From contig CAZEXP010000006.1 of the NCBI GenBank assembly GCA_964516845.1, forward strand, positions 16,503 to 80,502: a stretch of DNA of 64,000 nucleotides. Direction: 5' to 3'. Both the position numbers and the translations under genes were made by a program. This document shows, piece after piece, positions 1 to 64,000 of the stretch. Each line of letters opens with the position of its first letter. Position 1 is the first letter of the stretch. The notes under the pieces were generated by a model. The model saw only the letters and a program-made list of their open reading frames with translations. It was not told the origin of the DNA and searched no databases. The stretch comes from an uncultured bacterium. Its GTDB lineage: Bacteria > Joyebacterota > Joyebacteria > Joyebacterales > Joyebacteraceae.

Positions 1-1
1 G

Positions 2-241
2 GCGCAGGTGGGCGGGTTTCTCCTGCTCTCTCGCGTCGACGCGCCCGAGCAGAAGCTTGCGTACTTCGGCAAGATCGACAACGCCAAGTTCAGGAAGCCG
101 GTCTTCCCCGGCGACACGGTGCGATTCGAACTGGAGCTCCTGAGGCTCAGGGGTGGTACCTGCAAGATGCGAGGTACGGCCTATGTCAAGGGCGCCGTCG
201 TGGCCGAGGGCGAGTTCTGGTCACACGTCGTGGATCGATAG
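2..241 (+). CDS. fabZ: 3-hydroxyacyl-ACP dehydratase FabZ, C-terminal fragment (gene continues upstream of window)
   Basis: Translation ...FRKPVFPGDTVRFELELLRLRGGTCKMRGTAYVKGAVVAEGEF matches the C-terminus of the FabZ hot-dog fold. It sits directly upstream of lpxA, as in the conserved lpxD-fabZ-lpxA-lpxB order. Confidence 0.8.
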   Translation, partial: AQVGGFLLLSRVDAPEQKLAYFGKIDNAKFRKPVFPGDTVRFELELLRLRGGTCKMRGTAYVKGAVVAEGEFWSHVVDR

Positions 242-252
242 GCGGAGAGACA

Positions 253-1026
253 ATGACGCAAATAGACTCGAGAGCGGTGGTGCATGAGAGCGCAAACCTG
301 GGCGACGGCGTTGTCGTCGAGCCCTTCGCCATCATCGGCGCGAATGTGACGATCGGGAAGAACACGGCCATCAGGTCGATGGCTCTTGTCGACAGGAACA
401 CCGAGATCGGCGAGGATTGCGAGGTCTGCCACGGGGCCGCCGTGGGCGGGGATCCGCAGGATCTCAAGTACGCCGACGAGGAGACGTTCCTGCGTGTTGG
501 CGACCGCACGGTGATCAGGGAGTTCGCGACGCTCAACCGCGGGACGGGCGACGGAGGGACGACCGTTGTCGGAAGCGACGGGCTCATATGCGCGTACGCG
601 CACGTAGCGCACGACTGCTCCGTCGGCGACCATGTCGTGCTCGTCAACGCCGTCAACATCGCGGGTCATGTGGCGATCGAGGACTACGCATTCATAGGCG
701 GCATGACGGGCGTCCAGCAGTTTGTCCGTATCGGGGCTCACTGCTATGTCGGCGGCGGCTGCCGCGTGACCAAGGACGTTCCGCCGTACTTCAAGATCGG
801 CGGTGTCCCGACGCGTCCGATCGAGGTCAACACGATCGGCCTGATGCGTCGCGGGTTCGGTGAGGAGGCGCTGTCGGCGCTCAGGCTGAGCTATCGATTG
901 CTCTACCTCTCCGATCTCAACACGACGCAGGCCCTCGTGCGGATTCGCGAAGAGGTCCCGGAGACCGCGGAGGTCCTGCAGCTCATCTCGTTCATCGAGA
1001 GTTCATCTCGGGGCATCATCAAGTAG
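253..1026 (+). CDS. lpxA: UDP-N-acetylglucosamine O-acyltransferase LpxA
   Basis: 257 aa. N-terminal hexapeptide-repeat (left-handed beta-helix) region followed by the LpxA C-terminal helical domain (PPYFKIGGVPTRPIEVNTIGLMRRGF). Located between fabZ and lpxB. Confidence 0.9.
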   Translation: MTQIDSRAVVHESANLGDGVVVEPFAIIGANVTIGKNTAIRSMALVDRNTEIGEDCEVCHGAAVGGDPQDLKYADEETFLRVGDRTVIREFATLNRGTGDGGTTVVGSDGLICAYAHVAHDCSVGDHVVLVNAVNIAGHVAIEDYAFIGGMTGVQQFVRIGAHCYVGGGCRVTKDVPPYFKIGGVPTRPIEVNTIGLMRRGFGEEALSALRLSYRLLYLSDLNTTQALVRIREEVPETAEVLQLISFIESSSRGIIK

Positions 1027-1077
1027 CGGATGCGGGACGTAGCGGGCCGGACGCGATGTGTGACGCTCCCCGTCAGG

Positions 1078-1110
1078 GGCGCGCCCTCACGCGGCGGGCG
1101 CGCCTTGTCG
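1078..1110 (+). terminator. GC-rich hairpin after lpxA (possible terminator or attenuator)
   Basis: Perfect 9-bp stem GGCGCGCCC / GGGCGCGCC with loop TCACGCGGC, followed by TTGTCG. No long U-tract, as is common in high-GC genomes. Confidence 0.3.
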
Positions 1111-1150
1111 CGCCCTGTCGTTCCAGCGGCTCCGCAGTGAGGGGAATGAT

Positions 1151-2128
1151 ATGCTGAAGGTCGGTGTGATCGGGACGGGGCATCTGGGGCGCTTCCATAC
1201 GCGCGTCTACTCCGAGCTCCCGGGATGCGAGCTCATTGGTGTCTATGATACGGACAGTGAGCGGGCGGCGGCGGTCGCTGCCGAATACGGCACGGTCGCG
1301 CTCCCGACGATGGGCGCGCTGGTGGAGGCGGCCGAGGCCGTCAGTATCGCGGTCCCGACGACGGCGCACCACGAGATCGGGATGGCGTGTCTCGATGCGG
1401 GCGTGCACGTTCTCATCGAGAAACCGATCGCGTCGACGGTGGAGCAGGCACGCGAGCTCGTCGAGACCGCCCGGAAGCGCGACCTTCGCATACAGGTCGG
1501 CCACATCGAGCGCTTCAACCAGGCCACACGAGCCGCGCTGGCCGTGCTCCGCGAGCCGAAGTTCGTGGAGGCGCACCGCCTGGGCGTATTCGTGCCGCGA
1601 GGTACCGATGTCGCGGTGGTTCTCGACCTGATGATCCACGATATCGATCTTATCCTGTCGGCGGTCGGCTCGCCCGTGGCGCGGATCGACGCCGTCGGCG
1701 TCCCGGTGCTTTCTACGAACATAGACATCGCGAATGCGCGGCTGACGTTCGAGGACGGCTGTGTCGCGAACGTCACAGCCAGCCGTGTTTCACGCGAACG
1801 GATCAGAAAGATCCGCTTCTTCCAGGCGGACGCATACGTCAGTGTTGATACGATGGGTCCGGCCGTCGAGGTCATACGCCGCAAGGACGTCTCACAGGAG
1901 CTGCTTCTCAAGATCGCGAGCGGCGAGGTCGAGGGTGGCCTCGAGAACATCGTCGAGATGGAACGGCCCGTGATGGACGGGGCCGATGCGTTGGAACTCG
2001 AGCTGTCCGCGTTCGTGCGCGCCGTGATGAACGGGGAGCGTCCCGTCGTCGACGGGGAGGACGGGCTGAAGGCGCTCGAGGTCGCGCTCGAGATCATGAG
2101 GCAGATCGGCCTCACGGCAGGAGAGTAG
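1151..2128 (+). CDS. Gfo/Idh/MocA-family NAD(P)-dependent oxidoreductase inserted in the lipid A cluster
   Basis: 325 aa. N-terminal Rossmann motif VGVIGTGHLGRFH and the EKP motif (HVLIEKPIA) typical of Gfo/Idh/MocA. It lies between lpxA and lpxB. Confidence 0.8.
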   Translation: MLKVGVIGTGHLGRFHTRVYSELPGCELIGVYDTDSERAAAVAAEYGTVALPTMGALVEAAEAVSIAVPTTAHHEIGMACLDAGVHVLIEKPIASTVEQARELVETARKRDLRIQVGHIERFNQATRAALAVLREPKFVEAHRLGVFVPRGTDVAVVLDLMIHDIDLILSAVGSPVARIDAVGVPVLSTNIDIANARLTFEDGCVANVTASRVSRERIRKIRFFQADAYVSVDTMGPAVEVIRRKDVSQELLLKIASGEVEGGLENIVEMERPVMDGADALELELSAFVRAVMNGERPVVDGEDGLKALEVALEIMRQIGLTAGE

Positions 2129-2165
2129 CTCCCGCCGTCCCGCTCCCAGGCTCCTGGATCGGATC

Positions 2166-3305
2166 ATGGACTGTCGTGGTTCCTCCGTACTGATCGTCGC
2201 CGGCGAGGCGTCGGGCGACCTGCATGCATCGAAGCTCGTCTCGGAGCTTGCTGCTGCCCGCCCGGGGATTCGCGTGTTCGGTGTCGGTGGTGACAGGATG
2301 CGTGCGTCCGGCGTTGAGATCCTCCATCACTCCGACGAGTTCGCGGTGACGGGTCTGGTCGAGGTCGTGGCCCACATCCCGCGGCTGCGCAGGGCGATGG
2401 GTGGCCTCGTCCGCGAAGCTCGGGCCCGGGACGCGAAGCTCGCCATCCTCGTCGACTACCCCGGCTTCAATCTGCTTCTCGCCCGGCGGCTGAAGGCCAT
2501 CGGGATCCCTGTCTTCTACTACATCAGCCCCCAGGTCTGGGCCTGGGGCGAACGCCGGGTTCGGGCCATCGCGCGCGATGTCGACCGGATGGCCGTCATC
2601 CTTCCATTCGAAGAGCAGTTCTATCGCGAGCGCGGCATGCGGGTCGATTTCGTCGGGCATCCGCTGCTCGAGGAGCCGGCGCTGGCTGTCCCCGGAGCGC
2701 CGAAGACGATTCCCGAGGGGCCTCCCGTCATCGGGATTCTCCCGGGCAGTCGCCCGAACGAGCTTGAGCGTCATCTTCCGGTCATGCTGCACGCCGCGGG
2801 GCTTCTGCGCGGTCGCATTCCGGGCGTGCGATTCCGGCTGGGCCTGGCTGGTGAGACGGGGCCTGCAGGCGCGCATCCTGCCGGCATCGGCGACCACATC
2901 GAGATCGCGCCGCCGGGTTCCGCCTACGACATCATGCGCGAGTCGACGGCACTCATCGTTTCGTCGGGGACGGCGACGATCGAAGCGGCCTGCTTTGGGA
3001 CGCCGATGGTCATCGTCTACAGGATGCAGCCCGTCTCTTTCGCTATCGGACGGCGGCTCGTCAGGATCCCGGACATCGGTCTCGTCAATGTCGTGGCGGG
3101 TGAGCGCGTCGTTCCGGAGCTCGTTCAGGGTGATGCGACCGCGGAGCGAATCGCGGCCGAGGTGGAAGCGCTGCTCGGCGACGGCGAGCGATACACATCG
3201 CTCTCGGCGCGGCTCCTGGATGTCTGGGGAACGCTTGGGGAGCCCGGCGCGAGCGCTCGGGCGGCCCGGATAGCAGCAGCGATGCTGGAGGAGCGTGGAG
3301 CGTGA
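2166..3305 (+). CDS. lpxB: Lipid-A-disaccharide synthase LpxB
   Basis: 379 aa. N-terminus LIVAGEASGDLHAS and the overall GT19 fold. Follows lpxA (with the oxidoreductase in between). Confidence 0.9.
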   Translation: MDCRGSSVLIVAGEASGDLHASKLVSELAAARPGIRVFGVGGDRMRASGVEILHHSDEFAVTGLVEVVAHIPRLRRAMGGLVREARARDAKLAILVDYPGFNLLLARRLKAIGIPVFYYISPQVWAWGERRVRAIARDVDRMAVILPFEEQFYRERGMRVDFVGHPLLEEPALAVPGAPKTIPEGPPVIGILPGSRPNELERHLPVMLHAAGLLRGRIPGVRFRLGLAGETGPAGAHPAGIGDHIEIAPPGSAYDIMRESTALIVSSGTATIEAACFGTPMVIVYRMQPVSFAIGRRLVRIPDIGLVNVVAGERVVPELVQGDATAERIAAEVEALLGDGERYTSLSARLLDVWGTLGEPGASARAARIAAAMLEERGA

Positions 3306-4057
3306 CCGTGAGTTCTCCAGCGAGACGGAAGAGAGCGACCGGCCGGCTCAGCCTCGGTGACCGGCTCCTGGTAGGCTTCGTTGGGGCGTTCGGGCCGGCA
3401 GTCGTCAGACTCCTTGGTGCCTCGTGGCGCGTTCGCTTCGTCAATGCCGGCGCTGTTGGGTCGGTGCACGCGTCGGGGAGACCGCTCATCTACGCGTTCT
3501 GGCACAGCTACATACTGCCACTCGGGTACACACACCGAGGCCGCGGCGTCGTGGTGCTGTCGTCATGGCATCGCGACGGTGAGATCACCGCACATCTGCT
3601 GAGGGCTCTCGGTTTCGCTGTCGAGCGAGGCTCGACAACGCGCGGTTCCGTCCGGGGCGTGGTCAGGATGGTGGGGCGCGCTCGTGAGGGGCGCGACCTT
3701 GCGATCACTCCCGACGGACCGAAGGGGCCGGCGCGGGTCTCTCAGACCGGTGCCGGATTCGTCTCGCGGAGGGCCGATGCGCCGATCGTCGCTCTCGGTG
3801 TCGGCGTCGACCGGTGCCGCCGGCTTTCGGGTTGGGACCGTTTTGTGATCCCGTACCCGTTCGCCCGCATCGTCGTGCTCCACAGCGACCCCATCGAGAT
3901 CGCAGAGGGTCAGGGCCTGGATGCCGCCGCGTCGTCGCTCACCGCCGAGATCGATCGGCTCTGCATAGAGGCACAGGCGCTCGCGGAGGAACCGTCCCGG
4001 TTCGACGCGCTGAGCCGCGGCACATCCGGGGATGCGGAGGGCCGGACGCGTGAGTAA
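3302..4057 (+). CDS. DUF374-family protein (lysophospholipid-acyltransferase-like, KdtA-associated)
   Basis: 251 aa. GTG start overlaps the lpxB stop (GTGA). Contains FWHSYILPLGY...ITPDGPKGP, resembling DUF374 proteins that are typically encoded next to waaA/kdtA. Confidence 0.65.
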   Translation: MTVSSPARRKRATGRLSLGDRLLVGFVGAFGPAVVRLLGASWRVRFVNAGAVGSVHASGRPLIYAFWHSYILPLGYTHRGRGVVVLSSWHRDGEITAHLLRALGFAVERGSTTRGSVRGVVRMVGRAREGRDLAITPDGPKGPARVSQTGAGFVSRRADAPIVALGVGVDRCRRLSGWDRFVIPYPFARIVVLHSDPIEIAEGQGLDAAASSLTAEIDRLCIEAQALAEEPSRFDALSRGTSGDAEGRTRE

Positions 4058-5375
4058 CCAGCGAACATGGACACCGTTTGCCTATCGCGTCTATCGATTC
4101 GCGACATGGGCCGTCTGGTGCCTGGTGTGGGTGGGCCTGCGCGTTGCGGGGCTGAAGAGCCGGGAGTGGCGCGAGCGACTCGGGAACGTTCAGGACTCGC
4201 CGCAGGGGGCCGTCTGGGTCCACGCCGCATCCGTCGGCGAGGTCGGTGCCGCGCTCCCGCTCGTCCGCGAGCTGTCGTCGCGCGGATGCGACGTGCGCGT
4301 GACCGTTGTGACCCCGGCCGGCGTCCGCATTGCCCGGACGTCGCTGCCGGAAAGCATCCCCGTGTGTTTCGCGCCGCTCGACTTCGTCGCCGTCACCAGG
4401 CGCGCCCTGCGCGCCACGCGCCCGTCGCTGATCATCCTCATCGAGACCGAGCTCTGGCCGAATCTCCTGTTCGAGGCGAGGGCCTGCGGTGTCCCTGTGG
4501 TGATGGCGAACGCGCGCCTGTCGGAGCGGAGTCTCTCGCGCTATCGTTCGAAGGGGTCGCCGCTGCGCGGTGTGGCGCAGCTCATTCGAGCCGCGGTCTG
4601 TCAGTCCGACGATGACGTGCGGCGTTTCGTCAGACTCGGGTTTGACCGGTCGAACGTGCGCTCCTTCGGCAGCACCAAGTTCGATTCGCTTGACGCTCCG
4701 TTGTCCGCCTCGAAGCGGGGGGAGCTGAGGAGGTCGTTCGGGTTCGATGCGGCTGCCCCCGTGCTGGTCTTCGGAAGCGTGAGGCCGCTGGAAGAGGCGG
4801 AGGTGGCCCGCGCTGTGGCACAGTGCCTGGCCGGTCTGGACCGCGCGCGCGCCGTGATCGCGCCGCGACACCTGGAGCGCGTCGCGCCGCTCATCGCGGC
4901 GCTCGGAGGCTCGGGCGTCGCCGGCGTTCGCAGAACCAGGCTCGTTCAGAGTGCGGCGGACGTGACGGAGCGTCCCGGCGTCGTCATCCTCGACACGACC
5001 GGCGAGCTCGGGGATGTGTACGCGATAGCCGACGCGGCGTTCGTGGGCGGGACGCTCGCGGACTACGGTGGGCACAACCCGCTCGAACCGGCGGCGCAGG
5101 GAGTGCCGGTCGTGCTCGGGCCGCACACGGAGACCTGTCGGGAGAACGCCGAGCTGCTGCTCGACGCAGGCGCGGCGGTGACGGTGTCGAATGGCGAGGA
5201 GCTTGCGGAAGAAATGGTCCGCATCGTGCGGGACGACGACGTTCGTCGGGCGATGTCGGAGGCTGCGCTCCGTGTGATGGAGGAGGGACGGGGAGCCTCC
5301 GCGCGCGCCGTCGAGTGGCTTGCCGGACTCGGACTGTTGCGGGTCGCCGGGCCCGGGGAAGGATCGACGTCGTGA
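4032..5375 (+). CDS. waaA: 3-deoxy-D-manno-octulosonic acid (Kdo) transferase WaaA/KdtA
   Basis: 447 aa. N-terminal GT30 domain with the conserved HAASVGE motif (VWVHAASVGEVGAALPLVREL) and C-terminal GT-B half. The start may be a few codons downstream (GTG 4050). Confidence 0.85.
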   Translation: MRRAGRVSNQRTWTPFAYRVYRFATWAVWCLVWVGLRVAGLKSREWRERLGNVQDSPQGAVWVHAASVGEVGAALPLVRELSSRGCDVRVTVVTPAGVRIARTSLPESIPVCFAPLDFVAVTRRALRATRPSLIILIETELWPNLLFEARACGVPVVMANARLSERSLSRYRSKGSPLRGVAQLIRAAVCQSDDDVRRFVRLGFDRSNVRSFGSTKFDSLDAPLSASKRGELRRSFGFDAAAPVLVFGSVRPLEEAEVARAVAQCLAGLDRARAVIAPRHLERVAPLIAALGGSGVAGVRRTRLVQSAADVTERPGVVILDTTGELGDVYAIADAAFVGGTLADYGGHNPLEPAAQGVPVVLGPHTETCRENAELLLDAGAAVTVSNGEELAEEMVRIVRDDDVRRAMSEAALRVMEEGRGASARAVEWLAGLGLLRVAGPGEGSTS

Positions 5376-6544
5376 CCCGCCCGGAAAGGACTGCGCCGAC
5401 CGGTGCGCCGGCGAGCGCGACACCCTCGTTGAGACGACGCAGCGCTTCGGCGTGGTGGCGCGATGTCGCCTACGCCCGAACGGATGTGCGCCCGCCCGGC
5501 TTGTATGCGGTCTGGTTCCTCGTGTTCTGCTCGGTCGTCTACGGGATCATCTCGTTCCTGGCGATGCGCCTCCGGGCGCGTGGAGCGGTCAGCGCGACGG
5601 TCCCCGTCATCTCGGTAGGGAACCTCGTTGTCGGTGGCACCGGCAAGACACCACTCGTGGTCTATCTTGCGCGGATGCTCGTGAGCGATGGTCACCGGGT
5701 CGTGGTCGTCAGCCGGGGCTACGGACGGGCCGGGCGGACGCCCGTCATCGTCTCGCGGGGCGACCGGGCGCTGGTCGGGTGGCGCGAGGCGGGTGATGAG
5801 CCCTCGCTTATCTCCATGCTGGCTCGCGGCGCCGGAGTGGTCGTCGCCTCTCGGCGGTCGGAAGGCGTGCGCGTCGCGGTGGAAAAGCTCCGGGCCGGTG
5901 TTATACTTCTTGATGACGGCATGCAGCATGTGCAGCTTGCCCGCGATCTGGATATCGTCGCGGTCGACGCACGCTCGCCGCTCGGGAACGGTCATTTGCT
6001 CCCGGCCGGTCCTCTTCGGGAACATCCGCTCGGTGTCATGAGGGCGGGGCTCATCGTCGCGACGCGGTGCGACCGGGCCGGAGGTGCGGCGGACGTGCGG
6101 CGGACCGTGGGTTCGCTTGCCCCCGGTATCCCGATCGTCGAGACGAGAATGCGTCTGGCCGAGCTCTGGGACGTCTCGACGGAGCGCCCCGTCAGGGCGG
6201 CCGACATCCGCGGTGGAACGGCGTTCGCGGTGGCCGGGATCGCCGATCCTGACGACTTCAGGGAGACGCTGCGCGAACTCGGCTTCCACGTTGTCGGTCT
6301 GCACGCGTTCGCCGACCACCACGAGTTCACGGACGACGACATCGCCGGTCTCGATGAGGAGCTGGACGAATTCGGGGCGAGTGTCGTCCTCACGACGGAG
6401 AAGGACGCGGTCCGGCTCCGTGGCTGGCGTCCGCGCGTGCCGCTCGTCGCCGTCGGGATCGACATCGAAGTGACGCGGGGCGAGAGCCTGGTGCGCGACG
6501 CGCTCAGACGCGCGATCGCGCGGGGAGAACGAGATGACGCTTGA
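5372..6544 (+). CDS. lpxK: Tetraacyldisaccharide 4'-kinase LpxK
   Basis: P-loop VPVISVGNLVVGGTGKTP and the LpxK C-terminal region. Candidate GTG start overlaps the waaA stop (GTGA); the true start could be downstream (e.g. 5486). The annotated 573-aa ORF from 4823 is out of frame over waaA and is not real. Confidence 0.8.
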   Translation: MTRPERTAPTGAPASATPSLRRRSASAWWRDVAYARTDVRPPGLYAVWFLVFCSVVYGIISFLAMRLRARGAVSATVPVISVGNLVVGGTGKTPLVVYLARMLVSDGHRVVVVSRGYGRAGRTPVIVSRGDRALVGWREAGDEPSLISMLARGAGVVVASRRSEGVRVAVEKLRAGVILLDDGMQHVQLARDLDIVAVDARSPLGNGHLLPAGPLREHPLGVMRAGLIVATRCDRAGGAADVRRTVGSLAPGIPIVETRMRLAELWDVSTERPVRAADIRGGTAFAVAGIADPDDFRETLRELGFHVVGLHAFADHHEFTDDDIAGLDEELDEFGASVVLTTEKDAVRLRGWRPRVPLVAVGIDIEVTRGESLVRDALRRAIARGERDDA

Positions 6545-7460
6545 GGAATACGGAGGTCTGTCGACCGAGGAACTGTCGGAACGGATCCGCCGGTCGAAGG
6601 AGGAGAAGCGGGCGGTCATCCTGGGCCACAACTACCAGGTGCCGGAGGTGCAGGTGCTCGCCGATCACCTTGGCGATTCGCTGAGGCTGGCGCAGCTCGC
6701 GACCGAGACCGATGCTGAGCTCATCGTTCTCTGCGGTGTGTGGTTCATGGCGGAAAGCGCGAAGATCCTCAATCCGGACCGACGCGTCATCATCCCGTCA
6801 AGGGACGCGGGCTGTCCAATGGCCGAGATGGCTACCGCCGAGGGCGTTGTCAGGCTCAAACGGCGGCATCCGGGCGTCCCCGTCGTCAGCTACGTCAATA
6901 CGTCCGCGGAGGTCAAGGCTGTCAGCGACGTCTGCTGCACGTCGGCCAATGCGGTCAGGATCGTCGAGGCCGTCGAGGGCGACACGGTCATCTTCGTTCC
7001 CGACAGGAACCTCGGCGCGTACGTGGCCTCGAAGACCGGGAAGAACGTCATTCTCTGGCAGGGGCACTGCTACGTGCACAACATGTTCGTTCCGGAGGAC
7101 ATCGAACTCGCCCGCGGCGAGCATCCCGGTGTTCCCGTGGTCGTCCATCCCGAATCGCCGCCCGACGTCATCGCGCGGGCCGAGTTCGTGGCGTCGACCG
7201 GAGGCATGATGAAGCTCGCCGAGGAATACGACGAACTCATCGTCGGGACGGAGATCGGACTCATCGAGAGAATGAATCGGGAGTTTCCCGAGAAGCGCTT
7301 CTATCCGCTCTCGGCGTTCGCGGTCTGCCGCACTATGAAGATGACGGACCTTCCTCGGCTCGCGTGGGCGCTCGAGCACGAGGAGTACGAGGTGACGGTG
7401 CCCGAGGACATCCGTCGGGGCGCGGAGCGCGCGCTCGCGCGTATGCTCGAGCTCTCCTGA
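6534..7460 (+). CDS. nadA: Quinolinate synthase NadA
   Basis: 308 aa. Motifs ILGHNYQ, CGVWFMAESAKIL and VSYVNTSAEVKA are typical of NadA. The ATG overlaps the lpxK stop by 11 nt. Confidence 0.9.
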   Translation: MTLEEYGGLSTEELSERIRRSKEEKRAVILGHNYQVPEVQVLADHLGDSLRLAQLATETDAELIVLCGVWFMAESAKILNPDRRVIIPSRDAGCPMAEMATAEGVVRLKRRHPGVPVVSYVNTSAEVKAVSDVCCTSANAVRIVEAVEGDTVIFVPDRNLGAYVASKTGKNVILWQGHCYVHNMFVPEDIELARGEHPGVPVVVHPESPPDVIARAEFVASTGGMMKLAEEYDELIVGTEIGLIERMNREFPEKRFYPLSAFAVCRTMKMTDLPRLAWALEHEEYEVTVPEDIRRGAERALARMLELS

Positions 7461-7483
7461 GCCGGGCGTGGGGGAGGCATGAC

Positions 7484-9088
7484 GTGGAGAGGTCCGACTT
7501 CATCGTCGTCGGAAGCGGGATCGCCGGGCTGACGTTCGCTCTGAACGCGGCCGAGAGCGGGCGGGTCCTCATCGTCACGAAGAAGGACGACAAGGAGTCT
7601 GCCACGAATCTGGCGCAGGGCGGCATTGCCGCCGTCGTGGCGCGCGAGGATTCGTTCGATCGACATGTCGAGGACACACTTGCCGCCGGCGTTGGCCTCT
7701 GCAATCGCGAGGCCGTGGAGATCGCCGTCCGGGGTGGCCCGGACGCCGTGCGTCGCCTCACCGAGTGGGGGACTCACTTCTCCACGGAGACCGACAGCGC
7801 GGGCGGCACATCGCTCGCGCTTGGTCGAGAGGGCGGCCACTCCGAACGTCGCATCGTGCACGCGGCGGACATGACCGGACGCGAGATCGAGGCCGCGCTC
7901 CTCGGAGCGGTCGACCGGCATCCGAACATCGAGGTGCTCGAGGACCACATCGCGCTCGACCTCATCACGACGGGCGAGGGAGTGGACAAGGCCTGCGCCG
8001 GCGTCCAGGTGCTCGATGACCCCGCTGGCGAGGTGAAGACGCTCCTCGCGTCGGTGACGGTGCTCGCGACCGGCGGATGCGGACGCGTCTACCTCTACAC
8101 GACCAACCCCGATATCGCCACGGGCGACGGCATCGCCATGGCGTTTCGGGCGGGCGTCGCCGTGCGGAACATGGAATTCGTGCAGTTCCACCCGACCTGC
8201 CTCTATCATCCGGACGTTCGTTCGTTCCTTATCTCGGAGGCCGTCCGAGGCGAGGGAGCCGTGCTTCTGAGTCTCGCGGGCGAACGGATCATGGAGGGTG
8301 TCGATCCCAGGAAGGAACTCGCTCCGCGCGACATCGTTGCTCGGGCCATCGACCGGACCATGAAGCAGACCGGTGACAAGCATGTCTATCTCGACATCAC
8401 GCACGTCGCGCCCGAGCGTGTGACGGCGCGCTTCCCGGGCATCTCATCGCGTCTGATGGAACTCGGCATCGACATGACGAGCGAGCCGATCCCGGTCGTC
8501 CCGGCGGCGCACTATCTGTGCGGCGGTATCGAGGTCGACATGGACTGCCGAACCAGCCTCCCGGGTCTCTACGCATGCGGCGAGACCGCGCACACCGGGA
8601 TGCACGGGGCCAACCGTCTCGCGAGCAATTCCCTTCTCGAGGCGGTCGTCTTCAGTGAGCGTGCCGCGCGGCGCGCGACCGCCGAGCTTGCGGAGCGGCG
8701 TGCGGCTCGCGACGCCTCCGGCGACGTCGAGTGGGACGGCATGGGGGTCGGCCCGATTCCCGAGGGTGTGCTGATGGACTACAACTGGGACGTCGTGAGG
8801 CGTCTGATGTGGGACTACGTGGGCATCGTCCGGACGGAAAGGCGTCTCAGACTCGCGGTCGCGCGGATGGCCGCGATCAGACGCGAGGTCATGGATCTCT
8901 ACGCCCGGTACCCCGTCAACGCCGACATCCTCGAGCTTCGGAATATCTCGCTCGTCGGCGAACTCGTCATCCGTTGCGCGCTCGACCGGCGTGAATCCCG
9001 GGGGCTCCACTACCTGGAGGACCATCCCGACCGCGATGACGAGAACTACCTCCGCGACACCGTGATCCCGGGGGGGTCCGGGCTCTAG
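7484..9088 (+). CDS. nadB: L-aspartate oxidase NadB
   Basis: FAD-binding N-terminus DFIVVGSGIAGL and the fumarate-reductase/succinate-dehydrogenase flavoprotein fold. GTG start 6 nt after a GGGGGAGG Shine-Dalgarno. The upstream part of the 782-aa ORF (6740-7483) lies over nadA out of frame and is spurious. Confidence 0.88.
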   Translation: MERSDFIVVGSGIAGLTFALNAAESGRVLIVTKKDDKESATNLAQGGIAAVVAREDSFDRHVEDTLAAGVGLCNREAVEIAVRGGPDAVRRLTEWGTHFSTETDSAGGTSLALGREGGHSERRIVHAADMTGREIEAALLGAVDRHPNIEVLEDHIALDLITTGEGVDKACAGVQVLDDPAGEVKTLLASVTVLATGGCGRVYLYTTNPDIATGDGIAMAFRAGVAVRNMEFVQFHPTCLYHPDVRSFLISEAVRGEGAVLLSLAGERIMEGVDPRKELAPRDIVARAIDRTMKQTGDKHVYLDITHVAPERVTARFPGISSRLMELGIDMTSEPIPVVPAAHYLCGGIEVDMDCRTSLPGLYACGETAHTGMHGANRLASNSLLEAVVFSERAARRATAELAERRAARDASGDVEWDGMGVGPIPEGVLMDYNWDVVRRLMWDYVGIVRTERRLRLAVARMAAIRREVMDLYARYPVNADILELRNISLVGELVIRCALDRRESRGLHYLEDHPDRDDENYLRDTVIPGGSGL

Positions 9089-9104
9089 CACGGGAGCGAT
9101 CACC

Positions 9105-10691
9105 ATGAGACTGCGACACACGTGGGCGGCGGCTGCGATCATCCTGGCGGCGTCCTGCCTCTCGGCGTGCGCCCGGGGAAGCGAGGAGACGATGAGCAGC
9201 GAACGCTACGAAGTGAGACGCCCCGTGGTCGCGGGGACGTTCTATCCCGGTGACGCCGCGGAACTTGGCGCCGAGGTCGACGGATATCTGGAAGACGCCG
9301 AGCAGCTCGAGCTTCCCGGCGAGATCGCGGCCGTCATCGCGCCGCACGCGGGATATGCCTATTCGGGCGGGGTAGCCGGTGCGGCGTATGCGCAGCTTCG
9401 CGGGTATTCGTTCGACACGGTCGTCGTGGTTGCGCCGTCGCACCGCGCGGCGTTCCGCGGGTCCTCCGTTTACGGAGGGGATGCGTATGAGACGCCGCTG
9501 GGGACCGTTCCTGTCGATGAGACACTCGCGGACGCCATCCGCGGGCGCGGTGAGGCGTTCGCCTATCGGCCGGGGGCGCATTCGGCCGAGCACTCGCTCG
9601 AGGTCCAGGTTCCGTTCCTTCAGCGTGTGCTGGAGGACTTCGCGATCGTGCCGATCGTGATGGGGGAGCAGACCGAGTCGGCCGTGCGGGCGCTGGCGGG
9701 CGCCATCGCCCGGGCGGTCGAGGGGACCTCGTCGCGCGTTCTTCTCGTGGCCAGCACCGACCTGTCGCACTATCACGACCAGCAGAGCGCGAACGCGCTC
9801 GACCGCGTCCTGGTTGACCGCGTCGCCGCCTTCGATCCGGAGGGGCTTCTGGCCGACCTCGCCGCGGGCCGATGCGAAGCGTGCGGGGGAGGACCGACGG
9901 CCGTCGTCATGATGGCGGCCAGACACCTCGGAGCCGATCGCGCCACCGTCGTGAGGTACGCGACGTCCGGCGACGTCTCGGGAGACATGAGCCAGGTCGT
10001 GGGATATCTCTCCGCGGTCCTGACTCGACGGCCCGCGGAGCAGAACGCCACGACGTCGGCCGGTGCGACGCCAGCGGCGCCGGGCACTGGGGACGGGAGC
10101 GGGTCCGCCGGGGACGCCGTGGCTCCGTACGAAGGTCTGACGAACGACGAACGCCTTACGCTGCTCGGACTCGCGCGCGCGACCGTTGAGGCCGCCGTGC
10201 GTGGTAAGCCGCTGCCGGGTCTCGATGCGGTCACGCCGGCTCTCTCGACGCCGTGTGGTGGATTCGTCACGCTCGACAAGCGTGGGCAACTGAGAGGGTG
10301 CATCGGGTACGTCGTCGCCGTGAAGCCGCTCCACGAGACGGTCTCCGAGATGGCGGTTCAGGCGGCGCTTCACGATCCGCGGTTCCCCGCGGTGACCGCT
10401 TCGGAGCTCCCCGACATCGAGATCGAGATCTCCGTGCTCTCGCCGCTGCTGGCGGTCGATGACGTCTCCGAGATCCAGGTCGGCCGCGACGGGCTCGTCA
10501 TCAGAGGACGCGGGACGAGCGGGCTGTTGCTCCCACAGGTGGCCTCCGAACGCGGATGGGACCGGGAGACGTTCCTCGATCAGACATGCGTGAAAGCGGG
10601 TTTGCCTCCGGGGACCTGGCGTGAGCGGGACATCACGATCCAACGCTTCTCGGCCGAGGTCTTCAGCGAGAAGGATATGGGCCTGCGGTGA
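9105..10691 (+). CDS. Fused AmmeMemoRadiSam system protein B (MEMO1-like) and protein A (AMMECR1 domain), with an N-terminal lipoprotein signal peptide
   Basis: 528 aa. N-terminus MRLRHTWAAAAIILAASCLSAC gives a positive n-region, a hydrophobic core and an LSAC lipobox. MEMO motifs APHAGYAYSG and TDLSHYHD are present. An Ala/Gly/Thr-rich linker follows, then a C-terminal AMMECR1 domain (PCGGFVTLDKRGQLRGCIGY). Directly followed by the cognate radical SAM gene. Confidence 0.8.
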   Translation: MRLRHTWAAAAIILAASCLSACARGSEETMSSERYEVRRPVVAGTFYPGDAAELGAEVDGYLEDAEQLELPGEIAAVIAPHAGYAYSGGVAGAAYAQLRGYSFDTVVVVAPSHRAAFRGSSVYGGDAYETPLGTVPVDETLADAIRGRGEAFAYRPGAHSAEHSLEVQVPFLQRVLEDFAIVPIVMGEQTESAVRALAGAIARAVEGTSSRVLLVASTDLSHYHDQQSANALDRVLVDRVAAFDPEGLLADLAAGRCEACGGGPTAVVMMAARHLGADRATVVRYATSGDVSGDMSQVVGYLSAVLTRRPAEQNATTSAGATPAAPGTGDGSGSAGDAVAPYEGLTNDERLTLLGLARATVEAAVRGKPLPGLDAVTPALSTPCGGFVTLDKRGQLRGCIGYVVAVKPLHETVSEMAVQAALHDPRFPAVTASELPDIEIEISVLSPLLAVDDVSEIQVGRDGLVIRGRGTSGLLLPQVASERGWDRETFLDQTCVKAGLPPGTWRERDITIQRFSAEVFSEKDMGLR

Positions 10692-10722
10692 CGTCGCGGG
10701 TGAGCGAAGGTCGGGAGGCATC

Positions 10723-11838
10723 ATGAGGTGGTTCACGCCCCTGCTGCTGACAGCGGCGCTCGCGGTCGGAATTCTCGGCGTCACTGGTCTGGTGACGTCC
10801 GGTTCCGACGGCGGCGCTCCGGGGTACACCGACCCGCGTGTCGCGCTCTACTGGGAGGACGCGGGCGGAGGGAACGTCCGGTGCACGCTGTGTCCCCGCC
10901 GGTGTGTCGTGCCGCCGGGCGCGCGAGGGCATTGCGGCGTCCGTGAGAACCGCGGCGGGACCTACTACACGCTCTCGTACGGCAACCCGTGCGCCGTGCA
11001 CGTCGACCCTATCGAAAAGAAGCCCTTCTATCATTTCCTGCCGACAACCTCATCGTTCTCGATCGCGGTGGCCGGGTGCAATCTCGACTGCAAGTTCTGT
11101 CAGAACTGGCATATCTCGCAGCGTCGACCCGAGGAGACGTACAACTACAGGCTTCCGCCCGAGGAACTCGTCGACCTCGCCCTTGAGAGCGGGTGCAACA
11201 GCATCGCCTACACCTACTCGGAACCGACCATCTTCTACGAGTACATGCTCGACTGCGCGCGGGAGGCGCGGGGGCGCGGTCTGCGGAACGTCTATCACTC
11301 CAACGGATTCATCAATGAACAACCGCTCCGCGAGCTCTGTTCGTACCTCGATGCCGCGAACATCGATCTCAAGGGTTTCACGGAGGAGTACTACTCGGAG
11401 ATGACCGGAGGAAGCCTCGCGCCGGTGCTGCGGTCGCTCCGGATCCTCGTCGAGGAGGGTGTGCATCTGGAACTGACGACGCTCGTGGTCCCGGGCGGGA
11501 ACGACGACCCCGACGATCTCCGGGCGATGTGCCGCTGGATCCACGAGAATCTGGGGGACTCGGTTCCGCTCCACTTCTCGCGATTCCACCCGCAGTATCA
11601 GCTGACCGGGCTGGCGCCGACGCCGCTGGCAACGCTCGAACTCGCGCGGCGGACGGCGCTCGAGGAAGGGCTCCGCTTCGTCTATATCGGCAACATCCCC
11701 GGACACGAGGCGAACAGCACCTACTGTCCCTCCTGTGGCGAGCTGCTGATCTATCGGGTCGGGTATGACGTTGAGATCCGGGGGCTCGATGCGGGGGTGT
11801 GCGCGACGTGTGGTGATGTCATCGAGGGCGTCTGGTAG
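10723..11838 (+). CDS. AmmeMemoRadiSam system radical SAM enzyme (AmrS-like) with an N-terminal hydrophobic anchor/signal
   Basis: ATG at 10723 preceded by a GGGAGG Shine-Dalgarno. N-terminus MRWFTPLLLTAALAVGILGVTGLV is a predicted TM helix or signal. It is followed by the AmrS-type Cys cluster CTLCPRRC...HCGVREN and the radical SAM motif CNLDCKFC (CX3CX2C). The C-terminus carries a second Cys cluster, CPSCGELL...CATCG. Confidence 0.8.
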   Translation: MRWFTPLLLTAALAVGILGVTGLVTSGSDGGAPGYTDPRVALYWEDAGGGNVRCTLCPRRCVVPPGARGHCGVRENRGGTYYTLSYGNPCAVHVDPIEKKPFYHFLPTTSSFSIAVAGCNLDCKFCQNWHISQRRPEETYNYRLPPEELVDLALESGCNSIAYTYSEPTIFYEYMLDCAREARGRGLRNVYHSNGFINEQPLRELCSYLDAANIDLKGFTEEYYSEMTGGSLAPVLRSLRILVEEGVHLELTTLVVPGGNDDPDDLRAMCRWIHENLGDSVPLHFSRFHPQYQLTGLAPTPLATLELARRTALEEGLRFVYIGNIPGHEANSTYCPSCGELLIYRVGYDVEIRGLDAGVCATCGDVIEGVW

Positions 11839-11896
11839 CGTTCGTGCGGGTGATGGGCGCTCCGCAAGCGCCCACACAGTGGGGGGCACCGCGAGG

Positions 11897-11925
11897 TTGA
11901 CAGGCCGCTCACCATCGTCTATTGT
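11897..11925 (+). promoter_or_regulatory. Near-consensus sigma70-type promoter upstream of the beta-helix gene
   Basis: TTGACA (11897-11902), a 17-nt spacer, then TATTGT (11920-11925). A GAAGGAGG Shine-Dalgarno precedes ATG 11996. Confidence 0.45.
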
Positions 11926-11995
11926 CTAGGTGAAGTATATCCAGGTTCAGCGACCGGAGATCTTGGAACCTCTCAGTAGCGAGAAGGAGGAGCAG

Positions 11996-13009
11996 ATGCG
12001 TTGTCTCCTGGTGGTTCTCATTGTGGGGCTCTTCGCGGCGGTCGGGATGGCCGACGTGATCGTGGTGCCGGATGAGGAGAACGATATCGAGTGCATCCAG
12101 CAGGGTCTGGACCTCGCTTCGGCCGGCGACACCGTGCTCGTATACGCCGGCGTCTACGACAGCGTGCATTACTTCCAGACGCCCATCGGGACGCGGTCCG
12201 CTATTTGCCAGCTCAAGGATGGCGTGACGATTCGGGGCATCGATCGGGACGACGTGGTGATCGATCACACCGATGCGGACTACGGCATTCTCTGTGTGGA
12301 CGTGGGAAGCGGCGCTCAGGTGAAGGCCCTGACGGTCGTGGGCGGTGTGTCGGTTCGACAGGACAACGTCATCGACGGTGACGGGAGAGATCTTCGGGCG
12401 GGGATCAGCTGTCTTTCGAACGCCTCGCCGGTCATCCGCTACGTCACGATCGAGGAGTCCTCGACGGGTCTGTTGTGCCGCACCAACTGCGCGCCGACCG
12501 TTGAAAACTGCCTTATCGTGCGCGGTGGCCACCACGGCGTCTATGTCTACATGAACGGCGCGACGCCGGTCACGCTCGACCGCATGACCATCGTCGGCAA
12601 CTTCGATTACGGTGTGTACGTGTTCAGCGGCGCGGTGGATGTATCGAACTCGTGCATCACTCATAACCACAAGTCCGGCGTCTACGACTATCTGTCGACG
12701 GTGGGCGTGGACCACTGCAACGTCTACTGGAACGACTATGTCAGCACCGACTTTCTCAATTACGGCGGGGGTCTTGCCGACCAGACCGGTCTGAACGGGA
12801 ACATCTCCGAGGAGCCGTACTACTGCGACTACGTTGGTGATGTGGGGTATGACTACCAGGTCTGCTTCACCTCGCCGAACGTCGATGCGGGCGTGGGCGG
12901 TTCCGACATCGGAGCCGATACCAGCGGGTTCGGAGTCGGTTCCTGCTCGAACTGTGTCTCGCCGGTGAGTCAGGTCAGCTGGGGCGCGATCAAGGCGCTC
13001 TATCGCTGA
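11996..13009 (+). CDS. Secreted Cys-rich right-handed beta-helix (pectin-lyase-fold-like) protein
   Basis: Start taken at MRCLLVVLIVGLFAAVGMA (signal peptide) after a strong Shine-Dalgarno. Repeated segments such as GVYVYMN/GVYVFSG/GVYDYL and NCLIVRGG resemble parallel beta-helix repeats. About 20 Cys residues. No recognisable enzyme motif. Confidence 0.55.
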   Translation: MRCLLVVLIVGLFAAVGMADVIVVPDEENDIECIQQGLDLASAGDTVLVYAGVYDSVHYFQTPIGTRSAICQLKDGVTIRGIDRDDVVIDHTDADYGILCVDVGSGAQVKALTVVGGVSVRQDNVIDGDGRDLRAGISCLSNASPVIRYVTIEESSTGLLCRTNCAPTVENCLIVRGGHHGVYVYMNGATPVTLDRMTIVGNFDYGVYVFSGAVDVSNSCITHNHKSGVYDYLSTVGVDHCNVYWNDYVSTDFLNYGGGLADQTGLNGNISEEPYYCDYVGDVGYDYQVCFTSPNVDAGVGGSDIGADTSGFGVGSCSNCVSPVSQVSWGAIKALYR

Positions 13010-13075
13010 TAGGCAGCTCCGGGCTTTCGCCCGACGCATCATGTGCGCGGCAGGACTGCGCTATTCGACCATTAC

Positions 13076-13110
13076 GAGGCCGTCTCTTCGGAGGCGGCCT
13101 CGTTGTTTGC
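13076..13110. terminator. Bidirectional intrinsic-terminator-like hairpin between convergent genes
   Basis: GAGGCCG-T-CTC-TTCG-GAG-G-CGGCCTC: a 7+3 bp GC stem with a UUCG tetraloop, followed by GTTGTTTG. It lies between the + strand gene ending at 13009 and the - strand gene ending at 13120. Confidence 0.4.
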
Positions 13111-13119
13111 GCATAGATC

Positions 13120-15486
13120 TCAGCGTGTTGGAGCCGTGAGGGTGAGCGACGCGAGAACCGAGGCGTTGAGGACGGCGAGACCGATCATCGTGCCGAGCGT
13201 TCCGAGGACCGGCAGGAGAAGCACGGAAGCCGTGATGGCTCCGAGCGCCGCCCCGAAGAGATCGGCCGAGTAGAGGGCGCCGCCTTGCCGTGTCACGTCC
13301 GCCCCGCTTCGCCCGCGGAGAATGGACGTCGCGAGCGGGAACTGGATACCGGCGAGCACGGCGGACGCGGCGACGAGGGCGGGGAAGAGGGCGGCGCCGG
13401 CAAAGCCTGAGGAGGCCGCCGCTCCAAGGCGGGCGACGGCGATCCCGAAGCCGACCGGGACCGCGGTCAGTCCGCACTGCAGGAGGATGTACCCGCGGTC
13501 GAGCGTCGGCAGCGACGTCATGCGCGTGCCAAGCCACCCGCCGAGCGCGAGTCCCAGCATGAACGCGGCGGTGATGAGCGCCAGGTGGCCGTAGACGTAC
13601 CCGTAGAAGCTCTGATACGCCACGATGGCCGATATCTCCAGTGTCATTTCCGTGAATCCGACAACGACGACCGAGAGGATCACTGCACGGGCGAACGACG
13701 CGCGACGCGTCGCACTCGTCCCGACCGCGGATCGTCTCCGAGAGAGGATACGGGGAGCCGCTCCGAATGTGATGGCGAGAAGGGCGGCGAATGCGGTGAG
13801 TCTCGACAGATCGACGGCCCGCCGACCGGTCTCGAGGAGGCGGCTCGTGCCGCTCCGAAGCTGCGAGCGGACGACGAGACCGGCGAGGTACCCGCGCGGG
13901 CTGAGGTCGCGGTTCAGTCCTGCCGTGGACGCTCGACCGATCGCTTCGTCGCCCGCTTCCAGTCTGGCTGAGCTGAAGCGGTCCTCGAGATAGTATCGAG
14001 CGATGAAACGTGTGTCGATCCCGCGTCTCTCGACTTCGTCGGCGAGCTGTGAGCCTCCGCGGATGAGCCGCGAGGCCGGACCGCCGGCGACGACGTGGGA
14101 TGGGTCTCCCGGGAGCAGCGCGACCCGGGAAAAGGCGCTCTCGAGCGACTCCATGAGACAGAGAACGAACTCGGCGAGGTCTGGAGGGATGTAGTTCTCA
14201 GACCCGGAGACCGTCAGGGCGATGACGCCGTCATCCGCGAGCACGCGGCGTGCCTCCCGGAAGAACTCGACCGTGTAGAGGCGGTTGAGCTGCGTGGTCG
14301 TCGGATCGGGGACGTTGAGGATGATGACGTCATAGCGTGCGTCCGTCGTGCGGATGAACAGCCTCGCGTCGCCATGGTGCGTCCGGACACGCTCGTCCCC
14401 GAGTCCTGCCAGGAGCGAATCGTGGAAGGCCTCCCGCGCTGTGAACAGCAGCGCCGGGTCCAGCTCGACGTAGTCGATGCTCCGAACCGACGGGTGCTTG
14501 AGCGCCTCGGCGATCGAACCGCCGAGACCGCCGCCGACGAGCAGTACGCGTTCGGGCGCGGGGTGTTGAAGCATGGGGATGTGTACTGCTTCCTCAGCCG
14601 CGAGTTGATCGGGGGCGGACCCGGCGAGTACGCCGCTCTCGTAGATGCTGAGCTGGCCGTCCCGTCGCGTCGCCACGACCCGACCGTGCACGGAATCGTG
14701 CGAGAGCACGAAGCCGAGTTCGGACCACTGAGCGCGCACGGTCATCTCATCCAGACTGCCCCCGAGCGGCGAGAGAAGCGCGACGCCGACAAGACCGGTG
14801 AGGACCAGGGCGAGCTGCGCGGGCGCCCGGCGCGGGAGGAGCCGGAGCGCCGAGAGCGTCAGCAGCAGCGTGCAGAGACCGGCGATCGCCAACGGCTGGA
14901 GATGCGGGATGAGCACGAAGCTCAGAAGGACGCCGGAGCACACGGCCCCCGCGGCCTCCATCGTGTAGACGCGCGCGGTGGTGTCGAGACGGTCATTGCC
15001 GGCGTTCACGGCGAGGACGCGGACAGTGAGACTGAAGGCGGCGCCCGCAGCGAGGGCGAGAGGGCCGGCGGCGAACACCGCGGCGACCAGAAGCTGTCCC
15101 GGACCGGCAAGCTCACCGGCGTGAGCCCCGAGGAGAGCGCGTCCGGCCCTCGCCGCGAGAAGGGAGAGCGGGCTGAGAAGCGCGAGGGCCGCCAGAACGG
15201 CGGCCAGGCGGGTGTGAGGTGACCGCGTTCTCCAGAAGAGCCTGCCGCCGAGCGCGCTGCCGAGTCCTGCAGCGAGGAGCCAGACGGCCAGAGCGATCCC
15301 GAACGAGGTCTCATCTCCGAGCCACGCGACCATGAGTTCGCGAAGAACCATGGTCTGCACGAGGATCGTCGAGAAGCCGAGTGTCAGGGCCGCCAGGTGT
15401 CCCGGCCCCGGGAACCGCCCCGGTCGGGGACGTCCGGGAGCGGAGCAGGACCGGCCAGGGAACGTGTTCGAGTCGCTTCCATGCAT
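13120..15486 (-). CDS. Membrane-embedded spermidine/spermine-synthase-like protein (polytopic N- and C-terminal domains flanking a SpeE-like methyltransferase-fold core)
   Basis: 788 aa. Multiple hydrophobic helices at both ends. The central region VLLVGGGLGGSIAEALKHP...VDYVELDPALL...VIILNVPDP resembles the aminopropyltransferase (SpeE) fold. Confidence 0.6.
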   Translation of the reverse strand: MHGSDSNTFPGRSCSAPGRPRPGRFPGPGHLAALTLGFSTILVQTMVLRELMVAWLGDETSFGIALAVWLLAAGLGSALGGRLFWRTRSPHTRLAAVLAALALLSPLSLLAARAGRALLGAHAGELAGPGQLLVAAVFAAGPLALAAGAAFSLTVRVLAVNAGNDRLDTTARVYTMEAAGAVCSGVLLSFVLIPHLQPLAIAGLCTLLLTLSALRLLPRRAPAQLALVLTGLVGVALLSPLGGSLDEMTVRAQWSELGFVLSHDSVHGRVVATRRDGQLSIYESGVLAGSAPDQLAAEEAVHIPMLQHPAPERVLLVGGGLGGSIAEALKHPSVRSIDYVELDPALLFTAREAFHDSLLAGLGDERVRTHHGDARLFIRTTDARYDVIILNVPDPTTTQLNRLYTVEFFREARRVLADDGVIALTVSGSENYIPPDLAEFVLCLMESLESAFSRVALLPGDPSHVVAGGPASRLIRGGSQLADEVERRGIDTRFIARYYLEDRFSSARLEAGDEAIGRASTAGLNRDLSPRGYLAGLVVRSQLRSGTSRLLETGRRAVDLSRLTAFAALLAITFGAAPRILSRRRSAVGTSATRRASFARAVILSVVVVGFTEMTLEISAIVAYQSFYGYVYGHLALITAAFMLGLALGGWLGTRMTSLPTLDRGYILLQCGLTAVPVGFGIAVARLGAAASSGFAGAALFPALVAASAVLAGIQFPLATSILRGRSGADVTRQGGALYSADLFGAALGAITASVLLLPVLGTLGTMIGLAVLNASVLASLTLTAPTR

Positions 15487-15784
15487 GGTTCGCAGAGTCT
15501 AGCAGACCGGGTGGGCGGGGAGGCGTTTCGGGACGCCGAAATGACGACAGGGTCGTCGGTTAGGTCATGAGAAAAGCGTTGACACCTTTGAACGGGGTCT
15601 GCTAGCCTACGAGCCAACGCGGGCGAACGGTGGGCCGGGGTTCACCGATCGCCACGCCGTTCGGTATGACACACTGGGCGAGCGATGCCGGGGAACGCGC
15701 GGATCCCCGACAGGCGCATACGTCGGTGTGTGCGTCTGATATTCTGGCGCTCGCCGTGGACGCGGCCGGGGTCAGGCTGTCAGG

Positions 15785-16993
15785 ATGTCCGATATCTCCG
15801 GGCTCCAGGCATCGGTTGTGGAGGAACGCATGGCAGCACGCGAGACACGGGGCGGCTCAGCAGCGGGTGAGCCGTCGGTCTCCCAGATGAGCGACTCGAA
15901 GCCGAAGGTCGCGAAGACGTCACGTCTTGGCCGCCTGCTTGGGACGTATATCGAGCGCTTCGACAGGCCGGAGCCGATCTCGTTCGGAGCGGCTTTCGGG
16001 AGCGTCGAGCGCGTGCTCGTCATCCCGGAGTGTGGAGTTGCGGGCGCGCTGTTCGCGGTTCCGACGCTTCGCGCGATGCGCCGCGGGTTCCCACGGGGGA
16101 AGATCGCAGTGCTCGTGCGTGACGAGGACAAGGAGCTGCTCGAAGGCTTGATCGAGGTGGACCGCGTTATCGGCTACTCGCTGCCGCGCGGCATGAAACG
16201 CTTGTCGGCGTTCATGACCCTTGCGAAGCGGCTGAAGTCCTACCGGTTCGATGTCGCCATACTGCTCGACCGGCAGTCGGATTTCGAGAGGATCTACCTC
16301 TGCTACATGACCGGCGCCAAGATCCGTGCAGGACTCCAGGGAGACGAGAGCCACCCGTTCCTCAACCTCGAGGTGAGCCGGCGGGTCTCCGGGAGCACGC
16401 GTGCCCAACTCGGTCTGGAGATCGCAGGCGTCATGGGTATTGACGTGAGCGAACTCGGCTTGAGGTGGGAGGTCCCCGAGCAGGAGCGCCGAACGGCCGA
16501 GCAGCTCATCCACTTCAGGAAGCCGCGCGAGGATGAGCTCCTGATCGGTTTTGATCCCGGTCCCGGTCGGGGAGGGACGTCCGTTTCAACGGCGCAGCAG
16601 GCGAAGCTTCTCGACCAGTTGTGCGCCGACTACAACGCGCGCGCCATTCTTCTGACATCACCCGAGCACCACGACCATGCGAAGAAGCTCGAGAGTCTCT
16701 TGTCAAGGGAACCGATCTTCGTGCAGCAGCGTCGTACGCGCGACGTCGTGAGCCTCCTGGGCCAGTGCGACCTGTTCGTCGCGGGCAACACCGATCTGGT
16801 CTACTTCGCCATCGCCCTCGGCATACCGACCGTCTCCATGATGACCGCCGGCGAACTCGAGGCGGAGGCGTACCCGGATCGGGGTTGTCTGGAGATCATC
16901 ACGCTGGTTCCGGGTGACCGGTTCCCCATCGAGGAGTTCATGGAGAGGACGCAGAGCGCGATGCTGCGCGGAGCGTCGGAGGAGGGCGGCTAG
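15785..16993 (+). CDS. Glycosyltransferase family 9 (heptosyltransferase-like) protein, divergent
   Basis: 402 aa. GT9-like organisation (N-terminal VLVIPECGVAGALFAVPTLRAM..., C-terminal ...LFVAGNTDLVYFAIALGIPTVS). The N-terminal ~60 aa are low complexity, so the start is uncertain. Confidence 0.6.
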   Translation: MSDISGLQASVVEERMAARETRGGSAAGEPSVSQMSDSKPKVAKTSRLGRLLGTYIERFDRPEPISFGAAFGSVERVLVIPECGVAGALFAVPTLRAMRRGFPRGKIAVLVRDEDKELLEGLIEVDRVIGYSLPRGMKRLSAFMTLAKRLKSYRFDVAILLDRQSDFERIYLCYMTGAKIRAGLQGDESHPFLNLEVSRRVSGSTRAQLGLEIAGVMGIDVSELGLRWEVPEQERRTAEQLIHFRKPREDELLIGFDPGPGRGGTSVSTAQQAKLLDQLCADYNARAILLTSPEHHDHAKKLESLLSREPIFVQQRRTRDVVSLLGQCDLFVAGNTDLVYFAIALGIPTVSMMTAGELEAEAYPDRGCLEIITLVPGDRFPIEEFMERTQSAMLRGASEEGG

Positions 16994-16994
16994 G

Positions 16995-19028
16995 ATGCGT
17001 CCGTTCATCCGACTGCTTGGCTTTGTGAAACCGTACTGGCGCCGCCTCCTGGCGGCGCTCGTCTGCATGGCGGTCTTCGCGGTTCTCTCAGGCGCGTCAC
17101 TCGGCATGATCCTTCCGTTCGTCAACGTGCTGTTCGAACGTGATGCCCTCGTTTCGGACGAGGCGACGACGGTCGTCGCGGGTGCGACGACGGCCGCCGA
17201 AAGTGAGACGGAGGCCGTCGAAAGTGCGACGGCTCAGATGACGGAGGCATCGGGGGGCGCGGTGCCGACCGTTCCCGCGATCGACGACGCGGGCGAATCG
17301 GATGTCGGCGCCGGCGCCGGCGCGCCGATACGCGATCTCAAGGTTGACATACGGGCTCGGATCCTCGAGATGTTCGCGAGCGATTCGCCCGAGCGCGCAC
17401 TCGGCAAGGTGTGCCTGGCGCTCCTGGCCGTCTTCCTCACCCGGGCACTCTTCGGGTACCTTCAGACCTTCCTGATGATGACGCTCGAGCAGCGCGTCGT
17501 TCGCGACCTTCGGAACCGGCTCTTCGAGAAGCTCAGCGGGCTCTCTCTGTCGTTCTTCCACGGGGAGCACACGGGCACGCTGATCTCGAGGATCACCAAC
17601 GATGTAACACTGGTTCGCGGGGCGCTTGTCGCCTCGTTCGTCAACCTGTTTCGCGAGACCTTGCTGACGTTCATCTACCTTGGCGTCGCCATCTGGATCA
17701 GCTGGCGGCTGGCGATCATCACCTTCGTCGTGCTGCCGCCGATCATGTTCCTGATCACGAGGATCGGGGCGCGGCTCCGGAAGAGAAGCACGCGTATCCA
17801 GGAGAAGATGGCCGACATCACATCCACGCTTCAGGAGACGATCTCGGGGATTCGCGTCGTGCAGGCGTTCGGGATGGAGGAGTACGAGCGGCGTCGCTTC
17901 TACGCGCACACCGGGGAGTACTTCAAGAGATTCGTGCGGATGGAGGCGCTTGGCGCCCTCGCGGGACCGCTGACGGAGTTCATGGGTGTTATCGGTGTCG
18001 TCGTTCTGCTCTGGTACGGCGGTCGTCAGGTGCTCCTCGCGGATTCCATCTCCCCGGACTGGTTCCTCATCTTCCTGGGCGCGGCGCTCTCGACGATGCA
18101 GCCGCTGCAGAAGCTCTCGAAGGCGAACAACCAGCTTCAGATGGGACTCGCGGCGGCGGAACGCGTCTTCCAGGTGATCGACACCAAGCCGGACGTGGAG
18201 ACTACGCCGGGTGCGCACGTGCTGACCGGATTCTCCGGTGCCATCAGATACGAGGATGTGACCTTTCGCTACTCCACCGGAACGGATGTGCTCGAGTCCG
18301 TCAACCTCACCGTCCACAAGGGTGAGATCGTTGCGGTCGTCGGTCCGAGCGGCGCGGGCAAGTCGACGCTGCTCGATCTCGTTCCGCGGTTCTACGACCC
18401 GACCGGCGGGCGCGTCATTCTCGATGGACACGATCTCCGCGACGTCGATCTCGCATCACTCAGGCGCCTGATGGGTATCGTCACGCAGGAGACGATCCTC
18501 TTCAACGACAGTGTCCTTGCGAACATCGCATACGGCCTCGAGGGTTCCTCCAGAGAGGATGTCGAGGCGGCGGCGCGCGCCGCGAACGCGCACGAGTTCA
18601 TTCAGTCGATGCCCGAGGGCTACGACACGGTCGTCGGTGAGCGCGGAGCCAGACTGTCCGGCGGTGAACGTCAGCGTCTTGCCATCGCGCGCGCGATTCT
18701 CAAGAACCCGCCCATCCTCATATTCGACGAGGCCACGTCGTCGCTCGACACCGAGTCCGAACGGCTCGTGCAGGAGGCGATCGAGCACCTGTTCGCGGGG
18801 AGGACCGTCCTCATCATAGCGCATCGTCTGTCGACAGTGCGGAACGCCGACCGGATCGTTGCGATGGAGGCCGGGCGCATCGTTGAGGAGGGAACCCACG
18901 ATCAGCTCATTGCGTGGGACGGCCTGTACCGGCGACTGCACGACCTCCAGTTCAGCGGCGCCGGCTCCGAGAGTGATGGTTCCGGACGGCCGGCGGGTGA
19001 CGGCGTCGACGAGGCGGACGAACAGTAG
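16995..19028 (+). CDS. msbA: Lipid A / lipid export ABC transporter MsbA-like (fused permease-ATPase) with an extended first periplasmic loop
   Basis: ATG 16995 immediately after the upstream stop. Six-TM ABC exporter domain, then Walker A GPSGAGKST, signature LSGGERQR and Walker B ILIFDEATS. An insertion of ~70 aa that is Ala/Thr/Glu/Asp-rich lies between TM1 and TM2. Confidence 0.85.
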   Translation: MRPFIRLLGFVKPYWRRLLAALVCMAVFAVLSGASLGMILPFVNVLFERDALVSDEATTVVAGATTAAESETEAVESATAQMTEASGGAVPTVPAIDDAGESDVGAGAGAPIRDLKVDIRARILEMFASDSPERALGKVCLALLAVFLTRALFGYLQTFLMMTLEQRVVRDLRNRLFEKLSGLSLSFFHGEHTGTLISRITNDVTLVRGALVASFVNLFRETLLTFIYLGVAIWISWRLAIITFVVLPPIMFLITRIGARLRKRSTRIQEKMADITSTLQETISGIRVVQAFGMEEYERRRFYAHTGEYFKRFVRMEALGALAGPLTEFMGVIGVVVLLWYGGRQVLLADSISPDWFLIFLGAALSTMQPLQKLSKANNQLQMGLAAAERVFQVIDTKPDVETTPGAHVLTGFSGAIRYEDVTFRYSTGTDVLESVNLTVHKGEIVAVVGPSGAGKSTLLDLVPRFYDPTGGRVILDGHDLRDVDLASLRRLMGIVTQETILFNDSVLANIAYGLEGSSREDVEAAARAANAHEFIQSMPEGYDTVVGERGARLSGGERQRLAIARAILKNPPILIFDEATSSLDTESERLVQEAIEHLFAGRTVLIIAHRLSTVRNADRIVAMEAGRIVEEGTHDQLIAWDGLYRRLHDLQFSGAGSESDGSGRPAGDGVDEADEQ

Positions 19029-19034
19029 GGAGAG

Positions 19035-20207
19035 ATGAGCGTGCTCACTGCGATCGACGACGGCGGAGACCCCGGGGCGCGTGATAGCGGGACGCGTGGC
19101 GGTGAGGCGCATGATAGCGAGGCGTGTGGCGGGAGTGCGTGCACAGGGAGTGCTGTGCCGCTTCCGCAGAGCGGGATCGCCGTCGTCCGGCTGAGCTCGA
19201 TCGGCGACATCGTCCTGACCGAGCCTGTGGTCGCGGCTCTCAGACGCGCCTACCCGGATGCCGAGATAGCGTTCGTCGTGAAGAGCCGCTATCGCGAACT
19301 TGTCGACGCTCACCCTGACATCACGCGCGTCCACGAGCTTTCAGGTTCTTCGCTCGCCTCGCTCAGGAAGCTCTGTTCGGAACTCAGGTCCCACCGATAC
19401 TCCACCGTGGTCGACCTTCATCACAACCAGCGCAGCATGGTCCTCGGCGCGTGCGCCAGATCATCGATCGTGACGACCTATCGGAAGCGCGAGCCCGGGG
19501 ATGCCGCACGCGTGCGGTTTGCGCGCCGGCCGTTCCGCGCGAGCAAACGACTGGTTGCGAGGTATCTCGAGAGTCTCAAACCGCTGGGCGTCGGCGCGGA
19601 GCGCGATCGGCCGCGGCTGTTCGTGTCCGAGGCGGCGGGAGCAGCGGCCCGGGGCCGACTTCTGGAGTGGGGAGTCGGCGATCAGGCGTTCGCGGCAGTG
19701 GCCCCGGCTGCGCTGTGGGAGACCAAGCGCTGGCCCGCCGCGCGCTTCGCCGCTGTCGCATCCGGGCTTGCCCGGGAACACGGGCTCGACATTCTTCTTG
19801 TGGGATCGAGCGCCGATCGCGGGCTCTGTGAGGGCCTGCTCCAAAGCGTGGATGCCGGGTCGCGGCGTGTCGTCAACGCTGCGGGCGTCATCGGACTCGG
19901 GGAGCTTGCTGGTGTTCTCGGAGCCGCCCGCGTGTTCGTCGGCAACGACACCGGGCCGATGCACATGGCGATGGCGCGCGGGACGCCGACGGTGGCGATC
20001 TTCGGCCCGACCGATCCGGGGCAGTTCGACTTCTCCGACGACGCCGTCGTCTACGCCGACCTCAAGTGCAGCGCATGCTCGTTCTACGGAACGGCGACCT
20101 GCCGTCTCGGCCATTGGGACTGCATGAACGGGATAGCCGCGGAGACGGTCCTCGCGGCGGCGGTCGAGCTCATGGAACGGCGACCGTCGCGCGTCGAAAG
20201 GTCGTGA
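19035..20207 (+). CDS. Glycosyltransferase family 9 (ADP-heptose:LPS heptosyltransferase-like)
   Basis: 390 aa. IAVVRLSSIGDIVLTEPVV near the N-terminus and GNDTGPMHMAMARGTPTVAIFGPT near the C-terminus are GT9 signatures. The N-terminal 45 aa are low complexity. Confidence 0.75.
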   Translation: MSVLTAIDDGGDPGARDSGTRGGEAHDSEACGGSACTGSAVPLPQSGIAVVRLSSIGDIVLTEPVVAALRRAYPDAEIAFVVKSRYRELVDAHPDITRVHELSGSSLASLRKLCSELRSHRYSTVVDLHHNQRSMVLGACARSSIVTTYRKREPGDAARVRFARRPFRASKRLVARYLESLKPLGVGAERDRPRLFVSEAAGAAARGRLLEWGVGDQAFAAVAPAALWETKRWPAARFAAVASGLAREHGLDILLVGSSADRGLCEGLLQSVDAGSRRVVNAAGVIGLGELAGVLGAARVFVGNDTGPMHMAMARGTPTVAIFGPTDPGQFDFSDDAVVYADLKCSACSFYGTATCRLGHWDCMNGIAAETVLAAAVELMERRPSRVERS

Positions 20208-21292
20208 TGAGAGTACTCGTCATCCAGACCGCGTTTCTCGGTGACATGATCCTGACGCTGCCGTTGCTGAACCTCCTGCGCTCGAGCGGCGCGGCGTCTG
20301 AACTTGCGGTCCTGGCGGCGCCGGCGGGAGCGCGGCTGCTGGAGACGCAGGGCATCGCCGACGCGATCATCGAGTTCGACAAGCGGCATGGCGACAGCGG
20401 CCCGGCAGGCACGCTGCGCGTGTCCCGGGCGGCTCGCGCGTTCGGGGCGGATGCGGTCCTGGTGCCTCATCGCTCATTCAGGAGCGCGGCGATCGCGGCG
20501 ATGACCGGCGCGCCCCGACGCATCGGGTTCGACGAGAGCGGGGGGCGGGCGCTGCTGACGCAGACCGTCGCGTACCGGGTGCGCGGACACGAGATCGAGC
20601 GGGTCGCGTCTCTCGCGACCGCGCTCGGCGTCTCGCTTCCGGATGGACATATCCCTTTTCATATCCTGGTCCCGGAGGACGCGGTGCGCCGGCTCGAGCA
20701 GCGGTTCGGGGAGCAGCTTGGGGAGCGGGGTGCGCATCAGTCGCTCCAGCAGCCCCGCACCGAAGCCCCGGGTCGCCTCGCGGTGCTGGCCCCCGGAAGT
20801 CGTTGGGCGACCAAGCGGTGGCCCGCGGATCGATACGGGTCACTTGCGGACCGGCTCGCATCGGACGGTTTCACGGTGGCGCTCGCCGGTGGACCAGGGG
20901 ACCGTGAGATCGCGGCGGATGTGGTATCGAGCGCCCGGGTCGACGTGCTCGACCTGAGCGGAAGACTCGACACGGGAGAGTGGCTGGCTCTGGTTGACCG
21001 GAGCACCGTCCTCGTCTCGAACGACTCGGCCGCGGCGCACGTGGCCGCGGGCGTCGGAGTTCCGGTCGTGGCGATCTTCGGGCCTACGGTGCCCGAACAG
21101 GGGTTTGCGCCGTACGCCGATTGCGCGCGCGTCGTGGCCTCGGAACTCGATTGCAGGCCTTGCGGGCGGCACGGCGCCGACCGCTGTGCGCGGGGGACAC
21201 TTCAGTGCATGACCGACATCGATGTGGAGAAGGTCCACGGTGAAATCCTCGGTCTGCTCGAGAGTGGAGCGCGTCGAACGAACGGATTGTGA
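20207..21292 (+). CDS. Glycosyltransferase family 9 (heptosyltransferase II/WaaF-like)
   Basis: ATG overlaps the upstream stop (TGATG). MRVLVIQTAFLGDMILTLPLL... and ...SNDSAAAHVAAGVGVPVVAIFGPT are GT9 signatures. Confidence 0.8.
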   Translation: MRVLVIQTAFLGDMILTLPLLNLLRSSGAASELAVLAAPAGARLLETQGIADAIIEFDKRHGDSGPAGTLRVSRAARAFGADAVLVPHRSFRSAAIAAMTGAPRRIGFDESGGRALLTQTVAYRVRGHEIERVASLATALGVSLPDGHIPFHILVPEDAVRRLEQRFGEQLGERGAHQSLQQPRTEAPGRLAVLAPGSRWATKRWPADRYGSLADRLASDGFTVALAGGPGDREIAADVVSSARVDVLDLSGRLDTGEWLALVDRSTVLVSNDSAAAHVAAGVGVPVVAIFGPTVPEQGFAPYADCARVVASELDCRPCGRHGADRCARGTLQCMTDIDVEKVHGEILGLLESGARRTNGL

Positions 21293-21306
21293 GCAGGGGG
21301 ACCTGA

Positions 21307-22434
21307 TTGCGCACGCTCGTCGTCACCGACTCGATGATATGGAACGCTGAGACGGAGTACGCGCTGGCCGTGGCGGGCGCCGAGGCGGCGATGGGCTTCG
21401 AGGTGTCGCTGGCCGCTCCCGGCGGGAGCGTGGCGCTCGCGAAGGCGCCGACGGGCGTCGCGACGCACGTGCTTCCCGGCGCATCGCTCTCGCGGTCGCC
21501 CGCGGATCTCCTTGCGGCGTGTCGCTGGATCTCGAGTCGCACGCTGGATTCGCCGGGCGCGATCGTGCACAGCTCGCGCTCTTCCGCGCACGTCGCCGTC
21601 GCGCTCGCCAGGTCCGGATCGACGAAGCTCGTTCACCTGCGCGGCGGCGCGGTGCCGCCGTCGGCGGGGGCGCTCAACCGGTACCTGTACCGTCGCCGGA
21701 CCGACGCGGTCATCGCATCGTCGGGGCGGATTGAATCGTGGGTACGCGAGCGGCTCGGTGTGCGCGAGGAACGGGTCTTCACGATCTACCTGCCGATCGA
21801 TATTGAACGGTTCGCGGCCGGCGGCGACGGCGCCGGCGTCAGACGTGAGTTCGACATCGCTGCCGGATCCCCGCTTGTTGTGAACGTGGCGCGCCTGGCT
21901 CCCATCAAGGGGCACGCCGTGCTGCTTGAGGCGTGGAGCCGCGTCGTGGGCAAGTATCCGTCCGCAGTGCTCCTGCTCATCGGCGAACCATGGTCGGGGC
22001 AGCCGGAGGGGCTCGCGGCGCGAGCCGGGGAACTCGGTGTGTCGTCGAACGTCCGGTTCGCGGGGAGACGGGACGACGTTCCCTCTGTTCTGGCGGCCGC
22101 CGATGTCTGCGTCTGTTCGTCCGTGGGGAGTGAGGAGAACTCCCGGGCGGTCAGCGAGTACATGGCCGCGGGTCGTCCGGTCGTCGCGACGAACGTCGGT
22201 GTCATCCCCGAGCTTGTCGTCGATGGCGGGACCGGCCTGCTTGTGGAACCGGTCGACGTCGGCGCGCTGGCGGAAGGGCTCGCGCAGCTCCTCGACGATC
22301 CGGATCGCGCGGCGAAGATGGGTGCGTCGGGGGCCGTGCGAGCGCGCGAGCTCCTGTCCCGAGAGGCGTTCGCCTCCGGGCTGGCCGGTGTGCTGGCCGC
22401 AGTCGGGGCTGCCGACGAGGGGACGCGATCGTGA
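21307..22434 (+). CDS. Glycosyltransferase family 4 (GT-B, group 1)
   Basis: 375 aa with the C-terminal GT4 motif ...SVGSEENSRAVSEYMAAGRPVVATNVGVIPELV. TTG start per the ORF track. Confidence 0.8.
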   Translation: MRTLVVTDSMIWNAETEYALAVAGAEAAMGFEVSLAAPGGSVALAKAPTGVATHVLPGASLSRSPADLLAACRWISSRTLDSPGAIVHSSRSSAHVAVALARSGSTKLVHLRGGAVPPSAGALNRYLYRRRTDAVIASSGRIESWVRERLGVREERVFTIYLPIDIERFAAGGDGAGVRREFDIAAGSPLVVNVARLAPIKGHAVLLEAWSRVVGKYPSAVLLLIGEPWSGQPEGLAARAGELGVSSNVRFAGRRDDVPSVLAAADVCVCSSVGSEENSRAVSEYMAAGRPVVATNVGVIPELVVDGGTGLLVEPVDVGALAEGLAQLLDDPDRAAKMGASGAVRARELLSREAFASGLAGVLAAVGAADEGTRS

Positions 22435-23540
22435 GGATCTGCTTCGTCAATTCGCTCAGGACATTCGGGGGTGGCGAGCGATGGCTGCTCGAGGCGGCCG
22501 CCGGCCTCGCCTCACGAGGGCACACGATCACCGTGGTGGCCCGGGCGGAGAGCGCCCTGGCGACTCGTGCGCGCCGTGCGGGATACGACACGCTCGAACT
22601 GCCGATGCGCGGTGACGGGGACCCGACCTCGATTCTGCCCCTGGCGAGCTGGTTCCGGTCGACGCGCTGCGACATCGCGAGCGTCAACGTCCAGCGCGCC
22701 GTGCGGGTCGGCGTGGTCGCGGCCCGTATCGCCCGCGTGCCCGGCGTCGTCGAGCGCCGCGGGTTGCTCTTTCCGGTCAAGCCGTCCGCCCTCAACCGGT
22801 TCATGTATCGGAGGCTGGTGACGCGCGTCATCGCGAACTGCTCGGCGATCGCGGCGGACCTTGCGGCCGGCGGTGTGGTTCCGGCGGACCGCATCGTCGT
22901 CATTCCGAACGGGATTGATCCCAAACGCGTGACTACGGGAGAGGGTGCGAAGCTCCGGGCGGAACTGTGTCTCGCGGCCGACACGCCGACGGTCGTCGTG
23001 ATCGGCCGGCTCGTCCCGGACAAGGGGCACGAGGTCGCGCTCGCGGCCTTCGCGAAGATCGTGGAGCGCGAACCGCGCGCGCAGCTGCTCGTGGCGGGGA
23101 CCGGGAAGCTCAGACAGCAGCTCAGGACGATGGCGGAGGAGACGCTTCCCGAGGGCAGCTGGCGATTTCTCGGACACCGGAGCGACATCGGCGCCGTGCT
23201 CGCGGCGGGAAGCGTCGTGCTCGTCTCCAGTTTCCGCGAGGGCATGCCTCACGTCGTGCTCGAGGCCATGGCGGCCGGAACACCGATCGTGGCGACCGGT
23301 GTCGCGGGCATTCCCGAGATGATCGAGCACGGGCGGGATGGGTTGCTCGTGCAGCCCGGCGATCCTGACGCGGCAGTCGAGGCGGTGCTGCGGATGTTGG
23401 GTGATCGCGCGGGCGCGAGCGCGATGGCTGAGTCCGCAGGACGCCGCGTGCGGGAGGAGTTCTCGCTCGACATGATGATCGATCGTGTTGAGGCGTGTTT
23501 CGCAGAGGCCGTGGGTCGAGGGAAGGGGGGAGAGCAATGA
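22431..23540 (+). CDS. Glycosyltransferase family 4
   Basis: 369 aa. ...SFREGMPHVVLEAMAAGTPIVATGVAGIPEMIEHG is the EX7E-type GT4 motif. 4-bp overlap with the upstream gene. Confidence 0.8.
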   Translation: MRICFVNSLRTFGGGERWLLEAAAGLASRGHTITVVARAESALATRARRAGYDTLELPMRGDGDPTSILPLASWFRSTRCDIASVNVQRAVRVGVVAARIARVPGVVERRGLLFPVKPSALNRFMYRRLVTRVIANCSAIAADLAAGGVVPADRIVVIPNGIDPKRVTTGEGAKLRAELCLAADTPTVVVIGRLVPDKGHEVALAAFAKIVEREPRAQLLVAGTGKLRQQLRTMAEETLPEGSWRFLGHRSDIGAVLAAGSVVLVSSFREGMPHVVLEAMAAGTPIVATGVAGIPEMIEHGRDGLLVQPGDPDAAVEAVLRMLGDRAGASAMAESAGRRVREEFSLDMMIDRVEACFAEAVGRGKGGEQ

Positions 23541-24610
23541 AATCCCGGACCTTCCACCCGGAGGGCGTCAGGTCGATCCTCGTGATGCGGCTGTATTTCC
23601 TCGGCGACGTCGTTCTCTCGACCCCGGTCCTGGAGGCGCTCAAGCGCCGCTTCCCCGACGCCAGGCTGACGGTCCTTGCGAAGAAACGCGCCGCCGGCGT
23701 TCTTACCGCCAACCCGAATGTCGATGAGATCGTCCTGTACGACGCCGTCGCCGACTACCACATGCCGCGACATCAGTGGAGGCTCGCGCGTCGCCTCCGG
23801 CGCGAGCGGTTCGACCTTGCCGTCGACCTCTCGGGGAACCTGCTGAGTTCATGGCTTCTCTGGGTGGCCGACCCGGGATATCGCGTCGGGTTCAACCACG
23901 CGGGGTTCCCGCGCCTTCTCGATCACCGCATCCCGTATGTCACGGATGGCAGCGTCGTGGAGCATCTGCTTTCGGCCGTCGAGCCGCTGGGTGCGACCGC
24001 CGAACCGCTGCCCAGGATCTATCTGACCGACGAGGAGCGGACCGCGGCGACGGAGCTGCTCGAGCGCGAGGGCGTTGGGCGAAACGAGCCGTTCGCGGTG
24101 CTGGCACCGGGCGCCAACTGGGAGTACCGACGATGGCCCGCGGAGCGGCACGCGGCGCTGGCTCGTCTTCTCGCGAGCGAGGACGGGATCCGGAGTGTTC
24201 TGACCGGCGGGGACGAGGATGAGGAGATCTGCGCAGGCGTCGCGGCGGCGTCCGATGGGAGCGCGCTGAGCCTGGCCGGGCGGCTCGACGTGCGAGGCCT
24301 CGCGGCGACGGCCGAACGGGCCGTGCTGTTCGTCGGAAGCGACAGCGGACCGATGCATATTGCAGCCGCCGTGGGCACGCCGGTGGTAGCGCTCTTCGGA
24401 CCGAACACGCCGGACCGCTTCGCACCCCGTGGCTCGGCCTCGCGTGTGATCAGACACGAGTACCCCTGCTCGCCGTGCGACCAGAAGCAGTGCGTGCGCC
24501 CGGATGATCCCTGTATGGCGGCCATCACGGTGGGCGAGGTTCATGAGGCGGCGCGCGAGCTTCTGCGCGCGACGGAATCGGGCGGGACCGGAGGTGGACG
24601 CGATGACTGA
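23537..24610 (+). CDS. Glycosyltransferase family 9 (heptosyltransferase-like)
   Basis: ATG overlaps the upstream stop (ATGA). ILVMRLYFLGDVVLSTPVLEAL... and ...GSDSGPMHIAAAVGTPVVALFGPN are GT9 signatures. Confidence 0.8.
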   Translation: MKSRTFHPEGVRSILVMRLYFLGDVVLSTPVLEALKRRFPDARLTVLAKKRAAGVLTANPNVDEIVLYDAVADYHMPRHQWRLARRLRRERFDLAVDLSGNLLSSWLLWVADPGYRVGFNHAGFPRLLDHRIPYVTDGSVVEHLLSAVEPLGATAEPLPRIYLTDEERTAATELLEREGVGRNEPFAVLAPGANWEYRRWPAERHAALARLLASEDGIRSVLTGGDEDEEICAGVAAASDGSALSLAGRLDVRGLAATAERAVLFVGSDSGPMHIAAAVGTPVVALFGPNTPDRFAPRGSASRVIRHEYPCSPCDQKQCVRPDDPCMAAITVGEVHEAARELLRATESGGTGGGRDD

Positions 24611-25871
24611 TCGGGAGACGGGGTCAGCCGTCCGCGGGGTCCCTCCGATACGCCATGACATCATCTGCATGTCGACCAACCACTGGACCGGACTGCCGAC
24701 GAGCAAGCAGAGTCTCATGCTCGAAATGGCGCGCTCGGTCCGTGTGCTCTACGTCGAACCACCGCTCGACATCTTCTCCGTGGTCGGACGCCGCCGAAGG
24801 TGGCCGAAGCTCAGAGGACTCAGGCAGGTGCATCCCAACCTGTGGGTCCTCTCGCCGGTGGCGTTCTCGGTGTCATCCCGGCCCGCGGTGCGGACGAGGA
24901 GCACCGAGCGGCTTCTCCCGCGAGTGGCAGCGGCGGCCGAGCGGCTGGGGCTGGGGGACAGAGTCCTCTGGTGCTTCGCTCCCGAACATGCGGTGCTTGC
25001 CGGCAGGCTCGGCGAATGCGCCCTGGTCTACAGCGCGGCTGATGAGCCTGCGGCGTTCAGCACGGCGCCGGACGCGACACGGGAGACGGAGCGGCGCATG
25101 CTCGGCGTGGCCGATCTCGTCCTCGTGGTGTCCGAGGCGCTCCTCGATGCGCGGTCGGACCACCCAAACGCGCACCGACTTCCGAACGCGGCCGACGTGC
25201 CGCACTTCAAGAGGGCACTCGCGGGTGACGCCGAGGCCGGCGACGCGGAGTTCATCGCGGCGCTCGGCGGCACCCCCGCACCGATGGATCTCGTGAACGT
25301 GCGTCGTCCCGTGATCATGTACGGGGGAGCCGCCTACGGTTGGTTCGACTTCGATCTCCTCCGGGAGGTCGCGGACCTGAGGCCAGGCTGGATGATCGTG
25401 CTGGTCGGGCCCGGCGGGACCGGGGAACGTCTCCCCGCGAACGTCGTCCGGCTGGGGCGCCGGCCGTACGACGAGTTCCCGCGATACGTGGCGTCGTGCG
25501 ATGTGGCCATCATCCCATGGCGTGACGGGCTCTTCGCGCGGAACGCCGACCCGATAGTCCTCTATCAGTATCTGCTGTGCGGCAAGCCGGTCGTGGCGAC
25601 GCCGTTTCCGGCGGCGCTCGAACGCGGGGGACTGGTCGCGACGGCGCGGGATCCCATGGAGTTCGTGAACGCCGTCGAGCGAGCGCTGTCCGACCGTGAC
25701 CATCTTGCTCATAGTGCCGAACGGACGGCGTTCGGTCTCGCCAATACCTGGCAGGACCGGGCCGCGCGGGCGGCCCTGCTCATCGAGTCCGCCGTGAGCA
25801 TGCGGACGGGCTCGCCTGGACGGGAGGCGCAGGGCGACGCGGCGCCGTCGGAATCCGGGGAATCCGTATGA
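24603..25871 (+). CDS. Glycosyltransferase, GT1-fold (group 1-like), LPS/O-antigen associated
   Basis: Start taken at MTDRETG (ATG 24603). C-terminal region ...YVASCDVAIIPWRDGLFARNADPIVLYQYLLCGKPVVATPF resembles the Glycos_transf_1 C-terminal half. Confidence 0.6.
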   Translation: MTDRETGSAVRGVPPIRHDIICMSTNHWTGLPTSKQSLMLEMARSVRVLYVEPPLDIFSVVGRRRRWPKLRGLRQVHPNLWVLSPVAFSVSSRPAVRTRSTERLLPRVAAAAERLGLGDRVLWCFAPEHAVLAGRLGECALVYSAADEPAAFSTAPDATRETERRMLGVADLVLVVSEALLDARSDHPNAHRLPNAADVPHFKRALAGDAEAGDAEFIAALGGTPAPMDLVNVRRPVIMYGGAAYGWFDFDLLREVADLRPGWMIVLVGPGGTGERLPANVVRLGRRPYDEFPRYVASCDVAIIPWRDGLFARNADPIVLYQYLLCGKPVVATPFPAALERGGLVATARDPMEFVNAVERALSDRDHLAHSAERTAFGLANTWQDRAARAALLIESAVSMRTGSPGREAQGDAAPSESGESV

Positions 25872-27070
25872 CGAAACGCGAGAGGACGGCGAACGTGCTC
25901 GAGGCGCTCCAGTCGTTCGGACTGGTGCTCCTGCTGGTGGCGCTCCCGTACTCGGAGGGACTCAAGACCACAGGGTTGGCGCTGGCGTTCATCGGTTTCG
26001 CCGGGAAGACCCTCATGGGGCGCATGCCCCGGTTCGACGATCCCGTCCTAGCGTGGTCGCTTCTCGCGTATGTCGGGGCGTGTTTCCTTTCGTTCGCGCT
26101 CGCCAGACCCGAGCTGCAGCGTCCGTGGGAACTGCTGACGGTGCTGATGACGACCGCGCCGTTCTTCCTCGCGGCCGACGCGTGTTCCAGGCGTCCCTCG
26201 AGGGCCCTTCTGTTCACGTGGGCGATCCTCACCGGGGCGCTGCTTGCCGGTGCGGCGGCGTACGGCTCGTTCCTGACGGGGTATGAGGAGCGTCTGTCGC
26301 TCGGCTCCATCGAGAACCCGGTGCCCGCCGCGGAGTATCTTGGCATCGCACTGGGCGTGAGCCTTGCGCTCCTGCTCGCCGAGTATCGGGCCGGCGTCGC
26401 CGGACCTCTTCTGGTTCTCACGGCGGGTTTCACCGCCATCCCGCTCGCGATGACGAGTTCGCGGGGCGGCCTCCTGGGCGCCGCGTTCGGGGGCGCGGCC
26501 ATCATCGCCGCATCGCTCCGGCGGAGACGCTACGCGATCGTGGCGCTCCTGATAGTCGCGGGTCTGGTCGCGACGTTCGCCGTGGCGCACCCGAACTCCC
26601 GTCTGTTCGTGGGGAGGAACATCACGGCGAGACTCAGCACGTGGCAGCGGAGCGTCGAACTCGTGGCCGAACGGCCGCTAACGGGACATGGGCCGGGTAT
26701 CTACTGGGCGCTCGGCGTAACCTACACCGACCGCGAGGGGGAGGAGCACCAGCTCAACGCTCACAACACGCTCTTCCACACCGCGGCGGAGTGTGGACTC
26801 GTGGGGGCTGGCGCGCTCGTCGCCTTTCTGGTATTAGCATTACGAGGGGTCGTGCGCTCCGCGCGGGCCGCGAGGCACGCGATCGATCGGGCCGTGGCGA
26901 TCGGTGCGCTGGCAGGCATTGTCGCGTCGGTCGTCGCCGGTCTCACCGCTGTGTCGACCGACGCCGAGCCGGGCATGTTGTTCTATGCTCTGGTGGCCGT
27001 CGGCGCCGCGCGCGGTGTGATGTCGGCCACCCCTGATGAAACGGGCACGCGGGTCGGAGGTGAAGCATGA
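25868..27070 (+). CDS. O-antigen ligase family protein (WaaL-like, Wzy_C domain)
   Basis: 400 aa, polytopic. Wzy_C signatures TSSRGGLLG and HNTLFHTAAECGLVGAG, plus a periplasmic loop. Confidence 0.75.
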   Translation: MTKRERTANVLEALQSFGLVLLLVALPYSEGLKTTGLALAFIGFAGKTLMGRMPRFDDPVLAWSLLAYVGACFLSFALARPELQRPWELLTVLMTTAPFFLAADACSRRPSRALLFTWAILTGALLAGAAAYGSFLTGYEERLSLGSIENPVPAAEYLGIALGVSLALLLAEYRAGVAGPLLVLTAGFTAIPLAMTSSRGGLLGAAFGGAAIIAASLRRRRYAIVALLIVAGLVATFAVAHPNSRLFVGRNITARLSTWQRSVELVAERPLTGHGPGIYWALGVTYTDREGEEHQLNAHNTLFHTAAECGLVGAGALVAFLVLALRGVVRSARAARHAIDRAVAIGALAGIVASVVAGLTAVSTDAEPGMLFYALVAVGAARGVMSATPDETGTRVGGEA

Positions 27071-27654
27071 CAGGACGACCGGCACTGTTCCTCGACCGCG
27101 ATGGCGTCCTGACCGTCGAGGACAGCTATATCGCGCGGCCTGAGAACCTCAGGCTTGAAGCGGGAGCGGCCGAGGCCGTGCGCACGCTGAATGCGGCGCA
27201 TGTGCTCGCCGTCGTAGTGAGCAACCAGTCCGGTGTAGCACGCGGACTGATGACCGAGCAGGATATGGCCGATGTTCACGCGCGGCTGGAACACCTCCTC
27301 ACCGAGGATGGTGCGAGACTCGACGCGGCGTACTACTGCCCGAACCATCTGGAGGGTTCCGTCGAACGGTTCAGCCGCGAGGCCTCGTGTCGCAAGCCCC
27401 AGACCGGGATGATCGACGCGGCCGTTCGGGATCTGGGCATCGACCTCTCCGCAAGCGCGATGGTGGGCGATCAGCTCACGGACGTCGAACTCGCGGAAAG
27501 GGTCGGGATCCCGTGTGTACTCGTGGAAACCGGCAAGGGTGTGGTCTCCTTTGAGCAGGCACGGGCCGGAGGGCTGCCGGTCGCGGAGCTGGTCCCGGGC
27601 GTGCTCGACGCGGCGCGGTGGATCGTGGCGCGACTCGAGACGAGGTCATCATGA
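27067..27654 (+). CDS. gmhB: D-glycero-D-manno-heptose 1,7-bisphosphate phosphatase GmhB (HAD-IIIA)
   Basis: 195 aa. HAD motifs FLDRDGVL, VVSNQSG and GDQLTD, and a Zn-binding Cys/His loop (CxH...C). Sits within a heptosyltransferase-rich locus. Confidence 0.8.
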   Translation: MTGRPALFLDRDGVLTVEDSYIARPENLRLEAGAAEAVRTLNAAHVLAVVVSNQSGVARGLMTEQDMADVHARLEHLLTEDGARLDAAYYCPNHLEGSVERFSREASCRKPQTGMIDAAVRDLGIDLSASAMVGDQLTDVELAERVGIPCVLVETGKGVVSFEQARAGGLPVAELVPGVLDAARWIVARLETRSS

Positions 27655-28472
27655 AAGTGATTCTGACATCAGCTCTCATTCTGCTGACCGCCCTCGGGTC
27701 CGCCGGCTTGGAGACGGGAGTGCTCGGTGAGGACACGGGGACGGGCGCGCAGCGCATCCCCGCGCTCTCAGCCGACGGCACGGTGAGCGTGCCTCCGTTC
27801 GGCGTTGGGGAGCGACTCACCTTCGAGATCGGGTACGGTTTCGTTGACGCCGGCACCGCGGTGCTGGGGATCCCGGAGCTCGTCGAGCACCGGGGGCGCA
27901 GCTGTTACCGCATCCTCTCGGTCGCCGAATCGAACTCGTTCATATCCGCATTCTTCCCGGTCCGGGATGTGGCGGAGTCGTATCTCGACGCGCGGGATCT
28001 CATCTCACGCCGCTTCGAGAAGAACCTCCGGGAGGGGAATTTCCGGGCGCATGATCTCGTCGAGTTCGACCACGAGCGACAGGTCGCCGTCTACCCCGAT
28101 CGGAAAGAGGTCATGCCTCTCGCGGCGGAGGCCCAGGACATCCTCTCATCGCTCTACACGGTGCGCATGATGGACCTCGAGGTCGGTCGCTCCGTGTTCA
28201 TTGAGAACCACGCGGACCGAAAGAACTACCCGCTTGAGATCCTGGTCCTGAGAAGAGAGCGCGTGAGCGTTCCGGCCGGGCGTTTCGACTGTATCGTCGT
28301 GGAGCCGCGGATGCGCGGCGCGGGTCTCTTCAGCCACAAGGGGAGGCTCTGGGTGTGGTTGACCGATGACGAGCTTCATCTCCCTGTGTTGATGCGGAGC
28401 AAGGTCGTCATAGGTTCCGTGTCGGCGGAGCTCTCCGCCTATGTGCTCGCGGACGGATCCCGACTGGACTGA
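27651..28472 (+). CDS. Secreted DUF3108-family protein
   Basis: ATG overlaps the gmhB stop (ATGA). Signal peptide MKVILTSALILLTALGSAG. The body (ERLTFEIGYGFVDAGTAVLGI...YRI...) resembles DUF3108. Confidence 0.55.
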   Translation: MKVILTSALILLTALGSAGLETGVLGEDTGTGAQRIPALSADGTVSVPPFGVGERLTFEIGYGFVDAGTAVLGIPELVEHRGRSCYRILSVAESNSFISAFFPVRDVAESYLDARDLISRRFEKNLREGNFRAHDLVEFDHERQVAVYPDRKEVMPLAAEAQDILSSLYTVRMMDLEVGRSVFIENHADRKNYPLEILVLRRERVSVPAGRFDCIVVEPRMRGAGLFSHKGRLWVWLTDDELHLPVLMRSKVVIGSVSAELSAYVLADGSRLD

Positions 28473-28509
28473 CAACTCATCTCTTTGCGGCAAGGCTGAA
28501 GGAGGACAC

Positions 28510-29478
28510 ATGCCATCTCGATACCCCGAAGTCGATCCGGCGAAGCTCACGCGGATATCGATCGCGGAGCGCGGCGGCCAGGTGCGAGTGGAGAGCTTCG
28601 TGCTACCCGAGCCGCCGGACGAAGGGTTCGATCGGCTTGCGGCGATGATTCCCGACCTCTTCGGCGGGAGCGATTTTCACAGCGCGTGGCGCGCGGTTGT
28701 GGCGGCGAACTCGGGTGGGCGCGGCGTCCTGGTGATGTTTGGTGCGCACTTCATCAAGTGCGGGTTGAGCAGGCTGCTCGTCGATCTGATGGAGCGGGGA
28801 GTCGTGACCGCCGTGGCGACGAACGGCGCGGGAGCGATCCACGACTATGAGATCGCGATGTTCGGTCTGACGTCCGAGGACGTGGCCGTTCGGCTTCCGG
28901 ATGGCTCGTTCGGGATGTGCGCGGAGACGGCCGATGGGCTCAACGGCGCGATAAGCGCAGGACACGCCGACGGTCTTGGTTTCGGCGAGAGCGTGGGACG
29001 CGCGCTTGCTGATGCGCCGCACGCGGATGCGTCGGTGCTCGCGGCCGCACACCGTCTCGGCATCCCGGCGACGGTGCACGTCGGCATCGGTACGGACATC
29101 GTTCACCAGCATGCGAGCGCCGACGGAGCGGCGATCGGCGCGACGAGCCTGAGGGACATGCGGATCCTGTCTGGTGCGCTTGGCAACGTCGACGACGGGG
29201 TCGTGCTGAACATAGGCTCAGCTGTCATTCTGCCCGAGGTCTTCCTCAAAGCCCTTTCGATGGCGCGCAATCTGGGCACTGCCGCCGGACGGTTCACAGC
29301 GGTATCGATGGACATGAATGAGCCCTATCGGGCGCTGACGAACGTGGTCAGGCGGCCGACAGCGCAAGAGGGCACGGGGCTTGCACTTCGCGGGCGACAC
29401 GAGCTGCTCTTCCCGCTGTTCTGGAGCGCGGTTGTCAGGGGCGTCTCGGGCGCCGGCGGAGCCCCGAAATGCGGTTGA
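28510..29478 (+). CDS. Deoxyhypusine-synthase-like (DHS-fold, NAD-binding) protein
   Basis: ATG after an AGGAGG Shine-Dalgarno. GAHFIKCGLSRLLVDLMERGVVTAVATNGAGAIHD parallels the eukaryotic DHS segment [37 protein letters not shown]. A later IPATVHVGIGTDIVHQH segment is also DHS-like. The assignment rests on motif resemblance only. Confidence 0.45.
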   Translation: MPSRYPEVDPAKLTRISIAERGGQVRVESFVLPEPPDEGFDRLAAMIPDLFGGSDFHSAWRAVVAANSGGRGVLVMFGAHFIKCGLSRLLVDLMERGVVTAVATNGAGAIHDYEIAMFGLTSEDVAVRLPDGSFGMCAETADGLNGAISAGHADGLGFGESVGRALADAPHADASVLAAAHRLGIPATVHVGIGTDIVHQHASADGAAIGATSLRDMRILSGALGNVDDGVVLNIGSAVILPEVFLKALSMARNLGTAAGRFTAVSMDMNEPYRALTNVVRRPTAQEGTGLALRGRHELLFPLFWSAVVRGVSGAGGAPKCG

Positions 29479-29503
29479 CACCGGACAAAGCTTGTGATAC
29501 ACT
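29475..29503 (+). promoter_or_regulatory. Consensus sigma70 promoter with extended -10, upstream of a ~280-nt leader and the sugar-transferase gene
   Basis: TTGACA (29475-29480, overlapping the upstream stop codon), an exact 17-nt spacer, then TG-a-TACACT (29498-29503). Confidence 0.5.
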
Positions 29504-29558
29504 AGCATTGTCGGTGGAGAGAGAGAAGCAGCCCACACCACGCGCGGAAGGACTCGCA

Positions 29559-29582
29559 TAGCACCATTGCTAAGGGTTTTTT
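29559..29582 (+). terminator. Weak hairpin plus T6 tract inside the leader (attenuator-like)
   Basis: TAGCA-ccat-TGCTA stem-loop, then AGGG, then TTTTTT. A T6 run is very unusual in this GC-rich sequence. Confidence 0.25.
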
Positions 29583-29782
29583 CTCAAGTCTGACAGCGAT
29601 CTGAAGCGACACCGTAGGCGAGACCGCATGCTGCAGTCAGTCCGGTGTTTTGCTGTTGGACCTGGGCTCGCCCTCGGCAATGTCAGCACGACGGAACACA
29701 CCATGCCGGGTGGGACCAGTGTCCACGCCCGGTTTCTTGTTTATGGGGCCGGGTCGGGGGTCGCGAACACAGGAGCGGGACT

Positions 29783-30475
29783 GTGTACTTCGTCGACGAG
29801 AGATTCGGATACGGCACGATCGAAGAAGGCGCACGCGCCGAGAGAGAGTCGACGAGCGTGTTTCGCGGGACGTTGTACAGACGCGTCCTGAAGCGACCGT
29901 TCGACATTGTGGCGAGTCTTATCGGGATCGCCGTCCTCTCACCGGTGCTCATCGCCATCTCGCTTGCCGTGAAGTCGGGCTCGCGGGGTCCCGTGCTCTT
30001 CCGCCAGATCAGGGTGGGGAAGGACGGCCGCGAGTTCTGGTTCTACAAGTTCAGGTCGATGGTCGTCGATGCCGAGGCGCAGAAGAAGAAGCTCATGCAC
30101 CTCAACGAACTCGAGGGTCCGGTCTTCAAGATCTCGAACGATCCCCGCATCACGAAGATGGGGACGTTCCTGAGGAGGACGAGCCTGGACGAACTGCCGC
30201 AGCTCTTCAACGTGCTCAAGGGAGACATGAGTCTCGTTGGTCCGAGGCCGCCGCTGCCGAACGAGGTCGAGAAGTACGAGGCCTGGCAGCGCGAGAAGCT
30301 GACCGTCGTCCCGGGGATCACGTGCCTGTGGCAGATCAGTGGTCGCAACCACATCGGTTTCACCGAATGGATGCGGCTGGACATCGAATACATCCGCCGT
30401 CAGTCGTTGGGGCTCGATGTGAAGATCCTCAGCAGGACGCTGCCGGCGGTCCTCTCGCGCAAGGGGGCGTACTAG
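29783..30475 (+). CDS. Bacterial sugar transferase (polyprenyl-phosphate hexose-1-phosphate transferase, WbaP/WcaJ C-terminal type, small form)
   Basis: GTG start after AGGAGCGGG; the start is uncertain (later TTG/ATG are possible). It has one TM helix (PFDIVASLIGIAVLSPVLIAISLAV). Motifs RVGKDGREFWFYKFRSM and KGDMSLVGPRP are Bac_transf signatures. Confidence 0.8.
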   Translation: MYFVDERFGYGTIEEGARAERESTSVFRGTLYRRVLKRPFDIVASLIGIAVLSPVLIAISLAVKSGSRGPVLFRQIRVGKDGREFWFYKFRSMVVDAEAQKKKLMHLNELEGPVFKISNDPRITKMGTFLRRTSLDELPQLFNVLKGDMSLVGPRPPLPNEVEKYEAWQREKLTVVPGITCLWQISGRNHIGFTEWMRLDIEYIRRQSLGLDVKILSRTLPAVLSRKGAY

Positions 30476-30672
30476 GCAATTCGTGAAGACAGCGGCTGTG
30501 GCCTGACGCGCAGTGACAGAACACCATGGATCCGGCAGCGATTGCGCAACCAGAACCCTCACTCACACCGCACCGCTGCCGGATTCGTATATCTTGGATA
30601 CGCATCGGAGACCTCAAAAACACAACTTGTGATGAACCGGCGGACTGTGGGGACTCGGATCCGACTGCGCCG

Positions 30673-30702
30673 TTGACACGTCATCGGCGCTTCGCGTAAT
30701 CT
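30673..30702 (+). promoter_or_regulatory. Candidate promoter upstream of the GT39-like gene
   Basis: TTGACA (30673-30678), an 18-nt spacer, then TAATCT. It lies in a 290-bp region of lower GC. Confidence 0.3.
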
Positions 30703-30765
30703 CCCTCATTGGTATCGAAGACCCCGTCGGCTCATGAGTTCGGTGAACACAGGTGGTGCTGAATC

Positions 30766-32367
30766 GTGAGTCGGATAGACAGAAGGCGCAGCGTGCGTGG
30801 CGGCGCTGATGATGCGTGGCCGCGGGCGGGCGGCGGGAGTGTGACGTGGTGGCTGGTTGCCCTCACAGTCGCGGCCGTGGTGTTGCGCCTCTACCGCATC
30901 GGGTGGCAGAGTTTCTGGGTGGACGAACTCTGGACGCTCAAGGCGGCGGGCGTGGGTGGTACGCTCACGGCGGCGTCGCTGTTCGCGAATGTCCAGGGCC
31001 CGGGTCACGCGGCGCTCGTCCACCTTGTGAGCACACTCACATCGAGCGAGGCGGCTCTCAGAGGGATCTCCGCGGTCTTTGGAACGCTGACGATCCCGAT
31101 CGTATATCTCCTGGGGGCCGAGACCGTCGACCGGCGGACCGGCCTGATCGCGGCGGTTCTCGCGACCGTCTCTCCGTTTCTGATCTGGTATTCCCAGGAG
31201 CTCCGCAACTACGCGATGCTCGTGTTCTTCTCGGCGGCCGCGACGTTGGCCGTCTGGCGTTTGGTTTCATCCAGGGCGCGTCCGTGGGTTTCGTATGCAG
31301 CGACGATCGCGCTCGCGGGGCTGTCGAACCTCTCGTCGGTGTTTCTTGCCGCGGCGCACTGGGTCTTCGCGTTGCCACGAATGAGGGAGGATCGCCGATT
31401 CCTGGTGCAGTGGGTCACGGCGTACGCCGTCGTGCTGATCGTGTTGTCGCCGTGGATCTGGGGTGTGAGCCACTGGGTGCGCGTCGACCGTGTCGGAGAG
31501 CGGGTGACGGCCCCGGTCGGCGCCGAGGAACGGCAACTGCTGAGGGGCGAGACGACATTCACTCCAATGGCCATCCCATACTCCGTGTTCGCCATGGTCT
31601 ACGGCTACTCCGTCGGTCCGTCGAGCGCGGAGCTTCATACGCTCGGACCGGCGGCGGCGTTTCGCGCGCATGGACCGGTCGTGCTCGGAGCATTGGCGCT
31701 GATGGCGGTGGCGGGATTCTCGGGACTCGCCGTGTTCCTGCGGGACCGGCAGCGTCTGCGACTTCTGCTGAGCGTCGCGCTCGTCCCGATGGCGGCGGTG
31801 ACGCTTCTGGCAGTCCTCAATATCAAGGTATTCAACGCGCGCTACGTCGCGGTGATGACGCCGCTGGTGCTCGTTGTGCTGGCGGCGGGTGTTCGACGAC
31901 TGCCGGCTCCGGGCGCGTGGGTCGTGGGCGCCGGGATCGTGGGGCTCTCGCTCTTCGGTGTGGGGAACTACTACTGGGAGCCCGACTACTGGCGGGAGGA
32001 CGTCCGCAGTGCGGTGCGGTACATCGAATCGGCTGAACTCGACGGAGACGTCGTGCTCGTGCCGGTCGTGACGGACGTGTTTGACCATTACCACGGGGGC
32101 GACGCGCCCCGCTTCCTGCTCTATCCGGGGCAGTGTGGTTCGGATGAGGAGGTGGCCGAGCGCGTAGACGCGGGCACGCGGGGGCATCTCCGACTCTGGC
32201 TCGTCCGTTCGAGGCTCTGGCACGCCGACCCGGACGACAGGATCACCTCGTACGTCAACGCTGGCCACAGGCTCTTGCAGAGTGCGTCTTTCCCCGGTGT
32301 TGAAGTGGACCTGTATGAACTCCGAGATAGTGCATCGGTCTCGGAGAACGCTGTGGATGGCAGCTGA
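30766..32367 (+). CDS. Glycosyltransferase family 39/83-like (ArnT/PMT-type polyprenyl-phosphate-sugar dependent transferase), polytopic membrane protein
   Basis: 533 aa. N-terminal LRLYRIGWQSFWVDELWT, with the DE motif in the first periplasmic loop, is typical of ArnT/PMT_2 enzymes. About 11 predicted TM helices, then a soluble C-terminal domain. Confidence 0.75.
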   Translation: MSRIDRRRSVRGGADDAWPRAGGGSVTWWLVALTVAAVVLRLYRIGWQSFWVDELWTLKAAGVGGTLTAASLFANVQGPGHAALVHLVSTLTSSEAALRGISAVFGTLTIPIVYLLGAETVDRRTGLIAAVLATVSPFLIWYSQELRNYAMLVFFSAAATLAVWRLVSSRARPWVSYAATIALAGLSNLSSVFLAAAHWVFALPRMREDRRFLVQWVTAYAVVLIVLSPWIWGVSHWVRVDRVGERVTAPVGAEERQLLRGETTFTPMAIPYSVFAMVYGYSVGPSSAELHTLGPAAAFRAHGPVVLGALALMAVAGFSGLAVFLRDRQRLRLLLSVALVPMAAVTLLAVLNIKVFNARYVAVMTPLVLVVLAAGVRRLPAPGAWVVGAGIVGLSLFGVGNYYWEPDYWREDVRSAVRYIESAELDGDVVLVPVVTDVFDHYHGGDAPRFLLYPGQCGSDEEVAERVDAGTRGHLRLWLVRSRLWHADPDDRITSYVNAGHRLLQSASFPGVEVDLYELRDSASVSENAVDGS

Positions 32368-32521
32368 ACGCGCCTTCACTGCACGCCGAGACCCCGGAGG
32401 TCGCGGAAGCCCTAACAGTGGCATGAGTTATGCTTTAGCTTGGTTGTTGTCGGGGCAGAAGAAGCTCCGGCGCAGGTGCAAGGGTGCATCAGGGGGCCCG
32501 TCTATGTTGTCAAGGAATACG

Positions 32522-33250
32522 ATGCTTCTCCCGGTTCTGCTGGGGGTGGCGGTCATCGCGTGTCTGTCCGGGTGCGCATCACAGCGCACGCTGGTGGAGC
32601 CCGTGAGCGCCGAAGGATCCACGACGGTGACGCAGTCGGGTCCGTATCGGCTGCGCATCGGCGACACGATCGATGTCGGCTTCCTGACCGATGGATCGCT
32701 CAACTTCTCCGGTCCGGTGACCCCGGCCGGGGGCTTGAGCGTCCCGCTCGTGGGTGAGGTGCCCGCGGCCGGCAGGACGGTGTCGGAACTTACGACGGAC
32801 CTCGAATCCAGATTCGGCGAGTACCTCCTCGATGCGACGGTCACGGTCGTCGTCTCGGCCATTGCCGAGCAGCCGGTGTTCGTCATCGGAGAGGTCGACA
32901 ATCCGGGACGTATCGAGTCGAGCGGAGAGATGACGGTCACGCGCGCCATAGCGTCGGCAGGGGGTCTTCTCTCGACCGGCAGGCCGAGCAGCGTCATGGT
33001 CATTCGCACCACGGGCGTTGCCGAGCCGGAGGCATTCAAGGTCGATGTGACGGATGTACTCAACGGCACCAACATGTTGGGTGACATGGTCCTGGCACCC
33101 AACGATGTCGTCTACGTACCGAAGTCGGTCATCGGCAAGGTCGGGGAATTCGTCGATCTCTTCTTCGACAACATCGCCCCGGCGCAGATCTTCTATCTCC
33201 GGGGTTGGGAGATGGCGAACGTCAATAACGAAGGACGGCGATACTACTAG
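32522..33250 (+). CDS. Polysaccharide export outer-membrane lipoprotein (Wza-like; Poly_export + SLBB)
   Basis: ATG 32522 after AAGGAA. Lipoprotein signal MLLPVLLGVAVIACLSGC. YRLRIGDTIDV (Poly_export motif) and PNDVVYVP (SLBB) are present. The 32282 start in the ORF track is unlikely. Confidence 0.8.
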   Translation: MLLPVLLGVAVIACLSGCASQRTLVEPVSAEGSTTVTQSGPYRLRIGDTIDVGFLTDGSLNFSGPVTPAGGLSVPLVGEVPAAGRTVSELTTDLESRFGEYLLDATVTVVVSAIAEQPVFVIGEVDNPGRIESSGEMTVTRAIASAGGLLSTGRPSSVMVIRTTGVAEPEAFKVDVTDVLNGTNMLGDMVLAPNDVVYVPKSVIGKVGEFVDLFFDNIAPAQIFYLRGWEMANVNNEGRRYY

Positions 33251-33280
33251 CGAGAGACCGGGGCCGCGACCGACGCGGTC

Positions 33281-34717
33281 ATGGGAGCGTTGCGAGAGGG
33301 CTCCGTTGTCCGGAGAGCCCCATCGGGAAGGGTTCCAGCAGTGGCTGCGACCATCAACACGGCAAATACCGCCAGCACGGCGGAGAGTGCGTCGCTCCTT
33401 CGCGACATCGCGTATGTCGTGTTCAAACGGAAGCTCGTTCTGATCGTGTTCACGCTCGTGGGGATCGCGGTCATGGTGTATGGAATGACGGCGGTCGTTC
33501 CCAGGTATGAGGCGGTTGCGCGCGTCTACGTGAAGCGCACGCCTCAGGGTTACTCGATGCCGGCGGAATCGCATGCGGTGCTCAAGCGTTCCGAGGTCAT
33601 CAACTCGGAGATCAACATCATCCAGAGTTCGGCCGTCGCGGCCGGCGTCGTCGATGCGCTCGGGCTTGGGGACGGGGATCGGCGAGGTCTGGCCATCTAT
33701 GACATGGAGCGCCGGATCAAGGCGCAGGACCAGCAGGAAGCCGACATCATCGACATCTCGTATCGGGACACGGACCCGGAGAAGGCGGCGGCCGTGGTCA
33801 ACGCCGCGCTCGACGCGTATCTGGAGATCCGGAAGAGCGTGTCGCTCAATTACGACGCCGTCCGTTTCCTGGATGAGCAGGCGAAGCGCATGAGAGCGGA
33901 GCGGGACTCGATCGCGATGGCGATCGCGGAGTTCGGTGGGGAGAGCGGCAGTCTTGCGCAAGGGCGCAAGGGCGAGCAGCAGATGGGGCTCCAGAACCGG
34001 TTCCACAACGAACTCGCGGGACTCAACTCGACGATCGCATCTCGCGAGGAACAGCTCGCGATGGTGCGTGAGTGGCTCGACTCCGGCGCAGACCCGTCGG
34101 CCGTCCCAAGCGGTGACATCTACGTGATGCCGACCGTGCAGCAGACCAAGGCGCAGCTCATCAATCTGAACCTGCAGCTCGCCGAGGCGACGTCGCGGTA
34201 CACGCCCGGGCATCCGGAGGTTCTCAAGCTCGAGCGGCAGATCGAGTCGACGCAGTTGATCCTGAGGTCCGAGGTCGAGCAGGCGCTTGCGAGACAGCAG
34301 ATGCGACTGGACGAGTGGAAGGCTGAGCGCAGAGCGGTCGTTGCGATGCTTGGTGATCTTCACTCGGATGATGGGGAGATCATGGAGGAGGCGCTGACGA
34401 TCCGTCTTCTCGAACACGATCTCTCGATCCGGGCCGACCTCTACGGGATCATCATGGATCGTCGCGAGCAGTTCAGGATCACGGCAGCAACGGATCCGAA
34501 CCTGCTCAACGTGAGCATCGTGTCGAGAGCGTCCGTCCCCGCGCGTCCGATGTCGCAGCCGGTCAACATGCAGATCGTAGTGGGACTGTTCACGGTCGTC
34601 TTCGGTGTTCTGCTCATGTTCATGCTGGAGAGGATGGACAACTCGCTCGAGCGCCGCGAGGACGTCCAGCGGACACTCGGACTCAGGGTGCTTGCGACGA
34701 TACCGGACCGCCGCTAG
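33281..34717 (+). CDS. Polysaccharide chain-length determinant (Wzz/PCP-2a-like periplasmic domain; GumC/EpsF-type) without a kinase domain
   Basis: 478 aa. N-terminal TM (LVLIVFTLVGIAVMVY), a long coiled-coil periplasmic region, and a C-terminal TM (IVVGLFTVVFGVLLMFM). Confidence 0.75.
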   Translation: MGALREGSVVRRAPSGRVPAVAATINTANTASTAESASLLRDIAYVVFKRKLVLIVFTLVGIAVMVYGMTAVVPRYEAVARVYVKRTPQGYSMPAESHAVLKRSEVINSEINIIQSSAVAAGVVDALGLGDGDRRGLAIYDMERRIKAQDQQEADIIDISYRDTDPEKAAAVVNAALDAYLEIRKSVSLNYDAVRFLDEQAKRMRAERDSIAMAIAEFGGESGSLAQGRKGEQQMGLQNRFHNELAGLNSTIASREEQLAMVREWLDSGADPSAVPSGDIYVMPTVQQTKAQLINLNLQLAEATSRYTPGHPEVLKLERQIESTQLILRSEVEQALARQQMRLDEWKAERRAVVAMLGDLHSDDGEIMEEALTIRLLEHDLSIRADLYGIIMDRREQFRITAATDPNLLNVSIVSRASVPARPMSQPVNMQIVVGLFTVVFGVLLMFMLERMDNSLERREDVQRTLGLRVLATIPDRR

Positions 34718-34726
34718 CTGCTGCGC

Positions 34727-35617
34727 ATGGTGCGCGCGGCGGCGGACAGGGAGCCGACAACCGTGTATACAAGGTTCTACAAGCTGGCCGAACGGCCCTT
34801 CGAACTCTCACCGGACCTCAGGTATCTCTACCTGAGCGAGAAGCATCGGGAGGCGCTGGCACATCTGACGTACGGCGTCAAGGAGCGGCGCGTGTTCGTT
34901 CAGCTGACCGGTGAGGTGGGGACCGGCAAGACGACGATGCTCGACGCGCTCGTCTCTCGCCTGGACGCATCCACGAAGGTCGCGTGGCTCTCGAACACAA
35001 CGATCGGGAAGACCGATCTCCTGCGCGTGCTTGCGTGGGAACTCGGCATCGAATTCAAGGGCACGACCAAGATGGAGATCATGAGGGAGATCGCCGCGTT
35101 CCTCGGTTGCTTGACGGCCGCAGGGAAGAACGCGGTCTTCATCATCGACGAGGCGCAGAATCTGAATCTGCCGCTTCTCGAGGAGGTCAGACTGCTCTCG
35201 AACCTTCGTTCGATGGGGCGGTGCAGTCTCCAGATCGTGTTGGCGGGGCAGCCGGAGTTCCGCCGCAAGCTGGAGCTCCAGCAGCTCAGGCAGCTCAGGC
35301 AGCGGATCAGCATCCGGTTCGATCTTGCGCCGTTGTCCCGACAGGAGACTGGCGAGTACATCCGGCACCGGCTGACCGTTGCCGGCGCGACGGATCTCGA
35401 GATCTTCGACCGAAGCGCGGTGGACGAGGTGTACGACTACTCCGGCGGCGTGCCAAGAGCCATCAACACGGTCTGCGACAACGCGCTGCTCGCCGGGTAC
35501 GCCGACAACAGGCCGTGGATCGGCCGACGAACAGTGGAAGAAACGATCGAGGCGGTCGAGTGCAAGACGCCGTCGTCGGACAAGGACCGGCAGCAGACTC
35601 AGCCGGGCGCCGCCTAG
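34727..35617 (+). CDS. ExeA/GspA-like AAA ATPase (PEP-CTERM-locus-type secretion ATPase family)
   Basis: 296 aa. Walker A GEVGTGKTT and Walker B VFIIDEAQN. It sits between the PCP and BY-kinase-like genes, as in EpsF-ATPase-EpsG arrangements of exosortase-type EPS loci. Confidence 0.75.
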   Translation: MVRAAADREPTTVYTRFYKLAERPFELSPDLRYLYLSEKHREALAHLTYGVKERRVFVQLTGEVGTGKTTMLDALVSRLDASTKVAWLSNTTIGKTDLLRVLAWELGIEFKGTTKMEIMREIAAFLGCLTAAGKNAVFIIDEAQNLNLPLLEEVRLLSNLRSMGRCSLQIVLAGQPEFRRKLELQQLRQLRQRISIRFDLAPLSRQETGEYIRHRLTVAGATDLEIFDRSAVDEVYDYSGGVPRAINTVCDNALLAGYADNRPWIGRRTVEETIEAVECKTPSSDKDRQQTQPGAA

Positions 35618-35640
35618 GCTGCGCCGCGGGAAGGACCGGG

Positions 35641-36453
35641 ATGAGCAAGATCTCGAAGGCGATGGACAAGGCCGCGCGCGAGAACGAGCGCGACGACTTC
35701 AGCGGGCCGGACGGTTCTGATACCAGAGGATTCGTTGCGGACGAGCCCGGTGTCGAGCGTGAGGGCGGTGAAGCCGTGACCGCCCGCAGGATTTCCGTGC
35801 CCGGCACTGTCGGACCGCTGCCGCCGCCGGAGAACGTCGAGGAGTACCACGGTCTCGCGTCCGAGATCTACCTGGCGCTTCCGGACATCCGGTCGAGGGT
35901 CATCATGCTCACAAGCGCCGTCGACGGCGAGGGGACAAGCACGGTCTCGCGCGAATTCGCCCAGACGCTCGCGCTCGCCAACGAGGTCGACACGCTGCTC
36001 GTCGATGCGAATCTCCGCAGGCCCGGGCTTCATCGCGCGCTTCGCGTGCAGCAGGATCCCGGCTTGACGGATGCCGTTCTGGGCGGCGTGCCCGTGGAGC
36101 AGTGCATCCAGAAGACACCGGTGCCGCACCTGTCGTTGTTGGCGGCGGGACGGCGCGTCGTGGCGCCACCGCGCGTGTTCACGGACCCGAACATGGATGA
36201 TGTCATCGGTTCGATACGCAGGAAGTTCGCGCTGACGGTCATCGACATGCCGCCGGTGCTGTCATTCTCGGAGGGGCTTCAGCTCTCGGGGAGGGTTGAC
36301 GGCGTCGTGCTGGTCATTCGCGCCGGCGGAACGAAGCGTCAGCTCGTGGAACTGGCTGCCGAACGGCTGCAGGGCGCCGGAGCCAACATTCTGGGAACCG
36401 TCCTGAACAGACGCAGGTTCTACATACCCCGCATGATCTACGAACGGTTGTAG
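35641..36453 (+). CDS. BY-kinase-like (CpsD/CapB/EpsG-type) P-loop protein with a non-canonical Walker A
   Basis: ATG after GGGAAGGACCGGG. Walker A-like TSAVDGEGTST with Thr in place of the canonical Lys. Walker A' LLVDANLRRP and Walker B LTVIDMPPV are present. No C-terminal tyrosine cluster. Confidence 0.7.
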   Translation: MSKISKAMDKAARENERDDFSGPDGSDTRGFVADEPGVEREGGEAVTARRISVPGTVGPLPPPENVEEYHGLASEIYLALPDIRSRVIMLTSAVDGEGTSTVSREFAQTLALANEVDTLLVDANLRRPGLHRALRVQQDPGLTDAVLGGVPVEQCIQKTPVPHLSLLAAGRRVVAPPRVFTDPNMDDVIGSIRRKFALTVIDMPPVLSFSEGLQLSGRVDGVVLVIRAGGTKRQLVELAAERLQGAGANILGTVLNRRRFYIPRMIYERL

Positions 36454-36606
36454 CGACGATCATCCGCGGTCGCGCTCCGGAAGCGGGGAGAGCGCCGCCC
36501 TGGAACAGACAAACCGCTCTCCCGGGCCCGCGCAGATATCCATGCGGCGCCACACGGGGCGCTTGTGCGCCCGGATGCAGCGCCGGAGGGTCAGGAGGGA
36601 GCGAGC

Positions 36607-38160
36607 ATGAGTGGTCTCACCCAGCGCCTGCAGGATCTGTACGAGCGGAGCGAGGAGTTCCTCGGTCGCTCGTGGCCGGTGTGGGTGGCCGCTATCCTCT
36701 TCTACGCTGCCTGCTCATGGGTTCTCCTCACCAAGGTCCGATTCTCCGATCCGCTCTTCTTCGTCGTCTTCGTCATGGCGGTCGTCATCGTCACGCTGAC
36801 GCTCATTCGGATCGAATGGGCTCTTCTCGGACTGTGCGCCATGATCGCTTTTACGCGGCCAGGCATCAGCTTCGGGGTCCATAACGCCTTCCATGTCAGT
36901 GGCTTCAATGTCGCCCTGCTCGGTGTGTGGGTCGTCTATCTCATTCGATACGCGTCGGACCGAACGTTTGCGGCGAAGGGGCCGCTCGTGCGCAAGACGC
37001 CGATCGATCGCATCGCGGTCGCCCTTCTGCTGCTCATGACGCTGGCGATGATGGTCGGTCTGACCAAGAACACGGGCGGATACGCGCTCGGTCGGGTCGT
37101 ACTCTATTGGAAAGAGCACGTTCTGTACTTCGCGTGGTTCTACCTTGTCGTTACGTTCCTCAGGGAACCTCGGGATCTGAGACGGTTCGCGACGACATTC
37201 GCGGTGGCAGGAGTCCTTGTCGCCGCCATCGGACTGCTGCAGCGATTCGGGGGCGCCGTCGAGGCCGCTCACGCTACCGAGGAGCAGCTCGAAGCCGGAG
37301 TGATGGGAGGAGGTCGCTCGGAGGGAACGGGCTTCCTCGGACTGGGGCACCCGAACTTTCTCGGGGCGTTCCTCATCATGTCGCTTCCCACGTGGTTCTT
37401 CATGGTGGATCACCTGAAGCGGTGGTACCACAGAGTGCTGGCCGATATTGGCATCCTGATGGGCCTTCTGGCCCTGCTCTTCACCTATTCACGGAGCGCC
37501 TGGATGGGTGTTGTCGGGGGCATCGGAATGCTCGGTCTGACCGATCGGCGCGCGCTCCGCAGGATCTTCGTGTTTCTCATTCTGTTCGCGATCGTCGCAC
37601 AGAGTCTCTCGCTGGCGTACGCCGGACGTGGCGTTGTCGATCTGATCTCCTTCCGATTCCAGGAACTCAGCAGGAGCGGGTACTCGTCGCGTCCCGCGAT
37701 CTTCCGTGCAGCGTTCGACGTGATCGCTGAGAATCCGGTCGTCGGCGTGGGCCCGTCCGCGTTTCCGTGGCATGCCGACCACAGCATGGTCGGGGGCCGA
37801 TATCTCTCTCAGGCACACAACCTTCTGCTGACACTTGCAGCGGAGGACGGCATTCCCTTCACGCTGGTGTTCATGTTGTTCATGGGGGTCATCCTGAGAA
37901 TGGCGTTTCGCAATCTGCGGGCGCTTGCCCGCTACCCGGGATATGCGTTCATCGCGCAGGGTGCCTACGCGGGGTTGCTCGCCGTCCTGACTCAGTCGTT
38001 CGTTGTCCATCTATTCTATCATCGCAATGTCGGATTCGCTTTCTACGCGCTGCTCGCCATCATCGTCTCTCTGGATCGGATGATCCGTGAGGGCCGGTTC
38101 GAGCCGCCCGCGGTCGGTGAGATCGTGGCGCCGGACGGCACGTGGAAGGGGCAGTCATGA
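36607..38160 (+). CDS. O-antigen ligase/polymerase-like (Wzy_C domain; exosortase-A-associated O-glycosylation-ligase-like)
   Basis: Start taken at MSGLT after an AGGAGGGA Shine-Dalgarno (the ORF track has 36565). About 12 TM helices. Wzy_C signatures FTYSRSAWMG and AHNLLLTLAAEDGIPF. Confidence 0.7.
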   Translation: MSGLTQRLQDLYERSEEFLGRSWPVWVAAILFYAACSWVLLTKVRFSDPLFFVVFVMAVVIVTLTLIRIEWALLGLCAMIAFTRPGISFGVHNAFHVSGFNVALLGVWVVYLIRYASDRTFAAKGPLVRKTPIDRIAVALLLLMTLAMMVGLTKNTGGYALGRVVLYWKEHVLYFAWFYLVVTFLREPRDLRRFATTFAVAGVLVAAIGLLQRFGGAVEAAHATEEQLEAGVMGGGRSEGTGFLGLGHPNFLGAFLIMSLPTWFFMVDHLKRWYHRVLADIGILMGLLALLFTYSRSAWMGVVGGIGMLGLTDRRALRRIFVFLILFAIVAQSLSLAYAGRGVVDLISFRFQELSRSGYSSRPAIFRAAFDVIAENPVVGVGPSAFPWHADHSMVGGRYLSQAHNLLLTLAAEDGIPFTLVFMLFMGVILRMAFRNLRALARYPGYAFIAQGAYAGLLAVLTQSFVVHLFYHRNVGFAFYALLAIIVSLDRMIREGRFEPPAVGEIVAPDGTWKGQS

Positions 38161-39335
38161 TGTCTCGGGTGCGCTCCGGCGACATTCCCCGGACGATCGC
38201 TTTCTATACGGACGCCCGCGCGTGGGGGGGGGCTGAGGTCTATATGACCCAGCTTGTGTGCGGACTCCGCCGCGCGGGATACGAGACGCCGCTTTTTGTG
38301 GCGGACTGGCCCGTGGCGGACACGTGGGTGGCTCATCTCGAGGAACTCGGCTTCGACGTGACGAGGTACCGTCGCGGCAAGGAGTACAGCCTGCGGATGT
38401 TCGTCGACTCGCTCAGGCTCCTTCGCGGATACGAGTTCATTCACTTCAACAAGACTCACCCCAGGAACAGCCTGCCGGCCGTTCTGGCCGCCCGGTTCGC
38501 GGGTGCTCGCGCCGTCGTCACGACCGAACATCTCGCGATCGCGCCGGACTCACATTTCCCGTTCGGCAGGTTCCTGATCACGAGCCTTGTCCGGCTCTCC
38601 AATCTGCCGGTGGACCGCACGATCGCGGTGAGCGAGCTGAGTCGTGAGATGCTGATCGACCACTACCGCATCCCGCCTGATCGGATCCTCGCCATCCGCA
38701 ACGGGATCGAGATCGAAGGGGCCGACGTGCTGCATGACACCGCGGCGACCCGTGAGGCTCTGGGGTTGGCGCCGACCGATGTCGTGGGTGTGCTGGTCGG
38801 CCGGCTCGTTGGAAGGAAGGGCCACAGCACGTCGCTTCAGGCGCTCCCCGCCGTGCTCTCCCGGGTGCCGGGATTCAAGCTGGTCTTCGTCGGGGACGGC
38901 GACATCGAAGACGAACTCCGCGCCGAGGCCGAGGCGCTGGGCGTCGCGGAGCACGTCGTGTGGGCCGGCTTCAGACGAGACGTCCCCGACATTCTTGCGT
39001 CGGTCGATCTCCTCATTCTCCCCTCCGAGGCGGAGTGTCTGCCCTACGTCATCCTTGAGGCGATGGGAGCGCGGTTGCCCGTTGTGGCGGCCGACGTGGG
39101 TGGCGTGAGCGAGCAGATCGACGATGGAGTGACGGGGAGGCTCATCAGGCCCAGGGATCCTGACGGACTGGCTTCGGCGATGCTGGAGATCATGGAACGT
39201 CCCGACCGCGGGGCATCCATGGGTGAAGCCGGACGCGCGAAGCTCGAGCGCGAGTTCTCGGTGGACGGGTGCGTGAACGCCGTGCTCGATGTCTACGACG
39301 AGGTGTGGAAGGCGAGACGGGGCGACCGATCATGA
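38157..39335 (+). CDS. Glycosyltransferase family 4
   Basis: ATG overlaps the upstream stop. C-terminal ...LPSEAECLPYVILEAMGARLPVVAADVGGVSEQIDDG is the GT4 EX7E motif. Confidence 0.8.
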   Translation: MMSRVRSGDIPRTIAFYTDARAWGGAEVYMTQLVCGLRRAGYETPLFVADWPVADTWVAHLEELGFDVTRYRRGKEYSLRMFVDSLRLLRGYEFIHFNKTHPRNSLPAVLAARFAGARAVVTTEHLAIAPDSHFPFGRFLITSLVRLSNLPVDRTIAVSELSREMLIDHYRIPPDRILAIRNGIEIEGADVLHDTAATREALGLAPTDVVGVLVGRLVGRKGHSTSLQALPAVLSRVPGFKLVFVGDGDIEDELRAEAEALGVAEHVVWAGFRRDVPDILASVDLLILPSEAECLPYVILEAMGARLPVVAADVGGVSEQIDDGVTGRLIRPRDPDGLASAMLEIMERPDRGASMGEAGRAKLEREFSVDGCVNAVLDVYDEVWKARRGDRS

Positions 39336-40576
39336 GCGGGCCGTTGAACATCCTCTGTATCAACCAGTTCTTCATACCCGACAGCCTCGGGGGCGTCGAG
39401 CGTGTCGCGCACGAGACGATGACGCGGCTCGCTGCTCGCGGTCATCGAGTCGACCTCGTCGGACAGCGGACGCGCGCGGGGACACCGGACACCGAGGTCA
39501 TCGACGGGATTACAATGCACCGCTACGGACGCGCTGAGAGCAGTCGCCGGCCGGGCGGCAGGACGCGCGACGCGCTCCGGGCGTCGCGACCGGTGCTGGC
39601 CGACCTGGCGCGGTCGAAGCGGTACGATGTCGTGCTCCCGCACCACTACTTTCCGTACTACGCATACCTCCGGACGATTGAGGCGTCGCAGACGCCGGAG
39701 ATCATGACGTTCCACGCGTCATACTGGCAGGAACTCAGGCTCGAGGGTGCGGAGCGGACGTTCGCCAAACCGCTCGAGTCTCTCCTGTTCGGACGCATGG
39801 CGCGACGGACCGAGGTCGCCTGTCTCAAGCGGGCCGACCGGGTCGTGGTCCTCTCCGATTTCTCGGCGGACCAGCTCGACAGCTACTACGCGTTCGCCAG
39901 ACCGAAGGTCATCAAGATCCCGGGAGGCGTCGATCTCGACCGTTTCCATCCCGCTGACGACAGAGCGGAATCGAAGCGCGAACTCGGGCTTCCGGAGTCG
40001 GGGCCCATTCTGTTCACGGCAAGGAGGCTCGTCCCGAGGATGGGGCTTTCGAACCTCGTCGCCGCGTTCGCCGAGGTGCACCGCTCGTGGCCCGACGCGA
40101 CGCTCGTTATCGCGGGGCGTGGCCGGCTCGAGAGCGATCTGAGAATGCAGGTTGCCTCGCTCGGGCTCTCTGAGTCCGTGCGGTTCGCGGGCTTCGTCTC
40201 GGAGGAGCAGTTGCCGCAGTACCATCGGGCGGCCGACCTCTTCGTGCTGCCGTCGGCGGCGTTCGAGGGGTTCGGGATGGTGACGCTCGAGGCGCTCGCG
40301 AGCGGAACACCCGCTATCGGGACGCCGGTCGGGGCCACACCGGAGCTTCTCAAGCCTCTGGCTCCGCAGCTCGTGTTCGCTGGGGCGGATCGCGCTGCGC
40401 TTCGACGCGGCATATGCTCGGTCCTCGAGTGGCTGTCGAACGAGCGAGCGGCGACCGATCTCAGGACCAGATGCCGCACGTACGTCGAGGAGAACTACGG
40501 GTGGGACCTGGCGATCGATGCCCTGGAAGCTTTGATCGGCGAGACGATCGCAGAGAAGGAGCGTGCTCGTGGCTGA
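39332..40576 (+). CDS. Glycosyltransferase family 4
   Basis: ATG overlaps the upstream stop (ATGA). ...LPSAAFEGFGMVTLEALASGTPAIGTPVGATPELL is a GT4 motif. Confidence 0.8.
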   Translation: MSGPLNILCINQFFIPDSLGGVERVAHETMTRLAARGHRVDLVGQRTRAGTPDTEVIDGITMHRYGRAESSRRPGGRTRDALRASRPVLADLARSKRYDVVLPHHYFPYYAYLRTIEASQTPEIMTFHASYWQELRLEGAERTFAKPLESLLFGRMARRTEVACLKRADRVVVLSDFSADQLDSYYAFARPKVIKIPGGVDLDRFHPADDRAESKRELGLPESGPILFTARRLVPRMGLSNLVAAFAEVHRSWPDATLVIAGRGRLESDLRMQVASLGLSESVRFAGFVSEEQLPQYHRAADLFVLPSAAFEGFGMVTLEALASGTPAIGTPVGATPELLKPLAPQLVFAGADRAALRRGICSVLEWLSNERAATDLRTRCRTYVEENYGWDLAIDALEALIGETIAEKERARG

Positions 40577-42902
40577 CCGCTCGAGACTCGCGTGGGGCGC
40601 GAAGCGGCTCCTGGCGATGACGCCGTCCGAGATGACGGTGCGTGCGGCGCGAGCCGTGCGGAACCGGGTCCGGCGTCCTTCGGGCGTCGTGAGTGCTTCG
40701 GAGCTTGCTCGTTCGGCCCGGATACTCGCTCCGAGCGAGCTGCACGGACACGAGACCAGCGTCGGCGCGATCAGGGCGACGCTCGACGAGGGCCGCGGAA
40801 CGCTGCTTCCCGGCGCGCGCGAGACGGCGGGGATCGCACGCGAGCTCGACCGGATGGGTATCTCCCCAACGCGCGTAGTCGCGGCGGCGGACGCGGTGCT
40901 CGAGGGCCGTCTTCCGGCGTTCGGGTGGACGAGCTTCGAAGCCGGGTATCCGCCGGACTGGCATGCCGATCCGATGTCGGGGGAGCGGTGGCCCCTCGAG
41001 TACTGGGCCGAGCTGGACTTCCGTTTCAAGCCGGGTCTTGAGGAACCACGATATGTTTGGGAGGTCAACAGACAGCATGAACTTGTGACGCTCGGTCGGG
41101 CGTGGGCGCTGACCGGCGAGGAGCGGTACGCGCGAGCCGTCTGGGAATCGATGGTGTCGTGGGCCGAGCGGAATCCACCGTTCTTCGGCATAAACTGGAC
41201 GAGCGCCATGGAAGTCGCGATTCGACTTGTCTCGTGGTCGCTCGCGATCGATCTGGTGGGCACGGTTGGTGCAACGGATACCGACGTCCGTACGGTTGTC
41301 GCCAGCGCCGCATTGCAGGCCGCTCATCTGTCTGATAACCTATCGGTTTACGCCTCTTCGCGGAACAACCACCTGATCGGGGAGGCGGCGGGGCTTGTGG
41401 TCGTCGGCGCGAAATTCCCGTTCCTCAGAGGGGCGGGACGGTGGCTCGCCTCCGGACTCGGGCACGTCCGGCGCGAGATCGTCCAACAGGTCACGGTCGA
41501 CGGCGTGCCGAGGGAGCAGGCGCTCCACTACGGTGCGTTCGTCATCGAGTTCGCACTGGTCGCCTCGGCGGCGCTCCGAACGCGCGGCTCCGATCTGCCG
41601 GCTCCTGTGAAGGAGCGTCTGGCCCGGATGGCGGCGTTTCTCGGATCTGTCGCGTCAGCCGACGGTGTGGTTCCCGAGATCGGGGATGCCGACGGCGGCA
41701 GGGTCTTTGAATTGTCCGACCGCGAGGGCAGGCAGGCGATGCGTGCCGCCGCCTGCGCGGCGCTTGAGGCGGGCGCATGGATCCCGGCCGCAGCCGAGGA
41801 GGCCGATCTGGAACCGGCGCTCTGGCTGCGCGGACCCGATGTCGTGCGCCACGCGCTCGACTCGGAGCATGACCGGCGGACGCGCGAAGGCGCGGGGTTT
41901 CCCGAGGGAGGCTACTTCGTACTCTCGCACGGCCGGTCTCAGGCCGTCGTCGATTGCGGCGAGCTCGGGTATCTTTCGATCGCCGCGCACGGACACGCGG
42001 ACTGCCTGTCGCTGCTCTACGGGACGGGCGGCCGCTGGCTGACGGTTGACCCGGGAACATTCTGCTACCACGGGTCTCGCGACTGGCGTGATCACTTCCG
42101 CTCGACGGCCGCGCACAACACGGTCGCGGTCGACGGACGGAGCCAGTCGGAGAGCATCGGTCCCTTTATGTGGGGCGCGCGCGCGCGATCGCGACAGCAC
42201 GTGTGGTGCAAGACGCTCATGGGGGATGTGTTCGAAGGAAGCTGCGACGGCTACGGCCCGTCGAAGGTCACGCATACGCGAACGGTGGCGCTCATGGCGA
42301 GCGGCTCGTGCGTTGTCATCGACCGGCTCACCGGAAGCGGGCGACACACGGTCTCGTCGGGCTTCCAGCTTCCGCCGGGCGTCTCCGTGACGGAGACGCC
42401 GTTCTCGATGAGAGCGCTTCGCGCGTTCGAGATCGATGGCGGGAACGGCGGGATGATGACGGTCCGCGTGACTGTTCCTCCCGGGTTGGTCTGTGACGTC
42501 GCCGAGGGGGCAGAGAGTCCGAAGGCGGGGTGGACATCGCGCGGATTCGGCGAGCGTTCGCCGGCGCCGCGAATCCAGGTCGGGGGGGAGGTCGATCTCC
42601 CCGCGATGCTCGTCACGGTCTTCGTCCCGGGGGACATGAGCGCCGGTGCGTCGGTCAGGGTTGAGGGAGACGAATACGGTGTGTCGGTCTCTATCGGCTC
42701 CGACGCGGGACGAGAGCGAGTTATCGTGGGTCGCGTCGAGATCGGCAACCTTCGCTTCAGCGGTGCCCTGGGGATGTCCCTCGAGCAGAATCCCAAGACG
42801 GGCATGGCCGGGACCCCACGCGGGGCTGTTGGACTGGGCGTGGAAGAGTGGATGATCGACGGCGAGCCCGTCGACTTTGAGCAAGCCGCGAACCGGCTGT
42901 AG
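40563..42902 (+). CDS. Heparinase II/III-family protein (alginate-lyase-like N-domain + Hepar_II_III C-domain), apparently cytoplasmic
   Basis: 779 aa with no signal peptide. GINWTSAMEVAIRLVSW is the heparinase II/III N-domain motif. ...AAHGHADCLSL... and AAHNTVAVDG are C-domain signatures. Confidence 0.75.
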   Translation: MLVADRSRLAWGAKRLLAMTPSEMTVRAARAVRNRVRRPSGVVSASELARSARILAPSELHGHETSVGAIRATLDEGRGTLLPGARETAGIARELDRMGISPTRVVAAADAVLEGRLPAFGWTSFEAGYPPDWHADPMSGERWPLEYWAELDFRFKPGLEEPRYVWEVNRQHELVTLGRAWALTGEERYARAVWESMVSWAERNPPFFGINWTSAMEVAIRLVSWSLAIDLVGTVGATDTDVRTVVASAALQAAHLSDNLSVYASSRNNHLIGEAAGLVVVGAKFPFLRGAGRWLASGLGHVRREIVQQVTVDGVPREQALHYGAFVIEFALVASAALRTRGSDLPAPVKERLARMAAFLGSVASADGVVPEIGDADGGRVFELSDREGRQAMRAAACAALEAGAWIPAAAEEADLEPALWLRGPDVVRHALDSEHDRRTREGAGFPEGGYFVLSHGRSQAVVDCGELGYLSIAAHGHADCLSLLYGTGGRWLTVDPGTFCYHGSRDWRDHFRSTAAHNTVAVDGRSQSESIGPFMWGARARSRQHVWCKTLMGDVFEGSCDGYGPSKVTHTRTVALMASGSCVVIDRLTGSGRHTVSSGFQLPPGVSVTETPFSMRALRAFEIDGGNGGMMTVRVTVPPGLVCDVAEGAESPKAGWTSRGFGERSPAPRIQVGGEVDLPAMLVTVFVPGDMSAGASVRVEGDEYGVSVSIGSDAGRERVIVGRVEIGNLRFSGALGMSLEQNPKTGMAGTPRGAVGLGVEEWMIDGEPVDFEQAANRL

Positions 42903-42934
42903 GGCGAACGATGGAGAGGAGCGGATCTTCCACC

Positions 42935-44260
42935 ATGAGAATCAGCGTATTGGGTCTTGGATACGTCGGCTGCGTGTCGGCAGCGTGCTTCAGTGATCTC
43001 GGCCACACGATCATCGGTCTTGATGTCGATCCGAGGAAGCTGGAACCACTGAGGAACGGAACGAGTCCGATCGTCGAGCCGGGCCTCACCGATCTGATCG
43101 CGAAGGGTGTTGCCGAGGGGCGGCTGACGGTGACGGAGGACTACGAGCACGCCATCATGAACACTGACATCTCGCTGATCTGCGTCGGCACGCCGTCGAT
43201 GGAGAGCGGGAGTCCGAACCTCGATTACACGAAGCGCGTGTGTGAACAGATGGGTGAGGTGTTCGCGAAGAAGTCGGCGTTCCACACGGTCGTCTTTCGA
43301 AGCACCATCCCTCCGGGCACGGTCGAGAATGAACTCCTCCCGGTGCTCGAGAGGGCGTCCGGGAAGCAGGTCGGGGAGAGCTACGGCGTGCTGTTCAATC
43401 CGGAATTCCTCCGTGAGGCGTCCGCGGTCCAGGATTTCTACCACCCGCCGAAGATCGTCATCGGTGAGCTGGAGCCCGGCTCGAAGGCCGGCGACGTTCT
43501 CGAGGAACTCTACAAACCGATCGATTCGCCGCTCGTGAGGACGAACATCAAGACGTCCGAGATGGTCAAGTACGCGGACAACTGCTTCCACGCGATCAAG
43601 GTCTGTTTCGCCAACGAGATCGGTATCGTCGCGAAGGGCATGGGTGTCCCGGACAGTCACAAGGTCATGGAGATCTTCTGTCTCGACACGCAGCTCAACC
43701 TGTCGCCGTACTACCTCAAGCCCGGCTTCGCGTTCGGCGGTTCGTGTCTGCCGAAGGACCTCAGGGCGATCGTGCGTATGAGTCAGCGGCTCGATCTCGA
43801 GTGCCCTGTGCTCGCGGGCGCCACGCCGTCGAACAAGGCCCACATCCAGAGGGCCATCGACCACATTCGGAACACCGGCATGAAGAAGGTCGGCGTACTC
43901 GGCATGAGCTTCAAGGCCGAGACCGACGACCTGAGAGAGAGTCCGATCGTCCAGGTCGTATCGACGCTGATCGGGAAGGGATACGAGCTCTGCATCTACG
44001 ACGAGAACATCAACTGGCAGGAGCTCTTCGGATCGAACCTCGGCTTCCTCAAACACGAGCTGCCGTACGCGGAGACGCTTCGCGCGTCGAGCGTTGACGA
44101 GCTGCTCGAGCGGTCCGAGGTCATCGTCGTGGCCAACGGCGCGAAGGAATTCCGGGATGTGCCTGAGCGCATGCGCGAGGACCAGGTGATGGTGGACCTC
44201 GTTCGCATCGTGGATGATCCGTCGGTCGCGCGCGGCCGATACATCGGTATCGCCTGGTAG
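42935..44260 (+). CDS. GDP-mannose 6-dehydrogenase (AlgD-like nucleotide-sugar dehydrogenase)
   Basis: Start taken at MRISVLGLGYVGCV after GGAGAGGAG. High similarity to AlgD along the whole length, e.g. GKSPIVEPGL, CVGTPS, PEFLREASAVQDF, PGFAFGGSCLPKD, catalytic Cys, and SFKAETDDLRESP. Confidence 0.85.
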   Translation: MRISVLGLGYVGCVSAACFSDLGHTIIGLDVDPRKLEPLRNGTSPIVEPGLTDLIAKGVAEGRLTVTEDYEHAIMNTDISLICVGTPSMESGSPNLDYTKRVCEQMGEVFAKKSAFHTVVFRSTIPPGTVENELLPVLERASGKQVGESYGVLFNPEFLREASAVQDFYHPPKIVIGELEPGSKAGDVLEELYKPIDSPLVRTNIKTSEMVKYADNCFHAIKVCFANEIGIVAKGMGVPDSHKVMEIFCLDTQLNLSPYYLKPGFAFGGSCLPKDLRAIVRMSQRLDLECPVLAGATPSNKAHIQRAIDHIRNTGMKKVGVLGMSFKAETDDLRESPIVQVVSTLIGKGYELCIYDENINWQELFGSNLGFLKHELPYAETLRASSVDELLERSEVIVVANGAKEFRDVPERMREDQVMVDLVRIVDDPSVARGRYIGIAW

Positions 44261-44311
44261 AGCGCCCGCCGGCGATACGTCCGGCGCGAGGGAGAAGCAC
44301 GGAGGAACAGC

Positions 44312-45529
44312 GTGGAGAAGAACAAGAGGATCCTCATCATCGTCGAGAACCTGCCGGTGCCCTTCGATCGGCGCGTGTGGCTCGAGTCGACGACACTGAA
44401 GTCGGCCGGATACGACGTGTCCGTCATATGTCCCCAGGGCAGAGACTTCCCGGACGAGTTCGAGGTCATCGACGGGATCAGTATCTATCGGTATCCGCCG
44501 CCTCCGCCGACGACGAACAAGCTCTGGTACGCGTGGGAGTTCCCCTACTGCTGGGCCATGACGCTGAAGCTGGCGGCCCGAGTGGCGAGGGATGAGGGTT
44601 TTGACGCGATCCATGCGTGCAACCCGCCGGACACGTTCTTTCTGATCGCCGCGTTGTTCAAGATGCTTCGAAGGAGCAAATTCGTCTTCGATCAGCACGA
44701 CCTCTGCCCGGAGCTCTACCTGTCGCGCTTCGGCGGGAACAGGGCGCTCAACTTCAGTCTCCTCCGGGGACTCGAGTGGCTGACCTATCGAACGGCCGAC
44801 ATGGTGCTGGCGACGAACGTCTCATACAAAGAGCACGCCGCCACGGTCGGAGGGTTCCCCGCGGAGAAGGTATTCGTCGTGCGAAGCGGTCCGAAGATCA
44901 CGAGGTTCACGCCTGTCGAGCCTGAACCCGAACTCAAGCGCGGGAAGCGCTTCCTCATCTGTTATCTGGGCGTCATGGCTCCGCAGGACGGCCTGGACTA
45001 TCTCCTGAGGTCGATCCGTCATGTCGTCGATGTCGTGAAACGGCGCGACGTGCATTTCGTGCTGATCGGCGCCGGCGACTCGTTCGAGAACCTCAAGGCT
45101 CTGCGGGGCGATCTGGGTCTCGATGAGTACGTCGAGATGACCGGCCGCATACCGGACGAGGACGTCCGGCGGTATCTGTCCGCCGCCGACCTTTGCGTCT
45201 GCCCTGACCCGAGGAACCCGCTGAACGACGTCTCGACGATGAACAAGGTCCTTGAGTACATGACCTTCGGGAAGCCGATGGTGTCCTACGACCTCAAGGA
45301 GAGCCACTACTCGGCTCAGGACGGCGCGCTCTACGCGAGGCCGAACGACGAGATCGAGTTCGGCGAGCGTATCATCCAGCTTCTCGACGACCCCAGGCTC
45401 AGAACGCGGATGGGGGAGATGAACCGGAAACGGATAGAGGACGAGCTCTGCTGGGAGCGCACCAGCACGGAGCTCGTCAAGGCATATGACTCGCTCTTTG
45501 GTTTTGGTGACGGGAGTCCGGAGCCGTGA
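44312..45529 (+). CDS. Glycosyltransferase family 4
   Basis: 405 aa. GT-B fold with C-terminal ...CPDPRNPLNDVSTMNKVLEYMTFGKPMVSYDL. Confidence 0.8.
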   Translation: MEKNKRILIIVENLPVPFDRRVWLESTTLKSAGYDVSVICPQGRDFPDEFEVIDGISIYRYPPPPPTTNKLWYAWEFPYCWAMTLKLAARVARDEGFDAIHACNPPDTFFLIAALFKMLRRSKFVFDQHDLCPELYLSRFGGNRALNFSLLRGLEWLTYRTADMVLATNVSYKEHAATVGGFPAEKVFVVRSGPKITRFTPVEPEPELKRGKRFLICYLGVMAPQDGLDYLLRSIRHVVDVVKRRDVHFVLIGAGDSFENLKALRGDLGLDEYVEMTGRIPDEDVRRYLSAADLCVCPDPRNPLNDVSTMNKVLEYMTFGKPMVSYDLKESHYSAQDGALYARPNDEIEFGERIIQLLDDPRLRTRMGEMNRKRIEDELCWERTSTELVKAYDSLFGFGDGSPEP

Positions 45530-46509
45530 GCGGGCCGATCGATTGCGTCGTGGCGGTCACGTACCGCTGCAATTCACGATGTGTGATGTGCGACATCTGG
45601 AAGTCGGGCGGCGACCGGGAGCGGGAACTCGCGCCCGAGGACTACCGCTGGCTTCCGACGAGCCTGCGCTCGATCAACGTCAGCGGCGGGGAGCCGTTTC
45701 TCCGCGACGACATCGTCGACATCGTCCGGATCATGCGTGAGCGATGTCCGGGCGCGAGGATCGTCATCTCGACGAACGGGCTCCAGCCGGAACGGATCGA
45801 GCAGGCCGTGACGCAGATGCCGGGCGTCGCGATCAGGATCTCGGTCGATGGTATCGGCGAGGCGCACGACGCGGTGCGTGGAGTGCCCGGCGCGTACGAC
45901 CGCGCGATGGAGACAGTCGAGCGCCTGAGGGCTATCGGCGTTGCGGATCTCGGGCTGGCCGCGACGGCGACCGACTCGAACGTCGGGGGTGTCACAAGGG
46001 TTCGCGACAAGACCAGGGAACTCGGCCTCAAGTTCAGCGTGACCGCGGCCCACAGCTCGCCAATCTTCTTTGGCGAGCACTCGGTGGAACGGCCGCATAC
46101 TGCGGAGTCGGTCCGTGAGATGGCCGGCATCATGCGCGACCTCCTGCGTTCGTGGAGGCCGTTCGAGTGGGCAAAGGCCTACTACGTGCGCGGGCTGATC
46201 GAGTACATTCGCGGACGCCCCAGGAGGCTGCCGTGCCGCGCCGGGACGGACTTCTTCTTCCTCGATCCGTGGGGCGACGTCTATCCGTGCAACGTCGGAG
46301 GAACGCTGATCGGCAATATCCGTGACGGGAGTTTCGCGACGATCCGAAGACGCGCCTGGACGAAGGTCAGCGAAGCCGTCAACGCGTGCGAGGTGCAGTG
46401 CTGGATGGTGTGCACGGTGGGTGCACCGATGAAGAGACGGCCGCTTCGGCCCATGCTCTGGATACTGGGGGCCAGGCTGCTCGGGCTTGACACCCGTGTG
46501 GACCGATGA
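45526..46509 (+). CDS. Radical SAM enzyme with additional C-terminal Cys clusters (SPASM-like), embedded in the polysaccharide locus
   Basis: 327 aa. CNSRCVMC (CX3CX2C) at residues 14-21. Further Cys pairs downstream: LPCRAG...YPCNVG and CEVQCWMVC. GTG/ATG overlaps the upstream stop. Confidence 0.75.
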   Translation: MSGPIDCVVAVTYRCNSRCVMCDIWKSGGDRERELAPEDYRWLPTSLRSINVSGGEPFLRDDIVDIVRIMRERCPGARIVISTNGLQPERIEQAVTQMPGVAIRISVDGIGEAHDAVRGVPGAYDRAMETVERLRAIGVADLGLAATATDSNVGGVTRVRDKTRELGLKFSVTAAHSSPIFFGEHSVERPHTAESVREMAGIMRDLLRSWRPFEWAKAYYVRGLIEYIRGRPRRLPCRAGTDFFFLDPWGDVYPCNVGGTLIGNIRDGSFATIRRRAWTKVSEAVNACEVQCWMVCTVGAPMKRRPLRPMLWILGARLLGLDTRVDR

Positions 46510-46549
46510 GACGCTCTGATGCGTCGCCCGAAGGGAGTCCGGACTCTCG

Positions 46550-47770
46550 ATGAAGGTGCTCGCCGCGAACAAATTCTACTTCGTGAAGGGTGGCGCCGAG
46601 CGCTACTTCTTTGAGCTCGCCCATATCCTTGAGGAGCGAGGTCATCGGGTCGCTCCGTTCGCGATGCAGCACGAGATGAACGACGAGAGCGAGTTCGACC
46701 GCTACTTCGTGTCGAACGTGGGTTTCAACGGCGAGATGGGGACGGCGCGGCGTCTCAGGATGGCGTGTCACGTGCTCTACTCCCGTGAGGCGAGCAGGGC
46801 GATCGGGCGGTTGGCGGACGCCTTCAAGCCCGACGTGGCGCATCTGCACAACATCGCGCACCAGCTGTCACCGTCGATCCTGTACGCGCTCAGACGGAGA
46901 GGCGTGCCCATCGTGCAGACTCTGCACGATCACAAACTGATCTGCCCGAACTACCAGATGTTCGTGCACGATGAACCGTGCCGTCGCTGTCGGACGTGGA
47001 GATACTACAACGCGGTGAAGCACCGGTGCATGCATGACTCGCTCCTGTGGAGCGGTCTCGTCTGCGCCGAAGCGTACCTGCACAAGTTCCTGGGGAGCTA
47101 CTCGCGTCTTGTGGATCTGTGGATCTCTCCGAGCGAATCGCTCCGGGAGCGCATGATCGAACACGGCGTGCCGGGCCGCAAGATCGTCCATCAGCCGTAC
47201 GCGATCGCGCTGGAGCGGTTCGAACCGAGGTATGAGAGCGAGGGCTACGCCGTCTCCGTGGGGCGTCTGTCGACCGGGAAGGGACTGACGACCGTGCTCG
47301 AGGCGCTGAGGAGCGCGCCCGGGGTACGGTTCAAGATCGTCGGCTCCGGCCCGCTCGAGGACGAACTGAAGCGGCGCGCGCGGGAACTCGGACTCACGAA
47401 CATCGAGTTCACCGGGTATCTGAAGGGACAGGCGCTTGCGGACCTCATGCGCGGCGCCCTCTTCGTTGTGATGTCGTCGGAGTGCTTCGAGAATTCGCCG
47501 TTGACCGTCTATGAGGCGACGGCGTATGGGAAGGCGGTTGTCGGGTCGCGCATGGGCGGGATTCCCGAGCTCATCGCCGAGGGGGTAACCGGCCTGATCT
47601 ACGAGCCCGGGGACCACACCGGGCTGGCGGACCGGATGAACGAGTTGTGGAACGACCCGGGCCGGGCGATCGAGATGGGGCGCAGGGCGCGGGCGAGAGC
47701 CGAGGCCGAGTACGGTCCCGATGCGCACTATGAGAAGATGATGGCGATATACGAAAGGGTCATGCATTGA
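46550..47770 (+). CDS. Glycosyltransferase family 4
   Basis: 406 aa. ...MSSECFENSPLTVYEATAYGKAVVGSRMGGIPELI is the GT4 EX7E motif. Confidence 0.8.
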   Translation: MKVLAANKFYFVKGGAERYFFELAHILEERGHRVAPFAMQHEMNDESEFDRYFVSNVGFNGEMGTARRLRMACHVLYSREASRAIGRLADAFKPDVAHLHNIAHQLSPSILYALRRRGVPIVQTLHDHKLICPNYQMFVHDEPCRRCRTWRYYNAVKHRCMHDSLLWSGLVCAEAYLHKFLGSYSRLVDLWISPSESLRERMIEHGVPGRKIVHQPYAIALERFEPRYESEGYAVSVGRLSTGKGLTTVLEALRSAPGVRFKIVGSGPLEDELKRRARELGLTNIEFTGYLKGQALADLMRGALFVVMSSECFENSPLTVYEATAYGKAVVGSRMGGIPELIAEGVTGLIYEPGDHTGLADRMNELWNDPGRAIEMGRRARARAEAEYGPDAHYEKMMAIYERVMH

Positions 47771-48864
47771 AGATCGCGATGCTCGGGCAGAAGGGGATTC
47801 CCGCCACGTACGGCGGTATCGAGCGCCACGTAGAGGAGCTCGCGACCCGTCTCGTGGAGCGCGGCCATGAGGTGACCGTCTACTGCCGGCCCTACTACAC
47901 GAAGGTCACCGGCGACTACCGGGGCGTGAAGCTCCAGTCGATCCCCAGTATCAGAACGAAGCACATGGACACCGCATCGCACTGCGCGCTGGCGATGCCG
48001 CACATCATGTCGCAGGGCTACGACATCGTTCATTTCCACGCGCTCGGGCCGTCGCTCTTCTCGAAGCTGCCGCGACACCGGGGGATGAAGACGCTCGTGA
48101 CCGTGCACGGTCTCGACTGGCAGCGTGAGAAGTGGGGTGCTTTCGCGACCTGGGTCCTCAAGCGCGGCGAATACACGTCGGTCTACTATCCCGACCGCAC
48201 GGTCGTCGTCTCGAAGGCGCTTCGTGAGTACTTCTGGTTGCGCTACGACTACAGCGCAACGTACATTCCGAACGGAACGGTGCTCCCGCACGTGCGCGAG
48301 GCCGAGAAGATCCGCGAGTTCGGTCTGGATCCAGGCAACTACGTGCTGTTCGTCGGTCGTCTCGTTCCGGAGAAGGGATGCCACTATCTCCTCGATGCGT
48401 ACCGGAAGCTCAATACGGACATGCCGCTGGTTGTCGCGGGCGGCACCAGTTTCTCGTCGGACTATGTTGACCAGCTCCACAAGCTCGGCGGGGACCGCGC
48501 GCGGTTTCTCGGGTATGTCTACGGTGACGTGCTCGATGAGCTCTACTCCAACGCGCGCATCTTCGTCCTTCCGTCGGATCTCGAGGGACTCCCGATCGCG
48601 CTGCTTGAGGCCATGAGCTTCGGGAACTGCTGTCTGACGAGCGACATCGCTGAGAATCTGGAGGTCATAGGAGACTGCGGCGTGACGTTCAAGCAGGGCG
48701 ACATCGAAGACCTCGCGTCTCACCTGCAGGAACTGATCGATGACCCGGACCGCTGCAAGTCGCTCGGCGAGCGAGCCAGGCGGCACGTGCTGCAAACGTA
48801 CGATTGGGATGGTGTGACGCTTCACACGGAGGCGCTCTACTACTCGCTGATGCGGGGGTTCTAG
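47767..48864 (+). CDS. Glycosyltransferase family 4
   Basis: 365 aa. ...LPSDLEGLPIALLEAMSFGNCCLTSDIAENLEV. 4-bp overlap with the upstream gene. Confidence 0.8.
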   Translation: MKIAMLGQKGIPATYGGIERHVEELATRLVERGHEVTVYCRPYYTKVTGDYRGVKLQSIPSIRTKHMDTASHCALAMPHIMSQGYDIVHFHALGPSLFSKLPRHRGMKTLVTVHGLDWQREKWGAFATWVLKRGEYTSVYYPDRTVVVSKALREYFWLRYDYSATYIPNGTVLPHVREAEKIREFGLDPGNYVLFVGRLVPEKGCHYLLDAYRKLNTDMPLVVAGGTSFSSDYVDQLHKLGGDRARFLGYVYGDVLDELYSNARIFVLPSDLEGLPIALLEAMSFGNCCLTSDIAENLEVIGDCGVTFKQGDIEDLASHLQELIDDPDRCKSLGERARRHVLQTYDWDGVTLHTEALYYSLMRGF

Positions 48865-49829
48865 TGGAGACGGCTGTCTCGCGCGCCCGGATGAACCGAC
48901 CGTCCCGGGTCCAGGGTTCCCGGGATGAGACGGAGGAGCGAGTGGATTTCGCCCGGATGCTTGATGACGAGCGCAGGACCGTCGAGCGCACGTTCGACAC
49001 GTGTCTTCCGTCCGAGGGCGAGTATCCCACGGTCATTCACGAGGCGATCCGCTACGCGGCCCTCGGCGGCGGGAAGCGGATCCGTCCCATCCTTGTGCGG
49101 GCGACGGCGCGCGCGTTGGGATTCGAGCCGGAGCGGGTGACGAAGGCTGCATGTGCTGTGGAATACGTGCACTGCAGCTCGCTCGTGCTCGACGACCTTC
49201 CCTCGATGGACGACGCGACGACGCGGCGCGGCCGTCCGACGGTGCATCGCGCGTTCGGTGTCGCCACGGCCATCCTGTCGGCTGACGCGCTTCTCATGCA
49301 CGCCTTCCGACTGGTGGCGGAGAACGGTGTCGAGGTCGGGGCGAACACCAGGAGCCTGGCGACGGCCATCAGCGAGTTGGCGACCGCGGTCGGGTCCTAC
49401 GGGATGGTGGGCGGTCAGCACGTAGACCTGGAATCCGCCGCACTCCCCGAAGCGACGGCGGAGACGGTAGAGTACATACAGAGCAGGAAGACGGGCTCTC
49501 TCTTCGTTGTGGCCGGCACGATCGGCGCGACGCTGCTGGGTGTATCGGCGGAGACGCGAGCGGCGCTCGCGGCGTATGCCAGGAACGTCGGGCTGGCGTA
49601 TCAGATCGTGGACGACATCCTCGATGCGGAGAGCGACGCCGGGACGCTGGGCAAGGACGTGCGCCAGGACTCGGGGAAGCCGACGTTCGTGACCCTTCGC
49701 GGCATCGACGGGGCGAGGTCGCTGGCCGTGGAGCTCGCTGAAGAGGCGCGCGCGACGCTTGGCACACTGGATGCCGACACGGACGAACTCGACAGACTGG
49801 CCGAATACTGCGTGGACCGGTCCCGTTGA
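48864..49829 (+). CDS. Polyprenyl diphosphate synthase (FPP/GGPP synthase family)
   Basis: First aspartate-rich motif LVLDDLPSMDDATTRRG and second DDILD. GTG 48864 or ATG 48891 is the start. Confidence 0.8.
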   Translation: METAVSRARMNRPSRVQGSRDETEERVDFARMLDDERRTVERTFDTCLPSEGEYPTVIHEAIRYAALGGGKRIRPILVRATARALGFEPERVTKAACAVEYVHCSSLVLDDLPSMDDATTRRGRPTVHRAFGVATAILSADALLMHAFRLVAENGVEVGANTRSLATAISELATAVGSYGMVGGQHVDLESAALPEATAETVEYIQSRKTGSLFVVAGTIGATLLGVSAETRAALAAYARNVGLAYQIVDDILDAESDAGTLGKDVRQDSGKPTFVTLRGIDGARSLAVELAEEARATLGTLDADTDELDRLAEYCVDRSR

Positions 49830-49920
49830 GACGGGGGTACCACGGGGGCCGGATGACGGTGAACGCCTGGAGGATGGGCCGGGCCCCGAAGATGGAGCTG
49901 GTCCTGACGATGGAGAACAT

Positions 49921-50979
49921 ATGCTCTACCCGGTGATACTCGCGGGAGGATGGGGCGAGCGGCTGTGGCCGATGAGCACGCCCACCCGACCGAAGCAGGT
50001 CCTTACGCTCGGAGGAGACCGGTCGCTCGTCGGCCGGACACTCGACCGTGTGGCGTCCGTCGCGGTCCCCGAGCGAGCGCTCGTCATGACGAGCGCGCAG
50101 ATCGGCGGCAAGATACCGGCGGAGCTGCCCGGCGTGCCCGCGGAGCGCATCATCGCGGAGCCCATGCGGAAGAACACGGCTCCGGCGATCGCGCTGGCCG
50201 CGCACCTGCTCTGCATCGAGGACGAGGACGCCGTGATGGTCGTGCTCCCCGCGGATCACATCATCGGGGATGACGACGAATTCCGTCGGACGATCCAGGT
50301 CGCGGCCGACGCGGCGAACGACCTGCGCGCGCTGGTGACGCTCGGCATCACTCCGTCGCGCCCCGATACCGAATACGGCTACATCGAAGCGGGGGACGCC
50401 GCCGGCAACGGCGCGTTCCGGGTTCGGCGCTTCACCGAGAAGCCGGACGCGGCGACGGCCGCCGGTTTCCTCGACGCCGGGGGGTACTACTGGAACAGTG
50501 GCATGTTCATATGGCGTGCGGACGTGTTTCTCACAGAGGTCGCGGAGCAGTTGCCGGACGTCGCATCGGCGCTCGCGGGTGTCACCCTGACCCCGGGCGC
50601 GCCCGGGTTCACCCGGCAGATGAACGCATTCTACGAGGAAACGCCGTCGATCTCGGTCGACTACGGCATTATGGAGAGGACGCAGCGGGCACTCGTCGTC
50701 CCCGCGGACTTCGGATGGGACGACGTCGGAGCCTGGTCGGCGCTCGGTCGCGTGTGGGCGCCCGATGAGCGCGGCAATTCCCCGCAGGGGGAGGTCGTGC
50801 TGCTCGACTCGAACGACTGCATCGCGTACGCTGAAGGCGGCGTTGTAGCGGCCGTCGGGGTCGAGGGGCTCATCGTGGTCCATACGCCCGAGGCGACCAT
50901 CGTTTGTCCAAGAGAGAGAGCCCGCGAGGTCCGTGACCTTCTCGCGGAGGTCAGACGGCGTGCGGCGGGCAAGCAGTAG
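49921..50979 (+). CDS. Mannose-1-phosphate guanylyltransferase (GDP-mannose pyrophosphorylase, ManC/CpsB-type, no isomerase domain)
   Basis: Start taken at MLYPVILAGGWGERLWP (ATG 49921). GGxGxRL nucleotidyltransferase motif and ...YYWNSGMFIWRADVF. Confidence 0.8.
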   Translation: MLYPVILAGGWGERLWPMSTPTRPKQVLTLGGDRSLVGRTLDRVASVAVPERALVMTSAQIGGKIPAELPGVPAERIIAEPMRKNTAPAIALAAHLLCIEDEDAVMVVLPADHIIGDDDEFRRTIQVAADAANDLRALVTLGITPSRPDTEYGYIEAGDAAGNGAFRVRRFTEKPDAATAAGFLDAGGYYWNSGMFIWRADVFLTEVAEQLPDVASALAGVTLTPGAPGFTRQMNAFYEETPSISVDYGIMERTQRALVVPADFGWDDVGAWSALGRVWAPDERGNSPQGEVVLLDSNDCIAYAEGGVVAAVGVEGLIVVHTPEATIVCPRERAREVRDLLAEVRRRAAGKQ

Positions 50980-50994
50980 AGGGAGAGGGAGCGG

Positions 50995-51993
50995 ATGCCC
51001 CAACTGAGAAAAGACCCTGTCCTCGGACGCTGGGTGATCATCGCGACGGAGCGCGGGAAGCGCCCGACGGACTTCGCTCATGACAGGGAGCGCCGCCGCG
51101 GCGGTTTCTGTCCGTTCTGTGAGGGCAACGAAGACAAGACACCTCCGGAGGTCTTCGCCTACCGGCCGAGGTCCTCGAAGCCGGACATGCCGGGTTGGGA
51201 TGTGCGTGTCGTTCCGAACAAGTTCCCCGCTCTCGCCATCGAAGGCGAACTCGAGCGGGCGGGCGAAGGCATGTACGACAAGATGAACGGCGTCGGGGCG
51301 CATGAGGTCATCATTGAGACGACGGACCATGACGCGGAGCTGGCAGAGCAGTCTGCCGAGCACATCGCCCTGATCCTCAAGGCGGTTCAGGATCGGATGG
51401 TGGACCTTCAGGGCGACACGCGGTTCCGATACATCCAGTTCTTCCGGAACCGGGGCGGCGCGGCGGGGGCGTCGCTTGAGCACCCGCACTCGCAGCTGAT
51501 CGCTCTCCCGATCATCCCGAAGCGACTTGTCGAGGAACTGGCGGGAAGCAAGAAGTACTACGGTTACAAGGAGCGGTGCGTCTTCTGCGACATCGTCGCG
51601 CAGGAGTCGTGGACGCGGAACCGCATCGTCGTCGAGAACGACGGCTTCATCTCGGTGGCGCCGTTCGCGGCACGGTTCCCGTTCGAGACCTGGATCCTCC
51701 CGCGGAAGCACGATCCATCGTTTGAGGACATCGGTGAGGACGACCGACTTGCCTTCGCTGAGGTGCTCAAGGAGACGCTGATGCGGATGAATGCGGCTCT
51801 CGATGACCCACCATACAATCTCATTCTTCACACCTCGCCGGTCGGCGAGAGGGATCTCAAGTACTACCACTGGCACTTCGAGATCATGCCGAAGCTCACC
51901 AAGGTCGCGGGGTTCGAGTGGGGCTCCGGGTTCTACATCAACCCGACCCCGCCCGAGGACGCGGCCAAATACCTCAGGGAAGTGGAGCTCTAG
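50995..51993 (+). CDS. GalT-family HIT nucleotidyltransferase (galactose-1-phosphate uridylyltransferase-like / possible ADP-glucose phosphorylase)
   Basis: 332 aa. Zn site FCPFCEGNE and active-site EHPHSQ (HPH motif). Immediately upstream of glgA. Confidence 0.8.
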   Translation: MPQLRKDPVLGRWVIIATERGKRPTDFAHDRERRRGGFCPFCEGNEDKTPPEVFAYRPRSSKPDMPGWDVRVVPNKFPALAIEGELERAGEGMYDKMNGVGAHEVIIETTDHDAELAEQSAEHIALILKAVQDRMVDLQGDTRFRYIQFFRNRGGAAGASLEHPHSQLIALPIIPKRLVEELAGSKKYYGYKERCVFCDIVAQESWTRNRIVVENDGFISVAPFAARFPFETWILPRKHDPSFEDIGEDDRLAFAEVLKETLMRMNAALDDPPYNLILHTSPVGERDLKYYHWHFEIMPKLTKVAGFEWGSGFYINPTPPEDAAKYLREVEL

Positions 51994-51995
51994 AG

Positions 51996-53501
51996 ATGAG
52001 GGTCGTCTTTGCGTCGGCGGAGGTTGCTCCATACGCCCGCGTCGGAGGGCTGTCCGACGTCGTCGGCGCGCTGCCCAAGGAGATCGCCGCGCTCGGTCAC
52101 GAGCCGATCGTGTTCCTGCCGCTCTACGCGTCCGTCGACAGGAAGGCGCACGGTGTGATTCCCGTCGAAGGTCTCGGGGCGCTCCGAGTTCCCATGGGGG
52201 AGAAGACCGAGGAGGTCGCGCTTCACACGGCGACGATGCCGGGCGCGCCCGGTGTGCGCGTGTACTTCGTGGGGCATGAGGGAGCCTTCGGGCGCGAGGG
52301 GATCTACGTCGATCCCGCGACCGGCCACGGCTACCCGGACGAGGTCGAACGGTTCGCGCTCCTCAGCCGCGCTCTTCTTGAGTCGCTGCTGGCGCTCGAG
52401 CTGGCACCCGACGTCATCCATCTCAACGATCACCACACCGCGTTCGCGGCCGCGTATCTGCGCGAGCTCTACCGTGACACGGCGCTTGCGCGCGCCGGGA
52501 TCGTCTTCAGCATCCACAACCTGGCCTATCTCGGAACGTTCGATTCCTCCAGACTCCCGGGCATCGGATTCCCCGAGGAAACATGCGCTCCCGGAAGCCC
52601 CTTCGAATACAAGGGACAGGTGAGCGCGCTCAAGCTCGGGATCGAGTACGCGGACTTCGTCAACACGGTCAGTGAGCGGTACGCCGTCGAGATCAGCTCA
52701 GATCCGAAGTTCGGTCACGGGCTTGAAGGAGCGCTTGCCGAGAAGCGCGGGCGGGGAAGGCTCCTGGGTATCCTCAACGGTGTGGACTACAGCGTGTGGG
52801 ATCCGTCGGTGGACGCGCTCATTCCGTCGCGGTACGATGCCGCCGACCTCACGGGCAAGACGAAGTGCCGGAATGCGCTCGTCGAGCGAGCGGGCCTCGT
52901 CGAGTCCGACGGCCCGATCATCGGTATCGTGTCCCGCCTGGCGGACCAGAAGGGTTTCGACCTGATCCGCGAGGTCGCCGACGAGATCATCGCGTTGGGA
53001 GCGCGCCTCGTCGTGCTCGGGACGGGACAGCCTGAGTACCACGAGTTCCTCGCGGAGCTCTCGGTACGGCACGAAGGTCTGGTCTCGACGACCCTGGCGT
53101 TCGACAACAAGCTCGCGCATTGGATCGAGGCGGGGTCGGACATGTTTCTGATGCCGTCGCTCTATGAGCCGTGCGGGCTCAACCAGATGTACAGTCTCCG
53201 CTACGGGACGGTGCCCGTCGTTCGCGCGACCGGAGGTCTCGTGGACACCGTGCAGGATTTCGATCCGGCGACCGGAACGGGAGTGGGTTTCGTCTTCGGG
53301 CCGTACGAATCGAAGGCCATGCTCGGAGCGATCGAGCGCGCCGTCGCGACCTATGCGGACAGCGCGATCTGGAGAGGCATCGTCCAGCGGGGCATGGCGC
53401 TGGATTTCAGCTGGAAGGCCTCTGCCGTGCGCTACCTCGAGCTCTACGAGCGGGCGGCTTCCAGGCCCGCAAAGCCCACTGAAGTGGGGCTTTCGGCTTG
53501 A
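51996..53501 (+). CDS. glgA: Glycogen/starch synthase GlgA (ADP-glucose type, GT5)
   Basis: ATG 3 nt after the GalT-like stop. MRVVFASAEVAPYARVGGLSDVVGALPKE carries the K-x-G-G-L motif. GT-B fold along the whole length. Confidence 0.9.
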   Translation: MRVVFASAEVAPYARVGGLSDVVGALPKEIAALGHEPIVFLPLYASVDRKAHGVIPVEGLGALRVPMGEKTEEVALHTATMPGAPGVRVYFVGHEGAFGREGIYVDPATGHGYPDEVERFALLSRALLESLLALELAPDVIHLNDHHTAFAAAYLRELYRDTALARAGIVFSIHNLAYLGTFDSSRLPGIGFPEETCAPGSPFEYKGQVSALKLGIEYADFVNTVSERYAVEISSDPKFGHGLEGALAEKRGRGRLLGILNGVDYSVWDPSVDALIPSRYDAADLTGKTKCRNALVERAGLVESDGPIIGIVSRLADQKGFDLIREVADEIIALGARLVVLGTGQPEYHEFLAELSVRHEGLVSTTLAFDNKLAHWIEAGSDMFLMPSLYEPCGLNQMYSLRYGTVPVVRATGGLVDTVQDFDPATGTGVGFVFGPYESKAMLGAIERAVATYADSAIWRGIVQRGMALDFSWKASAVRYLELYERAASRPAKPTEVGLSA

Positions 53502-53526
53502 CACATCCGAACCCGGCAGCTATACT
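53498..53526 (+). promoter_or_regulatory. Consensus sigma70-type promoter for the tRNA-Gly/Cys/Leu cluster
   Basis: TTGACA (53498-53503, overlapping the glgA stop), an exact 17-nt spacer, then TATACT (53521-53526). tRNA-Gly begins 22 nt downstream. Confidence 0.5.
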
Positions 53527-53547
53527 GACCATCTGATGTACAACAGT

Positions 53548-53622
53548 GCGGGAATAGCTCAGTGGTAGAGCGCCACCTTGCCAAGGTGGATGTCGCGGGT
53601 TCGAGCCCCGTTTCCCGCTCCA
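53548..53622 (+). tRNA. tRNA-Gly (GCC)
   Basis: Cloverleaf: acceptor GCGGGAA/TTCCCGC, anticodon loop TTGCCAA, T-loop GGTTCGAGC, 3' CCA encoded. Confidence 0.9.
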
Positions 53623-53669
53623 GACATATGTGGCAGGGGCTGGGCTTCACGGCCCCTGCCCGCACGATA

Positions 53670-53746
53670 CGGCGGCGTAGCCAAGTGGCTAAGGCAGTGG
53701 ATTGCAAATCCATGATCCCCCGGTTCGAATCCGGGCGCCGCCTCCA
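53670..53746 (+). tRNA. tRNA-Cys (GCA)
   Basis: Acceptor GGCGGCG/CGCCGCC, anticodon loop TTGCAAA, T-loop GGTTCGAAT, CCA encoded. Confidence 0.9.
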
Positions 53747-53824
53747 GAACATCACCGGGCCGGTGGCCGGATCCCGTGCGTCAGGCACGCGGGCACCGGC
53801 TGTCGGCCCGGCTCTTCTTCCGCC

Positions 53825-53913
53825 GCCGGGGTGGCGAAACTGGTAGACGCATCGGACTTAAAATCCGTCGGGTCTTTCGACCCATGCCGGTTCGAATCCG
53901 GCCCCCGGCACCA
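53825..53913 (+). tRNA. tRNA-Leu (TAA)
   Basis: Acceptor GCCGGGG/CCCCGGC, anticodon loop CTTAAAA, long variable arm, T-loop GGTTCGAAT, CCA encoded. Confidence 0.85.
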
Positions 53914-54065
53914 CACCATTCCCCGCAGCACTCCAGCATCATGGCTGACCGGCTCACACGCTCCAACGGAGAGGTCGTGTATTCGTAACAGGGCACAAGT
54001 TATGCAAGTTAGCATGACGCGGAATGGCTGCGCACGCCCTTCTGTGACGCTCCCCGTGGAGGGTT

Positions 54066-56210
54066 GTGCCCTTGGAAACGTATCGTCATGCATCGACCGC
54101 ACGTGTGGTCCAGCGTTCGCGTCCGGCGCCGAGGCCCCGCACCCGGGTGCTGTGCCGCGGGAGCGGGCGCGCGCGGACACTTGTGCTTCTCGCGTTGCTC
54201 GCGACGCTCGCGCTGACGCTGCCCTCGCCGGTCGAGGCCGCCTATCCGCTGATCGCCAACATATACTTCCCGGACCTGTCGACGGCGGACCTCGCTTCGC
54301 TGGCACGCTGGGATGTTCTGATCCTGCCGAAACGAGCGGCCGATGCCGACCTGTCCGAGCTGGCGACACTCAGGGCTCTCAACCCCGACATCAAACTGAT
54401 CGTGCACATGCCGGTCGGCTACCACGGCGACTGGACATGGCCGCCCATCAACGGCGATCTCGTCGCCGCACTCAATGCCAACGACTGGTGGCTCACGGAC
54501 ACCGCGGGCGCGCGGATGATGCTGACGTGCGGCGACGCCGTCCTCAACGAAACCCTCTGGTGTCCTGAGAACGGCGAGGGAGACCGGCTCTGCGACTGGA
54601 TGCCGGAGTACATCGCGGAACGGCTCGGTCCCGGCGGACCGTGGGATGGAGTATTCCTCGACTATTGCATGGACGACATCGCGTGGGTCAACAACGACAA
54701 CGCTCTCCCCGCTGACGCCGACCACGATGGGATCGCCGACGACCCCGCCGAACTCAACGCGGCGTGGCGCGCGGGTATGGAGATCCTGACGCTCAGGCTG
54801 CGGGAACTCGTTGGGAGCGAGTTCATCGTGACGACCAACGGAAACAACACCTTCTACGACCAGTGCAACGGCTCGACCCGTGAGGGGTTCCCTCACATGC
54901 ACGGGGAGTGGCTCGAGAACATGACGAACCCCGTGTGGGGTTACCAGGCCATCTGCACGAAGTTCCAGGGCCCGGTCCTCTCGACCGTCAACACGATGTG
55001 GGACGGTCCTGTCGAGGACGGGGAGCTGGTCCGCGATGATGCCTTCGAGAGGAAGTTCACTTTCACCTTCGCCAGTACGATGGTCTACGGCGATGGCTAC
55101 TACTCGTTCGATGGCGGAGAAGGACTGCCCGAGCACTCGCAGGACTGGTGGCACGATTGGTACGACGTGGACCTCGGCATGCCTCGTGGTCGGTCCGAGG
55201 AGGTCGTCATGAGCGCCAGATGGGTTGAGAACGCTCACATGGTCCGCGCGCGGCGCTTCGAACGCGGTGTCGTCGTGGTGAACCCCACGACGGTCACGCA
55301 GACCGTACAGCTGCCCGGTGTCTACGCTCCACTCGATGGGTTCAATGGCCGGTTCTACCCGCATCACGCGATGCGTACGAGCGTGGCCGTCGGCCGTCAA
55401 TCGGGCGTGTTGCTCGTGGGGCCGGGTCAGCTGCCGCTGATGCAGGCCGGGGTGAACTGGACGCGAGGCGATGCGGACGCGGTGACGCTGACGTGGGAGC
55501 CCGTGGACGGAGCCGCGAGCTACAGCGTGTACAGGTCGCACCGGCCGGAGGGGACCTTGAACCCGGCATACCTGGAGGCGACGGTGCAGACGGCGTCGTT
55601 CGTCGACACGCTGGATGCGTGGGAATCCGCGTTCTACCGCATCGCTCCGATCGACGAGATCGGGTGTGAAGGACCGCTCTCGGGGATCGTGGTGATCAGG
55701 CCCGGGCGGGCCGCGGGCAGGATCGACGAGAGCGACAGCGGGCTTGATTCCGACCTGGATGACTCCGGGCGGGCGGATGGGACCGGGATCGTTGACGGGA
55801 CAGACGAAGCGCGTGTGGACGAAGAGTACCCGTGGGGTTGCACCGTGGACGTCGACGGGGCGGTGGAGCCGCGCGGTGATAGCAGCGCGTCGGAGAGGGA
55901 CGAAGTCGCGGGTCCGGTCAGGCTCGTCGGCGTGAGCCCGAACCCCGCGCTCTGTCTGACGCGCGTCGTCTTCCACATCGATCCTGGATCCCCGCCCGGG
56001 GGAGAACCGGTCGTGAGGATCTATGACATCAGAGGCCGACTGGTCTACGAGTCGACCGACGGCCGGGCGCGGTCGGGAAGCTTGAACGTCGTCGAGTGGG
56101 ATCTGAAGGACAGGCGGGGGTCCCGCGTGCCCGCCGGATGCTACCTGGTGGCCGTTGAGGGAGTCGGCGAGCCCGCGCGGGGCAAGGTCGTCGTGATCCC
56201 GGAGAACTAG
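54066..56210 (+). CDS. Secreted glycoside-hydrolase-like (TIM-barrel GHL-type) protein with Fn3-like domain and T9SS-type C-terminal sorting domain (paralog A)
   Basis: Likely true start GTG 54147 (signal peptide VLCRGSGRARTLVLLALLATLALTLPSPVEA). The N-domain (ANIYFPDL...DWMPEYIAER...FLDYCMDDIAW) resembles hypothetical glycosyl-hydrolase-like families. An Fn3-like segment VTLTWEPVDGAASYSVYRS follows, then an acidic linker. C-terminus ...RIYDIRGRLVYES...GCYLVAVEGVGEPARGKVVVI resembles Por_Secre_tail/FlgD-Ig-type CTDs. Confidence 0.6.
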   Translation: MPLETYRHASTARVVQRSRPAPRPRTRVLCRGSGRARTLVLLALLATLALTLPSPVEAAYPLIANIYFPDLSTADLASLARWDVLILPKRAADADLSELATLRALNPDIKLIVHMPVGYHGDWTWPPINGDLVAALNANDWWLTDTAGARMMLTCGDAVLNETLWCPENGEGDRLCDWMPEYIAERLGPGGPWDGVFLDYCMDDIAWVNNDNALPADADHDGIADDPAELNAAWRAGMEILTLRLRELVGSEFIVTTNGNNTFYDQCNGSTREGFPHMHGEWLENMTNPVWGYQAICTKFQGPVLSTVNTMWDGPVEDGELVRDDAFERKFTFTFASTMVYGDGYYSFDGGEGLPEHSQDWWHDWYDVDLGMPRGRSEEVVMSARWVENAHMVRARRFERGVVVVNPTTVTQTVQLPGVYAPLDGFNGRFYPHHAMRTSVAVGRQSGVLLVGPGQLPLMQAGVNWTRGDADAVTLTWEPVDGAASYSVYRSHRPEGTLNPAYLEATVQTASFVDTLDAWESAFYRIAPIDEIGCEGPLSGIVVIRPGRAAGRIDESDSGLDSDLDDSGRADGTGIVDGTDEARVDEEYPWGCTVDVDGAVEPRGDSSASERDEVAGPVRLVGVSPNPALCLTRVVFHIDPGSPPGGEPVVRIYDIRGRLVYESTDGRARSGSLNVVEWDLKDRRGSRVPAGCYLVAVEGVGEPARGKVVVIPEN

Positions 56211-56292
56211 CGAGTGAGTGAGTGACCGGAGAGCCGTGTCGCAGCGAGACGCCGCGGCTCGTATCCGATCCCGCCTCATGTATTGTGGACAT

Positions 56293-56335
56293 CAGCCCGT
56301 CCGGGGTTCCCGGGCGGGCTGTTACTTGGTATCTG
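56293..56335 (+). terminator. Intrinsic-terminator-like hairpin after paralog A
   Basis: CAGCCCGTCCGGGG-TT-CCCGGGCGGGCTG: a 13-bp GC-rich stem with one bulge. It is followed by the T-rich tract TTACTTGGTATCT. Confidence 0.35.
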
Positions 56336-56408
56336 GCACAGGTGTTGCAATATAGACATGCAGTGTGTGGGAGGGTGAATCCGGGCGGATAGGCAGGGGG
56401 AGACGGCC

Positions 56409-58466
56409 ATGGCGAGAGTGCGAGTGGACTGCGGTCGAGATGAGCGCTACTACACCGAAGCCGCCGTGCGCGTGGTGGTCGTTTCGTTGCTGTGCATAGC
56501 GCTCGTCTGCGCGGTGCTCGCGGCGTCGGCGACGACGGTGTCGGCTCGCACGCCGGGGTCCTACCCGCGGCTTGCCAATATCTACTTCCCGACGCTCGCC
56601 GGAGCCGACCTGGAGGCGCTGGCACGATACGACGTGCTCGTGCTTCCCGCGCGTGGCGAACAACTGACGCGCGAGGAGCTGGCCACCCTGCGGGATCTCA
56701 ACCCGAGCATCACGCTTCTGGCGCACATGCCGATCGGATATCACGGCGATTGGGGCTCGCCCAGCATCTTCAGCGATGTCATGGACGCGGCGAACGAGCA
56801 CAACTGGTGGTTGCGCGACCGACTCGGGCAGCGTGTCCGGATGGACTTCGGTGACTATCTTCTGAATCTCACGACGTGGTGCCCGCCTGACGAGGACGGA
56901 AGGACATTCGGCAGCTGGATGGCCAAGCACATCGCCGACCGTCTGGCTCCCGGAGGTCTCTGGGACGGCGTCTACCTCGACTACTGCATGGACGATATCG
57001 CGTGGGCCGGCAGCGGCTTGACGTGGGGCCTCGACGCCGACAACAACGCCCAGGCCGATGATCCCGCTGAGCTGAACGAAGCGTGGCGTGCGGGAACGGA
57101 GATGCTCGTCTCGAAGCTCAGGGAGTACGTCGGTCAGGACTACCTTATCGTGACGAACGGGAACAACACCGTGTACGAGGCGTGCGACGGAGGGACACGT
57201 GAGGACTTCCCGAGCATGCACGGGGGCTGGCTCGAGAACGTGACCGCGGCCGGGTACGGCTACAGGGCAATGCAGTCGCGCTACCGCAAGCCGTCCGTGA
57301 ACATCATCAACACGATCTGGTACGGGTCGGCGGATCCGGAGGCGGACATGCCGGCTGTCGCGGCCGAGCAGAAGTTCCGGTACACGCTCGCCACGACACT
57401 CGTGTACGGCGACGGCTACTACTCCTTCGACGGAGGGAGGGGGCTGCCGCATCACTGCCAGACATGGTGGCACGAGCTCTACGACATGGACCTAGGCGTT
57501 CCGGTGGAGCGCGGAGCAGCGGTCGAGGCGTGGCCGGGCGAATCCCCATGGATCGAGAACGGCGACATGGTGGCGCAGAGGCGCTTCACCAGGGGGATGG
57601 TCCTTGTCAACCCGAGCACCTGCATGCAGCACGTCGAACTCGGCGGCGTCTACTACCCGGCCGAGAGCTGGAACGGGAGCTTCTACCCGTACGAGCGGAC
57701 CACATCGACAGCCGCGGTCACCTACTGCAACGGTGAATTCTACGCCGGGAGAGGGAGCGTGCTCTCGGCGGTGATGGACATCTCGTTCAAGGAAGGAGCC
57801 GACGGCGATCTGCTCCTTGCGTGGAGCAAGGTCGCCGGTGCCGTGGCGTACGCCGTCTATCGGAGCGACGGGCGGCTTGGCGGGGACTGCGGCGAGCTGG
57901 TGGCCATCGTCGACGGTCCGCAGTTCCGGGATGATGAGAGCAACATGAGGAGCGACGTCAGGTACAGCGTCTCGCCGATCGACGACCTGCTGTGCGAGGG
58001 ACGTCCCTCGCTTCCCGTGAGCGCCGTGGACGCGTCCGGCAGCGGGATGGTCGAGGCATCCATGTCCGATCTGCCGCATGACCGTGTCGCGGCCGCGCAG
58101 ATGATGGAGCCGCAGGTCTACGGGGGACGCCTCTCCGACGGGACCGGGGACCACTCCGAGCAGGGCGCGTGTCCCTCGGTGCTTCACGGCTCGGCGCCCA
58201 ACCCGGCCGCGCACGAGACCAGGATCAGCTTCACCTTGGGCGACGATGAGCGCTGGGGCGGCGGAAGACCCACGACGGTGACCGTGTTCGATGTTCGCGG
58301 CAGGGTCGTGCGGACGCTCGTCAACGACCGGCTCCCGGCCGGACGGCACGAGGTGCGCTGGGACCTCCGCGGGGATTCCGGCCAGCGTGTGGCGGCCGGC
58401 TGTTACCTGTTCGCGCTCTCCGCGGGCGAAGAGACCCTCCACGGCAAGCTTCTCGTCGTCAACTAG
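56409..58466 (+). CDS. Secreted glycoside-hydrolase-like protein with Fn3-like domain and T9SS-type C-terminal sorting domain (paralog B)
   Basis: 685 aa. N-terminal signal/anchor VRVVVVSLLCIALVCAVLAASATTVSA. The catalytic-like domain is collinear with paralog A and roughly half identical by eye (ANIYFPTL...YLDYCMDDIAW...FPSMHGGWLENVT). C-terminus ...TVFDVRGRVVRTLVND...GCYLFALSAGEETLHGKLLVVN. Confidence 0.6.
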   Translation: MARVRVDCGRDERYYTEAAVRVVVVSLLCIALVCAVLAASATTVSARTPGSYPRLANIYFPTLAGADLEALARYDVLVLPARGEQLTREELATLRDLNPSITLLAHMPIGYHGDWGSPSIFSDVMDAANEHNWWLRDRLGQRVRMDFGDYLLNLTTWCPPDEDGRTFGSWMAKHIADRLAPGGLWDGVYLDYCMDDIAWAGSGLTWGLDADNNAQADDPAELNEAWRAGTEMLVSKLREYVGQDYLIVTNGNNTVYEACDGGTREDFPSMHGGWLENVTAAGYGYRAMQSRYRKPSVNIINTIWYGSADPEADMPAVAAEQKFRYTLATTLVYGDGYYSFDGGRGLPHHCQTWWHELYDMDLGVPVERGAAVEAWPGESPWIENGDMVAQRRFTRGMVLVNPSTCMQHVELGGVYYPAESWNGSFYPYERTTSTAAVTYCNGEFYAGRGSVLSAVMDISFKEGADGDLLLAWSKVAGAVAYAVYRSDGRLGGDCGELVAIVDGPQFRDDESNMRSDVRYSVSPIDDLLCEGRPSLPVSAVDASGSGMVEASMSDLPHDRVAAAQMMEPQVYGGRLSDGTGDHSEQGACPSVLHGSAPNPAAHETRISFTLGDDERWGGGRPTTVTVFDVRGRVVRTLVNDRLPAGRHEVRWDLRGDSGQRVAAGCYLFALSAGEETLHGKLLVVN

Positions 58467-58525
58467 CTCCGACCAGCCCGAACACACCACGTCCCACAAC
58501 GGTCGTACCGCTTGCGACACCCGCC

Positions 58526-58554
58526 TTGACTGAGGCGCGTGCCGGTGCTAGCGT
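58526..58554 (+). promoter_or_regulatory. Weak candidate promoter upstream of cvpA
   Basis: TTGACT, a 17-nt spacer, then TAGCGT. The -10 element is poor. Confidence 0.2.
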
Positions 58555-58601
58555 CACGCGGACGGGCCCGAAGCGGCCCCTGACCGTACCAGGAGGGGCT
58601 C

Positions 58602-59153
58602 ATGAACGGTGTAGACCTCATTATCCTGATCATCCTGGCCATCGGGCTCATCTCCGGACTCGCGCGGGGCATCATCCGGACGCTCTTTGGTCTCGCGGCG
58701 CTGGTTCTCGGCGTCGTCACGGCTGCCGGGAGCTTCGGCTATGTTGCGTCAACCGTGTTCGGATTCGTGTCCGATGAACGGGCGGCCGAGATACTCGCGT
58801 TCATTCTCGTGTTCCTGATCGTATTCACCGTCATCGCCTTCATCGGGCGGCTCATCGCGAAGGTGATCAAGATCGCGGCTCTCGGGTGGGTCGATCGGCT
58901 CGCCGGCGGCATCGCGGGGATCGTCCTGGCGTCGATCGTGGCGGGCACGCTCCTGCTGCTCGCGGTTCTGGGCGGATTCCACAAGACCCCGGTTCTGGCG
59001 CTCTCAACCATGGCGCCCAGGGTGCTCGGTGTGACCGACGCGATCGTCACGCTCGTTCCGGCCGGCGTACGCGCAGGATTCGAAGAGGAGTACCGCTCGC
59101 TTCGGGGCGAGTGGGAAGAGGCCCGGCTTCGCGCCCGCACGCGTCTCGTATGA
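58602..59153 (+). CDS. cvpA: CvpA-family (colicin V production) membrane protein
   Basis: 183 aa. N-terminal DLIILIILAIGLISGLARG and four TM helices typical of CvpA. Confidence 0.8.
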   Translation: MNGVDLIILIILAIGLISGLARGIIRTLFGLAALVLGVVTAAGSFGYVASTVFGFVSDERAAEILAFILVFLIVFTVIAFIGRLIAKVIKIAALGWVDRLAGGIAGIVLASIVAGTLLLLAVLGGFHKTPVLALSTMAPRVLGVTDAIVTLVPAGVRAGFEEEYRSLRGEWEEARLRARTRLV

Positions 59154-59154
59154 G

Positions 59155-61041
59155 ATGAAAGGACGACGGATGACCGACGAGTCGAGTCCTGACCTTCAGG
59201 GAGAACAGCCGGCGGAGACGCAGACCGGGAGCGCCGAAGATCAGTCCGACGGACCGGAAGTGGATGTCCTCGGGCAGATCGGCGTGGATGTCACGGCGCT
59301 CGCTGAGGCCGAGGGTGAGCCGCAGCCTGACCTCTGGGCGGATCAGACGCGGCGCGTCATGGAGGTTCTCGGCAAGCGGGAGCGTCACGCGGCGATCCTT
59401 GTCGGTCCGCACGGTGTCGGCAAGCGGGGACTCATCTTCGCGCTCGCCGGGAGGCTTCGGGCGAAGGGCGGGCTGCCTCGGCTCCGCGGACGCAGGCTGA
59501 TCGAGCTTCCGTTCCATCGCGTTCTCGCCGGCGCCCGTCAGCAGGGCGACTTCGAGCGCATCGTCTTTGTGGCCATGCGACAGGCCGCCGCGCGTGACGA
59601 CGTGATCCTCTTCCTCGACAACTACACGAGTTTCCTCGGCGTCACGAGGAGCGGACAGGCGCTTCTCGACGCCTCGTACGCGATCGAGATGGCCCTCCAT
59701 CAGCCGGGGCTCTACCTTCTGGGCAGCAGCACTCCCGAACTCTACCGCGCCGCCACGGCGAAACTTCCGTGGCTCGAGCGGGCCATGACGGTGGTCGACG
59801 TGCCGGAGCCGTCGCGCGACGCGGCGATCGAGCTACTGGAGCGCGCGTCGGTCGGTCTCGCCGAGTACCACGGCGTGAGCATCGGGTCCGATGTGCTCGA
59901 GGCCGCGGTCGATCTGTCCGGGTACTTCGTCAGGGAACGCGTGCTGCCGGGGAAGGCAATGGAGCTCCTCGACGAGGCAGCCAGCAAGGCCGTTCTTCGC
60001 GGCGGTCCCGGCGGGGCCATCGAGGTCCATGACATCACCAGCGCGCTCTCGGAGTGGGTCCGCATCCCGCCCGAGAAGCTGGAGGGCGCCGTCAACAGCG
60101 AGCTGCTCGAACTCGAGACGGTTCTGGAGCGTCGGGTCAAGGGGCAGTCGCGGTGCATCCGGAAGATAGCCGATGTGATCCGGGTCTCGCGGCTCGGTCT
60201 CGACGCGAGGCCCCAGCGCCCGGACGGCGTGTTTCTGTTCGTCGGTCCGCCGGGCGTCGGCAAGAGCGAACTCGCCAGGGCGCTCGCCGACGAGCTCTAC
60301 GGAGGTTCATCGCGGTTGTTCGAGTTCAACATGACCCGCTATTCGGAGGACGACGGCGCGGCGCGTCTGTTTGGTCTGTCGCTCGGTGATGTTGAGCACG
60401 AGGGTGACCTGACCCGGGTCGTCGTGCGGTGGCCGCACTCGGTTATCGTGTTCGAGCAGGTCGAGCGCACGCACCGGGACGTGGCGGTCGCCCTCATGCA
60501 GGTGTTTCGCGAGGGGTACGGCGTTGACGGGCAGGGGAGGCCCATCGAGTTCGGGGACACCGTCATCATCATGACATCGAATTCCGAGAATCTCCTGCCT
60601 TCGGCCGACGAGAACGGGGCCGTCGGGTTCAGTCAGTCATCGCAGGCGAGCGAGGACCGGTATCTGCGTGAGATCCGCACGGCCGTCGAGAAGTTCTTCC
60701 CGCCCGAGTTTCTCGAGGGGATCGACGAGGTGCTGCTGTTCGATCGGCTGACCGATTCGGCGCTCCACGACATCGTAAGACTGCGCCTCGACGACGTCCG
60801 GGAGCGGCTCGGCGAGCGCGATGTGGCGCTCGATGTTACGGATGACGCCGTCGCGAAGATCGCCGAGAAGGGCGCGAGCCGCGAGTATGGCGCCCGACAT
60901 CTTGGTCGAACGGTCGAGGGGCTTGTCCTCAAGCCGATCGCGCGGTTCCTTCTGGCGAACCCGGAGGCCAGGACGATCCGGGTCCACGTCGTCGAAGGCG
61001 ATATCGAAGTGAGTGGGGCTCCCGCGAACGGAGGGGCGTAG
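59155..61041 (+). CDS. Clp/Hsp100-family double-AAA+ protein with substituted catalytic residues in both NBDs (predicted pseudo-ATPase)
   Basis: 628 aa. Acidic disordered N-terminus. NBD1 Walker A is GPHGVGKRG (Arg in place of Thr/Ser) and Walker B is ILFLDN (Glu replaced by Asn). NBD2 Walker A GPPGVGKSE is intact, but Walker B is VIVFEQVE (DE replaced by EQ). PEFLEGID replaces the PEFxNRID arginine-finger region. The sensor-2 GAR motif is retained (EYGARHLGR). Confidence 0.7.
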   Translation: MKGRRMTDESSPDLQGEQPAETQTGSAEDQSDGPEVDVLGQIGVDVTALAEAEGEPQPDLWADQTRRVMEVLGKRERHAAILVGPHGVGKRGLIFALAGRLRAKGGLPRLRGRRLIELPFHRVLAGARQQGDFERIVFVAMRQAAARDDVILFLDNYTSFLGVTRSGQALLDASYAIEMALHQPGLYLLGSSTPELYRAATAKLPWLERAMTVVDVPEPSRDAAIELLERASVGLAEYHGVSIGSDVLEAAVDLSGYFVRERVLPGKAMELLDEAASKAVLRGGPGGAIEVHDITSALSEWVRIPPEKLEGAVNSELLELETVLERRVKGQSRCIRKIADVIRVSRLGLDARPQRPDGVFLFVGPPGVGKSELARALADELYGGSSRLFEFNMTRYSEDDGAARLFGLSLGDVEHEGDLTRVVVRWPHSVIVFEQVERTHRDVAVALMQVFREGYGVDGQGRPIEFGDTVIIMTSNSENLLPSADENGAVGFSQSSQASEDRYLREIRTAVEKFFPPEFLEGIDEVLLFDRLTDSALHDIVRLRLDDVRERLGERDVALDVTDDAVAKIAEKGASREYGARHLGRTVEGLVLKPIARFLLANPEARTIRVHVVEGDIEVSGAPANGGA

Positions 61042-61048
61042 CGTGCGG

Positions 61049-62473
61049 ATGCTCATCGGCGGTGAGCCGGCGGCCGCGGAACACGAGTTCGAGGTTCACG
61101 ACCCCTACGACGGTTCTCTGATCGATTCCGTCCCGCTCGCCCGCGAAAGGGACGTCGCGGCCGCGCTCGATGCCGCGGAGCGCGGCGCAGCGCTCATGGA
61201 AGCGCTTCCCAGGGTCGAACGAGCGGGCATCCTCGGCAGGACCGCCGCGGCGATCGAACGACGGACGGAGGAGCTGGCGGCGCTGCTCAGTCGTGAGGTG
61301 GGGAAGACGGTCCGTGAGGCCCGGGGCGAGGTGGCCCGGGCGGTCCAGACCTTCGTTCTCTCCGCCGAGGAGGCGCGGCGGCTCGCGGGCGAGATCGTCC
61401 CCTTCGACGGCGCTCCGACCGGGACGGACCGGTTTGGGTTCACGCTGCGCGTCCCTGTCGGGATCGTCGTCGCCATCACGCCCTTCAACTTCCCGCTCAA
61501 TCTCGCCGCACACAAGGTCGGCCCTGCGATCGCCGCCGGGAACGCGGTCATTCTCAAGCCGGCGAGCGCAACGCCGCTGACCGACATCGTTCTCGGGGAG
61601 GTCCTCGTGGAGAGCGGGCTTCCCCGCGAGGCCATCTCCGTGGTGACCGGTCCGGGTGGTACGGTCGGTCGAGCGCTGGTGACCGACCCGAGACCGCGCG
61701 TCGTGACCTTCACGGGAAGCGCGGATGTCGGTCGGACCATCATGGCGAGCGCCGGGCTCAAACGCTGCGCGATGGAACTCGGGTCGAACTCCGCCGTGAT
61801 CGTGGAGGCGGACGGTGATCTGGAGGCGGCCGCGGAGCGGTCGATGCGGGGCGCTTTCGCTCTCGCCGGGCAGGTCTGCATCTCGGTGCAGCGCGCGCTC
61901 GTCCACGAGTCGGTCTATGACGAATTCGTCGAGCGTGCCGTCGCCGTGACGCGGGGCCTGGTCGTGGGAGATCCGAAGGACGAGCGGACGGACGTTGGTC
62001 CGATGATCGATGAGTCCGAAGCCGCGCGGGCCGAGTCGTGGACCGCCGAGGCTGTCGCGGCGGGCGCCGTGGTCCGGACAGGCGGGACGCGGCGTCGGAG
62101 TCTGCTGGCTCCGACCATCCTGACGGACGTCCCCGGTGACGCGCGCGTATGGCGTGATGAGGCATTCGCACCGGTGGTCGTGGTGCGACCCTACGCAAGC
62201 TTCGATGAGGCGATCGCGCTCGTCAACGAGTCCCGCTACGGGCTTCAGGCGGGCGTCTACACGGAGGACCTGGAGGTCGCGCTCCGCGCGGCGCACGAGA
62301 TCCGCTGTGGCGGGGTGATGATCAACGATGTTCCCACGTACCGGGTCGATCTGATGCCCTACGGGGGCGAGAAGGACAGCGGCCTGGGGCGGGAGGGCCC
62401 CGGATACGCAGTCGAGGAGATGTCGGAGCTGCGCGTCGTGGGCATTCGACGGCGCCCACGGGTTTCCTCTTGA
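61049..62473 (+). CDS. NAD(P)-dependent aldehyde dehydrogenase family protein
   Basis: ALDH motifs FTGSADVGRTIM, catalytic ELGSNSAVIV (Glu) and FALAGQVCISVQR (Cys). GTG 61043 is an alternative start. Confidence 0.85.
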   Translation: MLIGGEPAAAEHEFEVHDPYDGSLIDSVPLARERDVAAALDAAERGAALMEALPRVERAGILGRTAAAIERRTEELAALLSREVGKTVREARGEVARAVQTFVLSAEEARRLAGEIVPFDGAPTGTDRFGFTLRVPVGIVVAITPFNFPLNLAAHKVGPAIAAGNAVILKPASATPLTDIVLGEVLVESGLPREAISVVTGPGGTVGRALVTDPRPRVVTFTGSADVGRTIMASAGLKRCAMELGSNSAVIVEADGDLEAAAERSMRGAFALAGQVCISVQRALVHESVYDEFVERAVAVTRGLVVGDPKDERTDVGPMIDESEAARAESWTAEAVAAGAVVRTGGTRRRSLLAPTILTDVPGDARVWRDEAFAPVVVVRPYASFDEAIALVNESRYGLQAGVYTEDLEVALRAAHEIRCGGVMINDVPTYRVDLMPYGGEKDSGLGREGPGYAVEEMSELRVVGIRRRPRVSS

Positions 62474-62563
62474 CAGGCAACCGGATACGTCGTATCTTCA
62501 TGTGTTCAGAAATCGAGCACTGTGGGCGAGCTCAAGCTCCGCCTGAACGCTGGATTCTGATTC

Positions 62564-62641
<78 letters not shown>

Positions 62642-62808
62642 CAATTTCATATCAAGAAGGAGCATTCCGCTTCTCACCTCGAGGCCGCCGCGTGCGCGCT
62701 GAAGAGGTTGATGAGACTGCACGGGGGCCTTTGCCCCGACGTGCAGCGTAACGGGGTGCGTTCATATGCATCCCGTTCGTCGTATATGACCGCCGGCAAG
62801 GCCGGCAC

Positions 62809-63390
62809 GTGGAAGGGGGCAAGTTGGCCATACAGACGCCGCGCGTCAACCGTCGGATCAGGATTCCGCAGGTCCGCGTCATCGACAGCGATGGCTCGCA
62901 GATTGGCGTGATCTCGACGTCTGAGGCGCTTGCGCTTGCCGAAGAACGTGGTCTGGACCTCGTCGAGGTCTCGCCCAAGGCGAGGCCTCCCGTCTGCAAG
63001 ATCATGGACTACGGCAAGTATATGTATGAGCAGAACAAGAGCGCCAAGGAGGCGAAGAAGCGACAGCACGTGACGCAGGTCAAAGAGATCAAGATGCGTC
63101 CGAAGATCGAGAAGCACGACTACGAGTTCAAGGTTCGTCACGCGCGCGAGTTCCTCGGCGAGGGTGACAAGGTCAAGTGCACCGTCATCTTTCGCGGCAG
63201 AGAGCTCGCCCACAAGGAACTCGGAGCGAAGCTGATCAATCGGGCCGTTGAAGATCTGGCCGACGTCGCGCAGGTCGAGGTTCCGCTCCGGCACGAGGGC
63301 AGAAGCATTGTGATCGTCCTCGCGCCGCTGCCGGTCTCGAAGAAAAAGGAGAGCAGAAAGGGCGACGATGCCGAAGATCAGAACGCATAA
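62809..63390 (+). CDS. infC: Translation initiation factor IF-3
   Basis: GTG start. N-terminus [34 protein letters not shown] aligns with the E. coli IF3 N-terminus [26 protein letters not shown]. The C-domain is ...[19 protein letters not shown] non-AUG start is typical for infC autoregulation. Confidence 0.85.
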
Positions 63391-63562
63391 GGGAGCCGCG
63401 AAGCGCTTCAAGAGAACCGCGTCCGGCAAGCTGAAGAGGAACAAGGCCTACACGGGCCACTTCTTCATCCGGAAGGGCGCGACGCAGAAGCGGAATCTGC
63501 GCAAGGCGGCGTACGTGTCCGACGCTGACAAGAAGAGAATCGATAGGCTGTTGCCGAGCTAG
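63368..63562 (+). CDS. rpmI: 50S ribosomal protein L35
   Basis: 64 aa, [24 protein letters not shown]. Overlaps the infC 3' end by 23 nt. Confidence 0.9.
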
Positions 63563-63581
63563 CAGGGAGGTACAAGCAGCA

Positions 63582-63944
63582 ATGTCCAGGTCTAGAGGAG
63601 CACCTGCGTCCCGCAGGCGGAGAAAGAAGATCCTCAAGGCCGCGAAGGGTTATCGCGGCGGAAGAGGAAAGCTCATCCGGACAGCTACGGAGACCGTGCA
63701 TCGCGCGGGGCAGTACGCCTACAGGGACCGTAAGCGTCGGAAGGGTGATATGCGCAGGCTGTGGATCATCCGTATCAACGCCGGCGCAAGGATGCATGGG
63801 TTGTCATACAGCCGGTTCATGCACGGGCTGAAGGCCGCCAACATCGATGTCGATCGCAAGATGCTCTCTGAGATGGCGACCAACGACGAGGCGGGTTTTG
63901 CCCGGCTGGCCGAGATCGCAAAGGCAGGTATCGAGCAGGCGTAG
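63582..63944 (+). CDS. rplT: 50S ribosomal protein L20
   Basis: 120 aa. [56 protein letters not shown] is the classic L20 sequence. Confidence 0.9.
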
Positions 63945-63965
63945 CGATTGGCGGAGGGTGGCGAC

Positions 63966-64000
63966 GTGCTGAAGCGGCTTGAGCAGCTGAGAGCAGAAGC
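63966..64000 (+). CDS. Possible start of pheS (phenylalanine--tRNA ligase alpha), 5' fragment only
   Basis: GTG after a GGAGGG Shine-Dalgarno. VLKRLEQLRAE... is consistent with a PheS N-terminal helix, and the position after rplT matches the conserved infC-rpmI-rplT-pheST order. Only 11 codons are visible. Confidence 0.3.
   Translation, partial: MLKRLEQLRAE

Follow-up and report, generated by a model that had tools for sequence, protein, structure and literature searches.

We report a locus from a large and, it seems, undescribed branch of the Memo/AMMECR1/radical-SAM system. Export or anchor signals on all its proteins, together with a transporter-like membrane partner, suggest that this branch carries out radical-SAM chemistry outside the cytoplasm. 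Memo and AMMECR1 are ancient, biochemically uncharacterised families that extend to humans and have links to disease. The dependence of radical SAM enzymes on AdoMet, on oxygen-sensitive clusters and on a reductant of low potential is why they are regarded as cytoplasmic. A widespread clade with Tat-signal radical SAM enzymes, Sec- or lipoprotein-type partners and an outward-facing AdoMet-binding domain changes the search space: it narrows the candidate substrates to envelope or membrane molecules and predicts that AdoMet (or a derivative) and electrons are delivered across the membrane. The stretch of DNA analysed here (64 kb, hereafter the window) brings by itself a smaller gain, as it holds one member of the clade, and the one whose export route is least clear. 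On balance, we favour the view that the window encodes an extracytoplasmic, membrane-associated version of AmmeMemoRadiSam made of three genes and four domains.

Genes and domains of the locus

The open reading frames 9105-10691 and 10723-11838 were both found, on the same strand and with 31 nt between them, an arrangement that recurs in most related loci (Table 1). Public gene calls on identical contigs (L001-L003) likewise give proteins of 528 and 371 aa and, for the beta-helix neighbour, of 337 aa. All three NCBIfam models of AmmeMemoRadiSam score above their cut-offs, which bears out the family assignment made in the first-pass annotation: TIGR04336 (protein B; 297.1 bits, cut-off 26) covers residues 38-305 of the 528-aa protein, TIGR04335 (protein A; 178.7 bits, cut-off 99) covers residues 353-520, and TIGR04337 matches the radical SAM enzyme with 380 bits (cut-off 220). 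Pfam also places Memo (residues 40-305, E 1e-63) and AMMECR1 (residues 356-520, E 2e-55) in this single reading frame, confirming the Memo-AMMECR1 fusion read from the DNA, and the motifs PHAGY (80), DLSH (219), ACG (259) and LRGCIG (396) are present. The window thus shares with AmmeMemoRadiSam (TIGR04335/TIGR04336/TIGR04337) its three models, the adjacent genes, the CX3CX2C and LRGCIG motifs and the His/Cys motifs of Memo. It differs in that both polypeptides carry N-terminal signals ahead of the model starts (residues 38 and 43) and that a fourth conserved partner, an MFS/SpeE-like protein, accompanies them. The fusion itself had been taken as unusual, its parts being thought normally separate. 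This view did not hold: the best 120 database matches are all Memo+AMMECR1 fusions, 41 of 44 genome loci that match Memo have the fusion, and the JGI annotation of such proteins already reads "protein B/protein A". In 2007, AMMECR1 was reported to occur in gene fusions with a dioxygenase-like (Memo) partner (PMC2034487), and the name 'Memo-Ammecr1 system' comes from Burroughs et al. 2019, as given in PMC7159879.

Table 1. Features of the locus, in window coordinates
Feature	Position	Strand	Basis or remark
Memo-AMMECR1 fusion gene (AmmeMemoRadiSam proteins B+A), lipoprotein precursor	9105..10691	+	528 aa; Pfam and NCBIfam matches above cut-off
Predicted signal peptide with lipobox LSAC	9105..9170	+	Cys22 codon 9168-9170; read off the sequence
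Alternative in-frame ATG (Met30)	9192..9194	+	GAGGAG 3 nt upstream; signal-less isoform possible
Memo (LigB-like) domain, residues 38-305	9216..10019	+	TIGR04336, 297 bits
AMMECR1 domain, residues 353-520	10161..10664	+	TIGR04335, 178.7 bits
AmmeMemoRadiSam radical SAM enzyme, 371 aa	10723..11838	+	TIGR04337; GGGAGG ribosome-binding site; AF2 model
N-terminal hydrophobic helix (residues ~3-25), then Gly/Ser tether; signal-anchor type	10723..10797	+	AF2, hydropathy; no RR
N-terminal Cys cluster C54-x2-C57-x3-C61...C71	10882..10935	+	Invariant or nearly invariant columns, alignment A1
Radical SAM CX3CX2C motif (C119, C123, C126)	11077..11100	+	Invariant in alignment A1
Sigma-70-like promoter match TTGACA-17-TATTGT upstream of beta-helix gene	11897..11925	+	10/12 matches
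Secreted right-handed beta-helix protein	11996..13009	+	337 aa, 14 Cys; Pfam Beta_helix, NosD
788-aa polytopic MFS-like 6+6 TM protein, TM7-[SpeE-like domain]-TM8 insertion	13120..15486	-	NF037959; Pfam Spermine_synth
SpeE-like AdoMet-binding domain, residues ~244-562, predicted periplasmic	13801..14757	-	Positive-inside K+R counts

The fusion protein begins with MRLRHTWAAAAIILAASCLSAC. A lipoprotein signal was defined by a basic n-region, a hydrophobic h-region and the motif [LVI][ASTVI][GAS]C about 15-35 residues from the start, and the fusion shows all three: R2 and R4 in MRLRH, the hydrophobic core TWAAAAIILAASC and the lipobox L19-S20-A21-C22. This agrees with the lipoprotein signal proposed earlier, and Cys22 is the predicted lipidation site, on a canonical lipobox that appears to be conserved in the clade as a signal. 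A cytoplasmic, signal-less isoform could also be made from Met30, which is preceded by a Shine-Dalgarno-like sequence.

The start of the radical SAM gene was placed at ATG 10723, with GGGAGG 7 nt upstream; no other ATG occurs in this gene before Met175, and a good Shine-Dalgarno sequence is found only at 10723. A longer reading frame from GTG 10621 was rejected, as it runs into the upstream gene and public calls give 371 aa. Since TIGR04337 begins at residue 43, the N-terminal extension is about 42 aa long. The hydrophobic helix that had been noticed in it is recovered in the AlphaFold2 model (mean pLDDT 87.9) as helix 4-25 ahead of a confident core, residues 22-29 forming a disordered tether (pLDDT below 50). 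Cys54/57/61/71, Cys119/123/126 and Cys335/338/360/363 are conserved in alignment A1, the catalytic Cys being all intact. The closest solved fold is that of PflA (Foldseek E 2.7e-13, TM-score 0.79-0.81 normalised to PflA; sequence E 1e-9), to which the window enzyme adds an N-terminal (C54...C71) and a C-terminal (C335...C363) Cys4 module and a membrane/Tat segment. PflA acts on a protein loop, and a protein substrate is therefore conceivable for the window enzyme. A role as glycyl-radical enzyme activase was rejected: all activase models score far below cut-off (the best reaches 60 bits, cut-off 250), no glycyl-radical enzyme occurs among the neighbours of the radical SAM gene, and the fold alone is common.

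The beta-helix gene starts at ATG 11996 and encodes a signal-like N-terminus; two promoter-like sites were found in the region versus 0.5 expected. Among the 80 genome loci it occurs only in L008, and otherwise only in the identical contigs (L001-L003) and the related L006 and L007. The beta-helix protein is a neighbour in close relatives only, not a conserved part of the system, and this distribution does not support the suggestion that it is a client.

N-terminal signals across homologs

The N-terminal features of both proteins recur in homologs far above background. An N-terminal extension of at least 20 aa is found in 91 of 112 fusion homologs, and 90 of these 91 extensions are hydrophobic and signal-like, with a canonical lipobox in 10, a relaxed lipobox in 45 and the motif C..EGG in 46. 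Among the best 120 matches of the radical SAM enzyme, nearly all full-length sequences carry a 45-70 aa extension. Across 80 species genomes (more than 15 phyla), the radical SAM orthologs comprise 53 with Tat-like N-termini (41 RR, 12 KR) and 13 with hydrophobic ones, the baseline for Tat-like N-termini in other ORFs being 6%; in a distant clade the Tat motif is present in 33 of 39 sequences (e.g., SRRHFLKAAACCALF...ASAQ). The first-pass annotation had taken the signals as unusual and had called for a check of orthologous loci. They are not peculiar to this genome but clade-wide over many phyla, with the radical SAM enzyme usually of the Tat type; fusion and extensions are both conserved and hence are not local oddities. 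In a representative sample at 50% identity, the N-terminal extension is absent from 60 of 150 relatives, many being signal-less triple fusions, and the exported type is therefore a sub-clade.

Tat is the known route for already folded Fe-S proteins, with signals that are cleaved or kept as uncleaved anchors, as in Rieske proteins and hydrogenase small subunits. The orthologs resemble these proteins in having an [ST]RR.F[LI]K-type motif, a moderately hydrophobic h-region and AxA, and TatC lies near four of the loci. The ortholog P0204, for example, has an AxA-type site (SPASAQ), and the Tat-signal model TIGR01409 gives it 16.1 bits, below the cut-off of 16.7. The window enzyme differs from them in lacking RR and in having an h-region more hydrophobic than usual. 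Judged by the Tat criteria ([ST]-R-R-x-F-L-K-like motif in the n-region, moderately hydrophobic h-region, AxA-type cleavage site), its N-terminus MRWFTPLLL has a single Arg, its h-region (KD15 2.34, 26-residue uncharged run) is too hydrophobic and its c-region GLVTSGSDGG has no AxA site. The same trend is seen in the window's own clade, in which RR occurs in 24 of 76 radical SAM sequences and a match to the Tat motif in 11 of 76, and the median KD15 of the h-region is 2.82, versus 1.55 in the Tat-type clade. In position, the window helix and the Tat signals of the more distant orthologs are homologous. It appears that in this clade the Tat signal has become a more hydrophobic anchor that mostly lacks RR. 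The single Arg and the very hydrophobic run, with RR scarce in the clade, make Tat export of the window enzyme doubtful. An earlier objection was that an Fe-S enzyme could hardly leave the cytoplasm by Sec; Tat signals answer it in the wider clade, but not for the window enzyme, which has no RR. No radical SAM enzyme described as a Tat substrate was found in the searchable literature.

All topology calls are crude predictions from Kyte-Doolittle hydropathy and positive-inside counts. By these counts, the window helix has one basic residue before it and a net charge of -1 across the 15 residues after it; the clade medians are two basic residues before and a net charge of 0 after.

The MFS/SpeE-like partner and electron-supply neighbours

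The 788-aa MFS/SpeE-like protein is a conserved fourth component of the module. It matches the family model NF037959 'fused MFS/spermidine synthase' above cut-off (68.1 bits, cut-off 40) and is far below the cut-off of PRK03612, the membrane polyamine aminopropyltransferase (170 vs 472). In 56 of 83 loci the radical SAM gene has a homolog of it no more than 7 kb away, often adjacent or overlapping, and Bacteroidota-type loci (L046-L050, L072) have a one-strand operon Memo-AMMECR1 -> SpeE-MFS -> radical SAM. The partner is commoner with a signal-bearing radical SAM enzyme (24/30 vs 4/10; Fisher p = 0.04). This polytopic protein had been overlooked when the window was first read. Its TM1-6 and TM9-14 form an internal repeat (E 1.5e-16, hhalign probability 98.7%). 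K+R counts are 24 on the N-terminal side vs 4 on the opposite side, and the large SpeE-like loop lies on the K/R-poor side, as it also does in 27 of 31 homolog loci.

The SpeE fold of this loop is well supported by similarity to solved spermidine synthases (E 1e-20), and the ribose- and adenine-binding acidic residues are retained in module-linked homologs (E/D in 38/42 and D in 41/42, respectively). In SpeE, the acidic residues of GGG[D/E]G and D-x-x-[D/E]-P serve dcSAM selection and amine deprotonation. In all 42 module-linked homologs the former is replaced by a hydrophobic residue (GGGLGG in the window); the first Asp of the latter is kept in 3 of them and gives way to Asn, Gly or Leu in the other 39 (NVPDP in the window). 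Because these aminopropyltransferase-specific residues are replaced, the 788-aa protein is probably not a canonical dcSAM aminopropyltransferase; the equivalog models are also below cut-off.

Related loci carry further genes for export and electron supply. In L005 and L032 TatC is the direct neighbour of the radical SAM gene, in L031 and L036 it lies within 2.5 kb of it, and a DUF362 protein with a Tat signal is a recurrent neighbour of the module. NosR/NapH-type and CcdA/DsbD-type proteins supply electrons across the membrane to periplasmic enzymes, and in other lineages DsbD_2 or NosR-like (FMN_bind + Fer4_5) membrane proteins adjoin the radical SAM gene or are fused to the radical SAM domain (P0246, P0251, P0252, P0254). 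In the fusion P0252, seven TMs precede the radical SAM domain (K/R 22 vs 1), and the FMN_bind and radical SAM domains lie on one and the same, K/R-poor side; P0253 agrees. We infer that these conduits are tied to radical SAM reduction. The window differs in this respect: within its 64 kb no TatC or other Tat gene and no DsbD_2, NosR-like or DUF362 gene was found. The locus sits inside a lipid A/LPS-core gene cluster.

Proposed pathway and alternative explanations

In the model that we propose, the Memo-AMMECR1 fusion would be exported by Sec, lipidated at Cys22 and tethered to the membrane facing the periplasm, and an N-in/C-out signal anchor would keep the PflA-like radical SAM enzyme on the outer side of the inner membrane. 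The origin of this anchor would be a Tat signal peptide, which is still present in most orthologs from other phyla. Descent and orientation of this anchor are judged from homology, flanking charges and the fusion proteins. The 788-aa protein would be an MFS-like 6+6 TM transporter whose SpeE-fold AdoMet-binding domain, between TM7 and TM8, is periplasmic; its MFS-like part may carry AdoMet, or the substrate, to the outer side of this inner membrane. The radical SAM enzyme would there begin a radical modification whose target is either an envelope molecule or its partner proteins themselves, and Memo, through its metal site, and AMMECR1, through its conserved Cys, would finish the reaction. Electrons would cross the membrane, a task for which other lineages may use the adjacent or fused DsbD_2 or NosR-like conduits. 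Because of the gene cluster in which the locus sits, the substrate in this lineage may be an outer-membrane glycolipid, a candidate that is the weakest step of the model. We advance only tentatively, as a possibility that falls short of an even chance, a real periplasmic radical-SAM pathway with MFS-exported AdoMet, a Tat-exported (here signal-anchored) enzyme working with a Memo-AMMECR1 lipoprotein, electrons crossing through DsbD_2 or NosR-like conduits and an envelope target, in this lineage perhaps lipid A or the LPS core. If true, no radical SAM system before it would have been extracytoplasmic, and Memo/AMMECR1 chemistry would gain a concrete cellular location. We know of no precedent for Sec export of an unfolded Fe-S enzyme, and the periplasm is not known to offer either AdoMet or a low-potential reductant. 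Within such a pathway, the MFS-like half could alternatively hand AdoMet to its own periplasmic AdoMet-binding domain.

It seems unlikely that the radical SAM enzyme instead stays at the cytoplasmic face (N-out/C-in or untranslocated), only the Memo-AMMECR1 lipoprotein and the SpeE-like loop being periplasmic. A lipid-linked molecule or an exported protein would then be modified inside, moved by the MFS-like protein and finished outside, and neither AdoMet nor Fe-S assembly would be needed outside the cell. The loss of most RR and the gain of TM-like hydrophobicity in the window clade could mark such a switch from export to anchoring. Moreover, at least six loci (L028, L053, L061, L063, L074, L086) encode a radical SAM enzyme without any signal, and Memo-AMMECR1 keeps its hydrophobic N-terminus in the four of them that have a Memo-AMMECR1 match; co-localisation of the partners is therefore not universal. 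However, the basic residues before the helix and the neutral or acidic stretch after it, in the window and in its clade, favour N-in/C-out, the helix lies where orthologs have bona fide Tat signals, and the P0252 and P0253 fusions place the radical SAM domain on the K/R-poor side. These positive-inside counts, with those of the SpeE-like protein, also speak against an arrangement in which all parts face the cytoplasm and the hydrophobic N-termini are plain anchors gathering the complex at the inner membrane. We consider this highly improbable, although it fits the classical requirements of radical SAM enzymes and AlphaFold2 gives only a single helix and a tether: a canonical lipobox whose Cys immediately follows the hydrophobic region implies that the protein is exported by Sec and cleaved, not anchored on the cytoplasmic side, and orthologs have Tat motifs and AxA-type sites, with TatC adjacent in some loci. 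Between anchors and real export, which the first-pass annotation had left as alternatives, the comparative evidence thus favours action outside the cytoplasm over cytoplasm-facing anchors.

We give least credence of all to the idea that the signals are start-codon artefacts or belong to dual isoforms, the proteins being ordinary cytoplasmic ones made from downstream starts (Met30), with the signal segments untranslated or minor. The GAGGAG ahead of ATG 9192 is in keeping with it, as are the Met that 43 of the 91 extended fusion homologs have after the hydrophobic region and ahead of the Memo domain and the short starts chosen by gene callers for about 20 homologs. The radical SAM gene offers no comparable start, as described above. 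The other 48 of the 91 homologs keep the signal without such a Met, and the signal architecture (basic, hydrophobic, then Cys or AxA) is kept across phyla despite diverged sequence and must therefore be translated.

The Memo-AMMECR1 fusion and its radical SAM partner

The window module belongs to the known, uncharacterised AmmeMemoRadiSam system and would represent a widespread exported, membrane-associated variant of it. Memo contexts were reportedly analysed before, chiefly by Burroughs et al. 2019 (JBC), who may already mention the signals or the SpeE-like neighbour. Setting that work aside, searches of the accessible literature (AmmeMemoRadiSam; AMMECR1 with radical; Tat or periplasmic radical SAM) turned up no account of a radical SAM enzyme that is exported, nor of an exported, membrane-associated variant of the system.

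Two co-oriented genes separated by 31 nt encode the fusion and the radical SAM enzyme. Residues 38–305 of the fusion correspond to Memo/AmmeMemoRadiSam protein B (Pfam E 1e-63; TIGR04336 297 bits, cut-off 26) and residues 353–520 to AMMECR1/protein A (Pfam E 2e-55; TIGR04335 178.7 bits, cut-off 99), and the protein has the signature motifs PHAGY, DLSH, ACG and LRGCIG. Its N-terminus, MRLRH-TWAAAAIILAASC-LSAC22, is predicted to be a canonical lipoprotein signal. Met30 is preceded by a Shine-Dalgarno-like GAGGAG, and a similar Met is found in 43 of 91 homologs. The radical SAM enzyme matches TIGR04337 from residue 43 onwards (380 bits, cut-off 220), with all cluster cysteines conserved. A longer version starting at GTG 10621 was rejected: this start overlaps the upstream gene and lacks a ribosome-binding site, whereas 10723 is the start chosen in public gene calls. 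The AlphaFold2 model of the enzyme (mean pLDDT 87.9) comprises a single helix (residues 4–25), a tether modelled as disordered and a core modelled with confidence, whose closest solved relative is the PflA activase (TM-score 0.79–0.81 normalised to PflA; sequence E 1e-9). The first-pass annotation had reported both genes, their families, the lipoprotein signal and the N-terminal helix of the radical SAM enzyme, all of which were confirmed.

Features of the module and its surroundings (window coordinates)
Feature	Position	Strand	Remarks
LpxB	2166-3305		upstream of module
KdtA	4032-5375		upstream of module
LpxK	about 5450-6544		upstream of module
NadA	6534-7460		between LpxK and module
NadB	about 7502-9088		between LpxK and module
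Memo-AMMECR1 fusion	9105-10691	+	528 aa; Pfam and NCBIfam matches
Radical SAM enzyme	10723-11838	+	371 aa; start ATG 10723; GGGAGG 7 nt upstream
MFS/SpeE-like membrane protein	13120-15486	-	788 aa; NF037959 match; recurrent in loci
402-aa ORF	15785-16993		between membrane protein and MsbA-like gene; no Pfam match at E <= 1e-5
MsbA-like ABC transporter	about 17100-19028		downstream of module
GT9 heptosyltransferase-like gene	19035-20207		downstream of module
Second GT9 heptosyltransferase-like gene	20066-21292		downstream of module
GT4/GT1 gene	21307-22434		downstream of module
Shadow ORF	8967-10829	-	620 aa; overlaps real genes
Shadow ORF	11909-13042	-	377 aa; overlaps real genes
Shadow ORF	14095-15222	+	375 aa; overlaps real genes

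The fusion, which had been regarded as unusual, proved to be ordinary. Both Pfam domains are present in 120/120 best database matches to the protein, the best-matching homologs already bear the JGI label 'protein B/protein A', and of the related genome loci that gave a Memo match, 41 of 44 have the two domains fused. Fusions of AMMECR1 with a neighbouring ring-opening-dioxygenase-like gene were reported by Balaji and Aravind in 2007 (PMC2034487). Triple fusions radical SAM-AMMECR1-Memo also exist among relatives: single polypeptides in this order (about 900–1150 aa), or in the order radical SAM-Memo-AMMECR1, are found in locus L085 (9941–12385) and among the homologs P0297–P0377. These triple fusions carry no signal, and L085 also lacks a SpeE-like neighbour.

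N-terminal signals across relatives

The signals are real on both proteins; what did not hold is that they are peculiar to the window, as they are clade-wide. The start of Memo could be recognised in 112 fusion homologs. Of these, 91 are extended N-terminally by 20 aa or more, and the extension contains a hydrophobic stretch in 90 cases; the short homologs look like the result of gene callers picking an internal Met. A Cys-x(1-2)-EGG motif directly behind the hydrophobic stretch is common to 46 homologs. In these 46 (among P0011–P0074), the conserved motif Cys-[AG]-[AD]-E-G-G-[DE], which may be a sorting signal, a tether or a metal site, comes directly after the lipobox Cys; the window protein has CARGSEE instead. 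In the genome loci, the N-terminus of the Memo-side partner is hydrophobic and of Sec type in 37/44 cases.

On the radical SAM side, 45–70 residues precede the CxLCP motif in nearly all full-length sequences among the best 120 matches. The 76 sequences of the clade to which the window enzyme belongs (at least 64% identity) have a very hydrophobic N-terminal segment: its Kyte-Doolittle measure (KD15) has a median of 2.82 and its uncharged run is 25 residues, and RR is found in only 24 of the sequences. In the next clade out (56–65% identity; Deltaproteobacteria, Syntrophobacteraceae), KD15 is 1.55, a twin-arginine (Tat) motif is present in 33/39 sequences and AxA sites such as SPASAQ occur; by sequence, these N-termini are textbook Tat signals. 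A scan of species-representative genomes yielded 80 loci, two of them archaeal, spread over more than 15 phyla, in which the radical SAM orthologs were 53 Tat-like (41 RR, 12 KR), 13 hydrophobic without RR and 14 neither; the same rule called 6% of the other ORF N-termini in these loci Tat-like. NCBIfam TIGR01409, tried on ten homologs as an objective Tat detector, gave one borderline match among those listed (P0204, 16.1; cut-off 16.7). As this model is short and too insensitive, the motif plus hydrophobicity rule with its measured baseline was used. The window enzyme has no RR, its N-terminus resembles a signal anchor, and its export through Tat is doubtful.

A library of representatives at 50% identity contains, at E <= 1e-30, 1,677 members of the family to which the radical SAM enzyme belongs. 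The best 150 of these include 60 without extension, 37 with a Tat-like or hydrophobic N-terminus and 39 that are long or fused, and because of this split the exported type would represent a large sub-clade rather than the whole family. Two Candidatus Eisenbacteria MAGs (L035 and L065) encode a more distant ortholog (about 51–53% identity) in which an RR Tat motif is clearly present; Tat-type and anchor-type versions therefore both occur within the phylum. Two homologs, P0312 and P0383, are interrupted by inteins (Intein_splicing, with a LAGLIDADG domain too in P0312). In P0242, P0248, P0258 and P0260, an N-terminal signal or TM is followed by an extra domain of 230–550 aa, which in P0242 contains Reg_prop propeller repeats, and then by the radical SAM core.

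The MFS/SpeE-like protein and the side of the membrane

The 788-aa membrane protein is the conserved extra component of the module, and it was missed in the first-pass annotation. In 56/83 loci a homolog is encoded no more than 7 kb from the radical SAM gene, often adjacent or overlapping; Bacteroidota-type loci (L046–L050, L072) have the one-strand order Memo-AMMECR1, MFS/SpeE-like protein, radical SAM. Loci whose radical SAM enzyme bears a signal have the gene more often than those without (24/30 vs 4/10, p = 0.04). The window protein scores 68 bits (cut-off 40) on NF037959, 'fused MFS/spermidine synthase', and a simple TM predictor gave 7 TM, a 319-aa loop and 7 TM. TM1-6 are homologous to TM9-14 in the same orientation (hhalign, 98.7% probability, E 1.5e-16), which is MFS-like; the idea of a 7+7 inverted-repeat transporter was rejected. 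The protein is probably built as an MFS-like 6+6 body into which a TM7-domain-TM8 hairpin is set, an arrangement that would place the SpeE-like domain outside. The short loops contain 24 K+R on the N-terminal side vs 4 on the other, and the SpeE-like loop is on the K/R-poor, presumably periplasmic, side, as in 27/31 homolog loci (3 contrary, 1 tie).

Aminopropyltransferases typically have two acidic residues, in GGG[D/E]G and DxxDP. In the SpeE-like domain, the ribose-binding and adenine-binding acidic residues are kept in 38/42 and 41/42 homologs respectively, the GGG[D/E]G acidic position is hydrophobic in 42/42 and DxxDP retains its first Asp in no more than 3/42. As both typical residues are lost, we read the domain as an AdoMet-type binding domain and not a canonical spermidine synthase.

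Most likely, the periplasmic face is where the catalytic parts work, together with the MFS/SpeE-like protein. Independent observations point to the outside: (i) TatC immediately adjoins the radical SAM gene in two loci (L005, L032) and is nearby in two others (L031, L036), (ii) a DUF362 neighbour of the module bears a Tat signal and (iii) DsbD_2 (CcdA-like) and NosR-like (FMN_bind + Fer4_5) membrane proteins are recurrent neighbours. The latter two families supply periplasmic enzymes with electrons through the membrane, and in P0246, P0251, P0252 and P0254 one or the other is fused to a radical SAM domain. P0252 has seven TMs ahead of its radical SAM domain, and because the K/R count is 22 vs 1, its FMN-binding and radical SAM domains are predicted to share the K/R-poor side; P0253 gives the same picture. 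Several points speak against an outside location, among them the missing RR of the window enzyme and the Shine-Dalgarno-like sequence before Met30 of the fusion. The topology calls were all made with simple scripts (hydrophobicity, positive-inside counts). Within the 64-kb window, tblastn with TatC, DUF362, NosR-like and DsbD_2 queries gave no match. Radical SAM enzymes clearly without signal occur in six loci, four of which have a Memo-AMMECR1 match, and the partner N-terminus is hydrophobic in 4/4.

Neighbouring genes

The beta-helix protein encoded next to the module had been proposed as a client. It was rejected as a system component: close relatives (L001–L003, L006–L008) are the only ones in which it was seen, and of the 80 genome loci 1 has it and 79 lack it. 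Its gene is preceded by a separate promoter-like site. Its C-terminus, ...SWGAIKALYR, abuts the stop codon (window 12980–13009), looks like a sorting-type motif and is the only such motif in the six frames of the window.

Genes of a lipid A/LPS-core cluster flank the module on both sides (2166–9088 and 15785–22434), and their order is kept in a 615-kb relative and not in distant clades; L006 shows this order. NadA, with LolA, is also close to the module in the unrelated L004. The L006 syntenic counterpart of the 402-aa ORF has a weak GT9 match only. The long antisense and alternative-frame ORFs of the window are artefacts of its 65–68% G+C, and neighbour clusters 1, 3, 5, 8 and 9, made of such ORFs over radical SAM, AMMECR1 or SpeE genes, were discarded.

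Follow-up and report, generated by a model that had tools for sequence, protein, structure and literature searches.

Proteins of the Clp/Hsp100 class are textbook ATP-driven threading machines. The locus considered here, in a 64-kb window (the whole stretch of 64,000 nt that was analysed), raises the question of whether such a machine can persist in bacteria once its motor has been given up, and what it would then do. The gene in question is an open reading frame at 59155..61041 on the + strand (as are all features given below), coding for 628 aa if read from the ATG at 59155. An earlier note had taken its product for a natural Hsp100 that binds ATP and is deficient in hydrolyzing it. That view is supported by profile alignment, by substitutions found throughout the family, by purifying selection and by an intact fold, from which we infer that ATPase activity has been lost.

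Architecture and family

The gene product derives from ClpC and has two AAA+ modules but neither an N-domain nor an M-domain. Pfam matches to AAA_lid_9 (5e-14; 59815..60000, in NBD1), AAA_2 (3e-29) and the C-terminal ClpB_D2-small domain (4e-18; 60748..60963, including sensor 2) describe the two tandem AAA+ modules of the class I Clp/Hsp100 fold. D2-small, which serves oligomerisation, is an invariant part of the family. The best solved relative in phmmer is B. subtilis ClpC (5.6e-92, with a domain E-value of 2e-31 for NBD1), at an identity of ~30-33% to ClpC and of 29-35% to any canonical Clp. AlphaFold models the fold with confidence (pLDDT 87, pTM 0.78); the top Foldseek matches of the model are ClpC, ClpB and ClpA, and among PDB entries ClpC protomers come closest (TM ~0.7). 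Pfam domains, ClpC alignment and structural model agree on the ClpA/B/C-type layout of two nucleotide-binding domains (NBD1 and NBD2) that had been read from the letters alone. No NCBIfam equivalog cut-off is reached, with scores of 345 vs 993 for ClpA, 355 vs 1232 for ClpB (TIGR03346), 316 vs 885 for ClpV (TssH), 288 vs 1900 for ClpG and 274 vs 1900 for ClpK.

Pfam returned no match to Clp_N (PF02861) or UVR at E<=0.1. The coiled-coil M-domain is missing as well: the alignment passes over ClpC residues 407-462, and NBD2 comes directly after AAA_lid_9. The place of the Clp N-domain is taken by a tail (59170..59259; 30 aa, 9 D/E, 0 K/R) whose residues 1-28 have a pLDDT <50. It had been called long, acidic and disordered, of which the last two hold and the first, at 30 aa, does not. 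Across the family the tail has a median of 49 aa and a net charge of ~-8, its acidic character being kept and its sequence not conserved.

The frame is intact over all 628 codons, and the true start is likely the ATG at 59170, which would shorten the protein to 623 aa. An AAGGA lies six nt upstream of this codon, the gene caller chose it in an identical database protein, and the orthologues start at the equivalent Met (MTDES/MIDES).

Full-length relatives number 78, and all the named ones come from the uncultured phylum Candidatus Eisenbacteria, to which the family is restricted as far as named records show. A search of genome contigs returned 8 family loci, the named ones again all from Eisenbacteria, and 5 distant Clp-like matches, four of which have canonical motifs (Zixibacteria, Cloacimonadota, Patescibacteria, Kuenenia). 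The fifth distant match, from Paceibacterota (L018), is unusual. The same substitutions recur in the 78 full-length relatives, which are 50-100% identical and supply, through a MAFFT alignment, all family counts given below. Their dN/dS of 0.08-0.09 indicates strong purifying selection, and together these two observations rule out chance or sequencing damage as the source of the changes. A fold kept under purifying selection with consistently substituted catalytic residues is the mark of a pseudo-enzyme, and both are found here. Most of the losses are shared by three small sister clusters at 33-41% identity, in which the pore loops and the arginine finger are lost and the xGF of the docking loop is kept; one of them, P0079/P0121, also keeps the DE of the NBD2 Walker B motif.

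Residues of the two nucleotide-binding domains

The assignment of motif residues was tested by phmmer against ClpC, by a 121-sequence MAFFT alignment and by a canonical-only HMM built from 47 canonical Clp proteins. The query aligns to this HMM as a single domain of 500 bits, and the posterior probability reaches its maximum at each catalytic motif, which places the substituted residues at the catalytic positions themselves. An offset in the by-eye alignment, named beforehand as the finding that would overturn the reading, is ruled out, because there is no indel at any motif. The five Walker and arginine-finger motifs quoted in the earlier note were all found where it had placed them, and the HMM and alignments confirmed each of the four substitutions claimed for them.

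In NBD1 the Walker A motif GPHGVGKRG (59404..59430) keeps its Lys in 78/78 relatives, and Arg replaces the Mg-coordinating Thr in 74/78, so that the Thr/Ser is indeed gone. The Walker B motif ILFLDNYTSF (59605..59634) reads LDN rather than DE, with Asn for the catalytic Glu; Asp (13/78) and Glu (2/78) are infrequent at this position, and the NBD1 of most family members in the 78-protein alignment is without the Walker B acidic pair. The arginine-finger region WLERAMTV (59770..59793; canonical ALERRFQP) has RA vs the canonical RR, the second Arg having become Ala; the second Arg is found in 1/78 relatives and the first in 24/78. The sensor-1 Thr is kept in the query. It might be that the change of Thr to Arg in Walker A abolishes rather than alters nucleotide binding by this domain.

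The P-loop of NBD2, GPPGVGKSE (60244..60270), is intact as had been claimed, with Lys and Ser/Thr each present in 78/78. Sensor 1 (IIMTSNS, 60565..60585) keeps its Asn in 65/78, and sensor 2 (EYGARHLGR, 60883-60909), which lies within D2-small, keeps its Arg in 78/78, a residue that contributes to nucleotide binding (PMC3940203). The Walker B motif VIVFEQVER (60442..60468) reads FEQ, with Glu in place of Asp (70/78) and Gln in place of the catalytic Glu. At the catalytic position the family has H in 50 members, Q in 21 and N in 5, with Glu in 0/78 and H, Q, N, A and S all occurring; the H/Q/N variability argues against a substitute general base. In the arginine-finger region PEFLEGIDE (60703..60729; canonical pEFlNRiDe) Gly has taken the place of the Arg (77/78, with Arg in 0/78), giving EGID for NRID. 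Additional changes in the pocket fall in the segment RLFEFNMTRY (60313..60342; canonical alIRlDMsEy), where the equivalent of R621, an active-site Arg of Tth ClpB (PMC3940203), is Glu, and the next Asp is Asn in 78/78 (D392N).

The earlier statement that every hydrolytic element is altered was too broad, since both Walker A lysines, the NBD1 sensor-1 Thr, the NBD2 sensor-1 Asn and the sensor-2 Arg are kept; it holds for the others. Retention of the P-loop lysines, sensor 1 and sensor 2 makes ATP binding plausible, and we infer that nucleotide is still bound at least by NBD2 and probably by NBD1.

Substitution extends to the loops that line the pore. The tyrosine of the K-Y-R motif in the NBD1 pore loop, AGARQQGDFE (59527..59556), is replaced by Gln (Tyr 0/78, Q/E 68/78). 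The NBD2 pore loop, FGLSLGDVEHEGDLT (60370..60414; canonical iGapPGYvGydeGGqLt), is two residues shorter than the canonical loop and acidic at three positions, and its Tyr is replaced by Asp (D in 54 relatives, E in 24, Tyr in 0/78). This loss of both pore tyrosines (NBD1 Y->Q, NBD2 Y->D), missing from the earlier note, should make canonical substrate threading impossible, and the protein is predicted to be unable to grip and thread polypeptides. A canonical Clp unfoldase is defined by Walker A and B motifs in both NBDs, arginine fingers and aromatic pore loops, and of these the query has only the Walker A motif of NBD2 intact. What the residues suggest is a ClpC-like protein that would assemble into a ring and hydrolyze ATP extremely slowly or not at all, in the manner of a natural double Walker-B 'trap'.

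Predicted docking loop, gene neighbourhood and competing readings

The flexible loop ENGAVGFSQS (60610..60639) carries a V-G-F (residues 490-492) that aligns residue for residue with the ClpP-docking VGF of ClpC, both in phmmer and in the canonical-only HMM. G and F are each present in 78/78 relatives and the first position is V, L, M or A, whereas 4/30 canonical comparators, two of them ClpB-sized, lack the loop. It is the sole internal low-confidence segment of the AlphaFold model. Loops with the tripeptide (L/I/V)-G-(F/L) dock into the H-pockets of ClpP (PMC8745299), and such a tripeptide on a flexible AAA2 loop is what is found here; in ClpE, the change VGF->GGR abolishes the interaction with ClpP (PMC13125188). 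That the loop is retained had escaped the earlier note, and its invariance narrows the 'scaffold' suggested there to the hypothesis of a non-motor ClpP cap.

Because the docking loop has been selectively retained, we tentatively favour a reading to which we would give slightly less than an even chance, namely that this pseudo-ATPase forms a ring that docks ClpP via its VGF loops and acts as a cap or regulator. With ATP bound, the ring would dock by placing its six VGF loops in the hydrophobic ClpP pockets and, once docked, would serve as a cap or regulator without a motor. For substrates that arrive unfolded, perhaps basic ones because channel and tail are acidic, such a cap could open the ClpP gate or stabilise it; another possibility is that it keeps genuine unfoldases off ClpP by competition. 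Assembly may be switched by nucleotide occupancy. The region beside the arginine finger also touches ClpP in ClpC and ClpE (PMC13125188), and the change of Arg to Gly there might weaken docking. It could also be that the xGF loop is kept for a partner other than ClpP.

In this family both motors and both sets of gripping loops have been dropped, and the nucleotide pocket, the ring-forming domain and the docking loop have been kept, a natural separation of ATP binding and protease docking from unfolding and translocation. The same pattern across Candidatus Eisenbacteria points to what is probably a new non-motor regulator of Clp protease. A ring that does cap ClpP would stand for a new class of regulators of this protease and give ADEP-like activation a natural point of comparison; otherwise some other partner has to account for the invariance of the xGF loop. 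Degeneration is graded across the sister clusters, which makes them useful for studies of evolution and mechanism. A more specific proposal, that this is the first natural AAA+-derived, hydrolysis-independent ClpP cap, in which nucleotide occupancy sets a gating or blocking imposed through the docked VGF loops, we regard as possible though somewhat doubtful. Searches of the literature on Eisenbacteria, Clp/AAA+ pseudo-ATPases, AAA+ pseudoenzymes, inactive ClpC paralogues and degenerate Hsp100 turned up no account of a protein like this one, nor was an AAA+-derived hydrolysis-dead ClpP cap found in the literature searched. If true, the proposal would set the protein beside the proteasome activators that work without a motor, as their counterpart in bacteria, and would mean that a protein mimics the ADEP antibiotics; the NBD2 Walker B series in the sister clusters, from DE by way of DG or KE to E[H/Q], would then represent stages from motor to regulator.

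The neighbouring genes bear on a different role. Immediately 5' lies cvpA (58602..59153), encoding a Colicin_V family membrane protein, an adjacency kept in the Eisenbacteria loci, and on the other side an aldehyde dehydrogenase gene (aldh, 61043..62473) has its probable GTG start 1 nt past the clp-like stop (1-31 nt in orthologues). The three genes are closely packed on one strand without internal promoter or terminator signal; at the cvpA junction no promoter-like and no credible terminator-like site was found, and terminator-like matches within the clp-like gene are at chance level. The clp-like gene is probably co-transcribed with both neighbours. Translational coupling to cvpA, which had been asserted from a 1-nt gap, is doubtful: that gap exists only if translation starts at 59155, the likelier ATG at 59170 widens it to 16 nt, orthologues have 9-71 nt, and cvpA is the neighbour only within the Eisenbacteria lineage. 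With its GTG only 1 nt past the stop, aldh forms the tightest junction among the three genes, and coupling appears to be tighter on that side than on the cvpA side.

Such packing, in an order kept in the family down to 52% identity, would suit a ClpP-independent, nucleotide-gated scaffold or holdase that binds clients by way of a very acidic surface and tail, perhaps in some process connected with CvpA and ALDH, with ATP binding serving only as a conformational or assembly switch, in a ring or in a protomer, and with xGF as a relic or recruited for another use. The protein is strongly acidic (family mean net charge -28), the acidic character of the tail is conserved, and neither neighbour gives a hint of proteolysis. 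No ClpP or canonical Clp ATPase gene was found in the 64-kb window or in the fetched flanks of related loci; tblastn of the window with E. coli ClpP and ClpX (approximate query sequences) and with a ClpC1-like protein matched only the gene itself. However, an entire 18-kb region including infC-rpmI-rplT-pheST is syntenic in the same genomes, so that adjacency to cvpA and aldh may reflect lineage-wide synteny rather than function, and the sister clusters have neither neighbour. Together with the probable start at 59170 and the orthologue gaps, these observations weaken any functional link between cvpA and the clp-like gene. Moreover, a disordered loop that was merely a relic would not stay at 78/78 or survive in sisters at 33-41% identity. 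On the whole we consider a scaffold or holdase of this kind unlikely.

Inactive subunits have parallels in the ClpR of ClpP rings and in the inactive D1 rings or subunits of other AAA+ machines. By analogy, the protein might act as a regulatory or poison subunit in mixed hexamers with a canonical ClpC- or ClpA-type ATPase and so tune its activity. The ClpC-like fold with its D2-small and lid domains is kept, loss of the arginine finger would silence the neighbouring site, and cofactor-dependent Clp-related AAA+ systems exist, e.g. Torsin with LAP1 (PMC5425593). We nevertheless find mixed hexamers decidedly unlikely: an identity of only 29-35% to any canonical Clp makes interface compatibility doubtful, the N-domain or M-domain of a partner would find no counterpart, and no canonical Clp gene is adjacent at any locus fetched.

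A working ATPase or unfoldase that relies on non-canonical catalysis, using Glu434 as an acid or, in most relatives, His at 435 as a base, and on a non-aromatic grip, is more improbable still. In its favour, NBD2 has an intact P-loop, sensor 1 and sensor 2 and retains a Glu in Walker B, the P0079/P0121 cluster has DE in NBD2, and some AAA+ proteins, such as Torsin, are very slow ATPases in need of a cofactor (PMC5425593). However, H, Q, N, A or S at the catalytic position is incompatible with a conserved base, Gly stands at the trans arginine finger in 77/78, the Arg equivalent to R621 is gone too, both pore tyrosines have become polar or acidic in 78/78, and NBD1 in most members has no Walker B acidic pair. 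Finally, decay of the gene into a pseudogene, or an error in the assembly or annotation of a normal clpC, could account for many catalytic residues being changed at once and for NCBIfam scores far under the ClpA and ClpB cut-offs, but this reading is refuted by a frame intact over 628 codons, an identical protein in an independent assembly, ~80 clusters at 90% identity with the same substitutions, a dN/dS of 0.08-0.09 and a confidently predicted fold.

Comparison with known systems

By sequence and structure the closest known system is ClpC/ClpC1 (B. subtilis, S. aureus, M. tuberculosis), a class I partner of ClpP. The query shares with it the two AAA+ modules, AAA_lid_9, D2-small, the position of the VGF loop, the NBD2 P-loop, sensor 1 and sensor 2. 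Unlike ClpC, it is without Clp_N, the M-domain, the Walker B catalytic Glu in both rings, arginine fingers and pore tyrosines, has Arg for Thr in the NBD1 Walker A, and misses the NCBIfam Clp cut-offs ~3-fold. The combination by which ClpC and ClpE are recognised, an N-terminal Clp_N or zinc-finger domain with a coiled-coil M-domain, is absent. Like ClpA, the query runs continuously from NBD1 to NBD2 with no M-domain, and its alignment is unbroken over ClpA 159-722; a loop with a ClpP-docking tripeptide, IGL, is present in ClpA as well (PMC8745299). In contrast to the query, ClpA has a ClpS-binding N-domain, active Walker B motifs, arginine fingers and pore tyrosines. A ClpB/Hsp104 disaggregase has a long M-domain and no ClpP loop, and the query has no M-domain and does have xGF.

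The engineered double Walker-B traps (E->A/Q) of ClpB, ClpC and CLPC1 include, as the classic substitution, the very E->Q that the query carries in NBD2, and two structures of such mutants (7abr, 6qs6) are among its fold matches. Traps of this kind still bind ATP and assemble into stable hexamers, with hardly any hydrolysis. They keep their pore loops and arginine fingers, which is why they hold substrate, whereas the natural protein has lost both.

The closest analogy for how the query might work is provided by the Torsins with LAP1/LULL1 (Clp/Hsp100-related), and it fits the DE-keeping P0079/P0121 especially. Torsins have no arginine finger and no aromatic pore loops, are extremely weak ATPases and are not thought to thread substrate (PMC5425593). 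They differ from the query in having just one AAA+ module, in retaining the Walker B Glu, in being activated by a cofactor that supplies an arginine finger, in residing in the eukaryotic ER lumen and in having no ClpP loop. Since the query is without the catalytic Glu, Torsin-like trans-activation is unlikely.

Among proteolytic machines, 11S/PA28 and Bpa/PafE are hydrolysis-independent caps or activators of the proteasome. On ClpP itself, ADEP and grafted IGF/VGF loops act on the H-pockets (PMC8745299). ADEP, 11S/PA28 and Bpa/PafE are unrelated to the query as molecules and in fold, but the concept is the same, in that occupancy of a pocket without a motor changes gating or activity.

Domain architecture and catalytic motifs

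The clp-like gene lies at 59155-61041 on the + strand, where the earlier note placed it, and encodes a protein of 628 aa. GC content is even across the surrounding region (~65-70%). Many long ORFs overlap the gene in alternative frames on either strand (for example 59047-59700 and 60929-62296, both on the - strand), as is usual at ~67% GC, and none of them has family support. A Pfam search of the protein recognizes AAA_lid_9 (residues 221-282), AAA_2 (355-525) and ClpB_D2-small (532-603), and finds neither Clp_N, UVR nor M-domain, nor any significant AAA-family match for the first AAA+ module, NBD1. The NCBIfam models for ClpB, ClpA, ClpV, ClpG and ClpK all match, but with scores no higher than about a third of the curated cut-offs. 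By sequence, the closest solved structures are ClpC of B. subtilis and S. aureus (5.6e-92), with ClpB and ClpA next. The alignment with ClpC leaves out exactly the M-domain, resuming at ClpC residue 463 after residue 406; that with ClpA is a single unbroken stretch (query 27-601 against ClpA 159-722). An AlphaFold2 model based on an alignment of 42 sequences is confident (mean pLDDT 87.1, pTM 0.78), with pLDDT <50 in just three segments (residues 1-28, 480-490 and 620-623 in 623-aa numbering), and its top PDB neighbours are the ClpC protomers of the ClpC-ClpP complexes 9gi1, 9rai, 9if4 and 8xon (TM ~0.65-0.73, 29-33% identity).

Motifs, numbered on the 628-aa protein, were placed from three concurring sources: the ClpC alignment, a 121-sequence alignment and an HMM of 47 canonical Clp proteins only. 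All substitutions that had been read by eye in NBD1 and in the second module, NBD2, are borne out by each. The alternative that canonical residues are present but misaligned fails, as the HMM matches the query in one domain (500 bits) without indel and with posterior '*' at every catalytic motif; the substituted residues occupy the catalytic positions. Orthologues share the same pattern across the 78 full-length family members used for residue counts. In NBD1, Walker A is GPHGVGKR in place of GEPGVGKT, with Lys90 retained (78/78) and Thr replaced by Arg91 (Arg in 74/78); the pore loop K-Y-R has become R-Q-Q (Tyr in 0/78), Walker B has changed from FIDE to FLDN (Asp in 13 members and Glu in two), the sensor-1 Thr is retained, and the Arg fingers ERRF now read ERAM (second finger present in a single member). 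The P-loop of NBD2, GPPGVGKS, is intact as the earlier note held, with Lys and Ser or Thr in all 78. Elsewhere in NBD2, the pore loop PGYVGY is replaced by LGDVEH, shorter by two residues (no Tyr in any member; Asp 54, Glu 24), and Walker B LLDEIE by VFEQVE, where Asp has given way to Glu in 70/78 and the catalytic Glu to His (50), Gln (21), Asn (5) or other residues (2). The Arg finger is likewise lost, FINRID reading FLEGID (0/78; Gly in 77), while sensor-1 Asn476 (Asn in 65/78) and the sensor-2 GAR (Arg in 78/78) are retained. At the position equivalent to T. thermophilus ClpB R621, whose role has been described (PMC3940203), Arg is replaced by Glu and the adjacent Asp by Asn. The substitutions therefore stand, but the claim that every hydrolytic element is altered goes too far: the protein keeps the P-loop lysine of each module as well as sensors 1 and 2. 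What the first reading had not picked up is that both pore tyrosines are gone, that N-domain and M-domain are missing and that a putative docking loop is retained.

The conserved family and its degenerate relatives

A search of 5.8 billion proteins returned a family of ~80 clusters at 90% identity, 52-100% identical to the query (446-1358 bits), below which lie two intermediates at 41-42% identity and then a sharp fall to canonical Clp (<=331 bits). Members are 50-100% identical to one another (median 58%). Source names are Candidatus Eisenbacteria, an uncultured phylum, or unclassified bacterium without exception, the eight family loci among GTDB species representatives belong to Eisenbacteria or unnamed MAGs, and public entries carry generic labels ('AAA family ATPase', 'ClpA', 'ClpC'). 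Purifying selection is evident from a dN/dS of 0.08-0.09 (Nei-Gojobori; query against two orthologues at 86-88% identity), and an independent assembly holds an identical protein. An acidic low-complexity N-terminal tail stands in for the Clp N-domain, both in the window protein (30 aa, 9 acidic, 0 basic) and in the family (median 49 aa, median net charge -8, sequence not conserved), whose members are very acidic as a whole (mean net charge -28). Acidic residues occupy positions 412, 414 and 418 of what was the NBD2 pore loop in 100%, 96% and 100% of members, so the central channel is predicted to be lined with carboxylates and not with aromatic residues.

When 1.84 billion representatives (50% identity) were scanned exhaustively with phmmer, the family formed a single cluster, P0020, followed by three small clusters of short proteins, P0121 (41%), P0122 (36%) and P0123 (33%), and then by thousands of canonical Clp. 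These sister clusters comprise P0079, P0080 and P0121 (loci L006, 8001-9893, and L007, 5465-7357), P0122 and P0273 (L021 and L023, 5882-7798), and P0123 (L022, 342-2216). Their proteins (606-638 aa) share with the family the G-K-R P-loop of NBD1, the loss of NBD1 Walker B, both pore loops and the NBD2 Arg finger, and the putative ClpP-docking tripeptide xGF, which is present in all sister clusters. Their sensor 2 is GAH or GMR, and their NBD2 Walker B is DE in P0079, P0080 and P0121, DG in P0122 and KE in P0123. Their neighbourhoods are unlike the cvpA/aldh setting, with heme-biosynthesis genes, TPR proteins, or a vWA protein and ECF sigma factor. All degenerate proteins form one clade in a neighbour-joining tree (100/100 bootstraps), for which long-branch attraction is possible. 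The wider degenerate clade is thus rare; it probably arose once, with NBD2 decaying step by step. The proteins that keep DE may be latent ATPases of the Torsin kind.

Other unusual Clp-like proteins were also seen. An 858-aa protein of a Candidatus Paceibacterota MAG (JAQTPY010000002.1; L018, 5197-7770) has a hydrophobic, transmembrane-like N-terminal region, an odd NBD1 P-loop (GEAGSGRKS), an NBD2 pore loop without GYVG (GSPGEEGLLT) and Walker B DE in both modules. P0126 (728 aa) combines a dead-looking NBD1 (GLGRR, VDG, no RR) with a fully canonical NBD2. P0087 (711 aa) and P0124 (1028 aa) have NBD1 Walker B DD, VRC in the Arg-finger region and a VGY loop; P0087 has a TPR-family Pfam match in the precomputed list, and its sensor-2 segment EYGARNLGR equals the family consensus, to which EYGARNLAR of P0124 is close.

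Genomic neighbourhood

The clp-like gene stands directly downstream of cvpA (58602-59153, +) and ahead of an aldehyde dehydrogenase gene (aldh), head-to-tail on the + strand, and no promoter-like or above-chance terminator-like site was found between the three. The 1-nt gap to cvpA described earlier holds if ATG 59155 is the start and not with the likely start, ATG 59170, which has AAGGA six nt upstream, is given to the identical database protein and matches the Met at which orthologues begin; in orthologues, 9-71 nt separate the two genes. Spacing to aldh is closer: with GTG 61043 as start codon a single nucleotide intervenes, and orthologues have 1-31 nt there. This GTG is favoured by the gene caller and family alignments; the longest aldh ORF, opening at GTG 61013, shares 29 nt with the clp-like gene (window 61013-61072).

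The order GT5, GHL15, cvpA, clp-like, aldh, tRNA, infC-rpmI-rplT, pheST, zapBA, mgsA is kept down to 52% identity. Since synteny extends over this whole housekeeping neighbourhood, proximity to cvpA and aldh is not by itself proof that the genes are functionally linked. The 64-kb window contains no gene for ClpP, ClpX or canonical ClpC. Between a GT5 glycogen-synthase-like gene and cvpA lie two tandem ~700-aa paralogues (54066-56210 and 56409-58466, +), each GHL15 (PF14885) glycoside-hydrolase-like with a C-terminal FlgD_ig-type domain; every Eisenbacteria locus examined has one or two GHL15 copies here. Genes for tRNA Gly-Cys-Leu are clustered at 53548-53913. A sigma-70-like promoter site (62470-62498, TTGACA-17-TATCTT) precedes tRNA-Val(GAC) (62564-62641), itself just upstream of infC-rpmI-rplT.

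The predicted docking loop, possible function and known systems

In both the ClpC alignment and the canonical HMM, ENGAVGFSQS (residues 486-495) aligns residue for residue with the VGF-bearing segment of ClpC. Gly and Phe are each present in 78/78 members, preceded by V, L, M or A; xGF is missing from 4 of 30 canonical comparators, two of them ClpB-sized. ClpB is known to lack a ClpP-docking loop. Nowhere else inside the model does pLDDT drop below 50, so the ENGAVGFSQS segment is predicted to be a flexible surface loop. Clp ATPases dock onto ClpP by inserting a flexible (L/I/V)-G-(F/L) loop into its hydrophobic pockets (PMC8745299), and VGF occurs in AAA2 of ClpC and ClpE, where VGF->GGR abolishes ClpP interaction (PMC13125188). 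That a tripeptide in a disordered loop is absolutely conserved while nearly all catalytic residues have drifted or been replaced is best explained by a kept interaction, with ClpP the obvious candidate.

The residue states, their conservation, purifying selection and the fold support and sharpen the earlier pseudo-ATPase Hsp100 reading. NBD2, which lacks the Walker B Glu, trans Arg finger and R621 equivalent, is expected to bind ATP but to turn over very little of it; Walker B E->Q is the standard laboratory 'trap' substitution. From AAA+ enzymology, we infer that NBD1 cannot hydrolyse, as most members have no Walker B acidic pair; its invariant GxxGxGK suggests that a nucleotide or phosphate is still bound there, the site of the Mg-binding Thr being taken by the conserved Arg. 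Lacking aromatic residues in its pore loops, a ring would be unable to grip and thread polypeptide. Ring assembly itself appears supported by the kept D2-small domain, whose role in oligomerisation has been noted (PMC5425593, citing Mogk 2003).

We tentatively favour, at somewhat short of an even chance, a ring that nucleotide would stabilise and whose VGF loops would attach it to ClpP as a cap without motor function. Such a cap may gate ClpP for already unfolded substrates, possibly basic ones, or alternatively compete with true unfoldases. Rather unlikely is a scaffold or holdase that is gated by nucleotide, acts independently of ClpP and is perhaps tied to CvpA and ALDH; the conserved gene order speaks for it and the invariant docking tripeptide against it. 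We regard as improbable a regulatory subunit of mixed rings with a canonical Clp ATPase, with which the D2-small domain would be compatible and for which the window offers no canonical ClpC. A cryptic active ATPase is very doubtful: it would draw on the retained lysines and sensors, and the exchange among His, Gln and Asn at the NBD2 catalytic position argues against a replacement catalytic base. A pseudogene or artefact is ruled out by family conservation, the low dN/dS and the identical protein in an independent assembly.

By descent the protein is a ClpC/ClpA-type class I Clp/Hsp100. It departs from an unfoldase in Walker B, Arg fingers and pore loops, and from ClpC and ClpB in N-domain, M-domain and NCBIfam cut-offs. 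In the literature searched, we found no published description of a natural hydrolysis-dead, pore-less Clp ATPase with a ClpP loop. For its working mode the nearest analogy would be Torsin, a Clp/Hsp100 relative without Arg finger or aromatic pore loops and with very weak, cofactor-dependent ATPase activity (PMC5425593). Unlike the window protein, Torsin keeps the catalytic Glu, has a single AAA+ module and has no connection with ClpP.
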